Positions 1 to 64,000 are shown, counted from the first letter of the stretch. The stretch is 64,000 nt of DNA from a virus (IMGVR_UViG_3300022242_000023:22304-86303), one strand, 5' to 3'. Notes: generated by a model not told the origin, from the letters alone. Program-made: numbers and translations.

Positions 1-13
1 AAAGATTACATTC

Positions 14-472
14 ATGACAAAAGAATTAATACAGTTAATTAAACTTATCCAGACACAAGTAGTTAGTATACTACTTGTGAATGGATATGTGGAATTGATA
101 GACAAGCAAGGGAAGTATTTATTTAATAACATAAGAATAACTACATCTGGTAAAACAACTATTAAAGAGACTAATCTTGTTACAGATTCAGAAGTTCAAA
201 CTTACATGAACTTATGGCCAAAAGGTTATAGATCTAATTTAAAAGCTGTAAAGGCTAAGATGGAGAGATTCATGTTAAATAATAAATGTACTTTAAAACA
301 GATTATGCTAGCAGCAGAAACTTATATAAGAGATAAAGGTACTCCATATCATGGGAAAGCTGACTATTTCTTTTATAAGGAAGAAAATGGTGTAGAAACT
401 TCTAGATGTGAAGAATATTTAGAAGATGAAAATTTTGAAGAAGAAATAGACTATAGAAGACAGGTGACATAA
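14..472 (+). CDS. Hypothetical protein upstream of helicase (possible replication-associated protein)
   Basis: 152-aa ORF whose stop overlaps the helicase start by 1 nt; acidic C-terminus; no recognisable catalytic motif. Confidence 0.6.
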   Translation: MTKELIQLIKLIQTQVVSILLVNGYVELIDKQGKYLFNNIRITTSGKTTIKETNLVTDSEVQTYMNLWPKGYRSNLKAVKAKMERFMLNNKCTLKQIMLAAETYIRDKGTPYHGKADYFFYKEENGVETSRCEEYLEDENFEEEIDYRRQVT

Positions 473-1551
473 TGGGATTTGTAGAAAATTTAGATAAAGG
501 TATAGAAAAGGGTCTAAAAGGACTCAATAAGGGGATACCAGGTGGATTACCAAGATTTGATAAGAAAATCTTTAATATCCAACCTGGAAAACAAGTTTCA
601 ATAGTAGGCGCACCAAAATCTGGGAAAACATACTTCATGTTATGGAGATATGTATTTAGACCTTGGATAGCAGGTGAGAGAAATATCAAATGGATTTTAT
701 ATTCATTAGAAGTAGATTCTCAACAAGTGGCGGCAAGATTAGCGGGTATGTTTATATATCATTATTATAAACGTAAAATTGATCCTAATAAACTATTAGG
801 ATTTGGGGAAGATCAGTTATCAGACGTAGAACAGGAAATTTATAAAAAAGTCAGAGAAGAACATTTAGTACCTCTTCAAAAGCAATTGAAAATAATTGAA
901 GATAAGAATGACAGTAATCCTACTGCTATATATAAAGCAGCATTAACATATGCATCAAAACATGGAACTTTTGAAGAAGAAGAATATTCTACTACTGATG
1001 AAAAAAATCAACCAATTAAAAAAAAGAGAAGAGTAGGTTATACACCTAATGACCCAGATGAAAAAATCTTTATAATGATAGATACTCTGGGCTTAATGAA
1101 GAGAGAAAGAAATTTCTCTAAAAAAGAAAACATGGATAAATGGTTAGATGAATATGCAATAGAGTTAAGAAATCTATTGAGATACACTATAATCAATTGC
1201 CATCATTTAAATAGAAACTTAAGTGCACCAGAAAGAAAGAAATTATCAGGAGAAGATTTACAACCAGAGCTGGAAGATATCAAAGATACTTCAGCAATAG
1301 GTGAATCTTCAGACATGGTAATTGGTATTTTTAATCCTAACGTGCACGCAGAAATAAAGGTTCATCAAGGCTATCATGTTCCAAAATTTAATGGATATTA
1401 TAGAAGTATTCACGTAATGGCTTCTAGGTATACTCCATCACCAATAAATTCAGCTTTATTATTTGATTTTGAAACTGGTGCATGGCAAGAACTACCTCCG
1501 CCAACAGATACTACTGCTTTGGAACCATTTTATAAAATGTTAAATAGTTAA
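472..1551 (+). CDS. dnaB: DnaB-like (SF4) replicative helicase
   Basis: Walker A GAPKSGKT, Walker B IMIDTLG, HHLNR (cf. SQLNR) and LEDIKDTSAIGESSD (cf. LxDLRxSGxIEQDAD). Confidence 0.85.
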   Translation: MGFVENLDKGIEKGLKGLNKGIPGGLPRFDKKIFNIQPGKQVSIVGAPKSGKTYFMLWRYVFRPWIAGERNIKWILYSLEVDSQQVAARLAGMFIYHYYKRKIDPNKLLGFGEDQLSDVEQEIYKKVREEHLVPLQKQLKIIEDKNDSNPTAIYKAALTYASKHGTFEEEEYSTTDEKNQPIKKKRRVGYTPNDPDEKIFIMIDTLGLMKRERNFSKKENMDKWLDEYAIELRNLLRYTIINCHHLNRNLSAPERKKLSGEDLQPELEDIKDTSAIGESSDMVIGIFNPNVHAEIKVHQGYHVPKFNGYYRSIHVMASRYTPSPINSALLFDFETGAWQELPPPTDTTALEPFYKMLNS

Positions 1552-1553
1552 AA

Positions 1554-2228
1554 ATGACAAAAATAAGATCAGTTTGCATAGATACTTTGACTGCTTTACA
1601 GATAGCAGAATATATGAGAGAAAGTAAAAAACCTAACCACGACAAATGGATGGATTATGGAAAGTCTATATATAATTTTATAGATGATCTTCAAGCTTTA
1701 GGTTTTGAATCAATTTTAATACTTGGAGAACCTGGTACAGGTAAAAGTTCTGGAATGAGGACTTTACTACCAAATACTAATATTTGGTATAATGCAGATA
1801 ATAAAAATCCTGTATGGGCAGGAGGAACTGCAGAATATGGTAAGAAGACAAATCCTAGAAATAATTACCATATTATCCCTAAAAGTTATGAAGAAATTAT
1901 ATCTCATATCTCTGGAGGAATAAAAGCAGGTGTTTTTGAAGAAGAAAGATTTGCATTTCTTACAGGCCATGTAGAAACATTTAGGTCTGGTACTGAAAAC
2001 AAAGAAAGACTGAAATTACTAGGTAATGTGGCTACTAAAATGCAGTTAGAAGGACGCTTAGAGACAGTAATGTACTCAAAAGTAGAAAAAGAGGATGGTA
2101 AAATTAAGTATTTACTAGAGAGCCAAAATAATGGTTATAATACAGCAAGAAGCCCTATGAATGTATTTGAACCAACAATAGAGAATGATTATCAACATAT
2201 AATAGATAAGCTGTTAGCAGGTTTTTAA
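1554..2228 (+). CDS. AAA_24/Sak4-like P-loop ATPase (putative recombination/annealing protein) with apparently swapped segment order
   Basis: Walker A GEPGTGKS at aa ~58; hhhhD-type VCIDT at aa 7-11; C-terminal QNNGYNTARSPM..F...IEND typical of phage AAA_24 proteins. Confidence 0.7.
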   Translation: MTKIRSVCIDTLTALQIAEYMRESKKPNHDKWMDYGKSIYNFIDDLQALGFESILILGEPGTGKSSGMRTLLPNTNIWYNADNKNPVWAGGTAEYGKKTNPRNNYHIIPKSYEEIISHISGGIKAGVFEEERFAFLTGHVETFRSGTENKERLKLLGNVATKMQLEGRLETVMYSKVEKEDGKIKYLLESQNNGYNTARSPMNVFEPTIENDYQHIIDKLLAGF

Positions 2229-2249
2229 CAAAAGATTAACAAATAATAA

Positions 2250-2281
2250 TTAGAGATAGTTAATTTTTATTTGTATATTTG
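2250..2281 (+). promoter_or_regulatory. Putative Bacteroidota housekeeping-sigma promoter for the SSB-like gene
   Basis: TATATTTG (TAnnTTTG -7 box) at 2274-2281; TTAG (1 mismatch to TTTG -33 box) 20 nt upstream; intergenic. Confidence 0.4.
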
Positions 2282-2312
2282 TATTATTGTTTAACAACTA
2301 AATTAAGTAAAG

Positions 2313-2918
2313 ATGAGTATGTACGGTTTATCAAATGTTGAGTCTAATAGAACTCCATTTCCTCTCTCAAACGGTGTAACTAACGTAGAATTAAAATCTT
2401 GTTCATATGTGGATGGTGGAAGCTGGGAAGCTATAGATTTTGTTTATGGGAGGACTACTGATGAAGGAGAGAGTATTTTAAAGGACAGGATGTTTGCCAT
2501 AAATGAGGCAAATATTTCTCCAAGTTCATTTGTAGAAAATGACACTAAGGAAGCTGCTATAGATAGGGAAGCTAAAAGGTTAAATACCAGGCTTAAGCAC
2601 ATTGCTACAAAGTTCAGTATTAGCCCTAACACCTTATTATCTATTACTGGTAAAAATTTTAGAGAATATGCGGAAGCATACTGTAAAATTGTAAACGCAC
2701 ATTGTAAAGGAGTAAAACTTTACTGTAAAACAGTAAAAGATGCTTCTGGATATGTGAAAGTAGCTAAATACCCTAATTTTTTACAAAGGATGGATTCTGG
2801 AGAGTGTGAATTAAAATACACAGAGAGGGAGTTAGCAGCTAATGTATCTAATAGCCCTACAAATGGTGCTGTTAGAGAAACTAGGAGTGTAGATTCTGCA
2901 GATTCGTGGACTAAATAA
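2313..2918 (+). CDS. Putative single-stranded DNA-binding protein
   Basis: Follows Sak4-like ATPase in the replication module; flexible polar tail ending SADSWTK; position-based inference. Confidence 0.45.
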   Translation: MSMYGLSNVESNRTPFPLSNGVTNVELKSCSYVDGGSWEAIDFVYGRTTDEGESILKDRMFAINEANISPSSFVENDTKEAAIDREAKRLNTRLKHIATKFSISPNTLLSITGKNFREYAEAYCKIVNAHCKGVKLYCKTVKDASGYVKVAKYPNFLQRMDSGECELKYTERELAANVSNSPTNGAVRETRSVDSADSWTK

Positions 2919-2945
2919 GTAAGATAATTTAGTTTGTTTTATTTG

Positions 2946-2979
2946 AGAGAGAGGTAGGAAACTACCTCTCTCTTTTTTT
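2946..2979 (+). terminator. Rho-independent terminator
   Basis: 12-bp perfect stem AGAGAGAGGTAG / CTACCTCTCTCT, GAAA tetraloop, followed by a T tract; 27 nt after the stop at 2918. Confidence 0.9.
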
Positions 2980-2987
2980 ACCTAAAA

Positions 2988-3299
2988 TTGAATAAAATGA
3001 TACAAAAAACGGAACAAGTATACAAAACTCTAATTGTAAAATTAGGAGATAGTTTAAAACTGATAAGATGCGATGATTTCTTACAAAAAGAAAAGGAATA
3101 TAAGGATATACCATTTCCTCCAGAAATAACTGATGAAGTTCATTTAAATTGGTTAGAAAATAACTCCCCAATATTAAATATCAGAAGAAGTTTCTATGAT
3201 ATGATAGATTCTGAAGATGAGGATACTCAAAATGTAGCAAAAGATTGTATTCACGGTATGCTTAAACAACATTTAACAGATTATGTATTCAATATCTAA
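2988..3299 (+). CDS. Hypothetical protein
   Basis: 103-aa ORF overlapping the primase start. Confidence 0.6.
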   Translation: MNKMIQKTEQVYKTLIVKLGDSLKLIRCDDFLQKEKEYKDIPFPPEITDEVHLNWLENNSPILNIRRSFYDMIDSEDEDTQNVAKDCIHGMLKQHLTDYVFNI

Positions 3300-4257
3300 T
3301 TCACAAATTACTGATCTAAAAGATCTAAATACTTTCATATCTGATGAAGAAATATTATTAAAATATTTTGGAGAATATGAACTTGACAAACATTATCTAT
3401 GCCCATTTGTGGAAGAAACTGTACCATCCTTTATTATATCTTATTATAATAACAGGTTAGTATGGAGAAGATTTGGTTTATATGATAGACCTATGAGCGC
3501 AATAGATTTTGTCATGGTAAAGTTCAATTTAAGTTTTAAAGACGCTATAAATAAATGTTTTAAAGAAATTAATGTAGATAATACTGAAATTTTAAAGACT
3601 ATTACTATACCTGTAGAAACTTCTAAGACATGTGGTATAAATTATGTAGAAGATTGGTATCCTTGGGAACTAGATTATTGGAAAGATTATCATTTTGATA
3701 AAAAAATATTAAAAAAATACGAAATATATCCTTGTACAGGATATTGGATAAATCAATTTAGGTGGCATTATTCTAAAAAGAATGATCCTTTATTTGTATA
3801 TATGCATGGATTAAATTCCTGGACAGGTTATAGACCCTTAGCCAAAAATAAGTTAGATAAATTTAGGAAACATAATATTAAAAATCACATTATGGGAATG
3901 GAAAATCTTCCTAACGAGGGAGATTTGCTTTTCATTACAAAATCTTATAAAGATTTGATAACTTTAAATTTAATAGGTTTAAATGCTATTGCAGTACATA
4001 CTGAAAGAGTTTACATAGATCATAATATTATTACCAACTTAAAAAAACGCTTTAAACACATATATGTGGTATTTGATAATGATAAGACAGGTATTGATGC
4101 AAGTATGTTTTTTACTAAGGAATATGGGTTAAATTATTATAACATTCCTTCAAATTGTATAGGATGTAAAGACCCTGCTGATCTAAGTAAAATCCAAGGA
4201 TTAGATGCATTAGAGAAATCTATTAAAGAAAAATTAAAAAGAGATAATATATTATGA
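3283..4257 (+). CDS. dnaG: Phage DNA primase (DnaG/TOPRIM type)
   Basis: N-terminal CPF..E..PSF, TOPRIM-like FITKSYKD and VVFDNDKTG (DxD), C-terminal KDPAD. Confidence 0.75.
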   Translation: MYSISNSQITDLKDLNTFISDEEILLKYFGEYELDKHYLCPFVEETVPSFIISYYNNRLVWRRFGLYDRPMSAIDFVMVKFNLSFKDAINKCFKEINVDNTEILKTITIPVETSKTCGINYVEDWYPWELDYWKDYHFDKKILKKYEIYPCTGYWINQFRWHYSKKNDPLFVYMHGLNSWTGYRPLAKNKLDKFRKHNIKNHIMGMENLPNEGDLLFITKSYKDLITLNLIGLNAIAVHTERVYIDHNIITNLKKRFKHIYVVFDNDKTGIDASMFFTKEYGLNYYNIPSNCIGCKDPADLSKIQGLDALEKSIKEKLKRDNIL

Positions 4258-4646
4258 AAATATTAAAAAATTCAGATATAAAGAAATTAGAAATTAAAGA
4301 TGCTTTATTAACTGATGTGTATTTTATTAGAGGACAATCTAGAACTAGATTCTTAGGTATATTAGGTCAAGTTAATAGATCATATTCGTTAAAGGGTATA
4401 GGATATATGCATCTGAATAATACTTATGAATTTTATGATAATATAGATATAGTAAATCACATGAAATTACGTTGTTTTTTAAATTTATCAAAAGTACAAC
4501 GAGAAGGTGTTTTACCCTATAAAGATATTCAAGAACTTATATCAATGTATACTTCACCAGATCAAGGTATAAGAGATGTATTGGAAGAATGCTTAATTCA
4601 AATTTTCAGAGAAAAATATAAAGGTAGATATGATTTCATATACTAG
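4254..4646 (+). CDS. Hypothetical protein
   Basis: 130-aa ORF coupled to both neighbours (ATGA overlap with primase). Confidence 0.6.
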   Translation: MKILKNSDIKKLEIKDALLTDVYFIRGQSRTRFLGILGQVNRSYSLKGIGYMHLNNTYEFYDNIDIVNHMKLRCFLNLSKVQREGVLPYKDIQELISMYTSPDQGIRDVLEECLIQIFREKYKGRYDFIY

Positions 4647-5283
4647 TTTATTACAAAAATGGTATCCGTATTTTGTAAAATGGAAAATGTTAGGAATATT
4701 AGATGATGTAATAGATAGATTAAATATCTTATATAAAGATTGTACAGTATATCCTGAAAAACAAAAAGTGTTTAGAATATTTCAAGAAATTCCTCCTGAA
4801 AATGTTAAAGTAGTATTTTTAGGTCAAGATCCTTATCCAGGATACTACAAAGGATCTCCTTCAGCATGTGGGAGAGCTTTTGCTACTGAAAATGGATATT
4901 TAAATCCCAGCTTAAAAAATATGTTTAAAGAACTTGCTGATGATGTAGGTGTTAATTTAAATATTCCAATGGATTATTCATTACAAACTTGGGTAGATAG
5001 TGGAGTATTTCTTTTAAATACAGCCTTAACTGTAGAAATGGGTATGCCAGGAGCACATTTAAAACTTTGGGAAAACTTTTCAAAAGAATTTATAACGAAT
5101 TTTTCAAAAGATTTTAATGTAGTTTGGGTATTATTAGGAGGGAAAGCTCAACAATGGGATAAGTATATTTTAAACGGAGAAGTTATTACCGCTGCTCATC
5201 CTTCACCTTTAGCTGGAGGTAAATTCTTTGGGTCTAAAATATTTTCAAAAATAAACAATTTTAAAGAAATAAAATGGCAATAA
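4630..5283 (+). CDS. ung: Uracil-DNA glycosylase, family 1
   Basis: GQDPYP water-activating loop, LLNTALTV, HPSPLA leucine loop. Confidence 0.95.
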   Translation: MISYTSLLQKWYPYFVKWKMLGILDDVIDRLNILYKDCTVYPEKQKVFRIFQEIPPENVKVVFLGQDPYPGYYKGSPSACGRAFATENGYLNPSLKNMFKELADDVGVNLNIPMDYSLQTWVDSGVFLLNTALTVEMGMPGAHLKLWENFSKEFITNFSKDFNVVWVLLGGKAQQWDKYILNGEVITAAHPSPLAGGKFFGSKIFSKINNFKEIKWQ

Positions 5284-6647
5284 TAAAATACGAGATAGAT
5301 ATATATGAAGATCTATTGGTAACTGCAAAAAAGTTAATGTGGAAACAGCCTTTAATGGGATTTTTCCTAGCAACATTACATAAGAAAGTTATATACAAAG
5401 GGGATCCAGAAGAAAAGGATATAAAAACTGCTGCAGTAGGAAAATCTAAAGGAGACTTAAATTATAGTCTATATGTTAATGCAGAATTCTGGAAAGATTT
5501 AACAGACTTACAAAAACAAGATGTTTTATTACATGAGTTAAATCACATATGTTATTTTCATCCAACAATGTCTAAGTCTTTTTCTCAAAAAGAACTCTTT
5601 AATATAGCAGCTGATATAGAAATCAATCAACATCTGCCAAATCTTCCAGATAATGATATGCCTTTAGACAAGTATGTGGAATGGATAGAAGCTCACAAAA
5701 AAGAAATCCAAGAAGGTAAAATTGTAGCTCCTGCAAGATTTTGCAGATTAGAAGATTATGGTTTCAAAAAAGAAGCCGATGACTTCAAAGGTACTAGATA
5801 TTACTATGATAGACTAATGGCCATAATAAATGATCAGAAAAATCAATCTCCAATGGCTAAAAGTTTAAGGCAAATGGTAGCTTCTATGGGTGAAGAAAAT
5901 AGTCCATACCCTTGCTCTCATAATACATGGAAGAATTTTGAAGAAGATAGTGATATAGAAAGTGAATTAATAGACGAAAATGTTAAAAGTCTTCTTAAAA
6001 GAATCATGTTAGAAAATGAACATCAAAGATCTCAACTTATTGGTAGTTTACCAGGATATTTGAGAAATTTGATAGAAGATCTTCTTAAAGAAAGACCACC
6101 TATATTTAACTGGAAATTATATGTAAGAAGATTTGTTGCAAAATCTATAGATTCTTATGTAAGAACTACAAGAAGTAAACCTAATAAAAGATTAGATGAA
6201 GAAATGCCCACTATTAAAATTATTGAAAAATATTGTTTATTAATGGGTGTAGATACATCAGGTAGCATGAGTAATGAAGATATAGCTCAGTGTTTTACTG
6301 AAATACATCATGTATATAAAACAGGTAATACTGTATTGGTGGCAGAATGTGATGCTGCATTAGATAAAAACAATGATGTATACAAATACACTGGTAAGTA
6401 TCCTACAAAAAGATTAGGTTTAAGTGGAGGAGGAGGTACAAACATGGACCCTGTATTAGCATACGCTAATGAAAATGTTAATTCACTAACATGTTTAATA
6501 CACATAACTGATGGTTATATACCAATTCCAAAAGTTAAATGTAAAGTTCCTACTTTAATAATAATTACACCAGATGGTGCAAATCCTGAAGATTTGATTA
6601 AAGGAGGTTTGAAATATCCTGTAATTAAAATGAATAGAGATTGTTAA
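5274..6647 (+). CDS. Metallopeptidase-VWA protein (DUF2201-like)
   Basis: HELNH (HExxH), NIAADIEINQ, VWA MIDAS VDTSGSM, GGGGT and TDGY. Confidence 0.85.
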   Translation: MAIIKYEIDIYEDLLVTAKKLMWKQPLMGFFLATLHKKVIYKGDPEEKDIKTAAVGKSKGDLNYSLYVNAEFWKDLTDLQKQDVLLHELNHICYFHPTMSKSFSQKELFNIAADIEINQHLPNLPDNDMPLDKYVEWIEAHKKEIQEGKIVAPARFCRLEDYGFKKEADDFKGTRYYYDRLMAIINDQKNQSPMAKSLRQMVASMGEENSPYPCSHNTWKNFEEDSDIESELIDENVKSLLKRIMLENEHQRSQLIGSLPGYLRNLIEDLLKERPPIFNWKLYVRRFVAKSIDSYVRTTRSKPNKRLDEEMPTIKIIEKYCLLMGVDTSGSMSNEDIAQCFTEIHHVYKTGNTVLVAECDAALDKNNDVYKYTGKYPTKRLGLSGGGGTNMDPVLAYANENVNSLTCLIHITDGYIPIPKVKCKVPTLIIITPDGANPEDLIKGGLKYPVIKMNRDC

Positions 6648-6976
6648 TGAAACTAGATCATTACGAAAGAGGTGATATTATTTTATTTTATGACGATGAA
6701 TGTAACTCATTAATATATTATTATGACAAGGTAACAAAAGATAAATCTAATGAATTATTATTGCATTTAATAGATTTTAAAGACAAGAGTTCAGTTTCAT
6801 TTAAGAAATGTTACAAATATGATGATTTATTCATAAATAGTTTAAATCTTACATATTTAATTAATAATAATTATATACAAGAAAATATAATAAGTTTAGT
6901 ATCATCACCAGATAAAGAGATGCAAAGATTAGGAGTAGAAATATTAAAAAATTCAATAAACAAATATAATATTTAA
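6641..6976 (+). CDS. Hypothetical protein
   Basis: 111-aa ORF between the VWA and MoxR genes. Confidence 0.55.
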   Translation: MLMKLDHYERGDIILFYDDECNSLIYYYDKVTKDKSNELLLHLIDFKDKSSVSFKKCYKYDDLFINSLNLTYLINNNYIQENIISLVSSPDKEMQRLGVEILKNSINKYNI

Positions 6977-6981
6977 AATTT

Positions 6982-8226
6982 ATGGCAAGTAAAGTTAAAC
7001 AAGAAAAAGTATTTTTGAAACCTTCAGAGGTTAAGTTAAAAGTATTAGAATTTATAGAATCTAATACTCAATTAGAAAAAAGAGGATTATTAAAAAATGC
7101 TTTATCTTTTGTAGGAGAACCTGGTATTGCTAAAACATCATCTGTTTTGCAAGTATGCCAAGAGAATAACATAGGAATAGAAAAAGTCAATATGGCGAAT
7201 ATTGATGACCTTGGAGAAATCACAGGATATCCTATGAAAGAATATGAAATGAAAAAGAATAGTGATATCCAATGGGCTAATGATAAAAATCATGAAAGCT
7301 TTTTGAGACTTGGTTATCTTGATACAGGTTCTACAAGAACAGGATATGCAGAACCTAAATGGGTTAATAGTCTTAGGAATTATGAAAAAAGTGTATTATT
7401 ACTTGATGATTCTTTGAGAAGTCAACCTAGGTTTATCAATGCCTTAATGGATCTTATTCAGAGAGGTGAGTATTATGGTTGGAAATTACCAAAAGGATGC
7501 ACTGTCATTATGACAAATAATCCTTCTGATGGAGATTTTCAGGTAGCTCAAGAAGATAGTGCTCATATTAGTAGATATTTCACTTTCCATGTAAAATATT
7601 GTGAAAAATCTTGGGCAGAACAAGCTCAAAAAGAAAATCTTCATGGAGCGTTTATAAACTTTATATTGAAACACCACTCAGAGTTATTTGCTTTACAAGA
7701 TGAAAAGAACCCTTCTTTAGGGATGATGTCCATGCCTAGACAATGGAGTATGTTATTTTCATCTATAAATCATTTACCTGAATTTACTTCTCCGAAAAGT
7801 CAACAGATTATTTTACAAAATGGGAAGGCAATTTTACCTTCAAATTTAGTACAAATTTTCACAACTTTTTTACATGCTAAAGAATGGGATATTGTTGAAC
7901 CAGATGAAATCTTCAATAATAAAATTAAAGACGAAGAAGTAGTGTCAATGTTAAAAAAGAGTGTGGGAGAACCAAAAGCTGGTACATTCAGAAATGATGT
8001 AGCATCTATTTTGTCAATGCGTATTACTAACTATTTAGTACATCTTGCTAGTACAAATCCTATTGACTCTTTCTTGACAGGAAGGTTAAAACTGATAATG
8101 GAAAACAAAATCTTAGGGTCAGATTTGGATTTCAAATTGATCAAAGATATGTATTCTAGAAATCGTGATAAGTTTAAAGGTTTATTATCTGAAAAGTTTT
8201 TCAGAGATCAAATAATTCAAGGATAA
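6982..8226 (+). CDS. MoxR-like AAA+ ATPase
   Basis: Walker A GEPGIAKT, Walker B LLLDD, sensor MTNNP, GYP/PKW motifs; adjacent VWA partner. Confidence 0.8.
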   Translation: MASKVKQEKVFLKPSEVKLKVLEFIESNTQLEKRGLLKNALSFVGEPGIAKTSSVLQVCQENNIGIEKVNMANIDDLGEITGYPMKEYEMKKNSDIQWANDKNHESFLRLGYLDTGSTRTGYAEPKWVNSLRNYEKSVLLLDDSLRSQPRFINALMDLIQRGEYYGWKLPKGCTVIMTNNPSDGDFQVAQEDSAHISRYFTFHVKYCEKSWAEQAQKENLHGAFINFILKHHSELFALQDEKNPSLGMMSMPRQWSMLFSSINHLPEFTSPKSQQIILQNGKAILPSNLVQIFTTFLHAKEWDIVEPDEIFNNKIKDEEVVSMLKKSVGEPKAGTFRNDVASILSMRITNYLVHLASTNPIDSFLTGRLKLIMENKILGSDLDFKLIKDMYSRNRDKFKGLLSEKFFRDQIIQG

Positions 8227-8227
8227 T

Positions 8228-9250
8228 ATGGTACAGGAATTAGACGTTAAAGTTTATAATGGTTATGGTATTTCAAATGATGTAGAAAGTGTAAAGTTAA
8301 TCAGAAAATCTGAATTAAAAACAAAACTGGATAGTTTGCAAATAGTTAAAACTATTAAAGATAAAAGTAACGTATTTTTTCTAGATAATGTTGTATTCCC
8401 TAGGCAAACGCTTAGGGAATATGGCAAATCTAGAGGTATAAATATAGTTAGAAAAGTAGAAACAGCAGATTATCTTGTTATTAAAAATAATGATATAAAT
8501 AACTACATTAAATCATATAGACAATATGGTTTATTTAAAAATATACATACGGGTGAATTACTTTTAAATCTTTCTTGGGATCAACAGGCTACTCATAGAA
8601 TATTCAATGATTATAGTATGATAGCTAATGATTATTGTAATATAATTGATTCATTAGTTGATGATATCAATAATTTATTTACAATAAATAAACCTATTAT
8701 TGATCAAGAAAGTTTAAATAATCAATGTTTAAATAGTACAATAATTGATTACAAAAATTATCTCAATTATGTTTCAATGCTAAATAGCACTGATCAGATT
8801 GTAAAGGATATGGCTATAAGACTGATATCAATGTGTAACAGGGATGCCTCAGAATTTTATATAGCGTGCTTATATAATAAATTTAAACAAGATTTTTTTA
8901 ATAGTAAAGAATGGAATTCTGTAAATTTGAGATCTTTTAGAATATATGTAGAAAGTAAAAGTTGGGGCCGTACTAGAATGGATAATGAACTAAGTGTATT
9001 AAGATTTTTTATTGATGGAAACTATAAATTTAAAATAGATTCTGTATTTTTTCATAAAATGGTAGAAGAAGATTTTAATAAGATTTCAAACGGCATTTTA
9101 AGAATCTTAGATAAAGTAGCTGAAACTGAAATGGTATTAAAATATAATATTAAACCAAGCATTAAAATAATAGAATTTGAAAATGAAGAACCAAGTGGAA
9201 CAATCAAAAGAATCAGTGAAAAAAATTCCCAGATCGGGAAAGAAGAATAG
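8228..9250 (+). CDS. Hypothetical protein (possible BRCT-like N-terminal region)
   Basis: 340-aa ORF; ..RGINIVRKVETADYLVI resembles the end of a BRCT fold, weak support. Confidence 0.5.
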   Translation: MVQELDVKVYNGYGISNDVESVKLIRKSELKTKLDSLQIVKTIKDKSNVFFLDNVVFPRQTLREYGKSRGINIVRKVETADYLVIKNNDINNYIKSYRQYGLFKNIHTGELLLNLSWDQQATHRIFNDYSMIANDYCNIIDSLVDDINNLFTINKPIIDQESLNNQCLNSTIIDYKNYLNYVSMLNSTDQIVKDMAIRLISMCNRDASEFYIACLYNKFKQDFFNSKEWNSVNLRSFRIYVESKSWGRTRMDNELSVLRFFIDGNYKFKIDSVFFHKMVEEDFNKISNGILRILDKVAETEMVLKYNIKPSIKIIEFENEEPSGTIKRISEKNSQIGKEE

Positions 9251-9638
9251 GACTAAAGGACATGGTTATGAAATTAAAATATCTAACATGTTAAAAGATC
9301 TAGGTTTAGTTAAAACCAAAACATCAAGGGCTGCATCAAAATTGTATGATGATTGCGGTATTGATCATTGGGGTGCAATACTTCCTACTGGTGATTTAAT
9401 ATTAACACAGTGTAAATCTGGATATAAAAATTCTAGACCAAAAGCAGATGTAGAGTTTAAAAACCAAATAGAGAAAATGAAAACTCATTTTCCCAAAGGT
9501 AGTAAGGAATTAGATTCTAATAATATGCAAATATTATTTCATAAAATAGATGATTATAGACCTGAAAATCATTTAGTAACTATGAAATATGATGATTTTG
9601 TTAAACTGTTAAAAACTTTCATAGATGCACATAATTAA
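9177..9638 (+). CDS. PD-(D/E)xK nuclease, Holliday junction resolvase-like
   Basis: KGHGYE, DDCGID and QCK catalytic pattern; true start may be the internal GTG near 9216. Confidence 0.65.
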   Translation: MKMKNQVEQSKESVKKIPRSGKKNRTKGHGYEIKISNMLKDLGLVKTKTSRAASKLYDDCGIDHWGAILPTGDLILTQCKSGYKNSRPKADVEFKNQIEKMKTHFPKGSKELDSNNMQILFHKIDDYRPENHLVTMKYDDFVKLLKTFIDAHN

Positions 9639-9903
9639 AAGACTGTATAAATACTGGAATTTGAGATCAGGTGTTATTGTAATGGTAACTCCAGAAGAAG
9701 AGTTATATTTTATTGAAATTAAAGGGGTATTTTTATTTAAACTAATTTCTTTAATATTTCTAAAAGGCGATTATTCAGATTACAAATTTGCATATACAGA
9801 TAATTGGGCCCGTATAAATAGATTTTGTGAATATAAGAATTCAGAGGATCCAGATGTACAAGAAATGTTTAAAAACTGCATAAAACATGAACTAGATGAT
9901 TAG
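9625..9903 (+). CDS. Hypothetical protein
   Basis: 92-aa ORF overlapping both neighbours. Confidence 0.5.
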   Translation: MHIIKRLYKYWNLRSGVIVMVTPEEELYFIEIKGVFLFKLISLIFLKGDYSDYKFAYTDNWARINRFCEYKNSEDPDVQEMFKNCIKHELDD

Positions 9904-10507
9904 AAAAATATGGAAAAAATTTAATGTAAGTACAGTTATGATTTTACCCTTATTTTGGAATGCTACTGAACATATAATAGCAAAAAAATCTAAAGTTAGA
10001 TTCCCATTTGTACAGTTGTGCATAGAGTATGGATTAATAAATACATATCTATATAAAAATGGTAAGTATGATAATAAATTATACTTAGAATTTGACAAAG
10101 AAGAGTTTACCAAGGATAAAAAATTAACTACAAGCCCATATACATCTATATTAGAATTGCTTATTAATTATAATATGTATGCTGGACTAGAGATGACTAA
10201 TGATACAGTGCTGATAGCTTTACATATTCCTGTAGAATTTAGAGAAGATATTAAAATTATCGAAGATTCTAAATACTCTAAATTATCAGATGAATATAAA
10301 TCAGAGCTTCATATAAAACAAAACTCTGTACCATTAACAAAAAATGAATTTGCAATGTATGTTGCAAGCAAGAACTTAGGATATGCTATTTCAATGAAAT
10401 CTGATAATATCAAGAAAGAAATTGAAAAAGAGCTCAAAATGACTATAACGAGGGATGATGAATATTACGAAAGATTCAATAAAGTTAAAGAAAATTACGT
10501 AAATTGA
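9896..10507 (+). CDS. Hypothetical protein
   Basis: 203-aa ORF in a tightly packed operon. Confidence 0.65.
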   Translation: MIRKIWKKFNVSTVMILPLFWNATEHIIAKKSKVRFPFVQLCIEYGLINTYLYKNGKYDNKLYLEFDKEEFTKDKKLTTSPYTSILELLINYNMYAGLEMTNDTVLIALHIPVEFREDIKIIEDSKYSKLSDEYKSELHIKQNSVPLTKNEFAMYVASKNLGYAISMKSDNIKKEIEKELKMTITRDDEYYERFNKVKENYVN

Positions 10508-10508
10508 G

Positions 10509-10922
10509 ATGAAAAAAAAGAAAAAAACAAGTAAGAACAATGTGTTACCAATTATATTAAATAAGAAAGGTAATAAAAATGATGCAGGTAAACCTCCTGT
10601 AACCCAGTTACTGAGGCAATTCCCTTCTGCTATTAAATATGTATCTAAATGTTCTGAATATGGACATAAAGAATATGGGGAAAAAGAGAATGAAGAGTTA
10701 TGGGACAATTGGAGATATGTAGAAGAAGCTAAGTTTAGATATAAACAAGCTGCGGGAAGACATTTTCTAGAAGAAAATGGTAAGTTTGATGAAGGAAGTG
10801 GTTTATATCATATAGCACATTGCATATGGAATTTATTAGCAGAATTGCAATTTCAATTAGAAGAAGATTTTCAAAAAAATATAAAAAATGAAGGACATAA
10901 ATTTGATATTAAAGAACGTTAA
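10509..10922 (+). CDS. dATP/dGTP diphosphohydrolase domain protein (DUF5664)
   Basis: KNDAGKP, YG..EYG, NW, AAGRH, DEGSGLYHIAHCIWN pattern. Confidence 0.8.
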   Translation: MKKKKKTSKNNVLPIILNKKGNKNDAGKPPVTQLLRQFPSAIKYVSKCSEYGHKEYGEKENEELWDNWRYVEEAKFRYKQAAGRHFLEENGKFDEGSGLYHIAHCIWNLLAELQFQLEEDFQKNIKNEGHKFDIKER

Positions 10923-11154
10923 GTTTGCTTCTTTCAGAAGTAACGCAGATGGTAGTATTAGAATATCATTTGATACACAAGAACTTTCAGTAGAAGATAC
11001 TAGGAAATTAATCTCCTTATATAAGGAAAAAGAATGTAGTGTAAATGTGGGCAGTGGTGAAATATTTGATACAGGTGTAGAATTTTTGGCAAGCATTGAA
11101 AATCTTGCACCTGATCAGTTAAAAGCTTTTTTAAAACATGCTGAAGAAGATTAA
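10888..11154 (+). CDS. Hypothetical protein
   Basis: 88-aa ORF; RSNADGSIRISFDT is beta-rich. Confidence 0.55.
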   Translation: MKDINLILKNVKFASFRSNADGSIRISFDTQELSVEDTRKLISLYKEKECSVNVGSGEIFDTGVEFLASIENLAPDQLKAFLKHAEED

Positions 11155-11403
11155 GTGAAAAGTTACACAAAAACTTTTTTAGAATATATGGAGAAAATTC
11201 ATAATATTCTTCCTCATGAACTATTATGTGAAGTATGTCAGCAAAAAGCTGTTGACATACATCACATTTTAGGAAAAGGTAAATATCCAGAATTGACAAA
11301 TGATGTTAATAATTTAATAGCACTATGTAGAAAATGTCATGATAAATATGGACAGAAAAAGCAATATGTGGAATATTTACAATCTATAATTAAAAAAAGA
11401 TGA
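11155..11403 (+). CDS. Small HNH endonuclease (GTG start)
   Basis: CEVC..DIHH..NNLIALCRKCH zinc/HNH motif. Confidence 0.85.
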   Translation: MKSYTKTFLEYMEKIHNILPHELLCEVCQQKAVDIHHILGKGKYPELTNDVNNLIALCRKCHDKYGQKKQYVEYLQSIIKKR

Positions 11404-11579
11404 AAACGATAGTTTCAAGGATACGTGTACATAAAACTTATTCGCATATTAATAGCTCTCATAAGTATTTCATTAATATTAATGTTAATGAACCTATTAT
11501 AGAAGACGAAGGTTTTTTTGATTTATCAATAGTTGAATCAATAGTGCAAAGTTTAATAACTAAATATCATAATATTTAA
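11400..11579 (+). CDS. Microprotein array member 1 (59 aa)
   Basis: MKTIVSRIRVHKTYSHINSSHKYFININVNEPIIEDEGFFDLSIVESIVQSLITKYHNI; ATGA overlap with the HNH stop. Confidence 0.65.
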   Translation: MKTIVSRIRVHKTYSHINSSHKYFININVNEPIIEDEGFFDLSIVESIVQSLITKYHNI

Positions 11580-11585
11580 TAAATA

Positions 11586-11756
11586 ATGAAGAAATATTTG
11601 ATAACTTATAAAAGACGTTATATTAAGTCTTTTGATCTTTATAATTACGAGCTTTATCATGATAAATTATACTCTAGTATTGTAATATTATCTATAGAAC
11701 GTGAAATTTTAGCACTTGAAAGACAGTTTTATGCGATTAAAAATAATAAATCATAG
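11586..11756 (+). CDS. Microprotein array member 2 (56 aa)
   Basis: MKKYLITYKRRYIKSFDLYNYELYHDKLYSSIVILSIEREILALERQFYAIKNNKS. Confidence 0.65.
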   Translation: MKKYLITYKRRYIKSFDLYNYELYHDKLYSSIVILSIEREILALERQFYAIKNNKS

Positions 11757-11883
11757 ACATTACTATTATAATCATACATATATGTATGAACTTCGTAGTT
11801 GGACAGGAAATAAATTAAATAGTTCATTCTCTATCATATGGATAGAAGAATATATTAAATATCTAAAGGAAAATGAAATTTAA
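11731..11883 (+). CDS. Microprotein array member 3 (50 aa)
   Basis: MRLKIINHRHYYYNHTYMYELRSWTGNKLNSSFSIIWIEEYIKYLKENEI. Confidence 0.7.
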   Translation: MRLKIINHRHYYYNHTYMYELRSWTGNKLNSSFSIIWIEEYIKYLKENEI

Positions 11884-12016
11884 AATATGTAATTTTAAAA
11901 TAGCAGATATAATTTATGGAAAGTATAGATATAAATTGCATAAGGATCATGAAGTTGGTCATAATTTACGCCAAATTGAAGGTGTAATCATTATACTAAC
12001 TAACTGTTTTAAATAA
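11873..12016 (+). CDS. Microprotein array member 4 (47 aa)
   Basis: MKFKICNFKIADIIYGKYRYKLHKDHEVGHNLRQIEGVIIILTNCFK. Confidence 0.7.
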   Translation: MKFKICNFKIADIIYGKYRYKLHKDHEVGHNLRQIEGVIIILTNCFK

Positions 12017-12026
12017 AAGTTCAATA

Positions 12027-12182
12027 ATGAAATTAAAAATTACTAATGAAAAAATAGATAAATGTTATTTATATACTGTACATTTACCAAATGGAGAAAC
12101 GTATAGATATGATATATTATTTTTAATAGGTTGTTGGTTTAAATTTTACGCTGATGAAATACACAATAAAATGGGTTGCTAA
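12027..12182 (+). CDS. Microprotein array member 5 (51 aa; lacks the conserved Glu)
   Basis: MKLKITNEKIDKCYLYTVHLPNGETYRYDILFLIGCWFKFYADEIHNKMGC. Confidence 0.65.
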   Translation: MKLKITNEKIDKCYLYTVHLPNGETYRYDILFLIGCWFKFYADEIHNKMGC

Positions 12183-12288
12183 AGGGAATTATTATGTATT
12201 ACTAAAAGGTTCCAGAACAATTTTTGGTGCAGGAAACTTGTTTTATTTAGAACATCTTTTTATACTATTTCATGAGAATCCTTCTTAA
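12154..12288 (+). CDS. Microprotein array member 6 (44 aa)
   Basis: MKYTIKWVAKGNYYVLLKGSRTIFGAGNLFYLEHLFILFHENPS. Confidence 0.7.
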   Translation: MKYTIKWVAKGNYYVLLKGSRTIFGAGNLFYLEHLFILFHENPS

Positions 12289-12433
12289 AAATCATAGATT
12301 AAGTAAATCAATTTATACATATAAAATTGAAAATGTAGATTATAGTAGATTTATTATGTCTATACATTTATGCAATATAGAAAGTCAAATAAAAATTCAT
12401 GAAAACAAAAATTCTAATAAAAAGAACAATTAA
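12272..12433 (+). CDS. Microprotein array member 7 (53 aa)
   Basis: MRILLKNHRLSKSIYTYKIENVDYSRFIMSIHLCNIESQIKIHENKNSNKKNN. Confidence 0.7.
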   Translation: MRILLKNHRLSKSIYTYKIENVDYSRFIMSIHLCNIESQIKIHENKNSNKKNN

Positions 12434-12533
12434 TTCTCGTTACTATATAACTAATAGTAAAAATTTTATGACATATGGTTATTATATTAATCTGAAATCA
12501 GTAGAACACGTTATAGAAAATTATTTTATATGA
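12399..12533 (+). CDS. Microprotein array member 8 (44 aa)
   Basis: MKTKILIKRTINSRYYITNSKNFMTYGYYINLKSVEHVIENYFI. Confidence 0.7.
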   Translation: MKTKILIKRTINSRYYITNSKNFMTYGYYINLKSVEHVIENYFI

Positions 12534-12667
12534 AAATAATAATAAAATGTGATCTTACTAGAAGAATTAAAATCTACCAGCGTTTACGTAAATGCTATCA
12601 TATTAGAAGTTTTTCTTCTTTGCTGCAAATAGAAAAATTTATTAAAAATGAAAATTATCATACATAA
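12530..12667 (+). CDS. Microprotein array member 9 (45 aa)
   Basis: MKIIIKCDLTRRIKIYQRLRKCYHIRSFSSLLQIEKFIKNENYHT; ATGA overlap. Confidence 0.7.
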   Translation: MKIIIKCDLTRRIKIYQRLRKCYHIRSFSSLLQIEKFIKNENYHT

Positions 12668-12782
12668 AACAATGAAAGGTTGTAAAGAAACTATTAGAAT
12701 TAATTATATCTATACTGTTAATAGTATAACACTAGGTAATTACATATTTCTTTCAACTTTAGAAAAAAGACTAAAAGAATAA
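12648..12782 (+). CDS. Microprotein array member 10 (44 aa)
   Basis: MKIIIHKTMKGCKETIRINYIYTVNSITLGNYIFLSTLEKRLKE. Confidence 0.7.
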   Translation: MKIIIHKTMKGCKETIRINYIYTVNSITLGNYIFLSTLEKRLKE

Positions 12783-12801
12783 ATAGGATAAGAAATATTA
12801 A

Positions 12802-12972
12802 ATGAAAATTATAATAAGAAATAAGAAGGATTCTTCTTATACCGTGAGTAAATATAAATACAAATATTATATGTATAATAACGATAAAACTTGGGTTTAT
12901 TGGCTATATCTTATAGAAGGTTATATTAAACATATGAAAAAATATGAAAAGATTAAAATTAAAAATAATTAA
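12802..12972 (+). CDS. Microprotein array member 11 (56 aa)
   Basis: MKIIIRNKKDSSYTVSKYKYKYYMYNNDKTWVYWLYLIEGYIKHMKKYEKIKIKNN. Confidence 0.7.
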   Translation: MKIIIRNKKDSSYTVSKYKYKYYMYNNDKTWVYWLYLIEGYIKHMKKYEKIKIKNN

Positions 12973-13111
12973 AAGTAGTGAAAACGTATTAAAATGGAAT
13001 ATATTTTATATTATACCTCTTTCACACAAACATTATCTGAGAAAAAAATATCGTGTAAGTGGATATTTCATACAAGATATAGAAAAATATATTAAAAATA
13101 GCTTCAATTAA
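12944..13111 (+). CDS. Microprotein array member 12 (55 aa)
   Basis: MKRLKLKIIKSSENVLKWNIFYIIPLSHKHYLRKKYRVSGYFIQDIEKYIKNSFN. Confidence 0.7.
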   Translation: MKRLKLKIIKSSENVLKWNIFYIIPLSHKHYLRKKYRVSGYFIQDIEKYIKNSFN

Positions 13112-13256
13112 AATAGTATCTATAAAGGGCGGAGATTGTAAATATAGAATAGAAGTATATAATAAAAAAGTTTTAAAATATGCAATTAGATTTACTACAT
13201 TTGAACGTGTACATTCCTATGTAACTTATTTTTATGAAAATTATACTAAAAAATGA
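13098..13256 (+). CDS. Microprotein array member 13 (about 52 aa; no ATG/GTG/TTG start, so ATA start or pseudogene)
   Basis: (I)ASIKIVSIKGGDCKYRIEVYNKKVLKYAIRFTTFERVHSYVTYFYENYTKK; fills the slot exactly and ends in an ATGA overlap with member 14. Confidence 0.45.
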   Translation: MASIKIVSIKGGDCKYRIEVYNKKVLKYAIRFTTFERVHSYVTYFYENYTKK

Positions 13257-13411
13257 TAACAATTAAATTAAACAGACAATTGCAGTCAAAATATGTAGTT
13301 ATTTGTACATATCCTGATAACACTGTTCAAAATTTTCCAATGAGAGAGTTGCTGCAAGCAGAATGGTTTATAGAAGAAAGATCTAAAATTTATGGACGAC
13401 TTTTTAGTTGA
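13253..13411 (+). CDS. Microprotein array member 14 (52 aa)
   Basis: MITIKLNRQLQSKYVVICTYPDNTVQNFPMRELLQAEWFIEERSKIYGRLFS. Confidence 0.7.
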   Translation: MITIKLNRQLQSKYVVICTYPDNTVQNFPMRELLQAEWFIEERSKIYGRLFS

Positions 13412-13415
13412 ATTT

Positions 13416-13565
13416 ATGAAAAAGTATATTATAACAAATCATAGAATACATAGTTTAGAGATAATTATATATGACCTATATGTATATATAGATACCACAG
13501 TTACTAATTATGAGGGTTGGAGCAGTTTAAAGCATTTAGAAGATATTATAATCTCGTATAAATAA
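13416..13565 (+). CDS. Microprotein array member 15 (49 aa)
   Basis: MKKYIITNHRIHSLEIIIYDLYVYIDTTVTNYEGWSSLKHLEDIIISYK. Confidence 0.7.
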   Translation: MKKYIITNHRIHSLEIIIYDLYVYIDTTVTNYEGWSSLKHLEDIIISYK

Positions 13566-13566
13566 A

Positions 13567-13779
13567 ATGAAACCTAAAAAATACATATTGAAAAATAAAC
13601 GTACTTCAAATATTGAATTTATACATTTTAATACATATAAACTTAGAATAAAATATCAATATTATGTAGCAAATCTTTTTAACAGTTACATTAGTGGGAT
13701 ACAAGAGGGTATGAGACATTATGACATCAACCATCCTGAAAAAACAATATTATCTGAAATAAATGAAATATATATTTAA
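13567..13779 (+). CDS. Microprotein array member 16 (70 aa; motif degenerate)
   Basis: In ORF track; MKPKKYILKNKR N-terminus matches the family pattern. Confidence 0.65.
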   Translation: MKPKKYILKNKRTSNIEFIHFNTYKLRIKYQYYVANLFNSYISGIQEGMRHYDINHPEKTILSEINEIYI

Positions 13780-13879
13780 AAATCACCGAAACCCTCATTA
13801 TAAGTATGTGTATTCTATAGTAGGTACAACTTCATTGTATATACATATACATAATATAGAATATATAATTAAATGTTAA
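13763..13879 (+). CDS. Microprotein array member 17 (38 aa)
   Basis: MKYIFKNHRNPHYKYVYSIVGTTSLYIHIHNIEYIIKC. Confidence 0.7.
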   Translation: MKYIFKNHRNPHYKYVYSIVGTTSLYIHIHNIEYIIKC

Positions 13880-13927
13880 ACATTATATAAGTGGTCATAT
13901 CAAGACTTAAAAAAAGAAAATTATAGT

Positions 13928-14056
13928 ATGAAATATAAAATTCAATATTATAAAAGATATAAGCTATATTCTTTATATGTTTTATATAAAGTTGCAGATA
14001 ACAGAGTAACTGCAAACATGTTCCATACACTGAAAGAAATTGAACGTCATATATGA
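13928..14056 (+). CDS. Microprotein array member 18 (42 aa)
   Basis: MKYKIQYYKRYKLYSLYVLYKVADNRVTANMFHTLKEIERHI. Confidence 0.7.
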   Translation: MKYKIQYYKRYKLYSLYVLYKVADNRVTANMFHTLKEIERHI

Positions 14057-14202
14057 AATTTAAAATTACAAAATACAAGAATCATCGAAATGATGATAGA
14101 CACATATTATCTTACAATAATATTGATTACATTGAACTATTTATGTTACATAACATAGAAGATCATATAATTGAAATTTCTAAAAATGAAATATATACTT
14201 AA
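14053..14202 (+). CDS. Microprotein array member 19 (49 aa)
   Basis: MKFKITKYKNHRNDDRHILSYNNIDYIELFMLHNIEDHIIEISKNEIYT; ATGA overlap. Confidence 0.7.
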   Translation: MKFKITKYKNHRNDDRHILSYNNIDYIELFMLHNIEDHIIEISKNEIYT

Positions 14203-14359
14203 AAATTGTAAAAATGCTGATGGAGATTGGATGTACTTTATAACAAATTCCTATTTAGATAATGATGAATATATGGAATTTTTAAACTATTACTATCTTG
14301 AAAATCTTGAGTACTGTCTTTTAAAATATTATTATGAAAATAAAACTAGTTATAAATAA
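14186..14359 (+). CDS. Microprotein array member 20 (57 aa)
   Basis: MKYILKNCKNADGDWMYFITNSYLDNDEYMEFLNYYYLENLEYCLLKYYYENKTSYK; ATG at 14186 preferred over the track's TTG at 14171. Confidence 0.7.
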   Translation: MKYILKNCKNADGDWMYFITNSYLDNDEYMEFLNYYYLENLEYCLLKYYYENKTSYK

Positions 14360-14507
14360 TAAACCTTTTCCAGCTCCGCTTTCTTATTTTAATGCATTTT
14401 CACTGAAAGTAAAAGGGAAAATTACAGTGTTAAATTGGGAATTCAATATAAAAGATATTGAAAATCAAATACAAAGAGATACTTATGCGATATACTATAA
14501 AAAATAG
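14334..14507 (+). CDS. Microprotein array member 21 (57 aa)
   Basis: MKIKLVINNKPFPAPLSYFNAFSLKVKGKITVLNWEFNIKDIENQIQRDTYAIYYKK. Confidence 0.7.
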   Translation: MKIKLVINNKPFPAPLSYFNAFSLKVKGKITVLNWEFNIKDIENQIQRDTYAIYYKK

Positions 14508-14628
14508 AAAAGAACTTCGTTATCATAATTCTGATACGCATTTTTACATATATCATGTAACAAATTTTTATTTAAATTCATATGAATATATTTCACTCAG
14601 TACTTTAGAAAATTTATTTATAAGATGA
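14485..14628 (+). CDS. Microprotein array member 22 (47 aa)
   Basis: MRYTIKNRKELRYHNSDTHFYIYHVTNFYLNSYEYISLSTLENLFIR. Confidence 0.7.
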   Translation: MRYTIKNRKELRYHNSDTHFYIYHVTNFYLNSYEYISLSTLENLFIR

Positions 14629-14768
14629 ATTATAAAAAGATATTTATTATAAAAAGACTAACATATCATGATGGGTTTGACACATTAACATTATTGTTTA
14701 AATCAGATGGTGCATATAGATATATAAATTGGAAATTTACTATTAATGAAATTGAAAAACTTATATAA
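14625..14768 (+). CDS. Microprotein array member 23 (47 aa)
   Basis: MNYKKIFIIKRLTYHDGFDTLTLLFKSDGAYRYINWKFTINEIEKLI; ATGA overlap. Confidence 0.7.
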   Translation: MNYKKIFIIKRLTYHDGFDTLTLLFKSDGAYRYINWKFTINEIEKLI

Positions 14769-14769
14769 T

Positions 14770-14946
14770 ATGTTTAAAATAAAAATGATTAATACTAGAG
14801 CAGAAGGATTTCGATGCTCTATTCATTATAATCATGAAGAACTCCTTATTCTTGGTAGCGAGTATACTAATAAAGTAACACACGGCACTAGTCTTATCTT
14901 TGATATTATAGAATATAGATTAGTTAATAGATATAGAATTAATTAA
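14770..14946 (+). CDS. Microprotein array member 24 (58 aa)
   Basis: MFKIKMINTRAEGFRCSIHYNHEELLILGSEYTNKVTHGTSLIFDIIEYRLVNRYRIN; ATG 1 nt after the previous stop preferred over 14746. Confidence 0.65.
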   Translation: MFKIKMINTRAEGFRCSIHYNHEELLILGSEYTNKVTHGTSLIFDIIEYRLVNRYRIN

Positions 14947-14961
14947 TATAAAATAATTAAA

Positions 14962-15096
14962 ATGTATATCATACGTAAAAATACACTAACTAAATTTGGT
15001 TATACACTAATTAAAAAATCAAATAATTTCCATAAAGCATGGTCAGGTATATCTTTAAGATATGCAGAATCTATTATATCACATAATAAATTATGA
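14962..15096 (+). CDS. Microprotein array member 25 (44 aa)
   Basis: MYIIRKNTLTKFGYTLIKKSNNFHKAWSGISLRYAESIISHNKL. Confidence 0.7.
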   Translation: MYIIRKNTLTKFGYTLIKKSNNFHKAWSGISLRYAESIISHNKL

Positions 15097-15100
15097 GAAA

Positions 15101-15250
15101 ATGAAAAATAAAATATTTACTCTAAGAAAACCATTGTTTAATCATCATTTTATAGTTCTTATTTTATACAATCCTACAAGAGTTCTTCAAGGAGATATTG
15201 AAACATTAGAAAAACTTATAGTACATTATTATCATGAACGTAATCCATAA
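15101..15250 (+). CDS. Microprotein array member 26 (49 aa)
   Basis: MKNKIFTLRKPLFNHHFIVLILYNPTRVLQGDIETLEKLIVHYYHERNP; ATG at 15101 preferred over 15062. Confidence 0.7.
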   Translation: MKNKIFTLRKPLFNHHFIVLILYNPTRVLQGDIETLEKLIVHYYHERNP

Positions 15251-15452
15251 AAGTTTATCATCAGATATATATGAATTAAAGTCTACTAGAAATAATATTA
15301 CAATGCCATACAAAACTATTATACCTACTCTTGAAAAAGTTAAAGTTTATGAAATATATATTAATAATGGGAAAGATTTACTTGAAATAGGGTACGAAAT
15401 ATCCTATGTGGAATATCATTTAAAATTACTTCTTAAATCAAATAAAATATGA
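15234..15452 (+). CDS. Microprotein array member 27 (72 aa)
   Basis: In ORF track; C-terminal ISYVEYHL matches the motif; start could be the internal Met (MPYKTII). Confidence 0.65.
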   Translation: MNVIHKSLSSDIYELKSTRNNITMPYKTIIPTLEKVKVYEIYINNGKDLLEIGYEISYVEYHLKLLLKSNKI

Positions 15453-15616
15453 AATGCATTTTTAAAAATGTAAAAGGGAAAGGTTACTATAGTTATTTTA
15501 TTACTAATTTATATACTATTTTATATCCCAGAGACGTACTTGTTGATCCATCTAGTGGAACTTATATGCAGATATCTTCTTTAGAAGAATTAGTAGATTT
15601 TCACAAACAGATTTAA
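15449..15616 (+). CDS. Microprotein array member 28 (55 aa)
   Basis: MKCIFKNVKGKGYYSYFITNLYTILYPRDVLVDPSSGTYMQISSLEELVDFHKQI; ATGA overlap. Confidence 0.7.
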   Translation: MKCIFKNVKGKGYYSYFITNLYTILYPRDVLVDPSSGTYMQISSLEELVDFHKQI

Positions 15617-15631
15617 AGAATGGTTTAAAGA

Positions 15632-15790
15632 ATGGAAAATAATAAAATCAAAATAATCAAGCATTCTTCTGGATATACCCTCTTTCCAAAACCTTTAAGA
15701 TTTGATATATATGAAAATTTTTGTGTAATGTTAACAGGAACTTCTGATCTTAACATCAAAGATGTAGAAAGATTTATAAAAACTATGTAA
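15632..15790 (+). CDS. Microprotein array member 29 (52 aa)
   Basis: MENNKIKIIKHSSGYTLFPKPLRFDIYENFCVMLTGTSDLNIKDVERFIKTM. Confidence 0.7.
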   Translation: MENNKIKIIKHSSGYTLFPKPLRFDIYENFCVMLTGTSDLNIKDVERFIKTM

Positions 15791-15802
15791 AATAATTATA
15801 AT

Positions 15803-16114
15803 ATGAAAATAGAAAAATACATTGAAATTTTAGAAAAATTAAAATCTAAAATTATACCTATGACAGGGTATAAAGAATTAAATTACAACTCTAAATGTTT
15901 AGCAATAGAGAAGTTTAATTATCTGGTTACAGATAAAACATATGATAAAATATGTAAAAAATTACATAAAGAATTCGTAAAAGAATTAGAACTAGATGAG
16001 CAAAGAAGTTCTGAAGAATATGTAACTATTCAGAAACTAGTATCTCAAAAGATAAAAGTTGGCACTCAAGAAGAAGTTAGTAAAAACTTAGAAATAAATA
16101 AAATTATAACTTAA
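15803..16114 (+). CDS. Hypothetical helical protein, last gene of the + strand block
   Basis: 103-aa ORF; does not fit the array pattern. Confidence 0.6.
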   Translation: MKIEKYIEILEKLKSKIIPMTGYKELNYNSKCLAIEKFNYLVTDKTYDKICKKLHKEFVKELELDEQRSSEEYVTIQKLVSQKIKVGTQEEVSKNLEINKIIT

Positions 16115-19100
16115 TTTTCTTCTTTGTTAGATTTTTTATCAGGAAGGGCTATCATTGATTTAGATTCAGGATAATCAGTAGTACTTTTTGCTATAGGGAG
16201 TGCTGCAAGTTTTCCAACCATTTTAGCAACAAAACCTAAAGGAAAATTTGCAACACTATACCATTCTGTATCATTTATTAACTGGTTCTTAATATAAGTA
16301 TTCTTTCCTGATATACTTGTTGCAATTGAAGTCTTTTCTTTACCTAAAGCTTCATTTATATAACCTCCATACAAGTTTTCAAACCAACCTCTTACAAGAG
16401 GTATAGATTTAATGAAGTCCTTTTGAGTTTTTGAATATCCAGCATACATTCCAGATTTTACTTCAGTAGAACCAAACATTACTTCTGAAGCAATTACAAA
16501 AGGTAATGTGAATATATTGGCAAAATTCTTAAGTTCTTCTGCACCAGAAATAGGTTCATTTATATACCTAAGAATATCAGATGCTGATACTCTAGATTCT
16601 TGTTCCATCAATGCTCTTGTAGATAAATATACAAGATATTTTGTCCAAGGATCTTCATCATCGTCATCTCCTAGTATCATAGCATTAAGTACATAAGCTA
16701 ACATAAATGTCATACTTGTAGCTGCAGCCATAAGGCTTACTCTATAAAAACCTTCTTTAACTTCAGGTTCTGCATCTGTAAGCTTATCTCTTAATTCTAC
16801 CCATTTCATAGGATTTAACAATTGGATAACATTTCCATCAAAAGGATCTAAAAATGCCTTCCAATAACCTATTTCTTTCTCTTGAGTACCATAATTAAAT
16901 TGCTTACTTTTAAACCCTCTTTCTAACATTTGAAATAACCATCCAGTGTTAATAGTACTAAACTGGAGCATTACATCATTATATGCTTGACCTTTATCAA
17001 CATCCAAAGGTACACTATCTAACCTTGAAGCTATGATTTTTACTCTATTTTTGTAAAAAGCTATAGCTTCAGGTGTGACATAACTCTTATATGCCACTTT
17101 GCCGTTATTGCCATCCATGCCGTCATATAAAGTAGGTGCACTATCAAATTCATCAACATTACGGTTAGGATTCTGCTTAACAAACAGATCCCAGGATTGC
17201 TTAGTATAAAAATTACCGTCTATAAACCTAATATTATGAGCAGTAGCAATTAATGCTTCATATTTCAAGGCAACGTCAGCAAGTCTCCATCCTCCCCAAT
17301 CTACCATATTTTTATTAAATCTTAGAATCTTATTTCTATTAGTATCTTGAAAATTACGTTCAATACTGTCCACAAGTCCTATGTCTTGAGCAATTATTGA
17401 TATTTTAGACTGTTTAATAGGAGAATTTAGATCCTTGATTACATCAGCAGAATGCTTTATAAAGAATTCCTTTTTAGCAAAGAGATTAGATTCTTTAGTA
17501 TTATATTTACCTAATATAGATTCTATAGTGTTCTCAATCTGACCAGATATGTAACCTGTAATCATTGAAGGGATATTTCCTAATAATCTTTGATTTATTG
17601 TATACTTTTTAAGTGTAGAAGCAAATTTATGAAAAGCGCTTAAATGACCACCTTTATTAAACATTTCACCTTGAATAATAACCTTCTTCATATGCTCAAG
17701 CTTATGCAAAAGATAATCTTCAACCTCATCCTTACTCTTAAAGATATCAAAGATCTTATATAACCCCCCTTTTGGAACATGTGAGTCCTCTCTTTCTGTA
17801 TGTTTAGCGGCTTCTATTATACCATTTAACTCTGGAAGAACTTCCATGAATTCTCCATAATGATTAGACATTTCTGTGAACATAGATATACTTTTCACTA
17901 AATCCAAAGAAATGTTATCAGCTTCTTCTAATTTAGACAAAAATCTAATCCTTGGTCTATCTATAATTTCACTTTTTGTAGCAACTTCTATCCTATCAGC
18001 ATATAACAGATCATCCTCTTTTACAGTGAAAGTATCTGTAAATTTATCATATAAACCAGCACCTTTATTCTTTTGATATAAGATGTCCATATAAGACCTA
18101 GAAATCTGCGGTAAACGATTTACTAATTCATATGAGTAATTAAGTGGAAGTCTTTCTTGCGCCTTCTGATGAGCTTCCTTTAAAGCCTCAAGTACACTCA
18201 GAGCTTCAGGATTAGAAGTCTTAAGATTATTATACTGAGAACTTCTATAATCATTAGTTGGTATAGCAGCTCCAGTAATAGGATTTATGTTAGTAGAACC
18301 ATCTGAGGGTACAGATAACTCCCCTGTATAATAAGTAACTGTATAAGTTACATCATCTTCAATAATCTCTTTTACATGTACATTCTTGGCTAACCAGTGT
18401 TTAAACTGAGTTTTGCTCATGGAAGCTTGTCTTTTTGCTATAATATTAGTAGCATCAGGATGAGCCATTGTATTCTTGCTATACCAATCTGACCAAAGCT
18501 TATTATAAGTCTTTTCTAGCTCTTTAATATGCTTACCTAGAGGAGTTGTAGGATTATTATATCCAAATAACTCATCAATTTTCTTCTGTTCTGAAGGTAT
18601 TTTTACATTGAATCCAGCTTTCCTAGATATATCTTCTATCTTTTTGATTATATTTAAGGACCCTTCTTCTCTAGCTTTATTCCATTTTGTTATATTAAAT
18701 GGATTTAACCAGTAATGAGTAGGTTTACCATTCTCATCAAGCTCTTGGAATTCTCTAGCATCATACTTTTTACCAGCAATTTTCTGTAAAAGATCTATAG
18801 ATGATGAATTAGTTTTAGAATGGATAACATTTAGTACATCCATTAACTTTTTATTATAAATACCCAATAAGTCTTCTTTAGCATTTTGTGCAGCGCCCCA
18901 CTTGAAATTTAATATACCTATATTATATAGTTTAATGGTATCCTGACTAATCCTTCTCTCCAAATCAGGATTTATTCCTACATATTGTTTAAATAAGTTT
19001 TTAACCTGGTTAGAAGCTTCATTATTCATGAAATCCTGGATAGTACCCAGTTTAATCTTAGAAGCTTGTATTACTTTATTAAGTTTCTTATTGGCCTCTG

Positions 19101-20784
19101 GACTTAGTTCTTTGAAAGTATGATTATTAGTAAACATTCTATTCAAAGTCTCTACAATAGGAGCATATAGAGACAGAGCTTCAGTAAATCCATAATACTC
19201 TGATAATCCAAATTCTAACTGGTTATTCTTAATCTTCTGGATAGCATCTTGATAAGAATTCAGATCTTGGATAATACCTCCAACACCATCTCCATTAGGT
19301 CCAAAAAAGAACATGAATATTCCAGCTTCAAATTTCTCTTTAGAAATCTGAGCTTCAATAGATTTTATCCTATCATTAGTATCTTCTATCTTTTTGATGT
19401 TCTTTTCATCTAAAGCATCAGCTTTAATCAAAGCATATAGCTCTGTTAGATCAGCTAATCTTGTTTTTTCTGCAGGTGTAAGAGGTGTAGGAGAATTCTT
19501 TAATGTACTAATTTCAGTAGCTAACTGATTAAGATTAGAGATAGCTAATGAATTTGTTAAATCAATTTTCCTCCGTTTAAGTTCTTCATTATATAATCCT
19601 ATCTTCTTTTCAGCTAACTCTTGTTTCCTAGCTTCTAATTTATTAATTAGAGCCCTAGATAAGTTCTCTGAAAAATCAATATTATTAACTGTAATTTCTG
19701 TACCTAAGCCTAAACCTCTACTAGTTAAAGAAGACTGGAAAGAATCTGATCTTACTTCAGCTACAGATCTGTTTAATAAACTATTTAACTGATCAGTAAT
19801 ATCAGTTTTACTTACATTATGTGTTAAACGTATTTGCCTAAAGATCTTTCCTAGAACATAGTTTAATACTTTTTCTAATTGAGATAGTACTCTTTGAGAT
19901 AAAGATTCAGATCTTACTTGGTCATAAATAGCTTGTGCCATTAATTTACCTATGATCTCTTTATCCATCTTTTCTTGATCTCCCTTATATAGTTTATGAT
20001 AATGTCTAAAATTACGTTTATATGTTTCTGTCAATTTAAAATCTTCATCAACACCATTAGACTTTAGATCTCTTATATTTTTAAATATAGGTTGGTCCCA
20101 GAACATATCTGTAAGAAAGTGGAAAGCTTCTTCTGATAATGTAGTACCATCCTGATTATCTTTAGATACAGCTATTATATTGTTCAATAAGTCAGCAATA
20201 CCTATGTCAGTAATTTCTAACCCTGTTTTCTGTTTGTATCTTACTTTAAAGTCTTCTAGGTTTTCTACAGTTACACCTATCTTGGCTAAAATAGATTTCA
20301 TAAACTTGTTAAGCTTATGATTTACTTTCATCCTGTCCTTATCATGTTCTGTTTGATGCATGAACTCAGAGTCTTCATTTAATTCCTGCTCCATAAGAGC
20401 TCTGTCTCCATTAAAGAATTGAAGATCTCTACTAAAATCTACTGGAACAGGATTCTTCTCTGTTAACTTATTAAATTCATGTTCTACATATGCAGGATTT
20501 ACAAATACTTCTACCATTACAGGATTATACCTGTCTTTTTCAAAATATCTGGCTCTAACATTGTCTTTAAACTTTCTATTAATCTCCTCCATTTTAGACT
20601 TAGCAATATTTAAAGCTACTGTTCTTTTATCATTAGCTTTGTTATTTCTAACCTTCTGTGAGTTTTTTATATAAAATCTATTGTTAGTACCTTCTACAGC
20701 TCCATAAGTATATCTTTCTGCAATGAGTTCGTCATGCACTCTTTTTAAAATTCTATTCTTTATATCTAATCTACAAGGTTTCAT
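16111..20784 (-). CDS. Large putative virion-ejected protein (1557 aa) with degenerate zincin-like motif
   Basis: Adjacent to the giant RNAP gene; LSEEAFH at 20119-20133; coiled-coil middle; hydrophobic helices near the C-terminus. Confidence 0.6.
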   Translation of the reverse strand: MKPCRLDIKNRILKRVHDELIAERYTYGAVEGTNNRFYIKNSQKVRNNKANDKRTVALNIAKSKMEEINRKFKDNVRARYFEKDRYNPVMVEVFVNPAYVEHEFNKLTEKNPVPVDFSRDLQFFNGDRALMEQELNEDSEFMHQTEHDKDRMKVNHKLNKFMKSILAKIGVTVENLEDFKVRYKQKTGLEITDIGIADLLNNIIAVSKDNQDGTTLSEEAFHFLTDMFWDQPIFKNIRDLKSNGVDEDFKLTETYKRNFRHYHKLYKGDQEKMDKEIIGKLMAQAIYDQVRSESLSQRVLSQLEKVLNYVLGKIFRQIRLTHNVSKTDITDQLNSLLNRSVAEVRSDSFQSSLTSRGLGLGTEITVNNIDFSENLSRALINKLEARKQELAEKKIGLYNEELKRRKIDLTNSLAISNLNQLATEISTLKNSPTPLTPAEKTRLADLTELYALIKADALDEKNIKKIEDTNDRIKSIEAQISKEKFEAGIFMFFFGPNGDGVGGIIQDLNSYQDAIQKIKNNQLEFGLSEYYGFTEALSLYAPIVETLNRMFTNNHTFKELSPEANKKLNKVIQASKIKLGTIQDFMNNEASNQVKNLFKQYVGINPDLERRISQDTIKLYNIGILNFKWGAAQNAKEDLLGIYNKKLMDVLNVIHSKTNSSSIDLLQKIAGKKYDAREFQELDENGKPTHYWLNPFNITKWNKAREEGSLNIIKKIEDISRKAGFNVKIPSEQKKIDELFGYNNPTTPLGKHIKELEKTYNKLWSDWYSKNTMAHPDATNIIAKRQASMSKTQFKHWLAKNVHVKEIIEDDVTYTVTYYTGELSVPSDGSTNINPITGAAIPTNDYRSSQYNNLKTSNPEALSVLEALKEAHQKAQERLPLNYSYELVNRLPQISRSYMDILYQKNKGAGLYDKFTDTFTVKEDDLLYADRIEVATKSEIIDRPRIRFLSKLEEADNISLDLVKSISMFTEMSNHYGEFMEVLPELNGIIEAAKHTEREDSHVPKGGLYKIFDIFKSKDEVEDYLLHKLEHMKKVIIQGEMFNKGGHLSAFHKFASTLKKYTINQRLLGNIPSMITGYISGQIENTIESILGKYNTKESNLFAKKEFFIKHSADVIKDLNSPIKQSKISIIAQDIGLVDSIERNFQDTNRNKILRFNKNMVDWGGWRLADVALKYEALIATAHNIRFIDGNFYTKQSWDLFVKQNPNRNVDEFDSAPTLYDGMDGNNGKVAYKSYVTPEAIAFYKNRVKIIASRLDSVPLDVDKGQAYNDVMLQFSTINTGWLFQMLERGFKSKQFNYGTQEKEIGYWKAFLDPFDGNVIQLLNPMKWVELRDKLTDAEPEVKEGFYRVSLMAAATSMTFMLAYVLNAMILGDDDDEDPWTKYLVYLSTRALMEQESRVSASDILRYINEPISGAEELKNFANIFTLPFVIASEVMFGSTEVKSGMYAGYSKTQKDFIKSIPLVRGWFENLYGGYINEALGKEKTSIATSISGKNTYIKNQLINDTEWYSVANFPLGFVAKMVGKLAALPIAKSTTDYPESKSMIALPDKKSNKEEN

Positions 20785-20794
20785 ATTTTATATT

Positions 20795-23700
20795 TTATGC
20801 TTCTCTCGTAGGCCCACATGCTGTTTCATCTTCATCAAGTGCAGGAGGACCTTTAATTTCTAAATCATCAGGGAATTCTTGTGTTTTTTCAACAGGAGAA
20901 AGCTGCTCATTTAACTTTCTTAAGATTTCATTTTTAATTTTTATAATACCAGGAGAAGATAAAGTAAGTATTTCTTTACCAGCATCTTTAGCAGATATAT
21001 CTATAATTCTATTGTCTGTTAATACATAAACTTTCAAATCTCCATGTTCAACTTTTCTTAAAGGATTATATCCATGTTTAACTTGAAACATATTTATAAG
21101 TTTCTCATCTACTACCTCTACACCTTTTTCATCCCTTATAGTACCATTAGAGTATAATCCTAACTTTTGACCATTTACAATAATTTCTTTTTCAAGAGTT
21201 TCAACATTATCAGGTAAAATTTCTCTAATTTCATATTCTCTAGGTAATATAACATTGTCTGGAATTATGTTTTTAAGTTTTTCAAATAAACTTTTAATTT
21301 CTTCTATTGAATATCCAGCTAATGAACTTCCAAGTTTAGTTACTAAAAATTTCTTATTTGGATTAGCTCTAGCAAATAATATCATATTTTGTAACTCTTT
21401 ACCAATTTCTGATAAACTAGATGATTTTTCAACATCCCAATACTTTTTAGTTATTACTGCGTAAGATTGACCTTGCAACCCTTTACTTTGTCCTTGTATT
21501 GCTCCAAATTTCTGTTTAGCTAGTAAAGCAGCACCTGCGCCATGAGTAGGTTTTCCTCCTTTTGAACTACCTTCATTACTACCAAATACAAATATTTCAT
21601 TTGGTTTAAGAAATGTTATATTATCAGGGGTATATTCTCTGATTGTATTTACATCTTCTTCTAATTTAGGAACTTCATTTTCTGAAATTTCAATTTCTTC
21701 AGCTTTAATCTTATCATCTTGTTTGTATGTATTATTAACAGCTTTGGCAACACTATGTTCTGATTTAGTCTTTTCAGAATTGAGTTTATGATATTTCATC
21801 TTAAAATCTGGGTAGAAACTTTGTTCATCAGCTTTAAGATTAAAGTTCTTAAATGCTTTAGGATTACCATTTAATCTTTGTATTTCATATACTCCAGCAG
21901 GATTCTTCTTATACAATACTGGTAAAGTAGCATTTTCATAATATACTGTAGAATGTAAGTATTCAGGTAATGAATCACCTTCATTACTATATATGTCTAA
22001 GAGATTTTCGTTTATCGTAAAACTAATAGGTATTACACTCTTGCTTACTTCACCATTAAATTCATTAGTAAAACTTTCACTATATTCTTCTAAAGCTTCT
22101 ATATGATTTTGTATATCTACGTTTCTAGTATAGAAAGGATTTGTATATAAGATTCTTTCAGAAAGTTCTTTTTCTGACATGCTGTTCATTATATTTTTCA
22201 AATATTTAACAGGATTCTTAAATACATCTCTTACTATACTACCTTCTTCTGTAGAAGTATAAAAACTTACAGGTAACCACTGACTAAAAGAATCAATTGT
22301 AAATCTAAAACTAGAAGTAATTAATGAATATAAACCAAGATCTTTAGCTAAAGAAGATATTTCTTCATTAGGATCTTTCATCATCTTTTCCCATAAACTA
22401 GTTAAGTCTTCACCTTCTTCTCTACCAGGAGAAACAGCTCTACGTATTAATACTTCTTTTGTTACTTGCTCATACTTTAAAGCATTTAGAAAAGGTAAAT
22501 ATTCTTCATATAATTCTTTGAAATCAGATCTCTTCTTTAGATCAGCAAATCTTTTAGAGACATCTCTTATAAAGTCTTTACCTAATACTATAGAAGGACT
22601 CATTTGGAATATCATATTATATATATCCAAATCTAACATTTTCCTATCTGATTTTTTAAACTCATCTAGTTCTAAGAACTCTGCTAAATTTGATCTTATT
22701 TGTTCAAACTCTGGAGATAGGAAACTGAAATGTTCTTTCAAATTATTAGCCTGATCCATAGCTAACTGTATATACTTATCATTGAGTTTAAGTACAGATG
22801 CATTTTCTTTTGAAAATTCATAATTAGCTGTCTCAGGATTGAATATAATATTTGGAACAATTAGATCTAAACCTGAAATTACAGGATCCTCTTTTTCAAA
22901 GTACTTTTTAAGTAAAGAACGTATCTTATCAATTTTATTTAAGTTATCATACAGTGTAGGTCCAAATGCTGCATCAGTATCAAACTTAGTAGCAATCATT
23001 GCAGAAGTTAACTCGTCAGATATTTTAAAAAGCTCTTTAATTTTAACTAAAGCTACTATATCTGTAGTATTAGAATTATATTGAGTTAAACCTTTTTCAA
23101 AAACACTTCTTCCAGGATTTTTATCAAATTCTTGTTTGTAAAACTCTGTAAGAGGGAGATTTCTTTCTTTGGCAAAACTCTCTATTAACTTAGGAATAGT
23201 GGTAGTATAATCTAAGTTAGTATTTATATAAATAGTTAAATCTTTTACTATCTTCTGATTTAAGATTAACATTATATCTCCAAAAGGTATTCCTAACCTA
23301 AGAGCTGCCAATACCATAGAAACATTATTCCTGTCTATATTAAGTTTATCCATCAAAGGATTCTTAATATGTTCAGTAGATGCAAATAATATACTAGATA
23401 GAGATTCAGAAATAAATTTATTATTTCTATTTCTCATATTACTTAGACTAGAATATGTATGTTGTAAGAAAGTAAAAGGTTTACTTAATTTTAATCCTTC
23501 AATATTCTGTACTACTGCATGATGCTTATTATGAGAAGCAGCAATTCCAATTATCTCTCCACCCACAATAGCTTTGTTAGCTGCATATATTTGGTATATA
23601 GGATCAGATATATCCATAGGAACACTAGTATCTTCTAGAACTACTCCTTTATCTTCAAATGCTTTTATTTGATCTCTTAACATATCAGCATTACCACCTT

Positions 23701-26700
23701 TATGAAATTCTTCAGCAAAGTTTCTTGTCTGAGCAATCTTCTCATATATAGACATTCTAAGATTATGTCTAGCCATAGGAGTCTCCATTCCAGGAGGAAC
23801 CATTTCTATATTACTTATAGTAATATTATCTTTAATTCTTCTAAAACGTTCTGGCTCTCTTAAGAATTCTATAGCTTCTGCTTCTACTTCACTATTAGGT
23901 ATACCTCTGTTTAAAACTTTATTGAATAAAGCTTTTGCAGAACTATTATCATATTCTACAGTAAGAATTTCACCTGTATTTTCATTAAATAATTTCTTAT
24001 CAGCAAAAAAACTATTTAATTCATCAACTACATAACTGAAATCTCCTTTAGTTAATTCAAAAGCTTTGAATAATACATATAGTTTATCAATATCAAAGTC
24101 TAGCCCAGTAATTGTAGTAGCTTCTTTAGGTAATATAATTAAAGAATCTGAATAACTTGGTATTAGATATTTTATTTTAATAGGGTATATTGAATAATCC
24201 CCTTCAGTAGGAATTCTATAACCAAAAGCTTTTCGTAATTCATCTGTAGCTTCTTTACCTAATGCTTGTTCTATTCTTGTAAAATCTAAAAGACCTCTAT
24301 CATCAGCTAATAAAGCTAAAGCATAATTATAAGCTGGAACAGCAGCATCAATATAATCAATTACTGTTTCACCTTTTTCATTTGTTTTATAATGTATTTC
24401 AAGATTATCTTGGTAACTTTCTAAATCTGTAAATCCAACAGAAGAAGCATTTACAAAAGGAGCACCAGGAACTTTGTTATTTAAAGCTTTCTTAGTCTTA
24501 GAGTTGATTAGTTTAAGATTATCATCTATAGTCAAAGGAAAATTTAAAGGAATATTCAAATCTCCATCTTGGTGCTTGGATAAACTTTCTATTACAGACA
24601 TAGGTTTACCTTGCTCACTAGCTTGAGCTAATAATGTATTTCTTAAACTATCTGTATCTTTTAATGCCTCATTTAAACTAACTCTATTTTCATCTATATC
24701 TCTAGTAAAAGTTTCATCTAATACAGATCTAACTTGTTCTGGAGTCATTTTACCATAACCTTCTACCTCTACTTCTTCTTCAAGATTAGCTGGCATGATT
24801 ACTTTAAACTGAGATCCTTCTTCTATTTTACCTTGAAAGTGTTTTTCACTAGGAACAATGTTTTGTCTACCATACCCTTCCATAGAAGTTTCCACTACAG
24901 ATGCTAATATAGTATCTATGTCCATATTATCTATTGATTCTCTTTTGAGAACTTTAGAATTATCTCTATCAACTTTATTAACACTTTGAAAACTTATTCC
25001 ATCAATACCGTGTTCATGAAATAAATAAAGAATTTTAGCTAAGAAAGGTCTTCTATATTTTGAAAAATCAGTTTTGTCAGAAGGTTTTTCAACTTTAAAA
25101 TCTTTAGTTAACCATGCCATAGCTGGAGTAAGAGTATACTCTGAGTTCTTCTCTTGGAAAGGTCTTAATAATTCTCCAGACTCTTCTTGGTTAAAATAGT
25201 AAGGTTTTTGAACAGGGAAAACAAATTCTGCAGATTCACCATTCTTAATTCTTTCAGCAATTTCTATTTCACGATCAGAAATTTCATCAAATCCTCTCAT
25301 AACATCTACTGTAAAATCAATAGAGTTTATGGTTTGAGCATCTGTAATATTATGACCTTTATTATAGTCTCCAGCTAATTCAGGAAAGTCTTCTTTGAGA
25401 GTATCTAATTCATTACTTGGAATTAATATATCATCTACAGTTATCCTTCTCTTTTTTCTAGGAGTTCCATCTTTATATGTAAAGAGCGCATGTTGCTTAG
25501 GTGAATGAGCTTCTTTAAACCTCTTAAGAAAGTCTACTAATAAACTATTTTTATAATCAAAAGGTGCATCATCAGACTTATATGTACCATAAAAAGCAGG
25601 ATCTCCAGCTAATAAAGGTATTAACTGAGTATTATAATAATACTGATTAAAGAATTGAGTCTTTATATCACCTTCTAAGTCATCTTTAAAGCTAGAACTA
25701 CTATCATCTATTATATCATCAGTTTTAACAAGTTTTGAACCTTCTTTAACTAATACTCCATCCTTTACTAATTTTTCAGTATATGCTTCAAACTTTTTAT
25801 TTAAAACACTAGATATAAAACCTTCTAATCTTTCAGTGAGTTCTGGTCCTAATTCTACTCCGCCATTTGCTTTATACAATTCTATAATAGTATCCTTTTT
25901 AGAATTTAAAAAAGGTAATAGTATAAAATGTTTACCGTTTATGTTAAAGTTTCTGTAATTGGTTTTGTTATTTTCAAGATATATAATCCTATTTAATTCA
26001 GCATGCGCAGTTCTAACTAATTTATTTACTACGTCATCCAAGGATACTGTTGGAGCATTCATATACCCAGAAGATGTAGCATCAGAAAACGGAGGTAAAG
26101 CAATTACTATCTCCTTACCATTACTATTATACATTCTTTCTAATGCATAATTTAACTGCTGAGTAATTAGGTCATAATTAAAATACTTGTTATAAGTAAT
26201 TCCATTATATGTACCTTTTATACCTATACCATTATCATAATGAGGTTCAAATATCTCTATAGATTTGCTCAATAAAGCATCATATATAGGTAAGTCTTTA
26301 TGTAAGATCTTATTCTTAATTGTAGCTAAAGCAGATTTAGGACTTTCTTTAAACTTGTTAAAGAGAGTTGTCAAATGATTATTCATCTGATGAATATATT
26401 CAGCTTCACCTTGAACAGTTGTAATATTCATTACATATGATTGCTGATCATGTTTAGCTAATAAATCAGATACTTCTTTTATCTGTTGCTTTGTAAGTTT
26501 GCTTTCAATGACACTGAAAGGATTTTTACCTTCTTTAATTGCATTAAATACTGGTAGAGCATTAATGCTCAAGCTCTTGTTAGAGAATTCATTACTTTCA
26601 AGCTCTACAGCAATTTCTTGATCAATGTTATAACCTAAGAAAGTATATATACGTTCTATGTCTACAGCATTAAGAAGATTATTATTAGTAATACTATTCT

Positions 26701-29700
26701 CTAAGATCTTATAAATTTCTAAAAATTCTAATGAATCAAGTTCTTTATTTAAGAACATTATTTCAGCATGTCTCTTGAACATTTTCCATAAACCTTTCTT
26801 AGAAGAATTATGTACACGTATTCCTCTTCTACTTCTCTCTGTATTTATAAATACAATATTTCTTTGAGAACCAGTTATTAAGTATAAATTTTTAAACCAT
26901 TTACTCGCTGAAAGTTTATATACATATTCAGGATCATATTTCTTACTATTCTTATCTAATTTTTCTACATTAATATCTTCTCCTGATTGTAGAATCTTTT
27001 TACCTACTAATTCATTCTTAATTTTCTCAACTAATGTATCTGCATAATCCTTTGTCTTAGCTAAGTCTATTAACTTTAACATGGTTTGTTCAGGAGATGA
27101 TCCTGAAAGTTTATTCAATAATCTATTAAATAGTACATCAAAGTTATGATATATCTTAGCTCCTGTTTTAGGATCTATTTTATCAACATAATGACCTAAT
27201 TCTCTTTCTCTTACAGGAATTAAAGACATTAATTCTCTAATTTTACCTTTAACATTTGTCTTAGGATTCACATTAGTATCTCTAATTAATGTAGTTTTCT
27301 CATCAAATTCATTTGCATCTTGAGTAATTTGAACTCCAGCACTATATAAGTTATTCATATATTGTGCTATATACAACTGAAGTTTAAGAAGATCTTCTTT
27401 ATTTTCTAATATATTCTTTAATTCACCGTAGTTTTCTAATTGTTCAGGACTGTTATGTTTCTGGAACCAAAGATCAATATAAGTAGGTAATTCATTAAAA
27501 AACTCTTTATTAAACTGAGATTTATTACCAGATTCTATAATAGCATTGTATGTATAGTATTGAGCTATATTAGTTTTTTTACCATCTTTATTAATAGTAT
27601 TTGATTTAAAAGTTCTAACTGCCAGATGTACTAAGTTCTGTGCTATAAATTTAGCATGTTCACGTATCTGTTTTATATTTGAAACTTTGAACTTTCCTTG
27701 ATGTAATAATCTAGCAAAGTTTTCAGAATAGTTTTTATTGAAAGCATTAGTTCTCCCCCCAAATATACTTCTACCAAATATATTTCTATCTAATTGATAA
27801 AATAAATCTTCTACAGATATCTTAGTAGTAAAGTAAGGTTTTAATTGTTGATAACTATCGTATATAAAATTATATAATGAATCTAAAAATTTAGCAATCT
27901 TAGGATATTTCTTTTTAAAATTCTCAGAAACAAATCCATCAGTAGCTTTATAAGTCTCAAATAATTCTGCTAACTTTTCTTCTAATCTAATTAAAGGATT
28001 TTGTTTTTTGTAATATTCTTCTTCTGATTTTAAACGTATAGCACTTTGATCTCTATTATTATCAATAGTTATTTCATTCCAAGTATTACCATGCTCATCA
28101 GTAACCTGTTTTACATTATCTTTACCATAAGTTTTATTAAGAATATTACTTACTGTATTTTCATAAAAATTATAAATAGGTTTTAATGCACCAAATCCTT
28201 CCTTATCAATTCTTTCAAGTTCTTGTTTAAGTTGGTTTATTTCAACTTTTGAATCTTCTTGTTTAGTTTTAATATATTGATTGTAACTTTTTACAACTAA
28301 TTCTTCATTAGCTTTTTGCTGATTAAAACTTTGATTACCTGTTTGATATTGAATTAACCATTCTCCACTTCTCCCATCTAATTCTACTGTTTCTCCTTTA
28401 TTATCTCTGAATTGAAAATACCTTAAATAGGTAGGTTGTTTTATTTCAGAAGAATTAGTAATAGTATTGAAATCTTTTTCAAGTTCTTTAATCCTATCTT
28501 CTTTTTGTTTCTTAAACTCTTCTAAAGTAGTATGCCCTTCAACTTTACTAGCTGTATTACCAGTAGGAAACAAAACTTTTTCATATCCTTTTTTAGCACT
28601 ATCTTGTATGATAGATTTAACAAAGAATGTTACCCAATTATTATCTTTGTTTAATAGTTGTAGAAATTGATTAGATTTAATATTTTTTCTTTTTTCTATA
28701 ATTTCTTCTATTGTATTACCATCTACATTTTGGTATTCTTCAGAATACTCATTTATTAAATTATCTTTATCTCTACCTTTCTGAAATAAATCAGATTGTA
28801 CTTCAAGTATTCTACGAGTTTTAGTATTAGTTCCTTTTTGTATATAACCTTTAACCCCATATTGATTATCATATATAGCATATATATCAGTATCATTTAA
28901 ATCTGCTCTTTCATGTAAAGAACCGTCACTATCTAAATATTTCCAAATATTATTCTCTTTAAACCATTTTCCATTTTCATCATTAAATGAATTTGGGTAA
29001 TCCTTAGATGTTATATATTCTTCATCACTTCTAAACCAACCAATACCTTTATCAGTACTAAATTGAGCATGACCTTTAATAGAAGGAGTAATAGCTCCTT
29101 TTCTTACAGTTTTAGTATTAGATTTAATAAAGCTTTTAAACCCTTCTATATCTTGTTTAGAACCTAATATATGAATTTGTTCTGGTTCAAATACTACGAA
29201 TTGAGCTACTCTTGAAGGAGTTATAATACCATCAAATCCTTTTTCTTGTAATTTTTTTGAAAAAGGAATTAAACGAGAATCTTCTTCTAATAATTCTTTA
29301 TCGCTAAATCCTAATCTTTTACCTTCATAATATCTTTCAGACCATTCTTGTTCTTGTGGTGTGAGTTTATATGTAGTTCTTGGATTACTTGGGTTTTTAA
29401 TATCTAAAATAGCAGTATATAATTCTCCATATCTTAAAGCTTCTTCTTTAATATTTGTAAAATAAAACCCATCACCTATTTCAAAATGAACTATTTGTTT
29501 AGAAGAACCTATATAATTTTTATTAAAACTATTATTTATAGGTATAGGACTATTTATTGAAACATTATTTTCAAATAATGTTATTCCATTATCATTTAAA
29601 ATAAGTCCTATTCCTGCACCTATTATCTTGTTTTTACCTTCATATATTTGTACTCCTATATGCCAATTATTATTAGATACTTTTTCAGCCTTTAATATTT

Positions 29701-32700
29701 TAATATTATAAGAATTTACATCTAAAATTTTTCCAAATTTATCTGGATAATTTTTAATAAATAATTCAATTATTTTATTTTGATACTCTTTATTGTACTG
29801 TAATTGATTAAATACTCTCGAACTACCATGATAAACAATATCTTTTACTTTACTATCAGGAAATATAGTATCAAGATATTGAGAGTACAATTCTTGAGCT
29901 TGTTGTTTTTGTTGAGGAGTTATTTGTTGTTGTTTTTGTTCAAGGGTTATTTGATTATTTAGCTCTGCTAATTCTGCATCGTATTTAGCGTTGATTTCAT
30001 TCTTTACATTCTCAATATTTTTATTTATAACATCTCTTGTACTAGATAACCCATTTTCGGTAGGTGTTAAATCCCTATTAATAAAATCTATGTGCGAGCC
30101 AGATATTCCAGCCTTTGGTATAGCATTATCATTTCTAATATCACCTAATTGAGTATCTAATTCTTCTGAAAGAAGTTTAAGTATTTTGCTATCATAATAA
30201 TTATTGATTTCATTACCAGATAACTTATTCATCCATCCATCTTGTGCTATACCAAATATAGGATACCACTTACCAGATGTAACATCAGCTTTACCTCCAT
30301 GCCCAGTAGATAGATAAAACGGAACATTCATTCCATTTACATTAAGAACTACCACTTTTCTACCAGCTAAATCAATAATGGGGGATTTCCCTCTAACTTT
30401 TCTTTTATTACCATCAGCAGTTTGGTCATAAATAGTAGTTTCGTATTCAATTTCTTGACGATTCTTAACTATATTTTTTACATCTTCTTGTATCCTTCTT
30501 TCTATATCAGATTTTTGTTGTTGTTTTTGTTCATCAGAAATATTTCCAGTAAACCCTAAAGCTTCATATACACTATTAGCCAATTCAGGATTAGATTCAA
30601 ATAGTTCAGAAACTCCTTGTTTTACAGGAACCCCTTGAGGCTTTTCCTGTATCTCTACTCCAGGTATAGCTATTTCATTTTCTGTATAATTAGTACCTCC
30701 TGGAACTGTTAGATTAGAGTAGTATTGTGTTGGTTTATTTAAAGTTTTATTGTATTCATTCATTGCTTCTGAATACTTTTTTTCTCCTATTTCTTTTCCA
30801 TTTTTAGTAAAAGATAATATACCAAAATCATTAAATTCATATTTATCATTATCTAGTATAAAATCTATATAATCTGTACTAAATTTACTATGATATTTTT
30901 GTTCTTTAGCAGTATTAATCTCAACAGTATAACTATAATTAGAAGCTAATTCTAAAGCATATTGTAAAGGTTCATCATAAATAGCAAATTGTTTTTGTAC
31001 AAAATCTTGTTCTATTTGTTCTATTAATTCTTTTTGTTCTTTAGGTATTGCAAGTTCAGTTAATATCTTATCTAAACTCCAATTGTTTTTTCTTCCTTTA
31101 TTAAATATTTGTTTAGCTTTTTCAGATTGTAATATATCTACTGCTTTAAGTACATAATCAACTTGATCTTCAACTTTAAATCTATTACTATCAATAGGTT
31201 TATTTAAATCATTTTCAAACTCTTCTTTAGTTATACCTAATTCTTTACCATATTTCTTATAAGCCTCATTAAGAACTTGTTTTCTTTGTTTATCATTTAA
31301 GAACAGATTAAAAGCAACGTGAAAAGCTTCATGCTTTCCTACATTTAATCCAGCATCTGAAGATAGATATACTACAGCATTATAAAATGCCCCCCATACT
31401 TTACCATCTCCTACATTGTATATATTAGATATAATTCTTAAAGCTTCATCTGAAACTTTAACTCCTAAATTTTCAAATCTATCTTTGATATATTTTTCAG
31501 CAGCTCCTTCTTTAAATTCTTCTACTGTGGTTGTATCATCAGTATATTTAGCAAAAAAATTACCTTCTGGGACTTCTGTATTATTTTCTAATTCAGCTCT
31601 CATTCGAGCTTTTTTTTCTTCTGAAACTTCTTGTTTTGACACTTGTGTTTCATTAGATCTTACTTTAAATTCAATTACTGTAACATCATCTTGAGATTTA
31701 TTTTCTTTTCTTAGACTTTCAGATTTATTTATTATTTCATCAAAACTATCCCCTTTATTCGATATATTAGGCACCTCATCCGTATATAATAATACATTAT
31801 CACCAGCTTTTACATCTACTTCTTGTATTATTTCATCTATTGATTTATTTTTTGCTAAAACAGTACTGTTTGTTTTAATATTAAAATTTACATTAGTTTT
31901 AATTCCTTGTTTTATCTTTTCACCATTTATTTCAACAAAAGAATCTCCAATGCTAAATATTTTATTTAATTTTGGTATGTATAAAATTAGAGTACCAATT
32001 TGACCTGTTTGAGATCCATTTGTGAAATCTGGGGATTTTATTACCAAAGAATTTAAGATATCATATAAAGATTGCTTATCTTTTATTTCACCTTTTCTTT
32101 TTGCAATTTCTTCAACTAATTGATGGGATAATGATCCCTCAGCAGAATCTGACATTCCATCTGACATAACAATTATATCATTAGAAACAAAGAAAGCATC
32201 TTCAATATAGTTATCTGCGTAACCTTTCCTATTTTTATTTTGTGTGTAAACTTTTACGCCATTAATAGTTTGTACCTTGCCAAGGTTTTTATTTATTTTA
32301 GTGCTTTGAATTACATCTTTTGTTTTTATTTTTTCACCTGTTTTGATATCTTTTAATGTTTCTATTTCTTCTTTACTACTAGTTCTTTCTACATCTATAT
32401 ATACTTCACCTTGCTCATAATATCCTTCATCTATAGTTTTTAGATCTGTAGATACTAAATCAGGATGTTCTAATAAGAAATCTTTAGTATTATGACTAGG
32501 AACATGTACCCTTACTTCCCCTAATTTTGCAACAACCTGATCAACAGATAATCCATATTCTATTTTATATTCACCTTTCTTTCCTTTAGTAGAAATAGCA
32601 AATCCAGGTAATAATTTACTAGCATTTTCATAACCTTCTTTAGTAAGATAATCAATACCAGAAGGTGTATAATAAGTAATAACTGGACCCAATCCTCCAT

Positions 32701-35700
32701 CAGGATTTATATCTGTTTTATTTTCTCTATCAAAAGAAGAATCTGGAGTTCTATATCTTAGTATACCAAGCTCTCCTTTACTAATACCTATTATCTGAGC
32801 CCACTTCTTTCTAACTATATCATTTACTTGATCTACAGGAGCATTTGCAATATCATTTAATGCTTGAACTAATTTCTTTTTATAAGAAGTTACTTCTTTT
32901 ACTTTCTTAGTTTCTAATTCTACTGGTATGAATTCTTCTTTACCATTCTTATTTGTACTAGGTAAAAACATAAATACTTTACCCAACTGTCTTTGGATAA
33001 AATTTTCTACCTTTCCTTTACCATCTGAAGATTCTTTTGGAGAGAATTTTGAATTTGCAAATTTATAATTTTCAACTAATGAAGCTGTTTTTTCAAAGTC
33101 TGTTATTACAACATCAAATTCATTATTTGCAATATCTTCTCTAGTTACTGCTCTAAACTTACCAACATGTAGAGAAGCTTTTTTATGAATACCTTTTACA
33201 GGTACAGGCTCTGAAATAAAATCTGTTTTCTTATCCCATTTACTATATAAATTCTTTCTTAAAATTTTATCTATATCTTTTGATTGGATATTTCCATTAG
33301 ATCTAACATGGCCTACAATAACTTCTTTAGCATTTGGAGTACCTTTTTCTACAATAGTATCATTGAGTACATATGCTACCATATATAACCCAAAATTACC
33401 TTCATCTATTCCAACACCTTCATTCCAACCTTTAGATGGGATTTTATAATATATTTTATCTCCAGGTTGTAATACATTGTTTACAACATGTACAGTATCT
33501 TTATTATCGTAACCTAAATAGTTATTAACTATTCTTTTCTTAAAAGTTAAATTATCAGAAAGATTTGTATTTTTACTCTTTGCTATTTTTATTAATTCTT
33601 TAACTTTAGAAGAATGGAAAAGTTCTTTTACTTCAGCATGAGTAAGAGTTAATATAGTTCCTGTAGGGGCATTATTTTCCCACACTTCAATATCTACATA
33701 TTTATGACCCTCTTTTCCACCTATAGTTTCACTATGATTATTATCTACAGTAAGTAAACTAGTAGTATTATCTGGAGATCCTGTTTCTACAGGAATGTTT
33801 ACATCAGGTATAGGTGTTACAGGTATAGTAGAAGGATTTTCATCATCCTCTTCTGGATTTTCAAATTCTTCTTCCTCTTCTTCTTCTACTTTAGTTTCTT
33901 TACCATTGAAATTATCAATAGCTCTTTGAAAGATAGGATCATCTATCTTATCCTTTACAGTTTCTGGATCTAAAGAATTTATATAAGATTCTTCAGTACC
34001 ACCTTTAGCAATATGTTCTGTTAAATTCTTAAACTTAGGATTAGGAGTATATTGATAATTAGGATCAGCTTTCTTAGCTTCTATATGTTGTAGTTCTTGA
34101 AAGAACTCAGGATCATTTGCTAATATCTTTCTGAATGCTCTAGCAATACCTTTCTCTTCATGCTGTCTTAATAACTCATTTTCTTGACCATATCTTTCAA
34201 TAAGATCTACAGGTTTAGTAACTTCTGAAATTTTACCATTAGTATCTGTTTTCTGACCTTTTATCTTTTCATATTTAATCTGATCTATGAGATCAGCTTT
34301 ATCAGGATTACTTGCTTTCTCACTTTCAAATTCATCTAAAGATGATAGAGTATTTAATTTTTTTACATACTCTTCATTCTTAAGTTGTTCTATTACTTCA
34401 ATAGCTTGAACTTTAGTTTTTCCAGTTTTGTTTTTTAAGATTTCTTCTTCTGTTTTACCATTCTTGAAATCTTGAGCAACTTCCTGAGCATTAGTTTCTT
34501 CTTCTGTTATTTTTGTATCAGCAGTTTTGTTAGACGTGAATTTATCGTAAGCCTTTATGAGTTCGGTCTTATACGTTTTTAAACTTTCTATTTTAGATTC
34601 TAAACTTTTCTTCTCTTCTTTTTGTAAAGAATTTAATTTTTCTTCTTTATTCTTTAAATTTTCTAATTGATTGCTGTATTTATCTAATTCTTTAGTGACT
34701 AAATCCTGTTGTACTGAATTATGATATATTGATTGTTTAAATTCTGCAGAATTATTTTTTAACAAGGGGTTAGAATAAATTGCAGTATAATTGTCTTTAG
34801 CAATATCTAATATATTTCTCTTTATATCTTTGAATTCTTCATAAGAATAAAATTCACTTAATTTATTTTGTTCATAATCTTTTTTAGTCATGCTATTATT
34901 AATAGCATTTTCTATAGCTTCTACACTATCTCCTTTAAACAAATGATCATGTACAATACTAGAAATTTTAGCTGCTTGTAAAACTTTAATCGCTTCCCCA
35001 TTATTGTTTTTCAAAGCTTCTTCTTGTAATTGATCAATCTGTAATGCATTATTCATTCCTCTAATAGCACTAAGTTGTTTAGTAGGATCTATTTGAGGTT
35101 TATTATTTGAATCATATATTAATTTACCATCTTCATCAGTTTTATAAATATCATTGGCAGATAAAGCTAATGAGCTATTTACTTTGCTCATTATCGGTTT
35201 TTCTTTAGTATATAACTGATGTATTGATGATAATGAAGCTGGTCCTGCTGTAGCAGCTGCTACACCAAACCCTCCTGCAAAAGAATCCCAATAATCAGCT
35301 TTACCATCCATTAAACCGTGATATGTAGCACTTAAAGTACCCCCTAATGCACTGTCACCATCACCAAATAATGAATCAAATACTCCTGTATTTTTACCTT
35401 CATTATATGGTTGTTTTAATGCTTTTTCAGTACTATAATCTGTGGCTCCTGTTTGGAATGATTCTTGTACTCCTTCAGATATTCCTAATACTAAAGTATT
35501 TATAACACCTCTTACAAGTGCGTGTTTTGAAGTAGAAATTCCATCTGTTAAACCTTGTAGTTCAATAAAATTAGTAGCTAATAACATCATGAAATTAGTA
35601 CCAAATATTTCAGAAGCAGCATCTGATGCTTGTTTAGTAGCCTCTTCTTCTGATAATCCTTTATCTAATAATTGTTGTTTAATATCTTTATAAGCTAAAG

Positions 35701-37111
35701 ACGCTTCCTGAACTGCTTCTGCACTAGCATTTAATACTGTACCTGTGCCTATTGTTACAATTTTTTCAGCAACTTTTTCAGAAACTAAAGGTACTTTAGT
35801 TAATACTTTAGTCAAACCAATTCCTAATTCAGTTCCTTTAATTGCCCCACTAGCTGCCAAACCTAATCCACCAAATGCTAATTGTGAACCTAACATATCA
35901 GCACCCTCTTGTTCCCAATATTGAGATTCACCTAATTTACTTAAAGAAGCTACAAGACCAGCAAATGCACCTTTATTCTCTTCTGCTATTTTTGCTTTTT
36001 CTTCTATAGACAACATAGAAGCATTAGTTATTTGTTTTGATTTTTGTGTATTTAGATAATCATTAACTGCATTATCTGCATAATCCATTGTTTTATCAAA
36101 ATTAGTATCTCCTGTAAGTACTGCTTCTATTGCATCTTCTGTTACACCTATTGCAGCCCCTGCAAGACTTGCCAATCCACTAACTGTTTGGATTCCAACA
36201 TTAACCAGTGCTGCGTCAAATCTATCAATTACCCCTGCATTATTTCTATCTAGGTATTTTGTACTTTTTACACCTTCTTTATCTTTAAAAGATATATTAT
36301 ACCTATTAGTTTTAAACATTCCTAAAAAGGTGTCATCATCATGTTTTATATCAGTTTCATATGCTTCTCCTGGTGTACCTCCCGCCTTGATATATAATTC
36401 ATCTAAAGTCTTCTGATCAAATTTAGAAGGATCTACATCTTGTGCAAAAGTAACTCCTGCAGAACCCATAGGATCCTGAGCAGAACCCATAGATTCTACT
36501 AAACTTTGTGCTCTAGGTTGATATCTGTTTACAAAAGTTTTATCTTTTGCAAGACCTTCCCAAGTTGGAGATAAAGTTTTTCTAATATTTTCTAAAACAG
36601 CAGGATCATTAGATTGAAGATCTTCATCTAATTCTCTATTAGTTCTTCTTCTATAGTCATCTTGTGCTAACCATATGGCAGCTTTATCTTGACTTTCTGG
36701 AGAGAAATCTGGTAAATGAAGTTTAGCTTGTATTCTATCCCAAGTACTTTTTGTTATCTGGTATTTACCAGCAGCTGTAGAAGGGCCTGCAGGTGTTACT
36801 ACACCTACTATATTAGGATGTTGATCATATCCTTGAAATCTTTTACCTCCTGTAATTACATTATAATCTGGAGATTCTACATCAGATATAGTATCTAATA
36901 ATGCTTTTTGATGAGCAGTTAATGATGAAATATTATTTGCTCCTAAATCATTTTCAAATTCTTCAAATGTACCAACTTTAGAAAGTTCATGATTATTAAA
37001 AAACGATTTTCTAACATCTACTGAAGACATATCATTTTTAAACTCATCAAATGTACCTACAGATGATAATTGATATTTTTCAAATAAATGTTTTAATAAA
37101 TCTTCATTCAT
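20795..37111 (-). CDS. Giant (5438 aa) crAss-type virion RNA polymerase / polyvalent protein
   Basis: GLDFDIDK catalytic motif at 24086-24100 preceded by RIPTEG; additional lysozyme, PP2C-like, HEAFH zincin, ART-like and macro-like motifs. Confidence 0.85.
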   Translation of the reverse strand: MNEDLLKHLFEKYQLSSVGTFDEFKNDMSSVDVRKSFFNNHELSKVGTFEEFENDLGANNISSLTAHQKALLDTISDVESPDYNVITGGKRFQGYDQHPNIVGVVTPAGPSTAAGKYQITKSTWDRIQAKLHLPDFSPESQDKAAIWLAQDDYRRRTNRELDEDLQSNDPAVLENIRKTLSPTWEGLAKDKTFVNRYQPRAQSLVESMGSAQDPMGSAGVTFAQDVDPSKFDQKTLDELYIKAGGTPGEAYETDIKHDDDTFLGMFKTNRYNISFKDKEGVKSTKYLDRNNAGVIDRFDAALVNVGIQTVSGLASLAGAAIGVTEDAIEAVLTGDTNFDKTMDYADNAVNDYLNTQKSKQITNASMLSIEEKAKIAEENKGAFAGLVASLSKLGESQYWEQEGADMLGSQLAFGGLGLAASGAIKGTELGIGLTKVLTKVPLVSEKVAEKIVTIGTGTVLNASAEAVQEASLAYKDIKQQLLDKGLSEEEATKQASDAASEIFGTNFMMLLATNFIELQGLTDGISTSKHALVRGVINTLVLGISEGVQESFQTGATDYSTEKALKQPYNEGKNTGVFDSLFGDGDSALGGTLSATYHGLMDGKADYWDSFAGGFGVAAATAGPASLSSIHQLYTKEKPIMSKVNSSLALSANDIYKTDEDGKLIYDSNNKPQIDPTKQLSAIRGMNNALQIDQLQEEALKNNNGEAIKVLQAAKISSIVHDHLFKGDSVEAIENAINNSMTKKDYEQNKLSEFYSYEEFKDIKRNILDIAKDNYTAIYSNPLLKNNSAEFKQSIYHNSVQQDLVTKELDKYSNQLENLKNKEEKLNSLQKEEKKSLESKIESLKTYKTELIKAYDKFTSNKTADTKITEEETNAQEVAQDFKNGKTEEEILKNKTGKTKVQAIEVIEQLKNEEYVKKLNTLSSLDEFESEKASNPDKADLIDQIKYEKIKGQKTDTNGKISEVTKPVDLIERYGQENELLRQHEEKGIARAFRKILANDPEFFQELQHIEAKKADPNYQYTPNPKFKNLTEHIAKGGTEESYINSLDPETVKDKIDDPIFQRAIDNFNGKETKVEEEEEEEFENPEEDDENPSTIPVTPIPDVNIPVETGSPDNTTSLLTVDNNHSETIGGKEGHKYVDIEVWENNAPTGTILTLTHAEVKELFHSSKVKELIKIAKSKNTNLSDNLTFKKRIVNNYLGYDNKDTVHVVNNVLQPGDKIYYKIPSKGWNEGVGIDEGNFGLYMVAYVLNDTIVEKGTPNAKEVIVGHVRSNGNIQSKDIDKILRKNLYSKWDKKTDFISEPVPVKGIHKKASLHVGKFRAVTREDIANNEFDVVITDFEKTASLVENYKFANSKFSPKESSDGKGKVENFIQRQLGKVFMFLPSTNKNGKEEFIPVELETKKVKEVTSYKKKLVQALNDIANAPVDQVNDIVRKKWAQIIGISKGELGILRYRTPDSSFDRENKTDINPDGGLGPVITYYTPSGIDYLTKEGYENASKLLPGFAISTKGKKGEYKIEYGLSVDQVVAKLGEVRVHVPSHNTKDFLLEHPDLVSTDLKTIDEGYYEQGEVYIDVERTSSKEEIETLKDIKTGEKIKTKDVIQSTKINKNLGKVQTINGVKVYTQNKNRKGYADNYIEDAFFVSNDIIVMSDGMSDSAEGSLSHQLVEEIAKRKGEIKDKQSLYDILNSLVIKSPDFTNGSQTGQIGTLILYIPKLNKIFSIGDSFVEINGEKIKQGIKTNVNFNIKTNSTVLAKNKSIDEIIQEVDVKAGDNVLLYTDEVPNISNKGDSFDEIINKSESLRKENKSQDDVTVIEFKVRSNETQVSKQEVSEEKKARMRAELENNTEVPEGNFFAKYTDDTTTVEEFKEGAAEKYIKDRFENLGVKVSDEALRIISNIYNVGDGKVWGAFYNAVVYLSSDAGLNVGKHEAFHVAFNLFLNDKQRKQVLNEAYKKYGKELGITKEEFENDLNKPIDSNRFKVEDQVDYVLKAVDILQSEKAKQIFNKGRKNNWSLDKILTELAIPKEQKELIEQIEQDFVQKQFAIYDEPLQYALELASNYSYTVEINTAKEQKYHSKFSTDYIDFILDNDKYEFNDFGILSFTKNGKEIGEKKYSEAMNEYNKTLNKPTQYYSNLTVPGGTNYTENEIAIPGVEIQEKPQGVPVKQGVSELFESNPELANSVYEALGFTGNISDEQKQQQKSDIERRIQEDVKNIVKNRQEIEYETTIYDQTADGNKRKVRGKSPIIDLAGRKVVVLNVNGMNVPFYLSTGHGGKADVTSGKWYPIFGIAQDGWMNKLSGNEINNYYDSKILKLLSEELDTQLGDIRNDNAIPKAGISGSHIDFINRDLTPTENGLSSTRDVINKNIENVKNEINAKYDAELAELNNQITLEQKQQQITPQQKQQAQELYSQYLDTIFPDSKVKDIVYHGSSRVFNQLQYNKEYQNKIIELFIKNYPDKFGKILDVNSYNIKILKAEKVSNNNWHIGVQIYEGKNKIIGAGIGLILNDNGITLFENNVSINSPIPINNSFNKNYIGSSKQIVHFEIGDGFYFTNIKEEALRYGELYTAILDIKNPSNPRTTYKLTPQEQEWSERYYEGKRLGFSDKELLEEDSRLIPFSKKLQEKGFDGIITPSRVAQFVVFEPEQIHILGSKQDIEGFKSFIKSNTKTVRKGAITPSIKGHAQFSTDKGIGWFRSDEEYITSKDYPNSFNDENGKWFKENNIWKYLDSDGSLHERADLNDTDIYAIYDNQYGVKGYIQKGTNTKTRRILEVQSDLFQKGRDKDNLINEYSEEYQNVDGNTIEEIIEKRKNIKSNQFLQLLNKDNNWVTFFVKSIIQDSAKKGYEKVLFPTGNTASKVEGHTTLEEFKKQKEDRIKELEKDFNTITNSSEIKQPTYLRYFQFRDNKGETVELDGRSGEWLIQYQTGNQSFNQQKANEELVVKSYNQYIKTKQEDSKVEINQLKQELERIDKEGFGALKPIYNFYENTVSNILNKTYGKDNVKQVTDEHGNTWNEITIDNNRDQSAIRLKSEEEYYKKQNPLIRLEEKLAELFETYKATDGFVSENFKKKYPKIAKFLDSLYNFIYDSYQQLKPYFTTKISVEDLFYQLDRNIFGRSIFGGRTNAFNKNYSENFARLLHQGKFKVSNIKQIREHAKFIAQNLVHLAVRTFKSNTINKDGKKTNIAQYYTYNAIIESGNKSQFNKEFFNELPTYIDLWFQKHNSPEQLENYGELKNILENKEDLLKLQLYIAQYMNNLYSAGVQITQDANEFDEKTTLIRDTNVNPKTNVKGKIRELMSLIPVRERELGHYVDKIDPKTGAKIYHNFDVLFNRLLNKLSGSSPEQTMLKLIDLAKTKDYADTLVEKIKNELVGKKILQSGEDINVEKLDKNSKKYDPEYVYKLSASKWFKNLYLITGSQRNIVFINTERSRRGIRVHNSSKKGLWKMFKRHAEIMFLNKELDSLEFLEIYKILENSITNNNLLNAVDIERIYTFLGYNIDQEIAVELESNEFSNKSLSINALPVFNAIKEGKNPFSVIESKLTKQQIKEVSDLLAKHDQQSYVMNITTVQGEAEYIHQMNNHLTTLFNKFKESPKSALATIKNKILHKDLPIYDALLSKSIEIFEPHYDNGIGIKGTYNGITYNKYFNYDLITQQLNYALERMYNSNGKEIVIALPPFSDATSSGYMNAPTVSLDDVVNKLVRTAHAELNRIIYLENNKTNYRNFNINGKHFILLPFLNSKKDTIIELYKANGGVELGPELTERLEGFISSVLNKKFEAYTEKLVKDGVLVKEGSKLVKTDDIIDDSSSSFKDDLEGDIKTQFFNQYYYNTQLIPLLAGDPAFYGTYKSDDAPFDYKNSLLVDFLKRFKEAHSPKQHALFTYKDGTPRKKRRITVDDILIPSNELDTLKEDFPELAGDYNKGHNITDAQTINSIDFTVDVMRGFDEISDREIEIAERIKNGESAEFVFPVQKPYYFNQEESGELLRPFQEKNSEYTLTPAMAWLTKDFKVEKPSDKTDFSKYRRPFLAKILYLFHEHGIDGISFQSVNKVDRDNSKVLKRESIDNMDIDTILASVVETSMEGYGRQNIVPSEKHFQGKIEEGSQFKVIMPANLEEEVEVEGYGKMTPEQVRSVLDETFTRDIDENRVSLNEALKDTDSLRNTLLAQASEQGKPMSVIESLSKHQDGDLNIPLNFPLTIDDNLKLINSKTKKALNNKVPGAPFVNASSVGFTDLESYQDNLEIHYKTNEKGETVIDYIDAAVPAYNYALALLADDRGLLDFTRIEQALGKEATDELRKAFGYRIPTEGDYSIYPIKIKYLIPSYSDSLIILPKEATTITGLDFDIDKLYVLFKAFELTKGDFSYVVDELNSFFADKKLFNENTGEILTVEYDNSSAKALFNKVLNRGIPNSEVEAEAIEFLREPERFRRIKDNITISNIEMVPPGMETPMARHNLRMSIYEKIAQTRNFAEEFHKGGNADMLRDQIKAFEDKGVVLEDTSVPMDISDPIYQIYAANKAIVGGEIIGIAASHNKHHAVVQNIEGLKLSKPFTFLQHTYSSLSNMRNRNNKFISESLSSILFASTEHIKNPLMDKLNIDRNNVSMVLAALRLGIPFGDIMLILNQKIVKDLTIYINTNLDYTTTIPKLIESFAKERNLPLTEFYKQEFDKNPGRSVFEKGLTQYNSNTTDIVALVKIKELFKISDELTSAMIATKFDTDAAFGPTLYDNLNKIDKIRSLLKKYFEKEDPVISGLDLIVPNIIFNPETANYEFSKENASVLKLNDKYIQLAMDQANNLKEHFSFLSPEFEQIRSNLAEFLELDEFKKSDRKMLDLDIYNMIFQMSPSIVLGKDFIRDVSKRFADLKKRSDFKELYEEYLPFLNALKYEQVTKEVLIRRAVSPGREEGEDLTSLWEKMMKDPNEEISSLAKDLGLYSLITSSFRFTIDSFSQWLPVSFYTSTEEGSIVRDVFKNPVKYLKNIMNSMSEKELSERILYTNPFYTRNVDIQNHIEALEEYSESFTNEFNGEVSKSVIPISFTINENLLDIYSNEGDSLPEYLHSTVYYENATLPVLYKKNPAGVYEIQRLNGNPKAFKNFNLKADEQSFYPDFKMKYHKLNSEKTKSEHSVAKAVNNTYKQDDKIKAEEIEISENEVPKLEEDVNTIREYTPDNITFLKPNEIFVFGSNEGSSKGGKPTHGAGAALLAKQKFGAIQGQSKGLQGQSYAVITKKYWDVEKSSSLSEIGKELQNMILFARANPNKKFLVTKLGSSLAGYSIEEIKSLFEKLKNIIPDNVILPREYEIREILPDNVETLEKEIIVNGQKLGLYSNGTIRDEKGVEVVDEKLINMFQVKHGYNPLRKVEHGDLKVYVLTDNRIIDISAKDAGKEILTLSSPGIIKIKNEILRKLNEQLSPVEKTQEFPDDLEIKGPPALDEDETACGPTREA
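29923..30533. repeat. 20-bp perfect direct repeat TTTGTTGTTGTTTTTGTTCA, two copies 591 nt apart
   Basis: Identical at 29923-29942 and 30514-30533; each copy falls in an EQKQQQ-encoding stretch; spacing is a multiple of 3. Confidence 0.85.
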
Positions 37112-37112
37112 A

Positions 37113-38708
37113 TTACCAATTTTTACCTGAAGTTTTTACAGGAGTTTTAGGCGTAGTACTATTTACTCTACTACCTTTGTTAGTATTACTAGTTTGTCTA
37201 CTTGCATCATGTATTGGAATAGCAATTCTATCTCCAGTACCATCTAGGTTATAAGCACCAGTTCCATGTAAAGGTCCACTTTCTATAGCATCATTATAAT
37301 CATGATCTGGGAGACGACTTTCAATATCAAAACCGTAAAAATCTCTTAAGAATTTAGTGTTTCCAGAAGTTTTTCCATCTAGTATAAAATAAGCTTCTCC
37401 ATTACCTCTTAATTCTATTTGAACACTTTTAGGAAGATCTTTCTTTTCCCACCATCTATTACCTATTTTAAAATTCTTAAGTTCTACACCATGACTATCA
37501 GTAATGTAATTACCATAATTTCTATCACTACTTTTAGTTTGTTGGGTATATCCAACACCTCCTGCACCATTATTATATGTTACTGTAGAATCTTTATCAT
37601 TTAAACGTCTTATAGTTTCATACTTTTGTTCATTTGACATAGTAGGATCTTGCATGATCTCCATTTTAATAAGATCTTCTGCAGAAGTATTTGTTATACC
37701 AGCAGAGGCTGCAGCTGTTGCTGCATTCATTCCTTGTTTTCTAAACTCATGGTACATGTTAACTTTCTCCTGACCTATTTCTGCTTCTATCTTTTTAACA
37801 TCTATTAAAACTCTCTTATATTCAATTTCAGCTTTTTTCAATGCTACTTCATCTTCTATCATTATAGCATCTATCTGCAATTGCTGTTCTGGAGTAATTT
37901 GATCATCAGGAACATCTGTCAAGTTTAATCTTTGTTTTGCACTAGCTCTTAAACTTGCTTGAGTTTGTTTAATTACATTAGCCTTTTGTTCAGATTCCAT
38001 TGCTTCAGCTTCTGCTTTATGTGCATTAGCTTTTTGAAGATTAGCAGCAGTTTCTTTTGCAAGTTGTTTTGCTGCATTGTATCCTTCATGATCTATTTGT
38101 ACAGGAGGGACTTGTTTACCACTAGCAATAGCAGTTTGAATTTCATCCATGTTTAAAATATAACCATCATATTCTTTTGCAACTACTGAAAAGTTTTTAA
38201 TGTTTGCGTCATTAGCTTTCTTTCTAGAAAGATATCCACTTAGTCTTGGATCCATTGCTAATGCAGTACTTGCTCTCATTACATTGATCATAGCATTCTG
38301 ATCACCTTTAGCAGCGGCATCTAACATATCTTGTGTTACATACTGTCCACGTAAAGATTCATAACCTGCTTGATCTTCTGGAAGAATTTCAAGATTCATA
38401 AAATCATCTCTGATAGTGTTCAGATGTTGAAGATCTCTATAAAGATTTTCTTTATCTTGCTGTTTAATCCTTTGTTGAAATTCTATCTTCTGTTGTTGGA
38501 AAGCATCTTGCTGTAAGTCTAGTTGTTGAGTTTGTAAATAACCACTTAGACCTCCATCAATAGGCATCATAGCTGCTTGCTGTATACCTTGCATATTTGG
38601 TACAATACCCTGAATAGGAGAATTCCCCAAGTTAAATACTTGAGGAACTCCGCCTTGCTGAAATTTTAAAATCTTTCTTTTCATATTATTTACCATATAA
38701 AGCGTCAT
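37113..38708 (-). CDS. Putative internal virion/ejection protein
   Basis: Q/A-rich helical ORF; probable true start MKRKILKFQQGG at about 38684. Confidence 0.55.
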   Translation of the reverse strand: MTLYMVNNMKRKILKFQQGGVPQVFNLGNSPIQGIVPNMQGIQQAAMMPIDGGLSGYLQTQQLDLQQDAFQQQKIEFQQRIKQQDKENLYRDLQHLNTIRDDFMNLEILPEDQAGYESLRGQYVTQDMLDAAAKGDQNAMINVMRASTALAMDPRLSGYLSRKKANDANIKNFSVVAKEYDGYILNMDEIQTAIASGKQVPPVQIDHEGYNAAKQLAKETAANLQKANAHKAEAEAMESEQKANVIKQTQASLRASAKQRLNLTDVPDDQITPEQQLQIDAIMIEDEVALKKAEIEYKRVLIDVKKIEAEIGQEKVNMYHEFRKQGMNAATAAASAGITNTSAEDLIKMEIMQDPTMSNEQKYETIRRLNDKDSTVTYNNGAGGVGYTQQTKSSDRNYGNYITDSHGVELKNFKIGNRWWEKKDLPKSVQIELRGNGEAYFILDGKTSGNTKFLRDFYGFDIESRLPDHDYNDAIESGPLHGTGAYNLDGTGDRIAIPIHDASRQTSNTNKGSRVNSTTPKTPVKTSGKNW

Positions 38709-41700
38709 TGTTAGGATCTATATAAGGTCCATAACTTGAAGACATATACTCTGGATTTTGGAAATTGAATGCTGGATTTTGTACTCCTGTTGCATTGTAA
38801 GTATATTGAGGAGTTGTTCTATTATTTAAATATGTACCATAATTATACATACCTTGAGCAACACTGTTACCTAATCCATTTAATGCTGAACTAATTCTTA
38901 AACCATTGTTAGTTAAGAAATTTGCTTGCTGATTTCTTGCTCCCATTCTAGCAGCTAAAGATTGATTTGCCAATCCTGATAATCCTGCAAAGTGTTCAGA
39001 ACCCATTTTAGATATTCCAGAATACAAACCAGAGTTTAAGTTATTAATATTAGCTCTTGTCATATTTTCTCCATATTGTCTATCTTTTGCCATAGTATCA
39101 TCATAGTTATTCAATGCTCCCATTCTACCTAATGTATTTTGGTTCTGCATTTGATTATAACTTACATTAATATTATTAGCATTTTGAATACCTTGTGCAT
39201 TCATTTGTTGAGCATATGCTGCAGCTTGTTGAGGATTTAACCCCATAGAACCAGCATTTCTATAGAAAGAAGATATATTACCTCTACTATTATCTAAACT
39301 TCTTTGTAATTGATTATTGATATTTGCATCTACATTACCATATCCAGCTTCTGTTCTTTGCATAGAAGATGTTAAATCCAAATTAGTATATCTTGGATCC
39401 TGAGTAGCATAGTTACCTATTAAGGATGCACCTTGTATTCCTGTATTACTATTTATATATCCTCTATTTAACTCTTCATTAGCAGCAATATCTGCAAGAG
39501 TTTGTTTGTACATTTTCTTTTGTCTATTCCTATCAGCAATAGACATTACCATGTCAAATATTTTAAAGGGTATATCTGCAATTCCAGCACCAGCTTTAAT
39601 TAGTTCTCCTACTTGTGCATGTTGAATATCACCTCCATTCTGGAAACTAAAGAATTTTTTTTTTAAATTTGGACTTTGGGAATATAAGTTATTACTGTAA
39701 ACACCTCCAGTTCTCAATGCTTTATCTCTATTCTCAAGAGGATCCCTGTATACAGAACCTGTTATAGCATTGTTATAAGGATTATTATATATAGGAGATA
39801 TTACATTTCCTCCTATTTGATATGACATAGATTGTTGATCATTCTGTTTTATTCCCCATCTGGATCCAATATCCATTACAATAGGACTTTGGAACCCTGG
39901 TCTAATACCTACACCCCATCTAGATCCAATATCCATAATAAGAGGATTAATACTACGAGTATTGTCATAACCTACACCCCATCTAGATCCAATATTCATA
40001 CTAAAAGGATTACCAAAAGATACAACTTGTGAAGAATTGGGGGAAGACGGTTGTTGTGTAGTTTGTGGATAAGTATGATTCTGTAAATCATTCATTTGAT
40101 TAATAAAAAAAGGATTAGTAGCCTGAGAATTTTGTTTGACAGGTGTATTATTTACAGAAACATTTTTAAATTGATTGAATTGGTTTTGAAAATAAGTATT
40201 TAAATTATTATTATTATTTTTTACTTCTGATTGGGTTTTTATTTTTGCCGCAGGTTTAATAGTTCTAGGTTTATAACCACCTGGATCAAAAATACCACTC
40301 ATGATTTGGCCCTCTATTGCTTTTACTCCAGCAGCATTCATGGTTTTCCAATCTCCAGATCCTTTCTTTCTGGTCTTCCATGTACCATCTTCTGCTTGAA
40401 GATATTCATAAGGATCTCCTTTTGTCTGTAATATTTTACCAGAAGCCAATCCTGTATTAGTGTAAGAACTATTATCTACTCTGTTTGGTAAATCATATAT
40501 TTCCATTAAACCAGATCTCTGAGGAGTATTTATACCAGCACTGTAAGCATCTGGACTAACTTGTCCTTGCAACATTAATTGTTGTTGCATTGGGTGTTGC
40601 ATATTTACATAAGGATCATTCCATGCATAGCCTCCATCTTGCATTTTTCTTTTCTTCTTTACTTTACCTCCGCATTTATACTGATCAGGTTTTTCTTTTT
40701 TAAGTTCATTAATGCCTTTGATGATTTCTAGGTATGGAGATCTTGAAGCTTTATTTCCTTCAATTGCTAAAGTTGCAAAAGCATCATTTTCTCTGTCTGT
40801 AACTTTATAAGTAGACTTAAGTTTAGATGCTAGATCTGCTGGTGTAAATTTGTTAGTGTTCATAAAGTCTAGGAATTTAATTTCTTTTGGGGCAGAGCTT
40901 ACTTCTGTTTCTGAATACTCAATAGGAGTATATCCTAGAGATATGTCATTTAAGTCTACACCTTTAAATTTTTTATTTTTATATAGTGTTAATTTTGGAT
41001 CACGTGAAAATATGTATGCACCTTCAGGAAGAAGTTCTGTAACTTCATCATCCTTCATGTGCTTATGTCTTTTTTTAGCTTTTACTGGAGTAATAGTTCC
41101 ATCTTCAAATGCTATATACTCACCTACTTCTGCTTGTAGTGGAACCATTTCTGGACTTTCTACTTCTCCACCTTCTTGGTATTTCATTGGAATTTCAGTA
41201 ACATAAGATGCTCCAGGGAAATTGTAATTATTTCCTGGCATCATCATTCTTCTTTGTCCATTGTTTCCTATACCCATAACAGGAAAAGGAGTATTTCTCA
41301 TTGTAATTTGATTAGAAGGAATTATGTTATAAGGATTATTCATTGAAGGATAACCAGGAGTATATCCTGTAGAATTTATCATACCTCCTTTTTGTTTTTG
41401 ATATTGATCATAAGCTTGATAAGTATCTGAAGCTTTTCCTGCTAAAGAGGCCGCTTGCATGGTATTTGTAAAATTATTTAAAGATCGAACTTGTCTACTA
41501 GTTTTAGCTAAAGTTGAAAATCCTTTAGCTGTTTTTCCAATTTTACCAAGTAAAGGTAAAGCACCTACTATCTCTAAATATGTTTCAGGACTCATTCCTG
41601 ATTTTTTATATGATCTATATACATCATCATAAGAAGAAATACCAGTAGGGTCAACTATTTCAAGAATATTTTCAAGATTAGAATCTGGTTCAATCGCCCC

Positions 41701-42219
41701 TCCTTTTTGATAACCATAAAACCCTTGTTCTGCAGTAAGATCTTGTTTAGGTTTATTAAGATAATCCATGTATCCTTGTTGCCCTTGCATTAAACCCATT
41801 AAAGGTCCTGCCATAGCCTGAAACTGAGCAAAGTTATTTACATTACTATCTATTTTAGCTTTTTCAGCTTCATACTGTGTAGTTTTAGCAGTATTTCTCC
41901 TATCTACTCTATCATTGGAATAATGATCAAATCCAGAATTAAGAGTATTAGGTCCTGTAGTAGGTGCAAACCCAAACATGCTATTACCACTAGAATTCAC
42001 ATTTCTAAAGTTATTAAAAACATTAGGATTGTTTGAATTATACTGATTTTGATACTGTTCTAATACAGGAGCCGTTGGAGTATTAGTATTTATATAATTC
42101 TGTTTACTTTGTTCTAACGTATTTGTAAACTGATTTATATCTTGTTGCATAGAAGAAGGTAACAAGTTTGACCATCCTCCTGATTGATATCTTCTTCTAT
42201 TCTGTAATCTTTTGCGCAT
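38686..42219 (-). CDS. Low-complexity N/Q/G-rich putative internal virion protein with recurrent [YF]QxGG motifs
   Basis: 1177-aa ORF between the tail gene and the RNAP block; eight xQxGG/KxGG-type motifs. Confidence 0.55.
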   Translation of the reverse strand: MRKRLQNRRRYQSGGWSNLLPSSMQQDINQFTNTLEQSKQNYINTNTPTAPVLEQYQNQYNSNNPNVFNNFRNVNSSGNSMFGFAPTTGPNTLNSGFDHYSNDRVDRRNTAKTTQYEAEKAKIDSNVNNFAQFQAMAGPLMGLMQGQQGYMDYLNKPKQDLTAEQGFYGYQKGGAIEPDSNLENILEIVDPTGISSYDDVYRSYKKSGMSPETYLEIVGALPLLGKIGKTAKGFSTLAKTSRQVRSLNNFTNTMQAASLAGKASDTYQAYDQYQKQKGGMINSTGYTPGYPSMNNPYNIIPSNQITMRNTPFPVMGIGNNGQRRMMMPGNNYNFPGASYVTEIPMKYQEGGEVESPEMVPLQAEVGEYIAFEDGTITPVKAKKRHKHMKDDEVTELLPEGAYIFSRDPKLTLYKNKKFKGVDLNDISLGYTPIEYSETEVSSAPKEIKFLDFMNTNKFTPADLASKLKSTYKVTDRENDAFATLAIEGNKASRSPYLEIIKGINELKKEKPDQYKCGGKVKKKRKMQDGGYAWNDPYVNMQHPMQQQLMLQGQVSPDAYSAGINTPQRSGLMEIYDLPNRVDNSSYTNTGLASGKILQTKGDPYEYLQAEDGTWKTRKKGSGDWKTMNAAGVKAIEGQIMSGIFDPGGYKPRTIKPAAKIKTQSEVKNNNNNLNTYFQNQFNQFKNVSVNNTPVKQNSQATNPFFINQMNDLQNHTYPQTTQQPSSPNSSQVVSFGNPFSMNIGSRWGVGYDNTRSINPLIMDIGSRWGVGIRPGFQSPIVMDIGSRWGIKQNDQQSMSYQIGGNVISPIYNNPYNNAITGSVYRDPLENRDKALRTGGVYSNNLYSQSPNLKKKFFSFQNGGDIQHAQVGELIKAGAGIADIPFKIFDMVMSIADRNRQKKMYKQTLADIAANEELNRGYINSNTGIQGASLIGNYATQDPRYTNLDLTSSMQRTEAGYGNVDANINNQLQRSLDNSRGNISSFYRNAGSMGLNPQQAAAYAQQMNAQGIQNANNINVSYNQMQNQNTLGRMGALNNYDDTMAKDRQYGENMTRANINNLNSGLYSGISKMGSEHFAGLSGLANQSLAARMGARNQQANFLTNNGLRISSALNGLGNSVAQGMYNYGTYLNNRTTPQYTYNATGVQNPAFNFQNPEYMSSSYGPYIDPNNDALYGK
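39850..40000 (-). repeat. Three copies of M[DN]IGSRWG at about 20-21 aa period
   Basis: CCCCATCT(A/G)GATCCAATAT recurs three times about 60-63 nt apart. Confidence 0.8.
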
Positions 42220-45200
42220 TAGTAATGATGTTCTTAGTGTAAAGTTTTAAACTTGCAAATTTATCAAAAATAAATCTATATGTAAAGTAATTATCAAAAA
42301 GTATTCTATTTTCATACGATACTTTATCCAGAGCTTTGAAATATTGTATATTTGTAGGAGACACATCTGGTAAACATGTATCATTATAATTTACAATAGG
42401 TAAATTAGAGTCACCAGTAAAGTCATAAAGCTCATTAAATCTCCATTGATTAGCTTTCCATTGTACTTCTATCTCACCTTTTCTCTCTTTTAACTTATCA
42501 TATTGATTTTCTTGATCCCTTTGTTCTAGATTAATATATCCTGTAGTCTGATGAGTATTCCTTAACCAGACTTTATTGAAGGTTTCTCTCTTAAAAAGGT
42601 TAAGTCTATCACCCTCTCTGGCTTCTGTATTTAATATAGTACCTTTGTATTTGATACCAGCAATTTCACTAGAAGGCTCTCTTGATGTAAACTCTAATAT
42701 ATATGGGTAATAAGTTCCATAATATGTTTGGTAACTGTCATTATTATCATGTATCCATATAGAGTTACCATTAGAAGTGTACATATGATCTCTATCCCAT
42801 ATATAGAATTGAGGAATATATGAATGATAGGATATCCAATTCTTTCTACGTAGATCATAAGATAACGTGAAAGAAGAATTTCCATCAGATTTAGTTATTA
42901 AAAATCTATTTAACCTGGGATCCAATCCTAAAGAGTAATAATTACTACCTGGGACCTTTTCTTGTAGACAATCTTTCTTATTGCAGAATTGAATATAGTC
43001 TTTAAAGAAATTGAACATTCCTGCTGCAGATATTTCCTCAATACCTTCTGCATATCTGTATACCTTTTTAGCATCATAATCTACCCAGAAATATCCTAAA
43101 GAAGTATTTATACTATGATTAGGATCTGATAAACCTGCATACCCTTCTACAATACCATCAAATAAAGGCATAGGTTCACTAAGTAATCCCGCTTGTCCTA
43201 ATAAGAGCTCTCCTGTAGAGGAAGGTATAGTTTGTTTACCATACTGCAGCACATACATGTTATCAGTAGTATGAGCTATAAATTGATTTTTAACTACTAA
43301 CAGTTTCTTAAGCTTTCCAGAATTGGCAGGGATAGTTAATAACTGATTAGCATTAAAACTCTTATAAGAATCTGTTTCTGAAGTTAATATTTGTTTATTA
43401 GAATAATATATTTCATTATTTGTAAAACTATCACAATCATCACAGTCACAAGTATTGTAAGGTTCTGGCATTCCATAGAATACTTCAGTATCATTTATCT
43501 TAGAAAAGTCATTACAGTAAGCATGATAATTATCTTCAAAGTTAGTTATCTGACATCCACAATCAGAACCTTCTTCATCTGTTTTACATTGTGGAATACC
43601 TACCATCTTATCTAAATAATCATTAGTAAATACTTGCTTATTAAGCATGTACCACATAGCATACAACATAGGAAACTCTACTAGATTCCCTACAAATTCT
43701 GTTCCAGATGCTATATCAAATAAATTATCAATTCCTAACATAGGAAAGATAATATTTATTAAAGTTCGTATAAGAACTTTTTTAGCTACAGACCATTTAG
43801 AAGGTTGTTCTAACCTACAATAAAATCTATTGATAAAAGATTCTTCCCATGCATGAGTCTTTAACTGATAAACATCAGAATCTAACTGTAAAGGTCTTAT
43901 ATCAGGATAAACTACTTCTCCATTTTCTCTGGAACCTATAGCCCTATAAGCAGGGTTAACTTCAAATTCTCCCCAATATATAATTAAAGTCTTTACAACT
44001 TTTGGAAAATAATAATCAGTTTCAGGTCCTTCAGCAGCTATTGATAATTCTCTTTTTTGAATTCTTCTATTAGGAGAATGTAATCCAGCATAATTCTTGG
44101 CATCAGCAGCATCTCTTTCTTTAGGTAAAGTTGTATGCACCCATGTTCCAAGTTCTGCTAATAAAATATCCTCTGGAGGATCACAAACGGATCTTTCTTC
44201 CTTCTTTGTAACTTCATAACCTACTGCAGCCTGTCCTCCAGGGATATCAAATTTATTACCTACTTTGTCAGATACAAAACCAGTTCTTCTGAAAGTATAA
44301 GGTCCAATAAAAATGTCCCCCACAGGACCTTGTATTGAAGAACCTTGGTTTTTGCTAGCTTGTAAAAGTGGTATATATACCAAACCAGTTAAGTCTCCAT
44401 ACTGATTGGGTAAGTCTCTTTTTAATGTTACATAATGAGCAGCAGCCTTTTCAATAGGTACTGCGTGATCAAATACATCACCTATAAAACTATTATCTGA
44501 ACTAGAAGTCAGACCTTTAGTTAATGCTGGTAATGTACCATCAATCCATACAGAAGATTCTCTATACTTATTCATTAAAGGAATAACTCCTCCTTTAGGA
44601 GGAGAAATAACTGAATGAGCTCTTGCGTATGTTTTATATTTTGGTTCAATAATATTTCTAGAAGCTGGAACATATTTATTTAAATTTATAAATTGTCTAG
44701 TTCCTGCTTGATCTATTCTTGTTCCATAATATTGATCATCAGGTTTTTTACCTTCAGCATATAAACCATATCTAAAACCTTCTCCATAATATTCTAATTC
44801 AGGAATAACCTGAGTGAAGTTTAATGCTAATTTTCTAGTATTAGTATCTAAAGAATGAAAATTAAATGATCCCCCATCTAGATCAGATCCATAAAGTCTA
44901 GAACCATTTACATCTATATTCCTATCAACTCTTTCTTTGGAATTAACAGCATGTCTTGGAAAGGCATAATACTTGTCATTGTTAGTTGCAAGAAATGTTT
45001 TAGTTGCTAGACCTTTTGCTATGATAGTTTTATTAGAGTCTGTTCTTTTTACATATAATATAGTAAAAGGATTATCGCTATCTAAAGGTTTAGACAATTC
45101 TTCTTTAGAAGGAAACTCTATGTTATCAAATCTTACACCTAATAATCTTACATAAGCATCAGATAAAGGATCTGCTTCTGGAGTTATCTTGGAAGGTACA

Positions 45201-47134
45201 CCTGTACTCTTAGAAATATAGTGAGGTTTCTCATATGTATCTGGGAACTTGTGGTGCTTTATTGGAGTACCAGCTAAACTTCCATATATATATTCTCCTT
45301 GGCAATTTTTAAAATCAGGATATACTAAATCTTTTTCAAGTTCAGGTCTCGTATTTCCATAAGATTTAATCTTAGGATTATCTCCTGTAAGGTTTACTCC
45401 ATTAGCATCATAATACTGAGAACCAAATTTAGTAGGCTTTAATCCATCTAAACCATTATCAGCTATAGCTTGAAAGATATCTCCATCAGTTCCTGAAGTA
45501 TCTTCATAGCTAGTTTCATTATTTACTTTTATTTTCTGTTCCTGATATTTTAATCTCTCTCTATTTTCTACAGCTTGTATAATCTTAGCTGCACCTTCTT
45601 TAATTTTAGTAGGAGTAAGAGTTGTTGGAAATTCATCTAAACCTTCAGAAGCTCCATACTTTGCTAACAGATCTTGGTATTTACCAGATACTTCCTCTAC
45701 TCTAGCCTTTTCTTTATTACAAGCTTCTTGACCTTTAGAACATTCTTCACAAGTACTTAAAGCTTCACAAACATCACTCATTTCTACTTCCCAAGCTTTT
45801 ATTAAGTCTGCTATGGGTTGATATACTTCACCTTGAGGATTTGCTACAGTATCATCAATAGGACTTCTGGTTCTTTCATACTTACCTTCTTGGGTAACTT
45901 GAAAAGTATTACCTGAAGATCCTGCATTAGAACTTTGTCCACTAGAAGCATTAGAGTTTGCTCCAGCTCCAGCAGAAGCTGGTATATGGAATACAGGAGT
46001 AGAGGTTCCATCACAATAATTCCACTTAATACCATAAGCATAAGTCTCTCCTCTCATGTGAGATTTTAAACCTAAGCGTTTAGCTTCTTCCCAGGTATAT
46101 TCATATTCTACCCAGTTAGTTTCTATCTCATTAGCTCTTCTCTGATAGTCAAGATTCTTTATTTGCTTTATGTTATAAAGATAGAGTCTTCCATCTTTCT
46201 GCATTAGGTCTTGACCCTGTATGTATGTATTTTTCTTTATAAGAAGTTCTGATATATCAATAGGCTCTCCCTCTGTACCATAATAAGTATAAGAAGTTGA
46301 TCCAGCATTGTAATGTAGGTGTGCTAGTCTTCTAGCACTTGTTATTCCTCCAGAAGTTATAATTACTGCTAGTTCAATAGCATCATATTTACAATCTAAG
46401 GAAGATATGTTTATTTCAATGTACCCTTCAGATCTTTCTCCACATACATTATTTTCAGATCCTATATAAACAGGATCTGTCACATTATTCCAATTAGAAT
46501 AATTATTATCTCTATCTTTTAATCTTCCTACAAATTGATAAGCCCCTTGTGGAACTTGTCCACCTTTATCATAAGATATTGGAACAATCTTAGGAGTTGC
46601 TACACATTTAAATACTCTGAAATAATCACAAGTTCTGTCTGAACATTGTTTCTTCTCTTCTTTAATAGTATCTTTCAATGCTTGTTTCCTTACAGGATCC
46701 AGCATCTCATCAATGTTTAACCAATAATATTGACATCCTGATGACCAATATACAAAAAGATCATCACATGGAAACATTGTTTTAAATTCTCCATATATCC
46801 ACTCACACTCTTTAAATCCCCAATCACAACCAAACTCTGTATCAGAAGCAATAAACTTAGAACTGCAGTCTTCATGTGAAAGAAGATGTAGTTCACCATT
46901 TTTTAAAAATACTAAAGTAGCATTTCTATCTTCTATATAAGAAGAACCTACTATAGTCTCACCATAATCATGGCATAGTCTATTAGAAGATTCATTAGAA
47001 ATATATCCTACTTGATTATAATCATCTATTGTAGCATTTAATGCATACTCATAAGTTTCATTATTTTTTGCATCAGGATGAGTATCTCTATCTAAATGTT
47101 TAAATGTATTTGATATTAAAATATCTCTACTCAT
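42197..47134 (-). CDS. Large tail protein (crAss-type stabilization/muzzle-like)
   Basis: 1645 aa; beta-propeller-like W/Y/F patterns (YFWVD, WISYHSY); position next to ring proteins; family call by resemblance only. Confidence 0.55.
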   Translation of the reverse strand: MSRDILISNTFKHLDRDTHPDAKNNETYEYALNATIDDYNQVGYISNESSNRLCHDYGETIVGSSYIEDRNATLVFLKNGELHLLSHEDCSSKFIASDTEFGCDWGFKECEWIYGEFKTMFPCDDLFVYWSSGCQYYWLNIDEMLDPVRKQALKDTIKEEKKQCSDRTCDYFRVFKCVATPKIVPISYDKGGQVPQGAYQFVGRLKDRDNNYSNWNNVTDPVYIGSENNVCGERSEGYIEINISSLDCKYDAIELAVIITSGGITSARRLAHLHYNAGSTSYTYYGTEGEPIDISELLIKKNTYIQGQDLMQKDGRLYLYNIKQIKNLDYQRRANEIETNWVEYEYTWEEAKRLGLKSHMRGETYAYGIKWNYCDGTSTPVFHIPASAGAGANSNASSGQSSNAGSSGNTFQVTQEGKYERTRSPIDDTVANPQGEVYQPIADLIKAWEVEMSDVCEALSTCEECSKGQEACNKEKARVEEVSGKYQDLLAKYGASEGLDEFPTTLTPTKIKEGAAKIIQAVENRERLKYQEQKIKVNNETSYEDTSGTDGDIFQAIADNGLDGLKPTKFGSQYYDANGVNLTGDNPKIKSYGNTRPELEKDLVYPDFKNCQGEYIYGSLAGTPIKHHKFPDTYEKPHYISKSTGVPSKITPEADPLSDAYVRLLGVRFDNIEFPSKEELSKPLDSDNPFTILYVKRTDSNKTIIAKGLATKTFLATNNDKYYAFPRHAVNSKERVDRNIDVNGSRLYGSDLDGGSFNFHSLDTNTRKLALNFTQVIPELEYYGEGFRYGLYAEGKKPDDQYYGTRIDQAGTRQFINLNKYVPASRNIIEPKYKTYARAHSVISPPKGGVIPLMNKYRESSVWIDGTLPALTKGLTSSSDNSFIGDVFDHAVPIEKAAAHYVTLKRDLPNQYGDLTGLVYIPLLQASKNQGSSIQGPVGDIFIGPYTFRRTGFVSDKVGNKFDIPGGQAAVGYEVTKKEERSVCDPPEDILLAELGTWVHTTLPKERDAADAKNYAGLHSPNRRIQKRELSIAAEGPETDYYFPKVVKTLIIYWGEFEVNPAYRAIGSRENGEVVYPDIRPLQLDSDVYQLKTHAWEESFINRFYCRLEQPSKWSVAKKVLIRTLINIIFPMLGIDNLFDIASGTEFVGNLVEFPMLYAMWYMLNKQVFTNDYLDKMVGIPQCKTDEEGSDCGCQITNFEDNYHAYCNDFSKINDTEVFYGMPEPYNTCDCDDCDSFTNNEIYYSNKQILTSETDSYKSFNANQLLTIPANSGKLKKLLVVKNQFIAHTTDNMYVLQYGKQTIPSSTGELLLGQAGLLSEPMPLFDGIVEGYAGLSDPNHSINTSLGYFWVDYDAKKVYRYAEGIEEISAAGMFNFFKDYIQFCNKKDCLQEKVPGSNYYSLGLDPRLNRFLITKSDGNSSFTLSYDLRRKNWISYHSYIPQFYIWDRDHMYTSNGNSIWIHDNNDSYQTYYGTYYPYILEFTSREPSSEIAGIKYKGTILNTEAREGDRLNLFKRETFNKVWLRNTHQTTGYINLEQRDQENQYDKLKERKGEIEVQWKANQWRFNELYDFTGDSNLPIVNYNDTCLPDVSPTNIQYFKALDKVSYENRILFDNYFTYRFIFDKFASLKLYTKNIITNAQKITE

Positions 47135-48120
47135 TATCTAGGATTATATGTTTGATTAGGATATTTATATATATTTGCTTTGGAACTTCTGTATAATTCA
47201 TTTTCATAATTATAAAAAGGAATTATCTTGTGTATGAAAGATTTTACAAATCTGTTCCAAACATCGTAGTCTGGTATTTGTAATTCTGCTCTAGCTCTTG
47301 AAATAAACTTTTCTCTAAGTTCCATTGCTTGTTGCCAAGCAATTCTAGTACCTTGAGAAAAATCTTCCATATATTTTCTATATAACATCTTCTCTTGAAT
47401 GTACCATGCTACAGCTTCAATAGCTACAGGCTCATTAGGTATCATTAAATATCCATCTTCATCTATAGGTTTAGAAAAGTAAGATAACAAGATAGTTCCT
47501 TCTTGGAAATTAACTATAATGTTAGGATAAGATATGGTATATTCTATTTCACAATCTACATTTAAATTTGCACATTTACCAATATGATAATCATTGTTAG
47601 CAAAAGAACCTGTAGCAGGTTTCATTAATCTAAACTCAGGATGGTAAATAGAATACTTTCCTCCATTAGCATTAGTGTAATTGAAGAAATGTTTCATATA
47701 AGCTACCTTGTGTTCAGGATGAGAGTTTTGCCATAATCTATCTGCATTAACAATAATATCTCTACTAGAACAGTGATCAGTGTCTTCTGAACATTTAGGA
47801 CATTCTAAAGTAACTTCTAAAGAACATCCCATTTGTCTATCTGTAAATGCAACAACTTCTTCTCTTAAGTGATCAGAACATTTTTCATCTTGTTTATATG
47901 CTGCTTGAACTATAGTTTTAAAACCTGTAGGTAATTGGGCCTTGTAGTTTCTTACCTCTATTAAAGAAATCTTATGTATAAATTGTTCATCTGTAATAAT
48001 TCTTGAAGTAGCATCATTAGCCCAAGCTATAATATCATTTTTATCTAGTTCACCTTGGTGACCAGATAATCTTAAATATTCTTTTACTGCAGCCTTTACT
48101 GATATTAATTGAGTATTCAT
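47134..48120 (-). CDS. Putative tail ring/tubular protein
   Basis: C-terminal DEDGYLMIP..AIEAVAWYI pattern typical of podophage ring/adaptor proteins. Confidence 0.5.
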   Translation of the reverse strand: MNTQLISVKAAVKEYLRLSGHQGELDKNDIIAWANDATSRIITDEQFIHKISLIEVRNYKAQLPTGFKTIVQAAYKQDEKCSDHLREEVVAFTDRQMGCSLEVTLECPKCSEDTDHCSSRDIIVNADRLWQNSHPEHKVAYMKHFFNYTNANGGKYSIYHPEFRLMKPATGSFANNDYHIGKCANLNVDCEIEYTISYPNIIVNFQEGTILLSYFSKPIDEDGYLMIPNEPVAIEAVAWYIQEKMLYRKYMEDFSQGTRIAWQQAMELREKFISRARAELQIPDYDVWNRFVKSFIHKIIPFYNYENELYRSSKANIYKYPNQTYNPR

Positions 48121-48127
48121 TTTTATG

Positions 48128-48493
48128 TTATAAAGTTCTTAGAGAAATTCTATAGAAACTTATGTTTAAAGTTTTATTATATAAAATATATTCTCCATCA
48201 AAATAAAATTCGCCAGTTAAGAGAGGGTCTTTAGAAATAAATCTATTGCCATACTTAACAATAACTCCTGAAGAAATTATTTCTACAACTTCGGAATGTC
48301 TTTTCATCATATAATACTTAGAACCATTTGTAAGATTAAACTGTACATCTGGTAAAGTATCAGATACTAAATATTCTCCTTTTATCTCATCGTAGTCTTT
48401 AACAGGTTCTAAACCTTTCTTTTCACATGATGTAAAGAATGTAAAGAACAATAATAAACTTGCTGGTAAAAGAGAAACTATTAAGTATTTCAT
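48128..48493 (-). CDS. Putative lipoprotein
   Basis: MKY + hydrophobic stretch + FTS-C lipobox, followed by EKK. Confidence 0.7.
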   Translation of the reverse strand: MKYLIVSLLPASLLLFFTFFTSCEKKGLEPVKDYDEIKGEYLVSDTLPDVQFNLTNGSKYYMMKRHSEVVEIISSGVIVKYGNRFISKDPLLTGEFYFDGEYILYNKTLNISFYRISLRTL

Positions 48494-48927
48494 ATTGATG
48501 TATAATCTTTCATGGTAGGATCATTTGCAGAATCTTTAATAAACTTACATAAACCTCTTGCACCTATTATATAATCATTGCCTCTGTTAGGTTTAAATTC
48601 ATATAATTTAGCATCTTTCAAATACCTGCTAATATTCCACTTGAAGAAATAATAATAACCATCAGTGTGAAGATTTAACAAGTATTTTATTTTACCAGTT
48701 TCATTGTAATATTTCCAATCAACTTTCTTTTTAGAATTCTTTTCTGGGATGTGATGCCTTGCAATAAATATTCTACCAATGTTTCCCATTCTATAAGAAT
48801 ATTTTTTTCTAATAATTATATTAGATAATTCCCAAAAGAATTCTTTCAATATAGTCAGATACTTATCACGTGGTAAATCTCCAGTATAAGTTTCATAAGC
48901 ATCAACTAATGTCCAGGATTTTTTCAT
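48490..48927 (-). CDS. IHF/HU-like small basic protein (crAss-type)
   Basis: Two N-terminal helices, GNIGRIFI beta arm, YYYFFKW and YEFKPNR; basic composition. Confidence 0.5.
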   Translation of the reverse strand: MKKSWTLVDAYETYTGDLPRDKYLTILKEFFWELSNIIIRKKYSYRMGNIGRIFIARHHIPEKNSKKKVDWKYYNETGKIKYLLNLHTDGYYYFFKWNISRYLKDAKLYEFKPNRGNDYIIGARGLCKFIKDSANDPTMKDYTSI

Positions 48928-48929
48928 AA

Positions 48930-49652
48930 TTATTTCAATGGAGTTTGTGTAGGACTTACATCATCCTGACTGTTGTTTACAATATCTTGCACTTGCTGTT
49001 GTGCTCTAAATAAACCTTGATAAGCTATATCATACATTAAAGGTATGAGATCAGAATCTAAAAGAAACTCTTTTTCCATAGGATCAAAACATGGATCTAC
49101 TTTGTCATCACATGAAGGAAACTTATATACATTAATAGGATCTTCAAATATTGCAGTGATAGTTATAAAGTCTTTATGTATGTCATTATAGACATATATA
49201 AAAGCTCCTTCACCAGTATTTTTTATTGTATAATAAGGTCTGATTCTTTCTGCTTCAAATCTTGAATTTCTTAAATCTTCAAATCTTTCCCATTGCAGGA
49301 AATCATAATTAATATTCCCCGTTATAGAAGATACAGATTGTATCTTTATAAAAGAAGGGATAGCATACTTAGTTTTTAAAAATGTGCAGCCAGATTGTGG
49401 GGCGCATGGGCATTCATGTAAATCAACTTCTCGTAGTCCAATACAAGGTATAGTTTGATAATTAAATTTAGAAAGAGAATAACCCCTTTCTCTCAATTTC
49501 TGAGAAAGAAGTCTAGCTCTAAATCTTAATAAGTGCCAATATAGATATTCTAAGGAATATAAATTTTCATCAGATATTAAATTCTTATCAGCAATTATAT
49601 GCAGGAAAGAAGATATTACTTCTCTGTTAGTATTGTTTATTATTTTTTCCAT
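48930..49652 (-). CDS. Putative tail ring protein
   Basis: 240 aa; ITITAIFEDP pattern; located in the tail module. Confidence 0.5.
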   Translation of the reverse strand: MEKIINNTNREVISSFLHIIADKNLISDENLYSLEYLYWHLLRFRARLLSQKLRERGYSLSKFNYQTIPCIGLREVDLHECPCAPQSGCTFLKTKYAIPSFIKIQSVSSITGNINYDFLQWERFEDLRNSRFEAERIRPYYTIKNTGEGAFIYVYNDIHKDFITITAIFEDPINVYKFPSCDDKVDPCFDPMEKEFLLDSDLIPLMYDIAYQGLFRAQQQVQDIVNNSQDDVSPTQTPLK

Positions 49653-49664
49653 TATTCACATAAT

Positions 49665-49698
49665 AAAAAGGTCCCATAAAAACTTTACAGGACCTTTT
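49665..49698 (-). terminator. Rho-independent terminator downstream of the metallophosphoesterase
   Basis: Minus-strand RNA GGUCCUGUAAA-GUU-UUUAUGGGACC-UUUUU, an 11-bp stem with two G-U pairs that fix the strand. Confidence 0.75.
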
Positions 49699-49719
49699 CT
49701 TTTAACAAAATTAATTATA

Positions 49720-50784
49720 TCAAGAGTATTGCTTATTATTAAAATAGAATCTATCATTATGCCACACTATAGGTTGTACATGATATCCTCCTAATTCATC
49801 AATGGTTACAATTGCAGATGCATTCTTCCAAGAAGCTTTCATTGCTTTAGTAGCATATCCAAAAGCAGGACTATCAACATCCCCTCCCCATCCTAAATTC
49901 CAAGCAGAAGTATTACCCTCACAATACATCTGTAATCTATGCGTATGAAAAAATAACATTGAAGTTCTAAATAAATCCATATTCTTTTTAGTAACATGGA
50001 TAGAACAGTTTTCACCGTGCACTACTTCTAAATGTTTTCCTAAATAAGCTACAGCAGCTTTCCAGTCTTCTTGTACTATGTACCCTCTATCTTTCAAGCG
50101 TAAAGCCACAGTAGGATTTACTAATGCATTACCATATTTAGAACTATCTATCTTGGCAACGTGTCTCCAAAAACGATCTTCATGATTACCATAAAGATAA
50201 TGTTTGATTTGCCAATCATTACATCTATCTAATAAATCTAAAGACTTATTACCTTCTTCATATTCCCATCCTAATGTTACACCTTCTAATGGTTTCTTAC
50301 CAACTTCATGAGCAGAAACAGAATTCATATCCATATAATCCCCTGCTAAAACTAATCCAGTAGGTTTTATTTCTGAGTATAAATTCAATAATGCATTAAA
50401 GAACTTTGTATTATGAAAAGGTACATGGGTACATCCCATAATAGCATATGTTCCAGGTGTAAAATCTCTATGAGATTGTTTGTCTGCTTTCCATGCTAAG
50501 AACTCTTGGAACTCTCTAGTCTCTACAATATTCTTTTGAGGCTTATAATAATTCTCAGATTCATCTTCTTCAACTATTTCCTCTTCAGTATTTGTATTTT
50601 CTAGTTCATCTTTTATACAATTAGGTTCCCAAAGACCTTCTATTGAACCTGTTTTTATAAACCATCTCCAATAATCATTAGCTTGCTTATCATTCTTAAA
50701 ACCATATTCTTCAGCATATTCTGCCCAAGATTTTGTTCTACCGTTGTAGAAAATTTCTTTAATTAATTCTGATCTCTTTGACAT
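49720..50784 (-). CDS. Calcineurin-like metallophosphoesterase with N-terminal HTH-like segment
   Basis: GCTHVPF, GDYMD, GNHE, HGE and HTH motifs. Confidence 0.85.
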   Translation of the reverse strand: MSKRSELIKEIFYNGRTKSWAEYAEEYGFKNDKQANDYWRWFIKTGSIEGLWEPNCIKDELENTNTEEEIVEEDESENYYKPQKNIVETREFQEFLAWKADKQSHRDFTPGTYAIMGCTHVPFHNTKFFNALLNLYSEIKPTGLVLAGDYMDMNSVSAHEVGKKPLEGVTLGWEYEEGNKSLDLLDRCNDWQIKHYLYGNHEDRFWRHVAKIDSSKYGNALVNPTVALRLKDRGYIVQEDWKAAVAYLGKHLEVVHGENCSIHVTKKNMDLFRTSMLFFHTHRLQMYCEGNTSAWNLGWGGDVDSPAFGYATKAMKASWKNASAIVTIDELGGYHVQPIVWHNDRFYFNNKQYS

Positions 50785-50789
50785 AAAAG

Positions 50790-50837
50790 TTTAATTTTGT
50801 TGGTACAAAATTAAACAATAATATGTTACTAAACAAG
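50790..50837 (-). promoter_or_regulatory. Bacteroidota-type promoter overlapped by an 11-bp perfect inverted repeat
   Basis: Minus strand CTTG-N20-TAATTTTG (50837-50806); palindrome TTTAATTTTGT-tggt-ACAAAATTAAA at 50790-50815. Confidence 0.6.
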
Positions 50838-50850
50838 CAATTAATTAAAT

Positions 50851-52533
50851 TTATGGTTTAGTATACGTTTTAATAAAGGTACAAACTTTACCACTATTAG
50901 TCTTAAATTCCACTTGATAACTTTCAGCACTACCTACATCTCCTACATTCAAGTTAGCAGGTGCATTAACATAAGTACCATTTATTCTCCTATATTGTAT
51001 AGCAAATGAAGCATTATTTTTAACAGCTTCAAACTTTACACTATCTCCAGAATAAGTAGGCGTAATTGTTAATTCACTCTCTATTGTAGAACAAGGATCA
51101 CCAGTAGTACAAGTACAGTTATTAAATACCCAAGATTTAGCTTGAAGAATTATATTGGATAATTCACTATAAACAGAAGCTTTAAAATCTGGGGAAGTTT
51201 TAGTTCCACACTTTACCCTAATTACATACTTACAACTTCCACTTCCAGTAAGGTTTGTAGATTTTGTAATAGTATAAGTATTAGGAATAGTCAAGTTTGT
51301 AAACTGTGCAGCAATTTCTACTCCAGCATCAGAACAAGAATTCTCTTGGTTATATAAAATAATTACATCACATGTTCCAGCAGATATAGGATCAATAGTA
51401 GAAGTTTTACCGCAAGCAGCTTGGCATTCTTCCATTGTACCATAAAATGCTCCAGAGCATGCTTCTGTAATTAGTTTGTAAGTACATCCAGTTCCTGAAC
51501 AACAGTATCCATAAACTTTTTCAAGTTCTTCAGTGCTAGAACCTGTGGAACTACCCCCAGAAGAAGACCCCCCTGCCCCTGAAGAAGTACCTCCAGAACT
51601 TCCATTAGAAGGGGCAGAGAAGTTTGATAATTGATTACTTAGTTGCTGTACACTATTGCTAGTGGAGCTAACTTTATTCTCTACAGATGCAACAGTAGAA
51701 CTTAATTTAGAAAGGTCAGATACAATAGGATGTACTTTCCCTTGTGCAATATTTTCTGCTGTTGGAGCAACTGTTAACTTGTTTATTTCTTCTTTTAAAG
51801 ATACGACCTCTGCATATAACTTATTGAAAGCTGACACTATGTCAGTACCTGGAGGTACATTTATAGAACCAGACACATTGACATTAGTAAGTTTATTAAC
51901 TTTATTTTTTAAAGATAAAATACTATTGTCAAATATGTTATTTACTTCAGTCTGTGTTTTTGGAGAATTATTACCTACTTTCCTTACTAGAAAAGTATCT
52001 GTAATATCACTACCCTCTGGAATTAAAGGAACAGATATTTTATATATATGCTCACCTTGTGTAGTTAAGACTATAAATTCTGCAAATAGAGTAGCTGGAA
52101 AATTATTTGGAAGAAGAGTAAATCCTCCATTTAATTCTTCACTAGAAACTATCATTGATTTATAACCATTATTAACTCCTTCCACATAAACTTTAGAAAC
52201 TAAAACGTTTTCTTTAGGAAGATTTTTAGTAGCATATGTAACTAATACATTGCTACTACCAGGTTTGGTAATGACATTAATGCTAACATCAGATGCTTCC
52301 AAGTCTAATAAACTAACAGATTTAATACTGTTAGTATTTAAAGTAGTATCCGTATTATTTACAGCATTAGCAACAGGTTTGCTACTATTTTTAATAGCAG
52401 AAACTTCTGTTATTAATTTGTCTAATACAGTAGACAAAGAAGTATCTTTTTGAATATTCAAGTCAGAGTTACTCTGACCAGTATATTTTACATACTGGTC
52501 AGAATATTTTTCTCCAAATAAACGGGTATCCAT
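50851..52533 (-). CDS. Putative virion fibre/decoration protein
   Basis: 560 aa; coiled-coil middle, Ser/Gly linker, Cys-containing C-terminal domain. Confidence 0.45.
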   Translation of the reverse strand: MDTRLFGEKYSDQYVKYTGQSNSDLNIQKDTSLSTVLDKLITEVSAIKNSSKPVANAVNNTDTTLNTNSIKSVSLLDLEASDVSINVITKPGSSNVLVTYATKNLPKENVLVSKVYVEGVNNGYKSMIVSSEELNGGFTLLPNNFPATLFAEFIVLTTQGEHIYKISVPLIPEGSDITDTFLVRKVGNNSPKTQTEVNNIFDNSILSLKNKVNKLTNVNVSGSINVPPGTDIVSAFNKLYAEVVSLKEEINKLTVAPTAENIAQGKVHPIVSDLSKLSSTVASVENKVSSTSNSVQQLSNQLSNFSAPSNGSSGGTSSGAGGSSSGGSSTGSSTEELEKVYGYCCSGTGCTYKLITEACSGAFYGTMEECQAACGKTSTIDPISAGTCDVIILYNQENSCSDAGVEIAAQFTNLTIPNTYTITKSTNLTGSGSCKYVIRVKCGTKTSPDFKASVYSELSNIILQAKSWVFNNCTCTTGDPCSTIESELTITPTYSGDSVKFEAVKNNASFAIQYRRINGTYVNAPANLNVGDVGSAESYQVEFKTNSGKVCTFIKTYTKP

Positions 52534-52538
52534 GTTTA

Positions 52539-55500
52539 TTAAATCGTAAAGTTAAGTAATGTTTTGAAACATTTATCTTGGCAAGCTGGATCTGCAGGAT
52601 TACTAAATACAGCCATGAAACACATTGTTCCATCTGGATCTGTATCTATAGTATCTATACATGCAATTCCTCCACTAGCTGCAATAGAGCCTGATCCTAC
52701 TGAAGTATAACCAGTGGTATTACAATTTATACCATCAGGACAAGCAGAAACTATTGTACTAGCTTTTCTCCAAACTTCGTAATCTAATGGAATAGCAGAG
52801 TTATTTATTAATTTAACTTTTGCATAACCAGTATTAGGATCTCCAGCACAATCAATTTCACCTCTATGGTAAGCTTCTACATCAGTAATACATTCTACTG
52901 CACTACAATCTGGGGAGTTTAATGTGATACAAGTTGTTTCACAAATTCCAGAAGTGATTACTACAGAGTATTGATCACCAGGTGATTGTTGATTTACAGC
53001 AGGGATTGGAATTTCAACAGCTCCAGAACCTATTGCAGCATCAATAAATAACAATCCAGTTCCATCACAATCTCCTCCTTCATATACTTTAAGATTGTAT
53101 ACTCCAGGATATTGACCACCTGTTACAGAGTTTATTACTAATTTATGAGAAGTACCATTACATACAATACCTTGAGTATCAAGATTGATAGGCACAAGAC
53201 AAGTACATGCAACATTCACTTCTACAAAATCTGTACAACCTCTAGCATCAGTAACTTCAAATTTCCACAATCCATCTGGTAAATCACTTACTTCATATTC
53301 ATCATTTAAAGCAACTGTAGTACCATATAAAATATGTCCACTTGAACTATCTCCTAATGCTGCAAAGTTTTCAGTAGAAACAATAACACCATTTCTATAT
53401 GACTTTACACTATATGGAGAATTAGCATTATTAATCCAAAGTTTAGTTTGAACATTTGGAGCACAATCAGAATTGTTAGAAGGGTATGGTCTTGAAGCGT
53501 TGATATCTGCAGGATTTAATGAACAAGCTAAACCTTTTTGTAAAACAATAGTAGTAGTTCCTGTACAACCATTAGCATCTGTTGCCTTGATAGTATAAGT
53601 TCCATCTGATAAATCATTAACATTAAATACTAAAGGATATGTAGCAACTCCAGTTTGTTCTCTAACGGTAACATTTGACGGATTTATTAATTCTACATCA
53701 TAAGGAGAAAGTCCATTTCCTAAGATAGCAGTAACGTTAACTTTTTCTGTACCTATAGTACTGTCATAAGTAGCTGCAATAGAAATTGTAACTGCAGGAC
53801 AATTATCAACTTCCATGTTTACAGGACCTGCTGTACATCCATAATTGTCTACAGATTTTACAGCATAGATTCCATTTGCTAAAGGATTGTTAAATACTTC
53901 AGAAGATGTTCCTGTATGAACTAAAACATCATCCACATAATATTTGTAAACATTTCCACTAGCTCCTGGTAATACACTAACTGTAATATTTTCTGTAGTA
54001 GGATTAAAGATAGGGTTAATCAAATCTGTACCACCACTAGTACAACAGTTAATAGTAACTGGAGTTTCATTTACACAAGAAGAACAAGTTGTTTTCACTA
54101 CATATAAAGTATTAGGGATCATTCCAGCAATTGTAGCAATTCCATTTACATTAGTAGTAGTTGTAGCTATTGGACTTCCAGATACTTCTGATAAGTATAG
54201 TTCTACAGTACATCCTGCAATTGGAGCATCACCTCCTGTAGCAACACTCATAATAAGAGTATCACAGTCGTAAGTTACTTCTACAGGTATTCCAGGAGTA
54301 AGTGTTCTTGAATATTTACAATTAGGATCTTGAGAACTTTCCAAAGTAACCTTAGTTAATGGAGTACTAGATGTAAAAGTGTAACCAATAACTTCAGAAC
54401 CTAGATTATATTTAAATTCTCTGTTATCTACAACACCACTTGCATCATAAAGTTTCAATATCCATTTAACTTGAGAACTTACTGGACATTTTGTACAAGA
54501 AGGATTTAACAAACCATTTAAAGGGCAGTTGTTAAAAATATCTGTCAATGTAAATTTAGTTCCACAATTTGTAATTGTATAATCAAACTTATCCATATTG
54601 TAATCTCCAGTTAATTCTGTAGGACAAACTAAAGCTTGTAATGGTAAAGTGTCAGATACACAACCACAATCTGTTTTAGCACTATAGTAATATCCAGAAC
54701 AGAAACCTTCTGTACAATCTGAAATATAATTAAACCAAGTTGTACCTCCATCATTAGCATAAACTTCATGTACCTTTTCAGAAACATTATTTATACTAGT
54801 TCCTCTATACCATGTAAATAATGGAGCTCTACAATCTTTAGATTTAATAAATCCAGATTCATTTAATCCTACATTTAATTTATCATATTGTTTAAATGTA
54901 AGAGTATTGTTATTAGCTCTGTAAGTACACTGGTTAGGTAATTCAATATTTGTTTTCTGAGTAAAGTGGAAAGAATAACTTAACACTTTAGGATCATATC
55001 CTTTACTTGGTAAAGTAAATGTAAAAGTTAATTTATTGGTTGCACCATTAAAAGAACCTGTACTTGAAGTAGATCCTGAATATTGAACACCATCTATAAT
55101 ATAATAGTATTTAGCCTCACCTTTGATTGTTCCAAATAAAGGAAAATCAATAGCATCAAGAGGTAAACCACCTTTATATAATGTAGCAGTAAAAACATAA
55201 TCTTTAGCTGGTACTTGTAAGATAGTAGAAGTAGTAGTTCTGATTTCAGTAAGTTCAGTTTTAACTTCTAACTCTGCACAATTACAACATTGAGCTTTGG
55301 ACAATGATGCTTTTAATGTACACTCTTCTTTAGTAAGAGCAAATGTTTGAGAACAAGTTTTTTCTAAACCTTCACATTTACCACCTACACAATTACAGTC
55401 TTCAGAATTAAAACATTCATTACAAGCAAATGAACTACAAGAAACGCAATTACCTTCATAACAAGTACATCCAGGACCACAATCTGCAGATGAAGTACAT

Positions 55501-56756
55501 ACTCCATTACATTTAGGAACTGCTACGCACTTATCATTAGTACACTTGCAACCCAAAGTAGAAGCACATTCATCACATGAAAGTTTATCACAAGATACAC
55601 AATTACCATCTTTACATCCACAACCCTGACCACAATCAGAACCATTTTCACAAGGACCTGAACAAGGATCTCCTTGACAAGTACTTCCATAACATTTACA
55701 ACCATCTACATTTGCGCAATCTTCATTAGCACAATTAAGAGAATCACAAGGTATACAAGTATTATCTTTGCATCCACAATTAGGTCCACAATCTGCTCCA
55801 GATAAGCAAGGTTTATTACAAGGGTTAGGAACACAATTTCCACCATTGCAATAGCAACCTTCTCCACATTGGGAACTGTCACTACAAGTTCCTTCACATT
55901 TAGAACATATACAAGTTGTAGAATTATATCTTACACAAGAAGATGTCCTATCACATGTAGGATTATTACAATCACAAATCTCTACACACTTATCATTGAT
56001 ACAAATAGTTCCATCAGGACATACTCTAGGTTGGCAACCTCCTGCAACACATATATCACAAGTGTTACAATCAGTATCTAAAATACAATCAGGTTTAGGA
56101 ACACAAGTGTTCAATGCAATGTTATAAATATAACCTTCACAACAATCACAAGTAACACCTTTGCAACAATTTCTACCATCACTTCTACCTTGGCAATGAC
56201 CAGAATTTAAACATTCTACGCAATCTCCAGTAGCAGGATCACAAGATGCATCACATGCTTTTCCTACACAAGTACCTTGTAAACATACTTCACATTTACC
56301 ACATTGTGCACCAGAAAGACATTCAACGCATTCACCTCTTTCATTTATAAAGTTTTTACCAGCTGGACATTGACATGTACCATCTTTACAAACTTTACCT
56401 AAAATACAATCAGTGTTATAAATACATTCTACACAATCTCCGTTATTACAAAGACCATCACATATTTTAACACAAACACCATTCTCACACTTCTCACATT
56501 GATCACAATCTGCAGAAGTATCACAAGGGCAGATGGTGAAAGGTTTAGGAGGACACTTTCCACAATCCTCACAAATAATTTCACCAGTTACGCATCCATT
56601 AACACCATCAGGAATAGTGATAGTTATACAACCATCTCCATTCTCTGGACAGGGAACAGCTTGTCCTTCCCCAGTTATAAAAATCACTTTAGGATTTTTA
56701 CAGGAAGTAGAACCATCCATTGGATTTTTTACACAATAAACATACTCTTTAATCAT
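52539..56756 (-). CDS. Cys-rich (EGF/EB-like repeat) virion surface protein
   Basis: N-terminal third made of C-x2-3-C-x5-C-GxGCxCxxGxC repeats; C-terminal T/V/G-rich beta-sandwich-like repeats. Confidence 0.65.
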   Translation of the reverse strand: MIKEYVYCVKNPMDGSTSCKNPKVIFITGEGQAVPCPENGDGCITITIPDGVNGCVTGEIICEDCGKCPPKPFTICPCDTSADCDQCEKCENGVCVKICDGLCNNGDCVECIYNTDCILGKVCKDGTCQCPAGKNFINERGECVECLSGAQCGKCEVCLQGTCVGKACDASCDPATGDCVECLNSGHCQGRSDGRNCCKGVTCDCCEGYIYNIALNTCVPKPDCILDTDCNTCDICVAGGCQPRVCPDGTICINDKCVEICDCNNPTCDRTSSCVRYNSTTCICSKCEGTCSDSSQCGEGCYCNGGNCVPNPCNKPCLSGADCGPNCGCKDNTCIPCDSLNCANEDCANVDGCKCYGSTCQGDPCSGPCENGSDCGQGCGCKDGNCVSCDKLSCDECASTLGCKCTNDKCVAVPKCNGVCTSSADCGPGCTCYEGNCVSCSSFACNECFNSEDCNCVGGKCEGLEKTCSQTFALTKEECTLKASLSKAQCCNCAELEVKTELTEIRTTTSTILQVPAKDYVFTATLYKGGLPLDAIDFPLFGTIKGEAKYYYIIDGVQYSGSTSSTGSFNGATNKLTFTFTLPSKGYDPKVLSYSFHFTQKTNIELPNQCTYRANNNTLTFKQYDKLNVGLNESGFIKSKDCRAPLFTWYRGTSINNVSEKVHEVYANDGGTTWFNYISDCTEGFCSGYYYSAKTDCGCVSDTLPLQALVCPTELTGDYNMDKFDYTITNCGTKFTLTDIFNNCPLNGLLNPSCTKCPVSSQVKWILKLYDASGVVDNREFKYNLGSEVIGYTFTSSTPLTKVTLESSQDPNCKYSRTLTPGIPVEVTYDCDTLIMSVATGGDAPIAGCTVELYLSEVSGSPIATTTTNVNGIATIAGMIPNTLYVVKTTCSSCVNETPVTINCCTSGGTDLINPIFNPTTENITVSVLPGASGNVYKYYVDDVLVHTGTSSEVFNNPLANGIYAVKSVDNYGCTAGPVNMEVDNCPAVTISIAATYDSTIGTEKVNVTAILGNGLSPYDVELINPSNVTVREQTGVATYPLVFNVNDLSDGTYTIKATDANGCTGTTTIVLQKGLACSLNPADINASRPYPSNNSDCAPNVQTKLWINNANSPYSVKSYRNGVIVSTENFAALGDSSSGHILYGTTVALNDEYEVSDLPDGLWKFEVTDARGCTDFVEVNVACTCLVPINLDTQGIVCNGTSHKLVINSVTGGQYPGVYNLKVYEGGDCDGTGLLFIDAAIGSGAVEIPIPAVNQQSPGDQYSVVITSGICETTCITLNSPDCSAVECITDVEAYHRGEIDCAGDPNTGYAKVKLINNSAIPLDYEVWRKASTIVSACPDGINCNTTGYTSVGSGSIAASGGIACIDTIDTDPDGTMCFMAVFSNPADPACQDKCFKTLLNFTI

Positions 56757-56766
56757 CTTTTTTAAT

Positions 56767-57600
56767 TTAATACTCTCTTATAAATTTTTGAACATTTGGT
56801 TTATCAATTAGGAATTCACAACTAACATCATATAATATATTTTTAAATTTGAAATCGCATAAATTATGTGAACTATTCTTGCTTTTTATTATTGGACAAT
56901 TTCCATCTATGTCAAATTTCAAACCGCAAGAATATGCTTCAGCAATAAGATTATGTTTCACATTACATTTATTTACTAACTTGTTATATAGTTTATAATT
57001 TAAATCACATGAAGGAATATCTTTCACAAGTTTGTCAAATTGTAATTTACATTCTTTACTAGAAACAACATTCTTCTCAAATTTTACTTCACATTGTTTT
57101 GAATATACAGAAAGTCCAGCAATTAAATCACAACTAATATTTTTACTATATATATCAAAAACAAAATCACAACCTTTTTTAATTTCAATTTCTAAAGAAA
57201 GATCTCCACAAACTTTATAAACCATTTCTTCCCATCTCTCTCTTGAAATGCAATATGGATTTTCAGTATTCCAAGATTGTTGATTAGATTTATCTATTAT
57301 TAAATCTTTTCTATCTAAGTAATTACAATCTACAATTCTAGTTAAATCTTCTTTAATAAAATTTATATCAGATAAACATAAACAGTTTGTAAACTTATTA
57401 CTATTTTCTAATACCCATTTCTGTAAAGAGATTTTGCTTATTAAAAAATCTGGATCATTTTTACAAACAAAACCATATTTTAATTCATTTATTTTACAAT
57501 TACTTAATTCAGTAATTTTTAATTTAGCTTTATAAATTAAATCTCTAACATCAATGTTAGTACATATATCTTTACAACATTTATTGCAACATTCTCTCAT
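56767..57600 (-). CDS. Hypothetical Cys/Lys-rich structural-region protein
   Basis: 277-aa ORF in the fibre cluster. Confidence 0.55.
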   Translation of the reverse strand: MRECCNKCCKDICTNIDVRDLIYKAKLKITELSNCKINELKYGFVCKNDPDFLISKISLQKWVLENSNKFTNCLCLSDINFIKEDLTRIVDCNYLDRKDLIIDKSNQQSWNTENPYCISRERWEEMVYKVCGDLSLEIEIKKGCDFVFDIYSKNISCDLIAGLSVYSKQCEVKFEKNVVSSKECKLQFDKLVKDIPSCDLNYKLYNKLVNKCNVKHNLIAEAYSCGLKFDIDGNCPIIKSKNSSHNLCDFKFKNILYDVSCEFLIDKPNVQKFIREY

Positions 57601-57602
57601 CG

Positions 57603-58961
57603 TTATTTATTTACAATAGTATCTGTCACATCTACAGCATAATTGCCATTTATGTAGCCATTATTAATGTTGTATGTTATATTACAAGAATCTGGAGTGG
57701 AACTATTGTTAAATATATCGCCATTATTTATATTATAACTTATATACCCAAGATTAGCATTTCCGTTAATAATCCCATTGTTATTATTATATGTTATATA
57801 TCCATCTCCAGGTGTACCATTTCCGTTAGTATTTGCGGATATGGTGCCAGAATTACCGTTAAAATTTATGAATCCGTTATTATTATTATTGTCTATAGAG
57901 CCTTTATTACTGTTAAAGGTTATGCTAGTGACTCCAAGAGATGTATTTGAATCATACATGTTTGCTAATATAGAGCCTTTATTACTATTGTTAGTTATAG
58001 AACCGCCAAGAACATTAAGCCCTATATCTCCTTCGCACGTATTGTATTCTATTACACCTCCTATGCAATTTTCATATATTGCTCCATTTATTAAATGGTT
58101 CCATACAATAGACGCATGATCTTCAATAGACCCGTTAGTAGGGTTATTCCAAACCCCTATACAAAAGTTATCGCTAAAATAATGAGCACCCCCAATAAAC
58201 CCCCAATTCCAATCTGAAATATCAACAGGATTGAAATTAAATGGCTTATCATTATCAAATTCTATTCCAAATTTATTGTTCTTCTCATCCCACTGTGATG
58301 ATATCCAATCATTCTCAAAATCATAATAAACACCAAATAATTTTGGAACATACTCATGATTTGTAAAAGTGGCTTTGGGTATAACTTCCCATTCGGCAGA
58401 TAAGGTAATATCATCTACTTTAAATCCTATATTATTTTCAGCAATACAAAATCCACCAACACACTCAAATCCAGGTCCACATGGGTTTTCTATGTCGCAA
58501 ACACTGCCATCAACGGGATACGCAACTCTTCTCCATACCAAACCACCCCATATCACTAAATCACCTTCGTTTATTATAGTAGAGTTTTGTGTAAAATACT
58601 CTGCATTATAAACACCTAACCAAGTATTTCCAAAAGAATCTGGAAAACCAGGCGTGGTAAGGCTATTATATCCTAATTCATTATGCCCTGCTGGCATTAG
58701 CATCTTTCTTACACCTTCAGGGTTTAACTCTGTATTAGAAATTGCTTCAAACCATAATCCTAAATCACCTCTATCTGTTATTTTATATGTTGCTCCTTTT
58801 ATTAATTCACCATTAGTAGCTAATAGTTCAATTTCAGTTCTTGTTACTTCATAGTAACAACAACCATTCTCTACGCTACCATTAGCGCAACAACATTTTC
58901 TGTTTAACTTCTTAAGTAATGTCTGTTGATCTTTGAGATCAGATAATGTTATTAATCCCAT
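57603..58961 (-). CDS. Putative fibre protein with Asn/Gly-rich beta-helix-like repeats
   Basis: C-terminal GxIxxNxNx repeats; single Cys knot VCDIENPCGPGFECVGGFC. Confidence 0.55.
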   Translation of the reverse strand: MGLITLSDLKDQQTLLKKLNRKCCCANGSVENGCCYYEVTRTEIELLATNGELIKGATYKITDRGDLGLWFEAISNTELNPEGVRKMLMPAGHNELGYNSLTTPGFPDSFGNTWLGVYNAEYFTQNSTIINEGDLVIWGGLVWRRVAYPVDGSVCDIENPCGPGFECVGGFCIAENNIGFKVDDITLSAEWEVIPKATFTNHEYVPKLFGVYYDFENDWISSQWDEKNNKFGIEFDNDKPFNFNPVDISDWNWGFIGGAHYFSDNFCIGVWNNPTNGSIEDHASIVWNHLINGAIYENCIGGVIEYNTCEGDIGLNVLGGSITNNSNKGSILANMYDSNTSLGVTSITFNSNKGSIDNNNNNGFINFNGNSGTISANTNGNGTPGDGYITYNNNNGIINGNANLGYISYNINNGDIFNNSSTPDSCNITYNINNGYINGNYAVDVTDTIVNK

Positions 58962-59303
58962 TTAAGGCTTGTTTAAAACAGATCTTAATATCCATCCATC
59001 TTCAGTATGATATGAACAAAAGATTACTGCATCATTTAAAAATAATATTCCTTTTTCATCAGCGCAAGCTGGTAAAGGAAATCTATCATTAAGGTTTAAT
59101 TCTTCTTGTGTCAAGTTTTGAGTATTACCATTCTCGTCTATGTAATAGTAAGATATGGTTGCTTCTCTATAATGAGGTTGTACTTTACACTCACATGAGC
59201 ATGGAGAATTTTTTTCTAATGCAATTATTCTTTTTAACAAATCTGCTATGTCTAACACAATTTGTCTAATTGCATCTTGTAATCTTTTAATTTCTTCCCA
59301 CAT
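58962..59303 (-). CDS. Hypothetical protein with N-terminal coiled coil
   Basis: EEIKRLQDAIRQIVLDIADLLKRIIALEK heptad pattern. Confidence 0.55.
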   Translation of the reverse strand: MWEEIKRLQDAIRQIVLDIADLLKRIIALEKNSPCSCECKVQPHYREATISYYYIDENGNTQNLTQEELNLNDRFPLPACADEKGILFLNDAVIFCSYHTEDGWILRSVLNKP

Positions 59304-60611
59304 TTATTTAATATATTTTCTATCTGTTAATTTTTCTCCACACCACTTATCGTTATATCTTCCTTTAAGTGCTATGAACTGTCCAGAGATAATTGGTATA
59401 TGAGGATTTTCCCACCAGTACTCAACTAATCTTCTAATCTGGAATGCACCTTTATACTGAGGTCTAATAAATCTTGCAAAGTTTTCATTAGTATAATAAC
59501 TAAAACTATGCATGTTATAAAACTTTTTATGAGTAGGATCTGCAATTGCACCTCCTCCATCTATACAATTCATTGAAGGAACTTCAAATATTAAAAATCC
59601 ACCAGGAGCTAATACTCTATAAGCTTCATTAAAAAAGTGAATAGGGTTTTCCAAATGCTCTAATAAATGATAAGCTCTAATTACACCTACACTATTTTCT
59701 GCAAAAGACCATTGCTTTTCAAGATCCATTATATAATCAGCATCAAGAAGATCTACAGAGGAATATCCTTTAGGACAATTAAACCTTCCACCTAAATCTA
59801 TAGTTAAAAGATTATTATCTTTTGACCACTTTAAATACATCTCTTCTGAATGCTTTACATAATTCTTATCTACTTGGGTTTGAATATCAGCATTTCTACC
59901 ATTCTTTCCACAAGTATTATTATCATGAACTCTATAAAGATATATGCATTCGTTTAAATGCTTAAAACCCTTCTCACCATATTCTTTATAAAATCTACAT
60001 ACTAAATCATGATCATCCCCAACTTCTATAGATTTGTCATAACCTCCTATGTAATTATAAGCATCTTTTTTAAAAGCTCTAATATGGTTTGCAGCCCATT
60101 CTATTCTTGCATGATATTGAGGAGTATTTGGAAATCCAATTAATTCTGATAACTCAGTCTGTAATTGATTAGAATAATAAGGTCTTGTTTTCCACCCAAA
60201 ATAAGCAGAATATATAGGACTTGTTATATTACCATTTTCAATTTTAAACTGAGCGCTGTTACTATATACAAATACAGTATCAGAATTTTCAAATTCTTTT
60301 GATAACTTTTCAATAGCATCTTCAGTGAGCATGTCATCATAATCTAATTCTGCACAAATACCTTCAGTAATTAAATCACAACAAATACCTTTTAGAGTTC
60401 CTATGTTATTAGTTACATTTGTAGAATGAATCTTTATCCATTCTAAATTAAATCCATTATTTTTTAAATATTCTTTTTGATTAGCAGCTTCTCCATTTAA
60501 AAGAATTAACCATTCAAAATTTTTATTAGTTTGATTTTTTAAACTTATTAAACAATCATTTAACCAATCATTTATTTTATGTACAGGAGTATATAAAGTT
60601 ATTTTATTCAT
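59304..60611 (-). CDS. GT2-family glycosyltransferase fused to class I SAM methyltransferase
   Basis: N-terminal LYTPVH..SLKNQT..FEW, DxD-type LDYDD, GDDHDL; C-terminal IDLGG, HLLEHL, RVLAPGG. Confidence 0.8.
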   Translation of the reverse strand: MNKITLYTPVHKINDWLNDCLISLKNQTNKNFEWLILLNGEAANQKEYLKNNGFNLEWIKIHSTNVTNNIGTLKGICCDLITEGICAELDYDDMLTEDAIEKLSKEFENSDTVFVYSNSAQFKIENGNITSPIYSAYFGWKTRPYYSNQLQTELSELIGFPNTPQYHARIEWAANHIRAFKKDAYNYIGGYDKSIEVGDDHDLVCRFYKEYGEKGFKHLNECIYLYRVHDNNTCGKNGRNADIQTQVDKNYVKHSEEMYLKWSKDNNLLTIDLGGRFNCPKGYSSVDLLDADYIMDLEKQWSFAENSVGVIRAYHLLEHLENPIHFFNEAYRVLAPGGFLIFEVPSMNCIDGGGAIADPTHKKFYNMHSFSYYTNENFARFIRPQYKGAFQIRRLVEYWWENPHIPIISGQFIALKGRYNDKWCGEKLTDRKYIK

Positions 60612-60616
60612 ATTTA

Positions 60617-61180
60617 CTATTTACTTGTAAAGAAAAAAAGTTGAACTAATCTAGGATTTTCTGTATAAAGACTAGCAGAATGTATCATCTTAGCATCCCA
60701 AATTACTAGTCTATTATATACTCCTCCAACTTTATCTACAAGTTCCCAATTATCTGGGTGAGTAATATTATATTCTGAATATACTTCTTGTAATTGGATA
60801 TCAGAAGCTGGAGGTCTTCTGTTACCATATTTTTTATCTTTCCAAAAAGATGTACCCATTTGATCACCATCTTTTGTAAGGTACACTGCTGCAGCATACT
60901 CTTGAGTATCACTGTGATAAACTAAAGGGTTATTCTTATCAGTGATTTGGAAACAACCATTATAAGGTTGATTTAACCAATCAATAATTTGAACACCTAA
61001 TAGTCTTTCAAATTCTTCTTTTACATAAGGGAATAAGTGTCTCTCTTTAGATCTTAAACCTTTGTAATGATTATTATTTTCTACAAACTCTTGTGAATTT
61101 GCATACCTAACAACTTCATCTGGATCTTTATAAAAATCATCGACTACTACAATGTTAGGTTTTTTACTGTTAAAATTCAT
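60617..61180 (-). CDS. 2OG-Fe(II) oxygenase (DUF6445-like)
   Basis: VVVDDFY.DP, HxD (YHSD), AAVYL, GTSFW, NRLVIW, second His (HSA), RLVQLFF. Confidence 0.8.
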   Translation of the reverse strand: MNFNSKKPNIVVVDDFYKDPDEVVRYANSQEFVENNNHYKGLRSKERHLFPYVKEEFERLLGVQIIDWLNQPYNGCFQITDKNNPLVYHSDTQEYAAAVYLTKDGDQMGTSFWKDKKYGNRRPPASDIQLQEVYSEYNITHPDNWELVDKVGGVYNRLVIWDAKMIHSASLYTENPRLVQLFFFTSK

Positions 61181-61227
61181 AAATTTAATTTTAGGTTAAA
61201 AAATTGGGTGTTCCCTAATATTAAATT

Positions 61228-62028
61228 TTAATGAAAAAAATTAAAAAATGCATCAGGAACAATTATAGATTCTCCAAGAGTTCCTAATTTTGATTTTTGA
61301 GCTATATTTAAATTTGGGTCTGCTAACAATTTTGCTTCAGCAGAAGACAATGCTCTATTATACATTCTGAAATCATCCAAAATTACATTAGGAGCATAAC
61401 CTACTAAATAATCTGCATACCATAATCCAAATGCAAATCCAACACCTCCACTATTAAAACTAGTTGCACCATGTCCTGTGGTAGTTGCATCTAAGTTTCC
61501 ATTCATGTACCAATATATAGAACCACCATCTCTTATAATAGTCCAATGGCTCCAATCTTTAAAAGGTAATGTTGTAGTAGCTCTACTAGTATCATTTCCG
61601 TTTAAATAAATTCTTAAATTATCTTGTCCTGAAAATTGACTTATAGTATAACCTCCTTGACCAAATTGCGTAACAGTTCCTATTATACCTTCAGCTCCAG
61701 CAGGGGCTCCTGATTTATTATTATATAACCAAAAACTAAAACTAAAATTTCCAGTACCAAAATCAAATCTACTATTAGGATTAATGTATGCGGCATTTTC
61801 TACTACACCTTCAAACTTTATAGCAGATCTTGTATTTTTAAAACCATTACTAGCAACAGGAGATGCTGTAGAAACATTAAAAGTAGCATGAAGATTATTA
61901 CCTGAAGAATCAATTAATGTTTTACCCATGTGACCTTTGCACATATGTAAAATTAAACCATTCTTAAGTCTTGAATCTAATTCCTCATCACTGAAATTTT
62001 TTATATTCCGTCTTCTATGTAAGAACAT
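61228..62028 (-). CDS. LamG/concanavalin-like domain protein
   Basis: DSSGNNLHA, FSFSFW, WSHW, YMNG, LDDFRMYNRALS. Confidence 0.85.
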   Translation of the reverse strand: MFLHRRRNIKNFSDEELDSRLKNGLILHMCKGHMGKTLIDSSGNNLHATFNVSTASPVASNGFKNTRSAIKFEGVVENAAYINPNSRFDFGTGNFSFSFWLYNNKSGAPAGAEGIIGTVTQFGQGGYTISQFSGQDNLRIYLNGNDTSRATTTLPFKDWSHWTIIRDGGSIYWYMNGNLDATTTGHGATSFNSGGVGFAFGLWYADYLVGYAPNVILDDFRMYNRALSSAEAKLLADPNLNIAQKSKLGTLGESIIVPDAFFNFFH

Positions 62029-62528
62029 TAGATTATTGTTTCATATACAGGAGTTACGTATAAAGCATGATTAGATCCAGTAGAGTTTAAATTTACTCCA
62101 GTATTATGCGTTACATAAACTACAAACTTTTTAGGTACAACTCCCCCAAATAAAGATGCAACAGATATTGGTCCAAACCAATATTGCACATTACTAGTAT
62201 TGTTAGTTGCTATAATAGCTGCTAATTTTGCAGTAGCATCACGTATTTGGATATTAGTAAAAGTTTCATCACTATCTGTACCATCAAAAACATCTGGAAA
62301 AGTGCTATCTTCTATTAGTCCTATTACATATATTCTAATTTCTTTGGCATCTGTAGGAGAAGTTCCAGTAGCTATTTTACCAGCTAATAAATAATCTATA
62401 TAAAGATTTGTTGTATTATCTACTGCAGTACTTTCTCTTCCTGCTACAAAAGTAGAAGATGTAGCTAAACTTGCTAAAGTAATAGTTAAAGCACTACTTG
62501 ATCCATATGCTAATTTTACACTACTCAT
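62028..62528 (-). CDS. Putative structural protein (beta-rich)
   Basis: 166-aa T/A/S-rich ORF in the fibre cluster. Confidence 0.55.
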   Translation of the reverse strand: MSSVKLAYGSSSALTITLASLATSSTFVAGRESTAVDNTTNLYIDYLLAGKIATGTSPTDAKEIRIYVIGLIEDSTFPDVFDGTDSDETFTNIQIRDATAKLAAIIATNNTSNVQYWFGPISVASLFGGVVPKKFVVYVTHNTGVNLNSTGSNHALYVTPVYETII

Positions 62529-62785
62529 ATTTGTTCAGTTACTTGTAATTCTGTTAGTATTAATTGTTTTATTTCTGCTTCTACTAAAGCAAGTTTATTT
62601 AAAACTGCGTTGTTCAAAGGTACTTGCCCAGAAGCATTTGAGTTAGATCCAAATACTGTAAAACTAATATATGCATTAGGATTATCTTCTCCTAATTCAT
62701 AATTAACAAGTTTAAAGTTAACTCTGGTTATATTATTTTTGAATTTTAATCTAACTCTATCTATTGGTACAATATTTATTTCCAT
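62525..62785 (-). CDS. Hypothetical protein (possible fibre chaperone)
   Basis: 86-aa ORF directly after the collagen-like gene. Confidence 0.5.
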   Translation of the reverse strand: MEINIVPIDRVRLKFKNNITRVNFKLVNYELGEDNPNAYISFTVFGSNSNASGQVPLNNAVLNKLALVEAEIKQLILTELQVTEQI

Positions 62786-62788
62786 AAT

Positions 62789-63250
62789 TTAAGTTTCAAC
62801 TGCATAAGCTATTAATTGCCATTTATTTAAACTATTATCTGTATTATACATAAATCCTAAGTGCATTATTTTTCCTGCAACAGTTGTAGTAGGTAAAGAT
62901 ATACCCCCTGGACTATATGCTGCATTGAAAGCTAATGTTTGAGCGCCTCCATTATCTTTAATCCTTATTATTAATTTTTGACCATTTACGGGTGTTCCTG
63001 TTGGTGCTCCAAAAGTTGCTCCTACAGCTAATGCTGTTAAATTATATAAATCTGTAGTATCTGCATTAGGAGTTGGTGCAGCAGTACTTGTTGTACCATT
63101 AACTCTAGGTGCAGATATATTTGTTGATCCTTGACTCCCCTGATTACCTTGTGTACCCTGGAACCCCTGTGCTCCTTGGTTACCCTGAAAGCCTTGCGCC
63201 CCCTGAGCTCCTTGGAAACCCTGTAAGAAATCAATTATATCTTTAGCCAC
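62789..63250 (-). CDS. Short fibre protein with collagen-like (G-X-Q) repeat
   Basis: QGFQGAQGAQGFQGNQGAQGFQGTQGNQGSQG near the N-terminus; GTG start. Confidence 0.7.
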   Translation of the reverse strand: MAKDIIDFLQGFQGAQGAQGFQGNQGAQGFQGTQGNQGSQGSTNISAPRVNGTTSTAAPTPNADTTDLYNLTALAVGATFGAPTGTPVNGQKLIIRIKDNGGAQTLAFNAAYSPGGISLPTTTVAGKIMHLGFMYNTDNSLNKWQLIAYAVET

Positions 63251-63253
63251 TTT

Positions 63254-64000
63254 TTAATATATCATTATCCTATGTAAAACTGTCAATGTGTTCCCTAAAG
63301 AGTATAACCACTTTACATTTTCAGATGCATCGTAATTCTTAACCCATATTTTTTGTCCTAATACAGCAGCGCCATCTGTATACATATTTGTATTAAATGG
63401 TTCCATTTGGTTCCCTACAATATCAAATCTAAAAAATCTATTAGTTGCGTCTTTCTTAATGTACAAATATTGCCCAGACTGAAAAGCAGAACTACCAGTA
63501 GTAAAAGTTTCTGTTCCAATGTATGTAACTGCTGCCCAAGAGCCAGCTCCTGCTGTTCCTCCTGCAATATCAAATCTATCAATCAACGCTCCTCCACCAC
63601 CTCTCATTGAATAAATATATCTACCATCTTGTATGTCATTTTCATTAGCCCATGTAGCATTGCCTGTTTCAGATACCCAATCTAAACACATACCTGTTGA
63701 TGGGGCTGCGCCTCTTGCGCTTGTTGGAGCAAGAGTAGACCATGTATTACCAGAAACAGAATACTTATACATAGTAACAGCGTTATTACCAGCTAAGTAC
63801 ATGTTATCTTCATTACTTTCAATTATATAAACAGAAGTAGAATCAGGTTGAGTAGTCCATCCAGAAACAGTTAAACTTGTTCCATTATTATCTGTTATAT
63901 TTCTTATTTGACCTATACCAGTGCCTGATACTATTCTAACTTGATAATTTATCCATTGATCTGCTGTCCAAGATTTACCAGAGTTTACAATTGTAGTAGC
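63254..64000 (-). CDS. Fibre/tail protein with kelch-like C-terminus (5' end outside window)
   Basis: Frame is open from 64000 to the track's Met at 63802 (ATTIVNSGKSWTADQW...); RGGGG/RFD propeller-like motifs. Confidence 0.65.
   Translation of the reverse strand, partial: ATTIVNSGKSWTADQWINYQVRIVSGTGIGQIRNITDNNGTSLTVSGWTTQPDSTSVYIIESNEDNMYLAGNNAVTMYKYSVSGNTWSTLAPTSARGAAPSTGMCLDWVSETGNATWANENDIQDGRYIYSMRGGGGALIDRFDIAGGTAGAGSWAAVTYIGTETFTTGSSAFQSGQYLYIKKDATNRFFRFDIVGNQMEPFNTNMYTDGAAVLGQKIWVKNYDASENVKWLYSLGNTLTVLHRIMIY

Follow-up and report, generated by a model that had tools for sequence, protein, structure and literature searches.

Tandem paralogues whose copy number changes by recombination, and which are linked to conflict with the host, make up the MGF families of ASFV and the gene "accordions" of poxviruses. 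In T4-type hyperplastic regions, small early ORFans are shuffled via promoter-stem-loop cassettes, and Acr loci usually comprise a few unrelated genes, for acidic proteins, often accompanied by an HTH regulator (aca). Two published descriptions concern phage loci with many small or repeated genes. In the jumbo phages G and 121Q, more than 30 similar genes stand side by side, an arrangement attributed to tandem duplication (Hua et al. 2017, PMC5646251). In crAss-like phages, the sections consulted of Yutin et al. 2021 (PMC7886860) describe blocks of short lineage-specific genes suspected to target host defence. Here, we describe a locus that shares traits with all of these: a contiguous array of 29 small genes that appear to belong to one family.

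Genomic context of the array

The window, i.e. the whole stretch of 64,000 nucleotides that was analysed, was assigned by sequence to an uncultured crAss-like phage (Crassvirales) with a genome of about 120 kb. Positions 42197-47134 match the Pfam profile crAss_MUZ (muzzle protein) at 8e-23, above the curated cut-off. The block of giant proteins is oriented opposite to the replication block. The latter lies upstream of the array on the same strand and encodes DnaB, a primase, UDG, and an ATPase, followed by an HNH gene and then by the array, which is contiguous and co-directional with this rightward module and occupies its distal end. We found no aca-like HTH regulator next to the array: the HNH gene encodes an endonuclease, and neither flanking ORF (88 and 103 aa) matches a Pfam profile. 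The main features are:

11155..11403, plus strand: HNH endonuclease gene, the last conserved gene before the array
11400..15790, plus strand: the whole array, 29 genes of one divergent microprotein family
15803..16114, plus strand: 103-aa ORF outside the family, at the end of the rightward block; 4-nt overlap with the stop of the convergent 1557-aa gene
20795..37111, minus strand: 5438-aa protein carrying DFDID, a signature motif of crAss-type virion RNA polymerases

In phi14:2, a crAss-like model, the rightward replicative module belongs in its entirety to the early class and is transcribed by the injected virion RNA polymerase, and early transcription was found by experiment to be rifampicin-resistant (10.1101/2020.03.07.982082). 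By analogy, we infer that the 5438-aa protein is the transcriptase of the rightward early block. The position of the array, at the far end of a block that is early in phi14:2, makes its early expression probable, an extrapolation from a distant relative.

Organization and coding capacity

Positions 11400-15790 of the window (4.4 kb) are tiled by 29 ORFs of 38-72 aa, all on the plus strand, and only five of them reach 60 aa. Counted from the internal ATGs that yield the common N-terminus, neighbouring genes overlap at 18 of the 28 junctions, and gaps reach at most 48 nt. This recount agrees in every figure with the first-pass annotation, including its remark that a 60-aa cutoff leaves only 5 members visible. 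ATG or TTG starts open 28 of the 29 ORFs. The exception, member 13 (13107-13256), lacks ATG, GTG, and TTG in the window, where ATA stands at 13098; a SNP (13100 A>G) turns this codon into ATG, and the frame opens with ATG 13098 in 11 contigs of sister strains. In the list below, "motif" is the C-terminal pattern [LIF]xx[ILVA]Exx[ILVF], found in 26 of the 29 members, and labels such as L005 designate sister-strain contigs.

11400..11579, plus strand: member 1, 59 aa, motif present; 4-nt overlap between its start and the stop of the HNH gene; T-run frameshift in L005
11586..11756, plus strand: member 2, 56 aa, motif present
11731..11883, plus strand: member 3, 50 aa from an internal ATG, motif present; longest ORF from TTG 11716
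11873..12016, plus strand: member 4, 47 aa, motif present
12027..12182, plus strand: member 5, 51 aa, without the strict motif but with a good HMM score
12154..12288, plus strand: member 6, 44 aa, motif present; two strains have an in-frame deletion of 3 nt
12272..12433, plus strand: member 7, 53 aa, motif present; L005 has lost its start codon
12399..12533, plus strand: member 8, 44 aa, motif present
12530..12667, plus strand: member 9, 45 aa, motif present
12648..12782, plus strand: member 10, 44 aa, motif present
12802..12972, plus strand: member 11, 56 aa, motif present; L008-L010 have a nonsense mutation in codon 2 and a 1-nt insertion, L005/L006 an in-frame duplication of 21 nt
12944..13111, plus strand: member 12, 55 aa, motif present; L006 has a nonsense mutation in codon 18, L005 a frameshift in an A run
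13107..13256, plus strand: member 13, about 49 aa, relaxed motif; without canonical start in the window
13253..13411, plus strand: member 14, 52 aa, motif present
13416..13565, plus strand: member 15, 49 aa from an internal ATG, motif present; longest ORF from 13392; 6-nt in-frame insertion in L005
13567..13779, plus strand: member 16, 70 aa, without the strict motif
13763..13879, plus strand: member 17, 38 aa, motif present; 7 contigs have an in-frame insertion of 6 nt
13928..14056, plus strand: member 18, 42 aa, motif present; directly preceded by the largest gap
14053..14202, plus strand: member 19, 49 aa, motif present
14186..14359, plus strand: member 20, 57 aa from an internal ATG, motif present; longest ORF from TTG 14171
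14334..14507, plus strand: member 21, 57 aa, motif present
14485..14628, plus strand: member 22, 47 aa from an internal ATG, motif present; longest ORF from TTG 14458; modelled with AF2
14625..14768, plus strand: member 23, 47 aa, motif present
14770..14946, plus strand: member 24, 58 aa from an internal ATG, motif present; longest ORF from 14746
14962..15096, plus strand: member 25, 44 aa, motif present; 10 clustered SNPs (divergent allele) in two strains
15101..15250, plus strand: member 26, 49 aa from an internal ATG, motif present; longest ORF from 15062; truncating A-run frameshift in L005/L007
15234..15452, plus strand: member 27, 72 aa, motif present; located at a deletion junction
15449..15616, plus strand: member 28, 55 aa, motif present; extra diverged tandem copy in L019
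15632..15790, plus strand: member 29, 52 aa, motif present

Random sequence of the array's composition is estimated to give about 2.7 ORFs of this size per strand in 4.4 kb, and the observed density is thus around ten times that expected by chance, on one strand only. The third codon positions have the same composition as those of the phage's long genes, and independent pipelines also call the array genes. The region has the lowest GC content of the window (21-22%). We detected no periodic DNA repeat in the array, only short two-copy matches at gene starts and at the motif, no terminator-like hairpins within it, and no enrichment in promoter-like sites. The anchor residues are encoded by many different codons, and the Glu codon lies 11 to 69 nt from the next start, showing that the motif is not a nucleotide signal.

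Homology and fold of the members

The first-pass annotation had reported the C-terminal motif and proposed to check it with an HMM and with shuffled sequences. The enrichment is clear: shuffles that preserve composition give the motif in 1.7 ± 1.2 of the 29 members (maximum of 7 in 2000), and it occurs in 3.5% of the ORFs from Markov sequences of array composition and in 12 of the 88 other ORFs of 35-75 aa in the window. The Glu is conserved at 90% or more, both in the 29 sequences and in a set of 48. The Tyr-rich central strand described in the same annotation was also recovered, as an aromatic-x-hydrophobic-x-hydrophobic pattern present in 24 of the 29 members (14.2 ± 2.7 in shuffles). Outside these anchors, the comparisons point to a homology that is faint but real. 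Among the 406 pairs of members, 29 exceed the 99th percentile of shuffled pairs (4.1 expected), and in a leave-one-out HMM analysis 10 of the 29 members beat all 200 shuffles (mean z around 3), with about 9 members individually unrecognisable. The mean column identity is 19%, the paralogues have diverged to around 20% identity, and pairwise comparison revealed no gradient of similarity between neighbours among the old copies.

The AF2 model of member 22 has strands at residues 4-12 and 18-26 and a helix at 38-46 (pLDDT 70), so that the predicted fold of the members is an N-terminal beta-hairpin followed by a C-terminal amphipathic helix. This model and the periodicity checks fit the single beta-beta-(beta)-alpha scaffold proposed earlier, for which structure prediction had been named as a check. 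The proteins are basic (median pI of 9.5), although several members are neutral or acidic, and have twice the Tyr content of the replication genes (10.3% vs 5.1%). No membrane segments were predicted.

Searches for relatives outside the lineage were negative. The family has no relatives in Pfam or PHROGs, no match in a profile search of the PDB, and none in INPHARED by tblastn; an exhaustive profile search of 1.84 billion protein representatives returned only the family itself or near-identical strain variants. All structural matches are below any meaningful threshold: the weak best rows include MBD and dsRBD modules (Z of 2.5-3.5), and AcrIF5 and T7 Gp1.2 are present with Z of only 2.5-2.6. 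The family has neither homology nor a fold match to a known anti-defence or takeover protein in these searches. At the corresponding position, the nearest relative sampled (ATPase 56% identical) carries small ORFs that are not detectably of this family.

Copy number and polymorphism across strains

We compared the array with sixteen sister-strain contigs, from strains that are 97-99.9% identical. All 16 retain it, in lengths of 4.4, 5.9, or 6.2 kb and with 29 to around 40 genes. The array of L019, with 38 HMM matches, includes a young tandem duplicate of member 28 (62% aa identity). Two stretches of the window align with both sides of blocks found in other strains:

11558..11592, plus strand: 35-nt stretch, recombination footprint, aligning on both sides of a 3-gene insertion of about 480 nt in L005
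15293..15367, plus strand: 75-nt stretch, footprint of deletion or insertion between direct repeats, aligning on both sides of a block of about 1.2 kb

The latter block holds 8 genes and is present in L005, L019, and L021, but absent from this window. Member 27 appears to be chimeric, since its N-terminus is unlike that of the intact orthologue in L005/L019. Short direct repeats are thus the sites where blocks of the array come and go, and the family grew by tandem duplication. Recombination at direct repeats, together with frameshifts in homopolymers, remodels the array and leads to the range of copy numbers among strains.

The array SNPs among the sister-strain contigs comprise 74 nonsynonymous and 8 synonymous changes. 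This is an excess of the former relative to the neutral expectation matched for mutation spectrum (65.3, p = 0.008) and differs strongly from the flanking genes, which have 28 and 65 respectively (21/32 upstream, 7/33 in the downstream gene; Fisher test, p = 1e-16). Amino-acid changes accumulate in the array at or above the neutral rate. However, in the 23 members never seen broken (44 nonsynonymous, 6 synonymous) the excess is not significant (p = 0.08), and relaxed constraint explains these short-term data as well as diversifying selection. By hand count, anchor residues carry 3 of the 74 nonsynonymous SNPs, where around 5 are expected, and are not significantly spared, with low power.

Six homopolymer frameshifts, each in an A or T run, affect members 1, 11, 12, 16 (twice), and 26, and one of them is common to 8 independent contigs. 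Two nonsense mutations and start losses also segregate in the array, while none of these three types of change was found in the roughly 6 kb (5000-11400) of adjacent upstream genes. Member 16 has an A-run frameshift in 8 sister contigs, 3 of which have a second one, and is therefore likely a pseudogene in most strains. From these comparisons, the array genes are gained, lost, and mutated far faster than their neighbours. The copy-number changes, the nonsynonymous excess, and the broken members indicate that individual members are dispensable or diversifying, while the open frames and the anchors (MKxxI at the start, the aromatic strand, and the L..IE..I helix) persist. The first-pass annotation had called the family "amplified and hyper-diversified" and suggested dN/dS and copy-number comparisons in related genomes; the young duplicate, the length variants, and the excess of amino-acid-changing polymorphism are in line with that view.

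Functional interpretation

We favour, with roughly even confidence, an operon-like array of genuine, translated genes of one lineage-specific family of soluble, basic, and Tyr-rich proteins of around 50 residues. The family grew by tandem duplication and was reshaped by direct-repeat recombination and homopolymer frameshifts. The anchors would form the folding core, leaving specificity to the variable residues. Probably expressed early via the virion RNA polymerase, as in phi14:2, such proteins would probably provide a redundant repertoire of fast turnover for host manipulation or counter-defence, in which single members are non-essential. An anti-defence or host-takeover role is plausible given the context. 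It is very improbable that the region acts instead as DNA or RNA (spacer, origin, or structured transcript) with incidental ORFs. Its low GC content would suit such a role, but the strand-specific excess of ORFs, the protein-level motif written in varied codons, the coding-like third positions, and the lack of a periodic repeat speak against it.

The array could also consist mostly of functionless duplicates, by-products of slippage and unequal recombination in very AT-rich DNA that decay neutrally, are tolerated because they are cheap, and have no role even if translated. The rate of nonsynonymous change, the frameshifts, nonsense mutations, and start losses in at least seven members, the dispensability of 3- and 8-gene blocks between strains, and the absence of the family from the nearest relatives sampled all fit this account. 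Yet, paralogues at around 20% identity are still open when an estimated 9% of random codons of array composition are stops, 26 of the 29 members keep the Glu and hydrophobic anchors, as do the additional members in other strains, and no sister contig has lost the array, making the account unlikely. Slightly less likely still, the members may bind host or phage DNA or RNA, acting as small regulators or as nucleoid or RNA modifiers, and not as defence inhibitors. Their net positive charge, doubled Tyr content, and weak resemblance to MBD and dsRBD modules would suit this role. However, that resemblance is below threshold, no known DNA- or RNA-binding family was found by sequence (Pfam, PHROGs, PDB profiles), and the members that are neutral or acidic fit poorly. 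We are more doubtful of the adaptor or decoy model of the first-pass annotation, where the invariant Glu helix would bind a single common partner while the variable face probes many targets. A polar residue so conserved, on an amphipathic helix, suggests more than core packing, but the a-d-a spacing of the L/I/I positions means that they could equally be a hydrophobic core packed on the hairpin, and an internal salt bridge between the Glu and the conserved N-terminal Lys/Arg is just as conceivable.

Comparison with known systems

The array resembles the ASFV MGF families and the poxvirus accordions in having tandem paralogues whose copy number varies between strains via recombination. It differs from them in lacking homology, in the realms of virus and host, and in the far smaller size of its proteins. 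Like T4 hyperplastic regions, it is a dense set of small genes between conserved modules that varies among close relatives, but it has overlapping paralogues instead of cassettes with repeated intergenic DNA or hairpins. The on/off frameshifts at homopolymer tracts recall phase-variable contingency loci. Small, fast-evolving genes in accessory regions, found only in close relatives, are also typical of anti-CRISPR and anti-defence clusters (in part PMC7886860), whereas 29-40 paralogues encoding basic proteins are unlike Acr loci. As in phages G and 121Q, about 30 or more same-strand paralogues seem to have arisen by tandem duplication; the copies there are reported to be very similar (PMC5646251), whereas here they are nearly unrecognisable, encode microproteins, and reside in a non-jumbo genome. 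The contiguous short genes without homologues outside the lineage, in a crAss-like genome, match the blocks of PMC7886860, but the sections consulted do not describe these as one paralogous family with a shared scaffold, nor report strain-level changes of copy number or an excess of amino-acid-changing polymorphism. Considering these two precedents, the earlier statement that no described system resembles the locus was too strong. What appears to be new, relative to PMC5646251 and to the consulted sections of PMC7886860, is a single-family microprotein array with such dynamics.

Gene content of the array

The array and its immediate neighbours are arranged as follows:

11155-11403, HNH endonuclease gene, upstream of the array
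11400-15790, + strand, array of 29 tiled microprotein genes, numbered 1 to 29 in order
15803-16114, ORF of 103 aa, downstream of the array and followed by a convergent gene for a protein of 1557 aa

The first-pass annotation had described 29 ORFs of 38-72 aa tiling this region, and our recount agrees, including the five ORFs of at least 60 aa. The 18 overlaps among the 28 junctions and the largest gap of 48 nt were reproduced using internal ATGs as starts, which yield a shared N-terminus and are also the choice made by gene callers on the contigs of sister strains. An ATG or TTG is available in 28 of the ORFs, and in the window there is no canonical start for member 13 (13107-13256). The ATG of this member is supplied in 11 sister contigs by an A>G SNP at 13100 (window 13098-13102), which also alters residue 53 of the overlapping member 12, a case in which the evolution of overlapping frames is coupled. 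In random sequence of the array's composition, around 2.7 ORFs in this size range would be expected on each strand of a 4.4-kb stretch, whereas 29 were observed. Standard ORF cut-offs of 60 aa hide around 5% of the coding capacity of this genome.

The C-terminal motif, [LIF]xx[ILVA]Exx[ILVF], was found in 26 of the 29 members, the number originally reported, compared with 1.7 +/- 1.2 members in composition-preserving shuffles (maximum 7, 2000 shuffles) and 3.5% of the ORFs in Markov sequence with an equal composition. It is present in 12 of the 88 remaining small ORFs of the window. At least 90% of the sequences retain the Glu of the motif, and the central alternating pattern of aromatic residues occurs in 24 of 29 members, against 14.2 +/- 2.7 in shuffles. 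The hydrophobic positions of the motif are encoded by many different codons and the Glu codon lies anywhere between 11 and 69 nt from the following start, so the motif is neither a ribosome-binding nor a promoter signal. The base composition at third positions of the annotated frames is almost exactly that of the long genes of the phage. We found no periodic DNA repeat in the array, where the only matches are short, in two copies, and confined to gene starts and the motif.

Beyond the anchors, i.e. the MKxxI start, the aromatic strand, and the L..IE..I helix, similarity between members is faint (mean column identity of 19%). Nevertheless, 29 of the 406 pairs are above the 99th percentile of shuffled pairs, where 4.1 were expected. 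In leave-one-out HMM searches the mean z was around 3, with 10 members outscoring all 200 shuffles and around nine being individually unrecognisable. There is no gradient of similarity between neighbours across the array (p = 0.57), the sign expected of recent stepwise duplication, so most duplications are old.

Predicted fold and protein properties

We ran AlphaFold2 on member 22 with a family alignment of 48 sequences. In the model, two long strands (4-12 and 18-26) and a short bridge accompany a helix at 38-46 (pLDDT 70, pTM 0.43), which matches the beta-beta-(beta)-alpha arrangement proposed from the sequence. That this fold is shared across members is based on this one model and on the periodicity of the hydrophobic moment, which supports a helical motif region for 21 of 26 members and an N-terminal strand for 20 of 29. 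The proteins are basic (median pI of 9.5), their Tyr and His content is twice that of the phage's replication proteins, and no membrane segments were found in them.

The interpretation given in the first-pass annotation stands in part: the common scaffold is backed by the model and the periodicity statistics, and the diversification by the SNPs between strains (see below). It had also proposed that the Glu-helix could dock on one shared partner. The helix anchors have an a-d-a spacing, as a folding core would, and the conserved Glu may make an internal salt bridge or have a functional role. Structural comparisons gave no relative of the fold: Foldseek found no match with E < 1 in PDB and BFVD, the best Z in a wide comparison with VIA was 3.5, below a meaningful match, the ESM Atlas provided no usable lead by features or by shape, and a profile search of PDB with the family gave E >= 0.3 throughout.

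Phage and genomic setting

The source IMG/VR record has 86.3 kb, of which the window takes up bases 22304-86303, and is rated 70% complete. Judging from sequence features, the phage belongs to Crassvirales, since it has a protein matching crAss_MUZ, a DFDID signature, and opposed blocks of replication and giant-protein genes. The two proteins in question are:

20795-37111, - strand, single ORF of 5438 aa with the DFDID signature of crAss-type virion RNA polymerases
42197-47134, protein of 1645 aa matching the Pfam profile crAss_MUZ (8e-23, better than the curated cut-off)

The 5438-aa protein far exceeds the 2180 residues of the phi14:2 enzyme, and searches of both its halves revealed no Pfam domain at E < 0.01. 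The replication block (DnaB, primase, UDG, ATPase, HNH) runs rightward and is convergent with the leftward block of giant proteins. The array continues the replication block directly, with an overlap of 4 nt at its start, while the GC content drops from 26-33% overall to 21-22%. Scanning the array for sigma-70 promoters and terminators showed no promoter enrichment and no hairpins. In phi14:2, the entire rightward block is of the early class and is transcribed by the injected virion RNA polymerase (10.1101/2020.03.07.982082). Considering this equivalent block, the contiguity of the array with the replication genes, and the lack of hairpins, the array is likely to be expressed early.

Turnover of the array among strains

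The array is covered by 16 contigs that come from independent samples and are 97-99.9% identical. The interval between the HNH gene and the 103-aa ORF differs in length among these sister strains. It has 4.4 kb in the window and in three sister contigs (L017, L018, L024), 5.86 kb in the sister contig L019, and 6.24 kb in another, L005. In L005, three extra genes follow member 1 and eight precede member 27, and the motif is present in nearly all the extra genes. Two stretches of the window, one of 35 nt and one of 75 nt, each align to both sides of the extra blocks, which is what recombination between direct repeats would produce. There are 38 matches to the family HMM in L019, which carries a young tandem duplicate of member 28 (62% identity in amino acids, 80% in nucleotides).

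To compare substitutions we counted each unique SNP once, against a neutral expectation with the same mutation spectrum. Of the SNPs in the array, 74 are nonsynonymous and 8 synonymous, an excess over the 65.3 nonsynonymous expected (p = 0.008). In contrast, the flanking genes show a deficit of nonsynonymous changes, both in the upstream replication genes (21 nonsynonymous, 32 synonymous, p = 1e-7) and in the downstream 1557-aa gene (7 and 33, p = 1e-12), resulting in an odds ratio of 21 between array and flanks (p = 1e-16). Among the 23 members never found broken, the counts are 44 and 6 (p = 0.08). The array also has six frameshifts, all in runs of A or T (members 1, 11, 12, 26, and two sites in member 16), one of these homopolymer frameshifts being common to eight contigs. 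Two nonsense mutations segregate, start codons were lost in members 7 and 13, and there are six in-frame indels. No frameshift, nonsense mutation, start loss, or in-frame indel was found in the adjacent upstream genes (around 6 kb, 5000-11400).

The SNPs of the neighbouring genes are unevenly distributed. Those of the replication block number 37 in 2 kb (window 3000-5000) and 12 in the following 6.4 kb, and strain L023 has a small, strongly diverged patch with clustered indels at 4258-4298, which together suggest mosaic recombination between strains. The SNPs of the 1557-aa gene (- strand) fall in two patches, 16500-17500 and 19500-20000, and are mostly synonymous (7/40 nonsynonymous). This protein is strongly constrained, in contrast to the adjoining array.

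Relatives of the family

Searches with the family gave no match in Pfam or PHROGs. When 1.84 billion representatives were searched exhaustively with the profile, ten matches were returned, each being either a protein of the window itself or a variant of one, differing by one to three substitutions, and a word-based search with the family profile in 5.8e9 proteins returned strain variants only. Neither blastn nor tblastn found a match among INPHARED phages. Searches for related loci with DnaB, an alignment of an 88-aa ORF, and the 103-aa ORF gave nothing, or just an unrelated phage of higher GC (L016) where the array is absent.

A second array was found in the same genome, around 18 kb upstream of the window (L003:2024-3887), with nine same-strand ORFs of 57-87 aa. 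These have a similar basic N-terminus and a helix containing E, plus a C-terminal extension, and they supply the top non-member matches of the HMM. At an hhalign E of 0.005, the second array appears weakly related to the main family.

The closest sampled relative, L013 (ATPase 56% identical), has 12 small ORFs in a run of low GC content downstream of its HNH gene (11356-14105). Comparison with the family by hhalign revealed no relation (E 0.72), and the run may be an independent expansion or one that diverged beyond recognition. Many of its ORFs have another hydrophobic helix pattern at their end, with K-N after it. The family HMM found nothing real in the relatives L011-L013 and L027-L029, and relatives with the 1557-aa protein at 45-48% identity have a different local gene order and no family matches. 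The 103-aa ORF resembles a 104-aa ORF of L013 (11948-12262) in its first 36 residues alone (E 3e-7); the latter lies midway along the run of small ORFs, whereas the former closes the rightward block. In two relatives (L027:14428-14781, L029:12825-13184), a gene of 117-119 aa overlaps tail-to-tail with the end of a gene of 1476-1511 aa. By eye and unaligned, it is like the first gene of the replication block of this phage (genome 16928-17311, L004) and unlike the 103-aa ORF. If this likeness holds, it would imply that the order of modules was rearranged between lineages.

Evolution of the array and comparison with known systems

With around 1 in 11 random codons being a stop, as estimated from the composition of the array, selection has in the long term kept frames of around 50 codons open together with a handful of anchor residues. 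In the short term, amino acids of individual members are replaced at the neutral rate or faster, and members are frequently disrupted, copied, or lost. The array is a case of birth-and-death evolution in a redundant repertoire. Such turnover, with an excess of amino-acid change, is what one would expect if the genes were in conflict with a host that varies. It would also fit a relaxation of constraint on genes that are each dispensable. A further reading, which we regard as improbable, is a contingency repertoire of the phage, in which diversifying selection, on/off switching at homopolymers, and reshuffling between short direct repeats would ensure that the population always holds variants for the variable, often phase-variable, defences or the surface and physiological states of a Bacteroidota-type host. 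If true, the array would be to a phage what contingency loci are to bacteria and multigene families are to large eukaryotic viruses.

Crassvirales rank among the most abundant phages of the gut and, to our knowledge, the majority of their short genes have no explanation. The block of short genes described here is a single family of microproteins that has expanded on a minimal conserved scaffold. Natural variation between strains gives direct evidence of its dynamics: gain and loss between direct repeats, homopolymer knock-outs, and 90% of SNPs changing amino acids beside strongly constrained neighbours. The small, defined set of proteins of 40-60 residues, with a clear Glu and hydrophobic core, is open to testing.

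Arrays of this kind are already known, since Yutin et al. 2021 (PMC7886860) describe blocks of short genes lacking outside homologues in many crAss-like genomes, with host defence as the suspected target, and in phages G and 121Q more than 30 similar genes are arranged in tandem (Hua et al. 2017, PMC5646251). What is new in this array is that it consists of a single hyper-divergent microprotein family, the size of its expansion, and its turnover at the level of strains together with an excess of amino-acid change.
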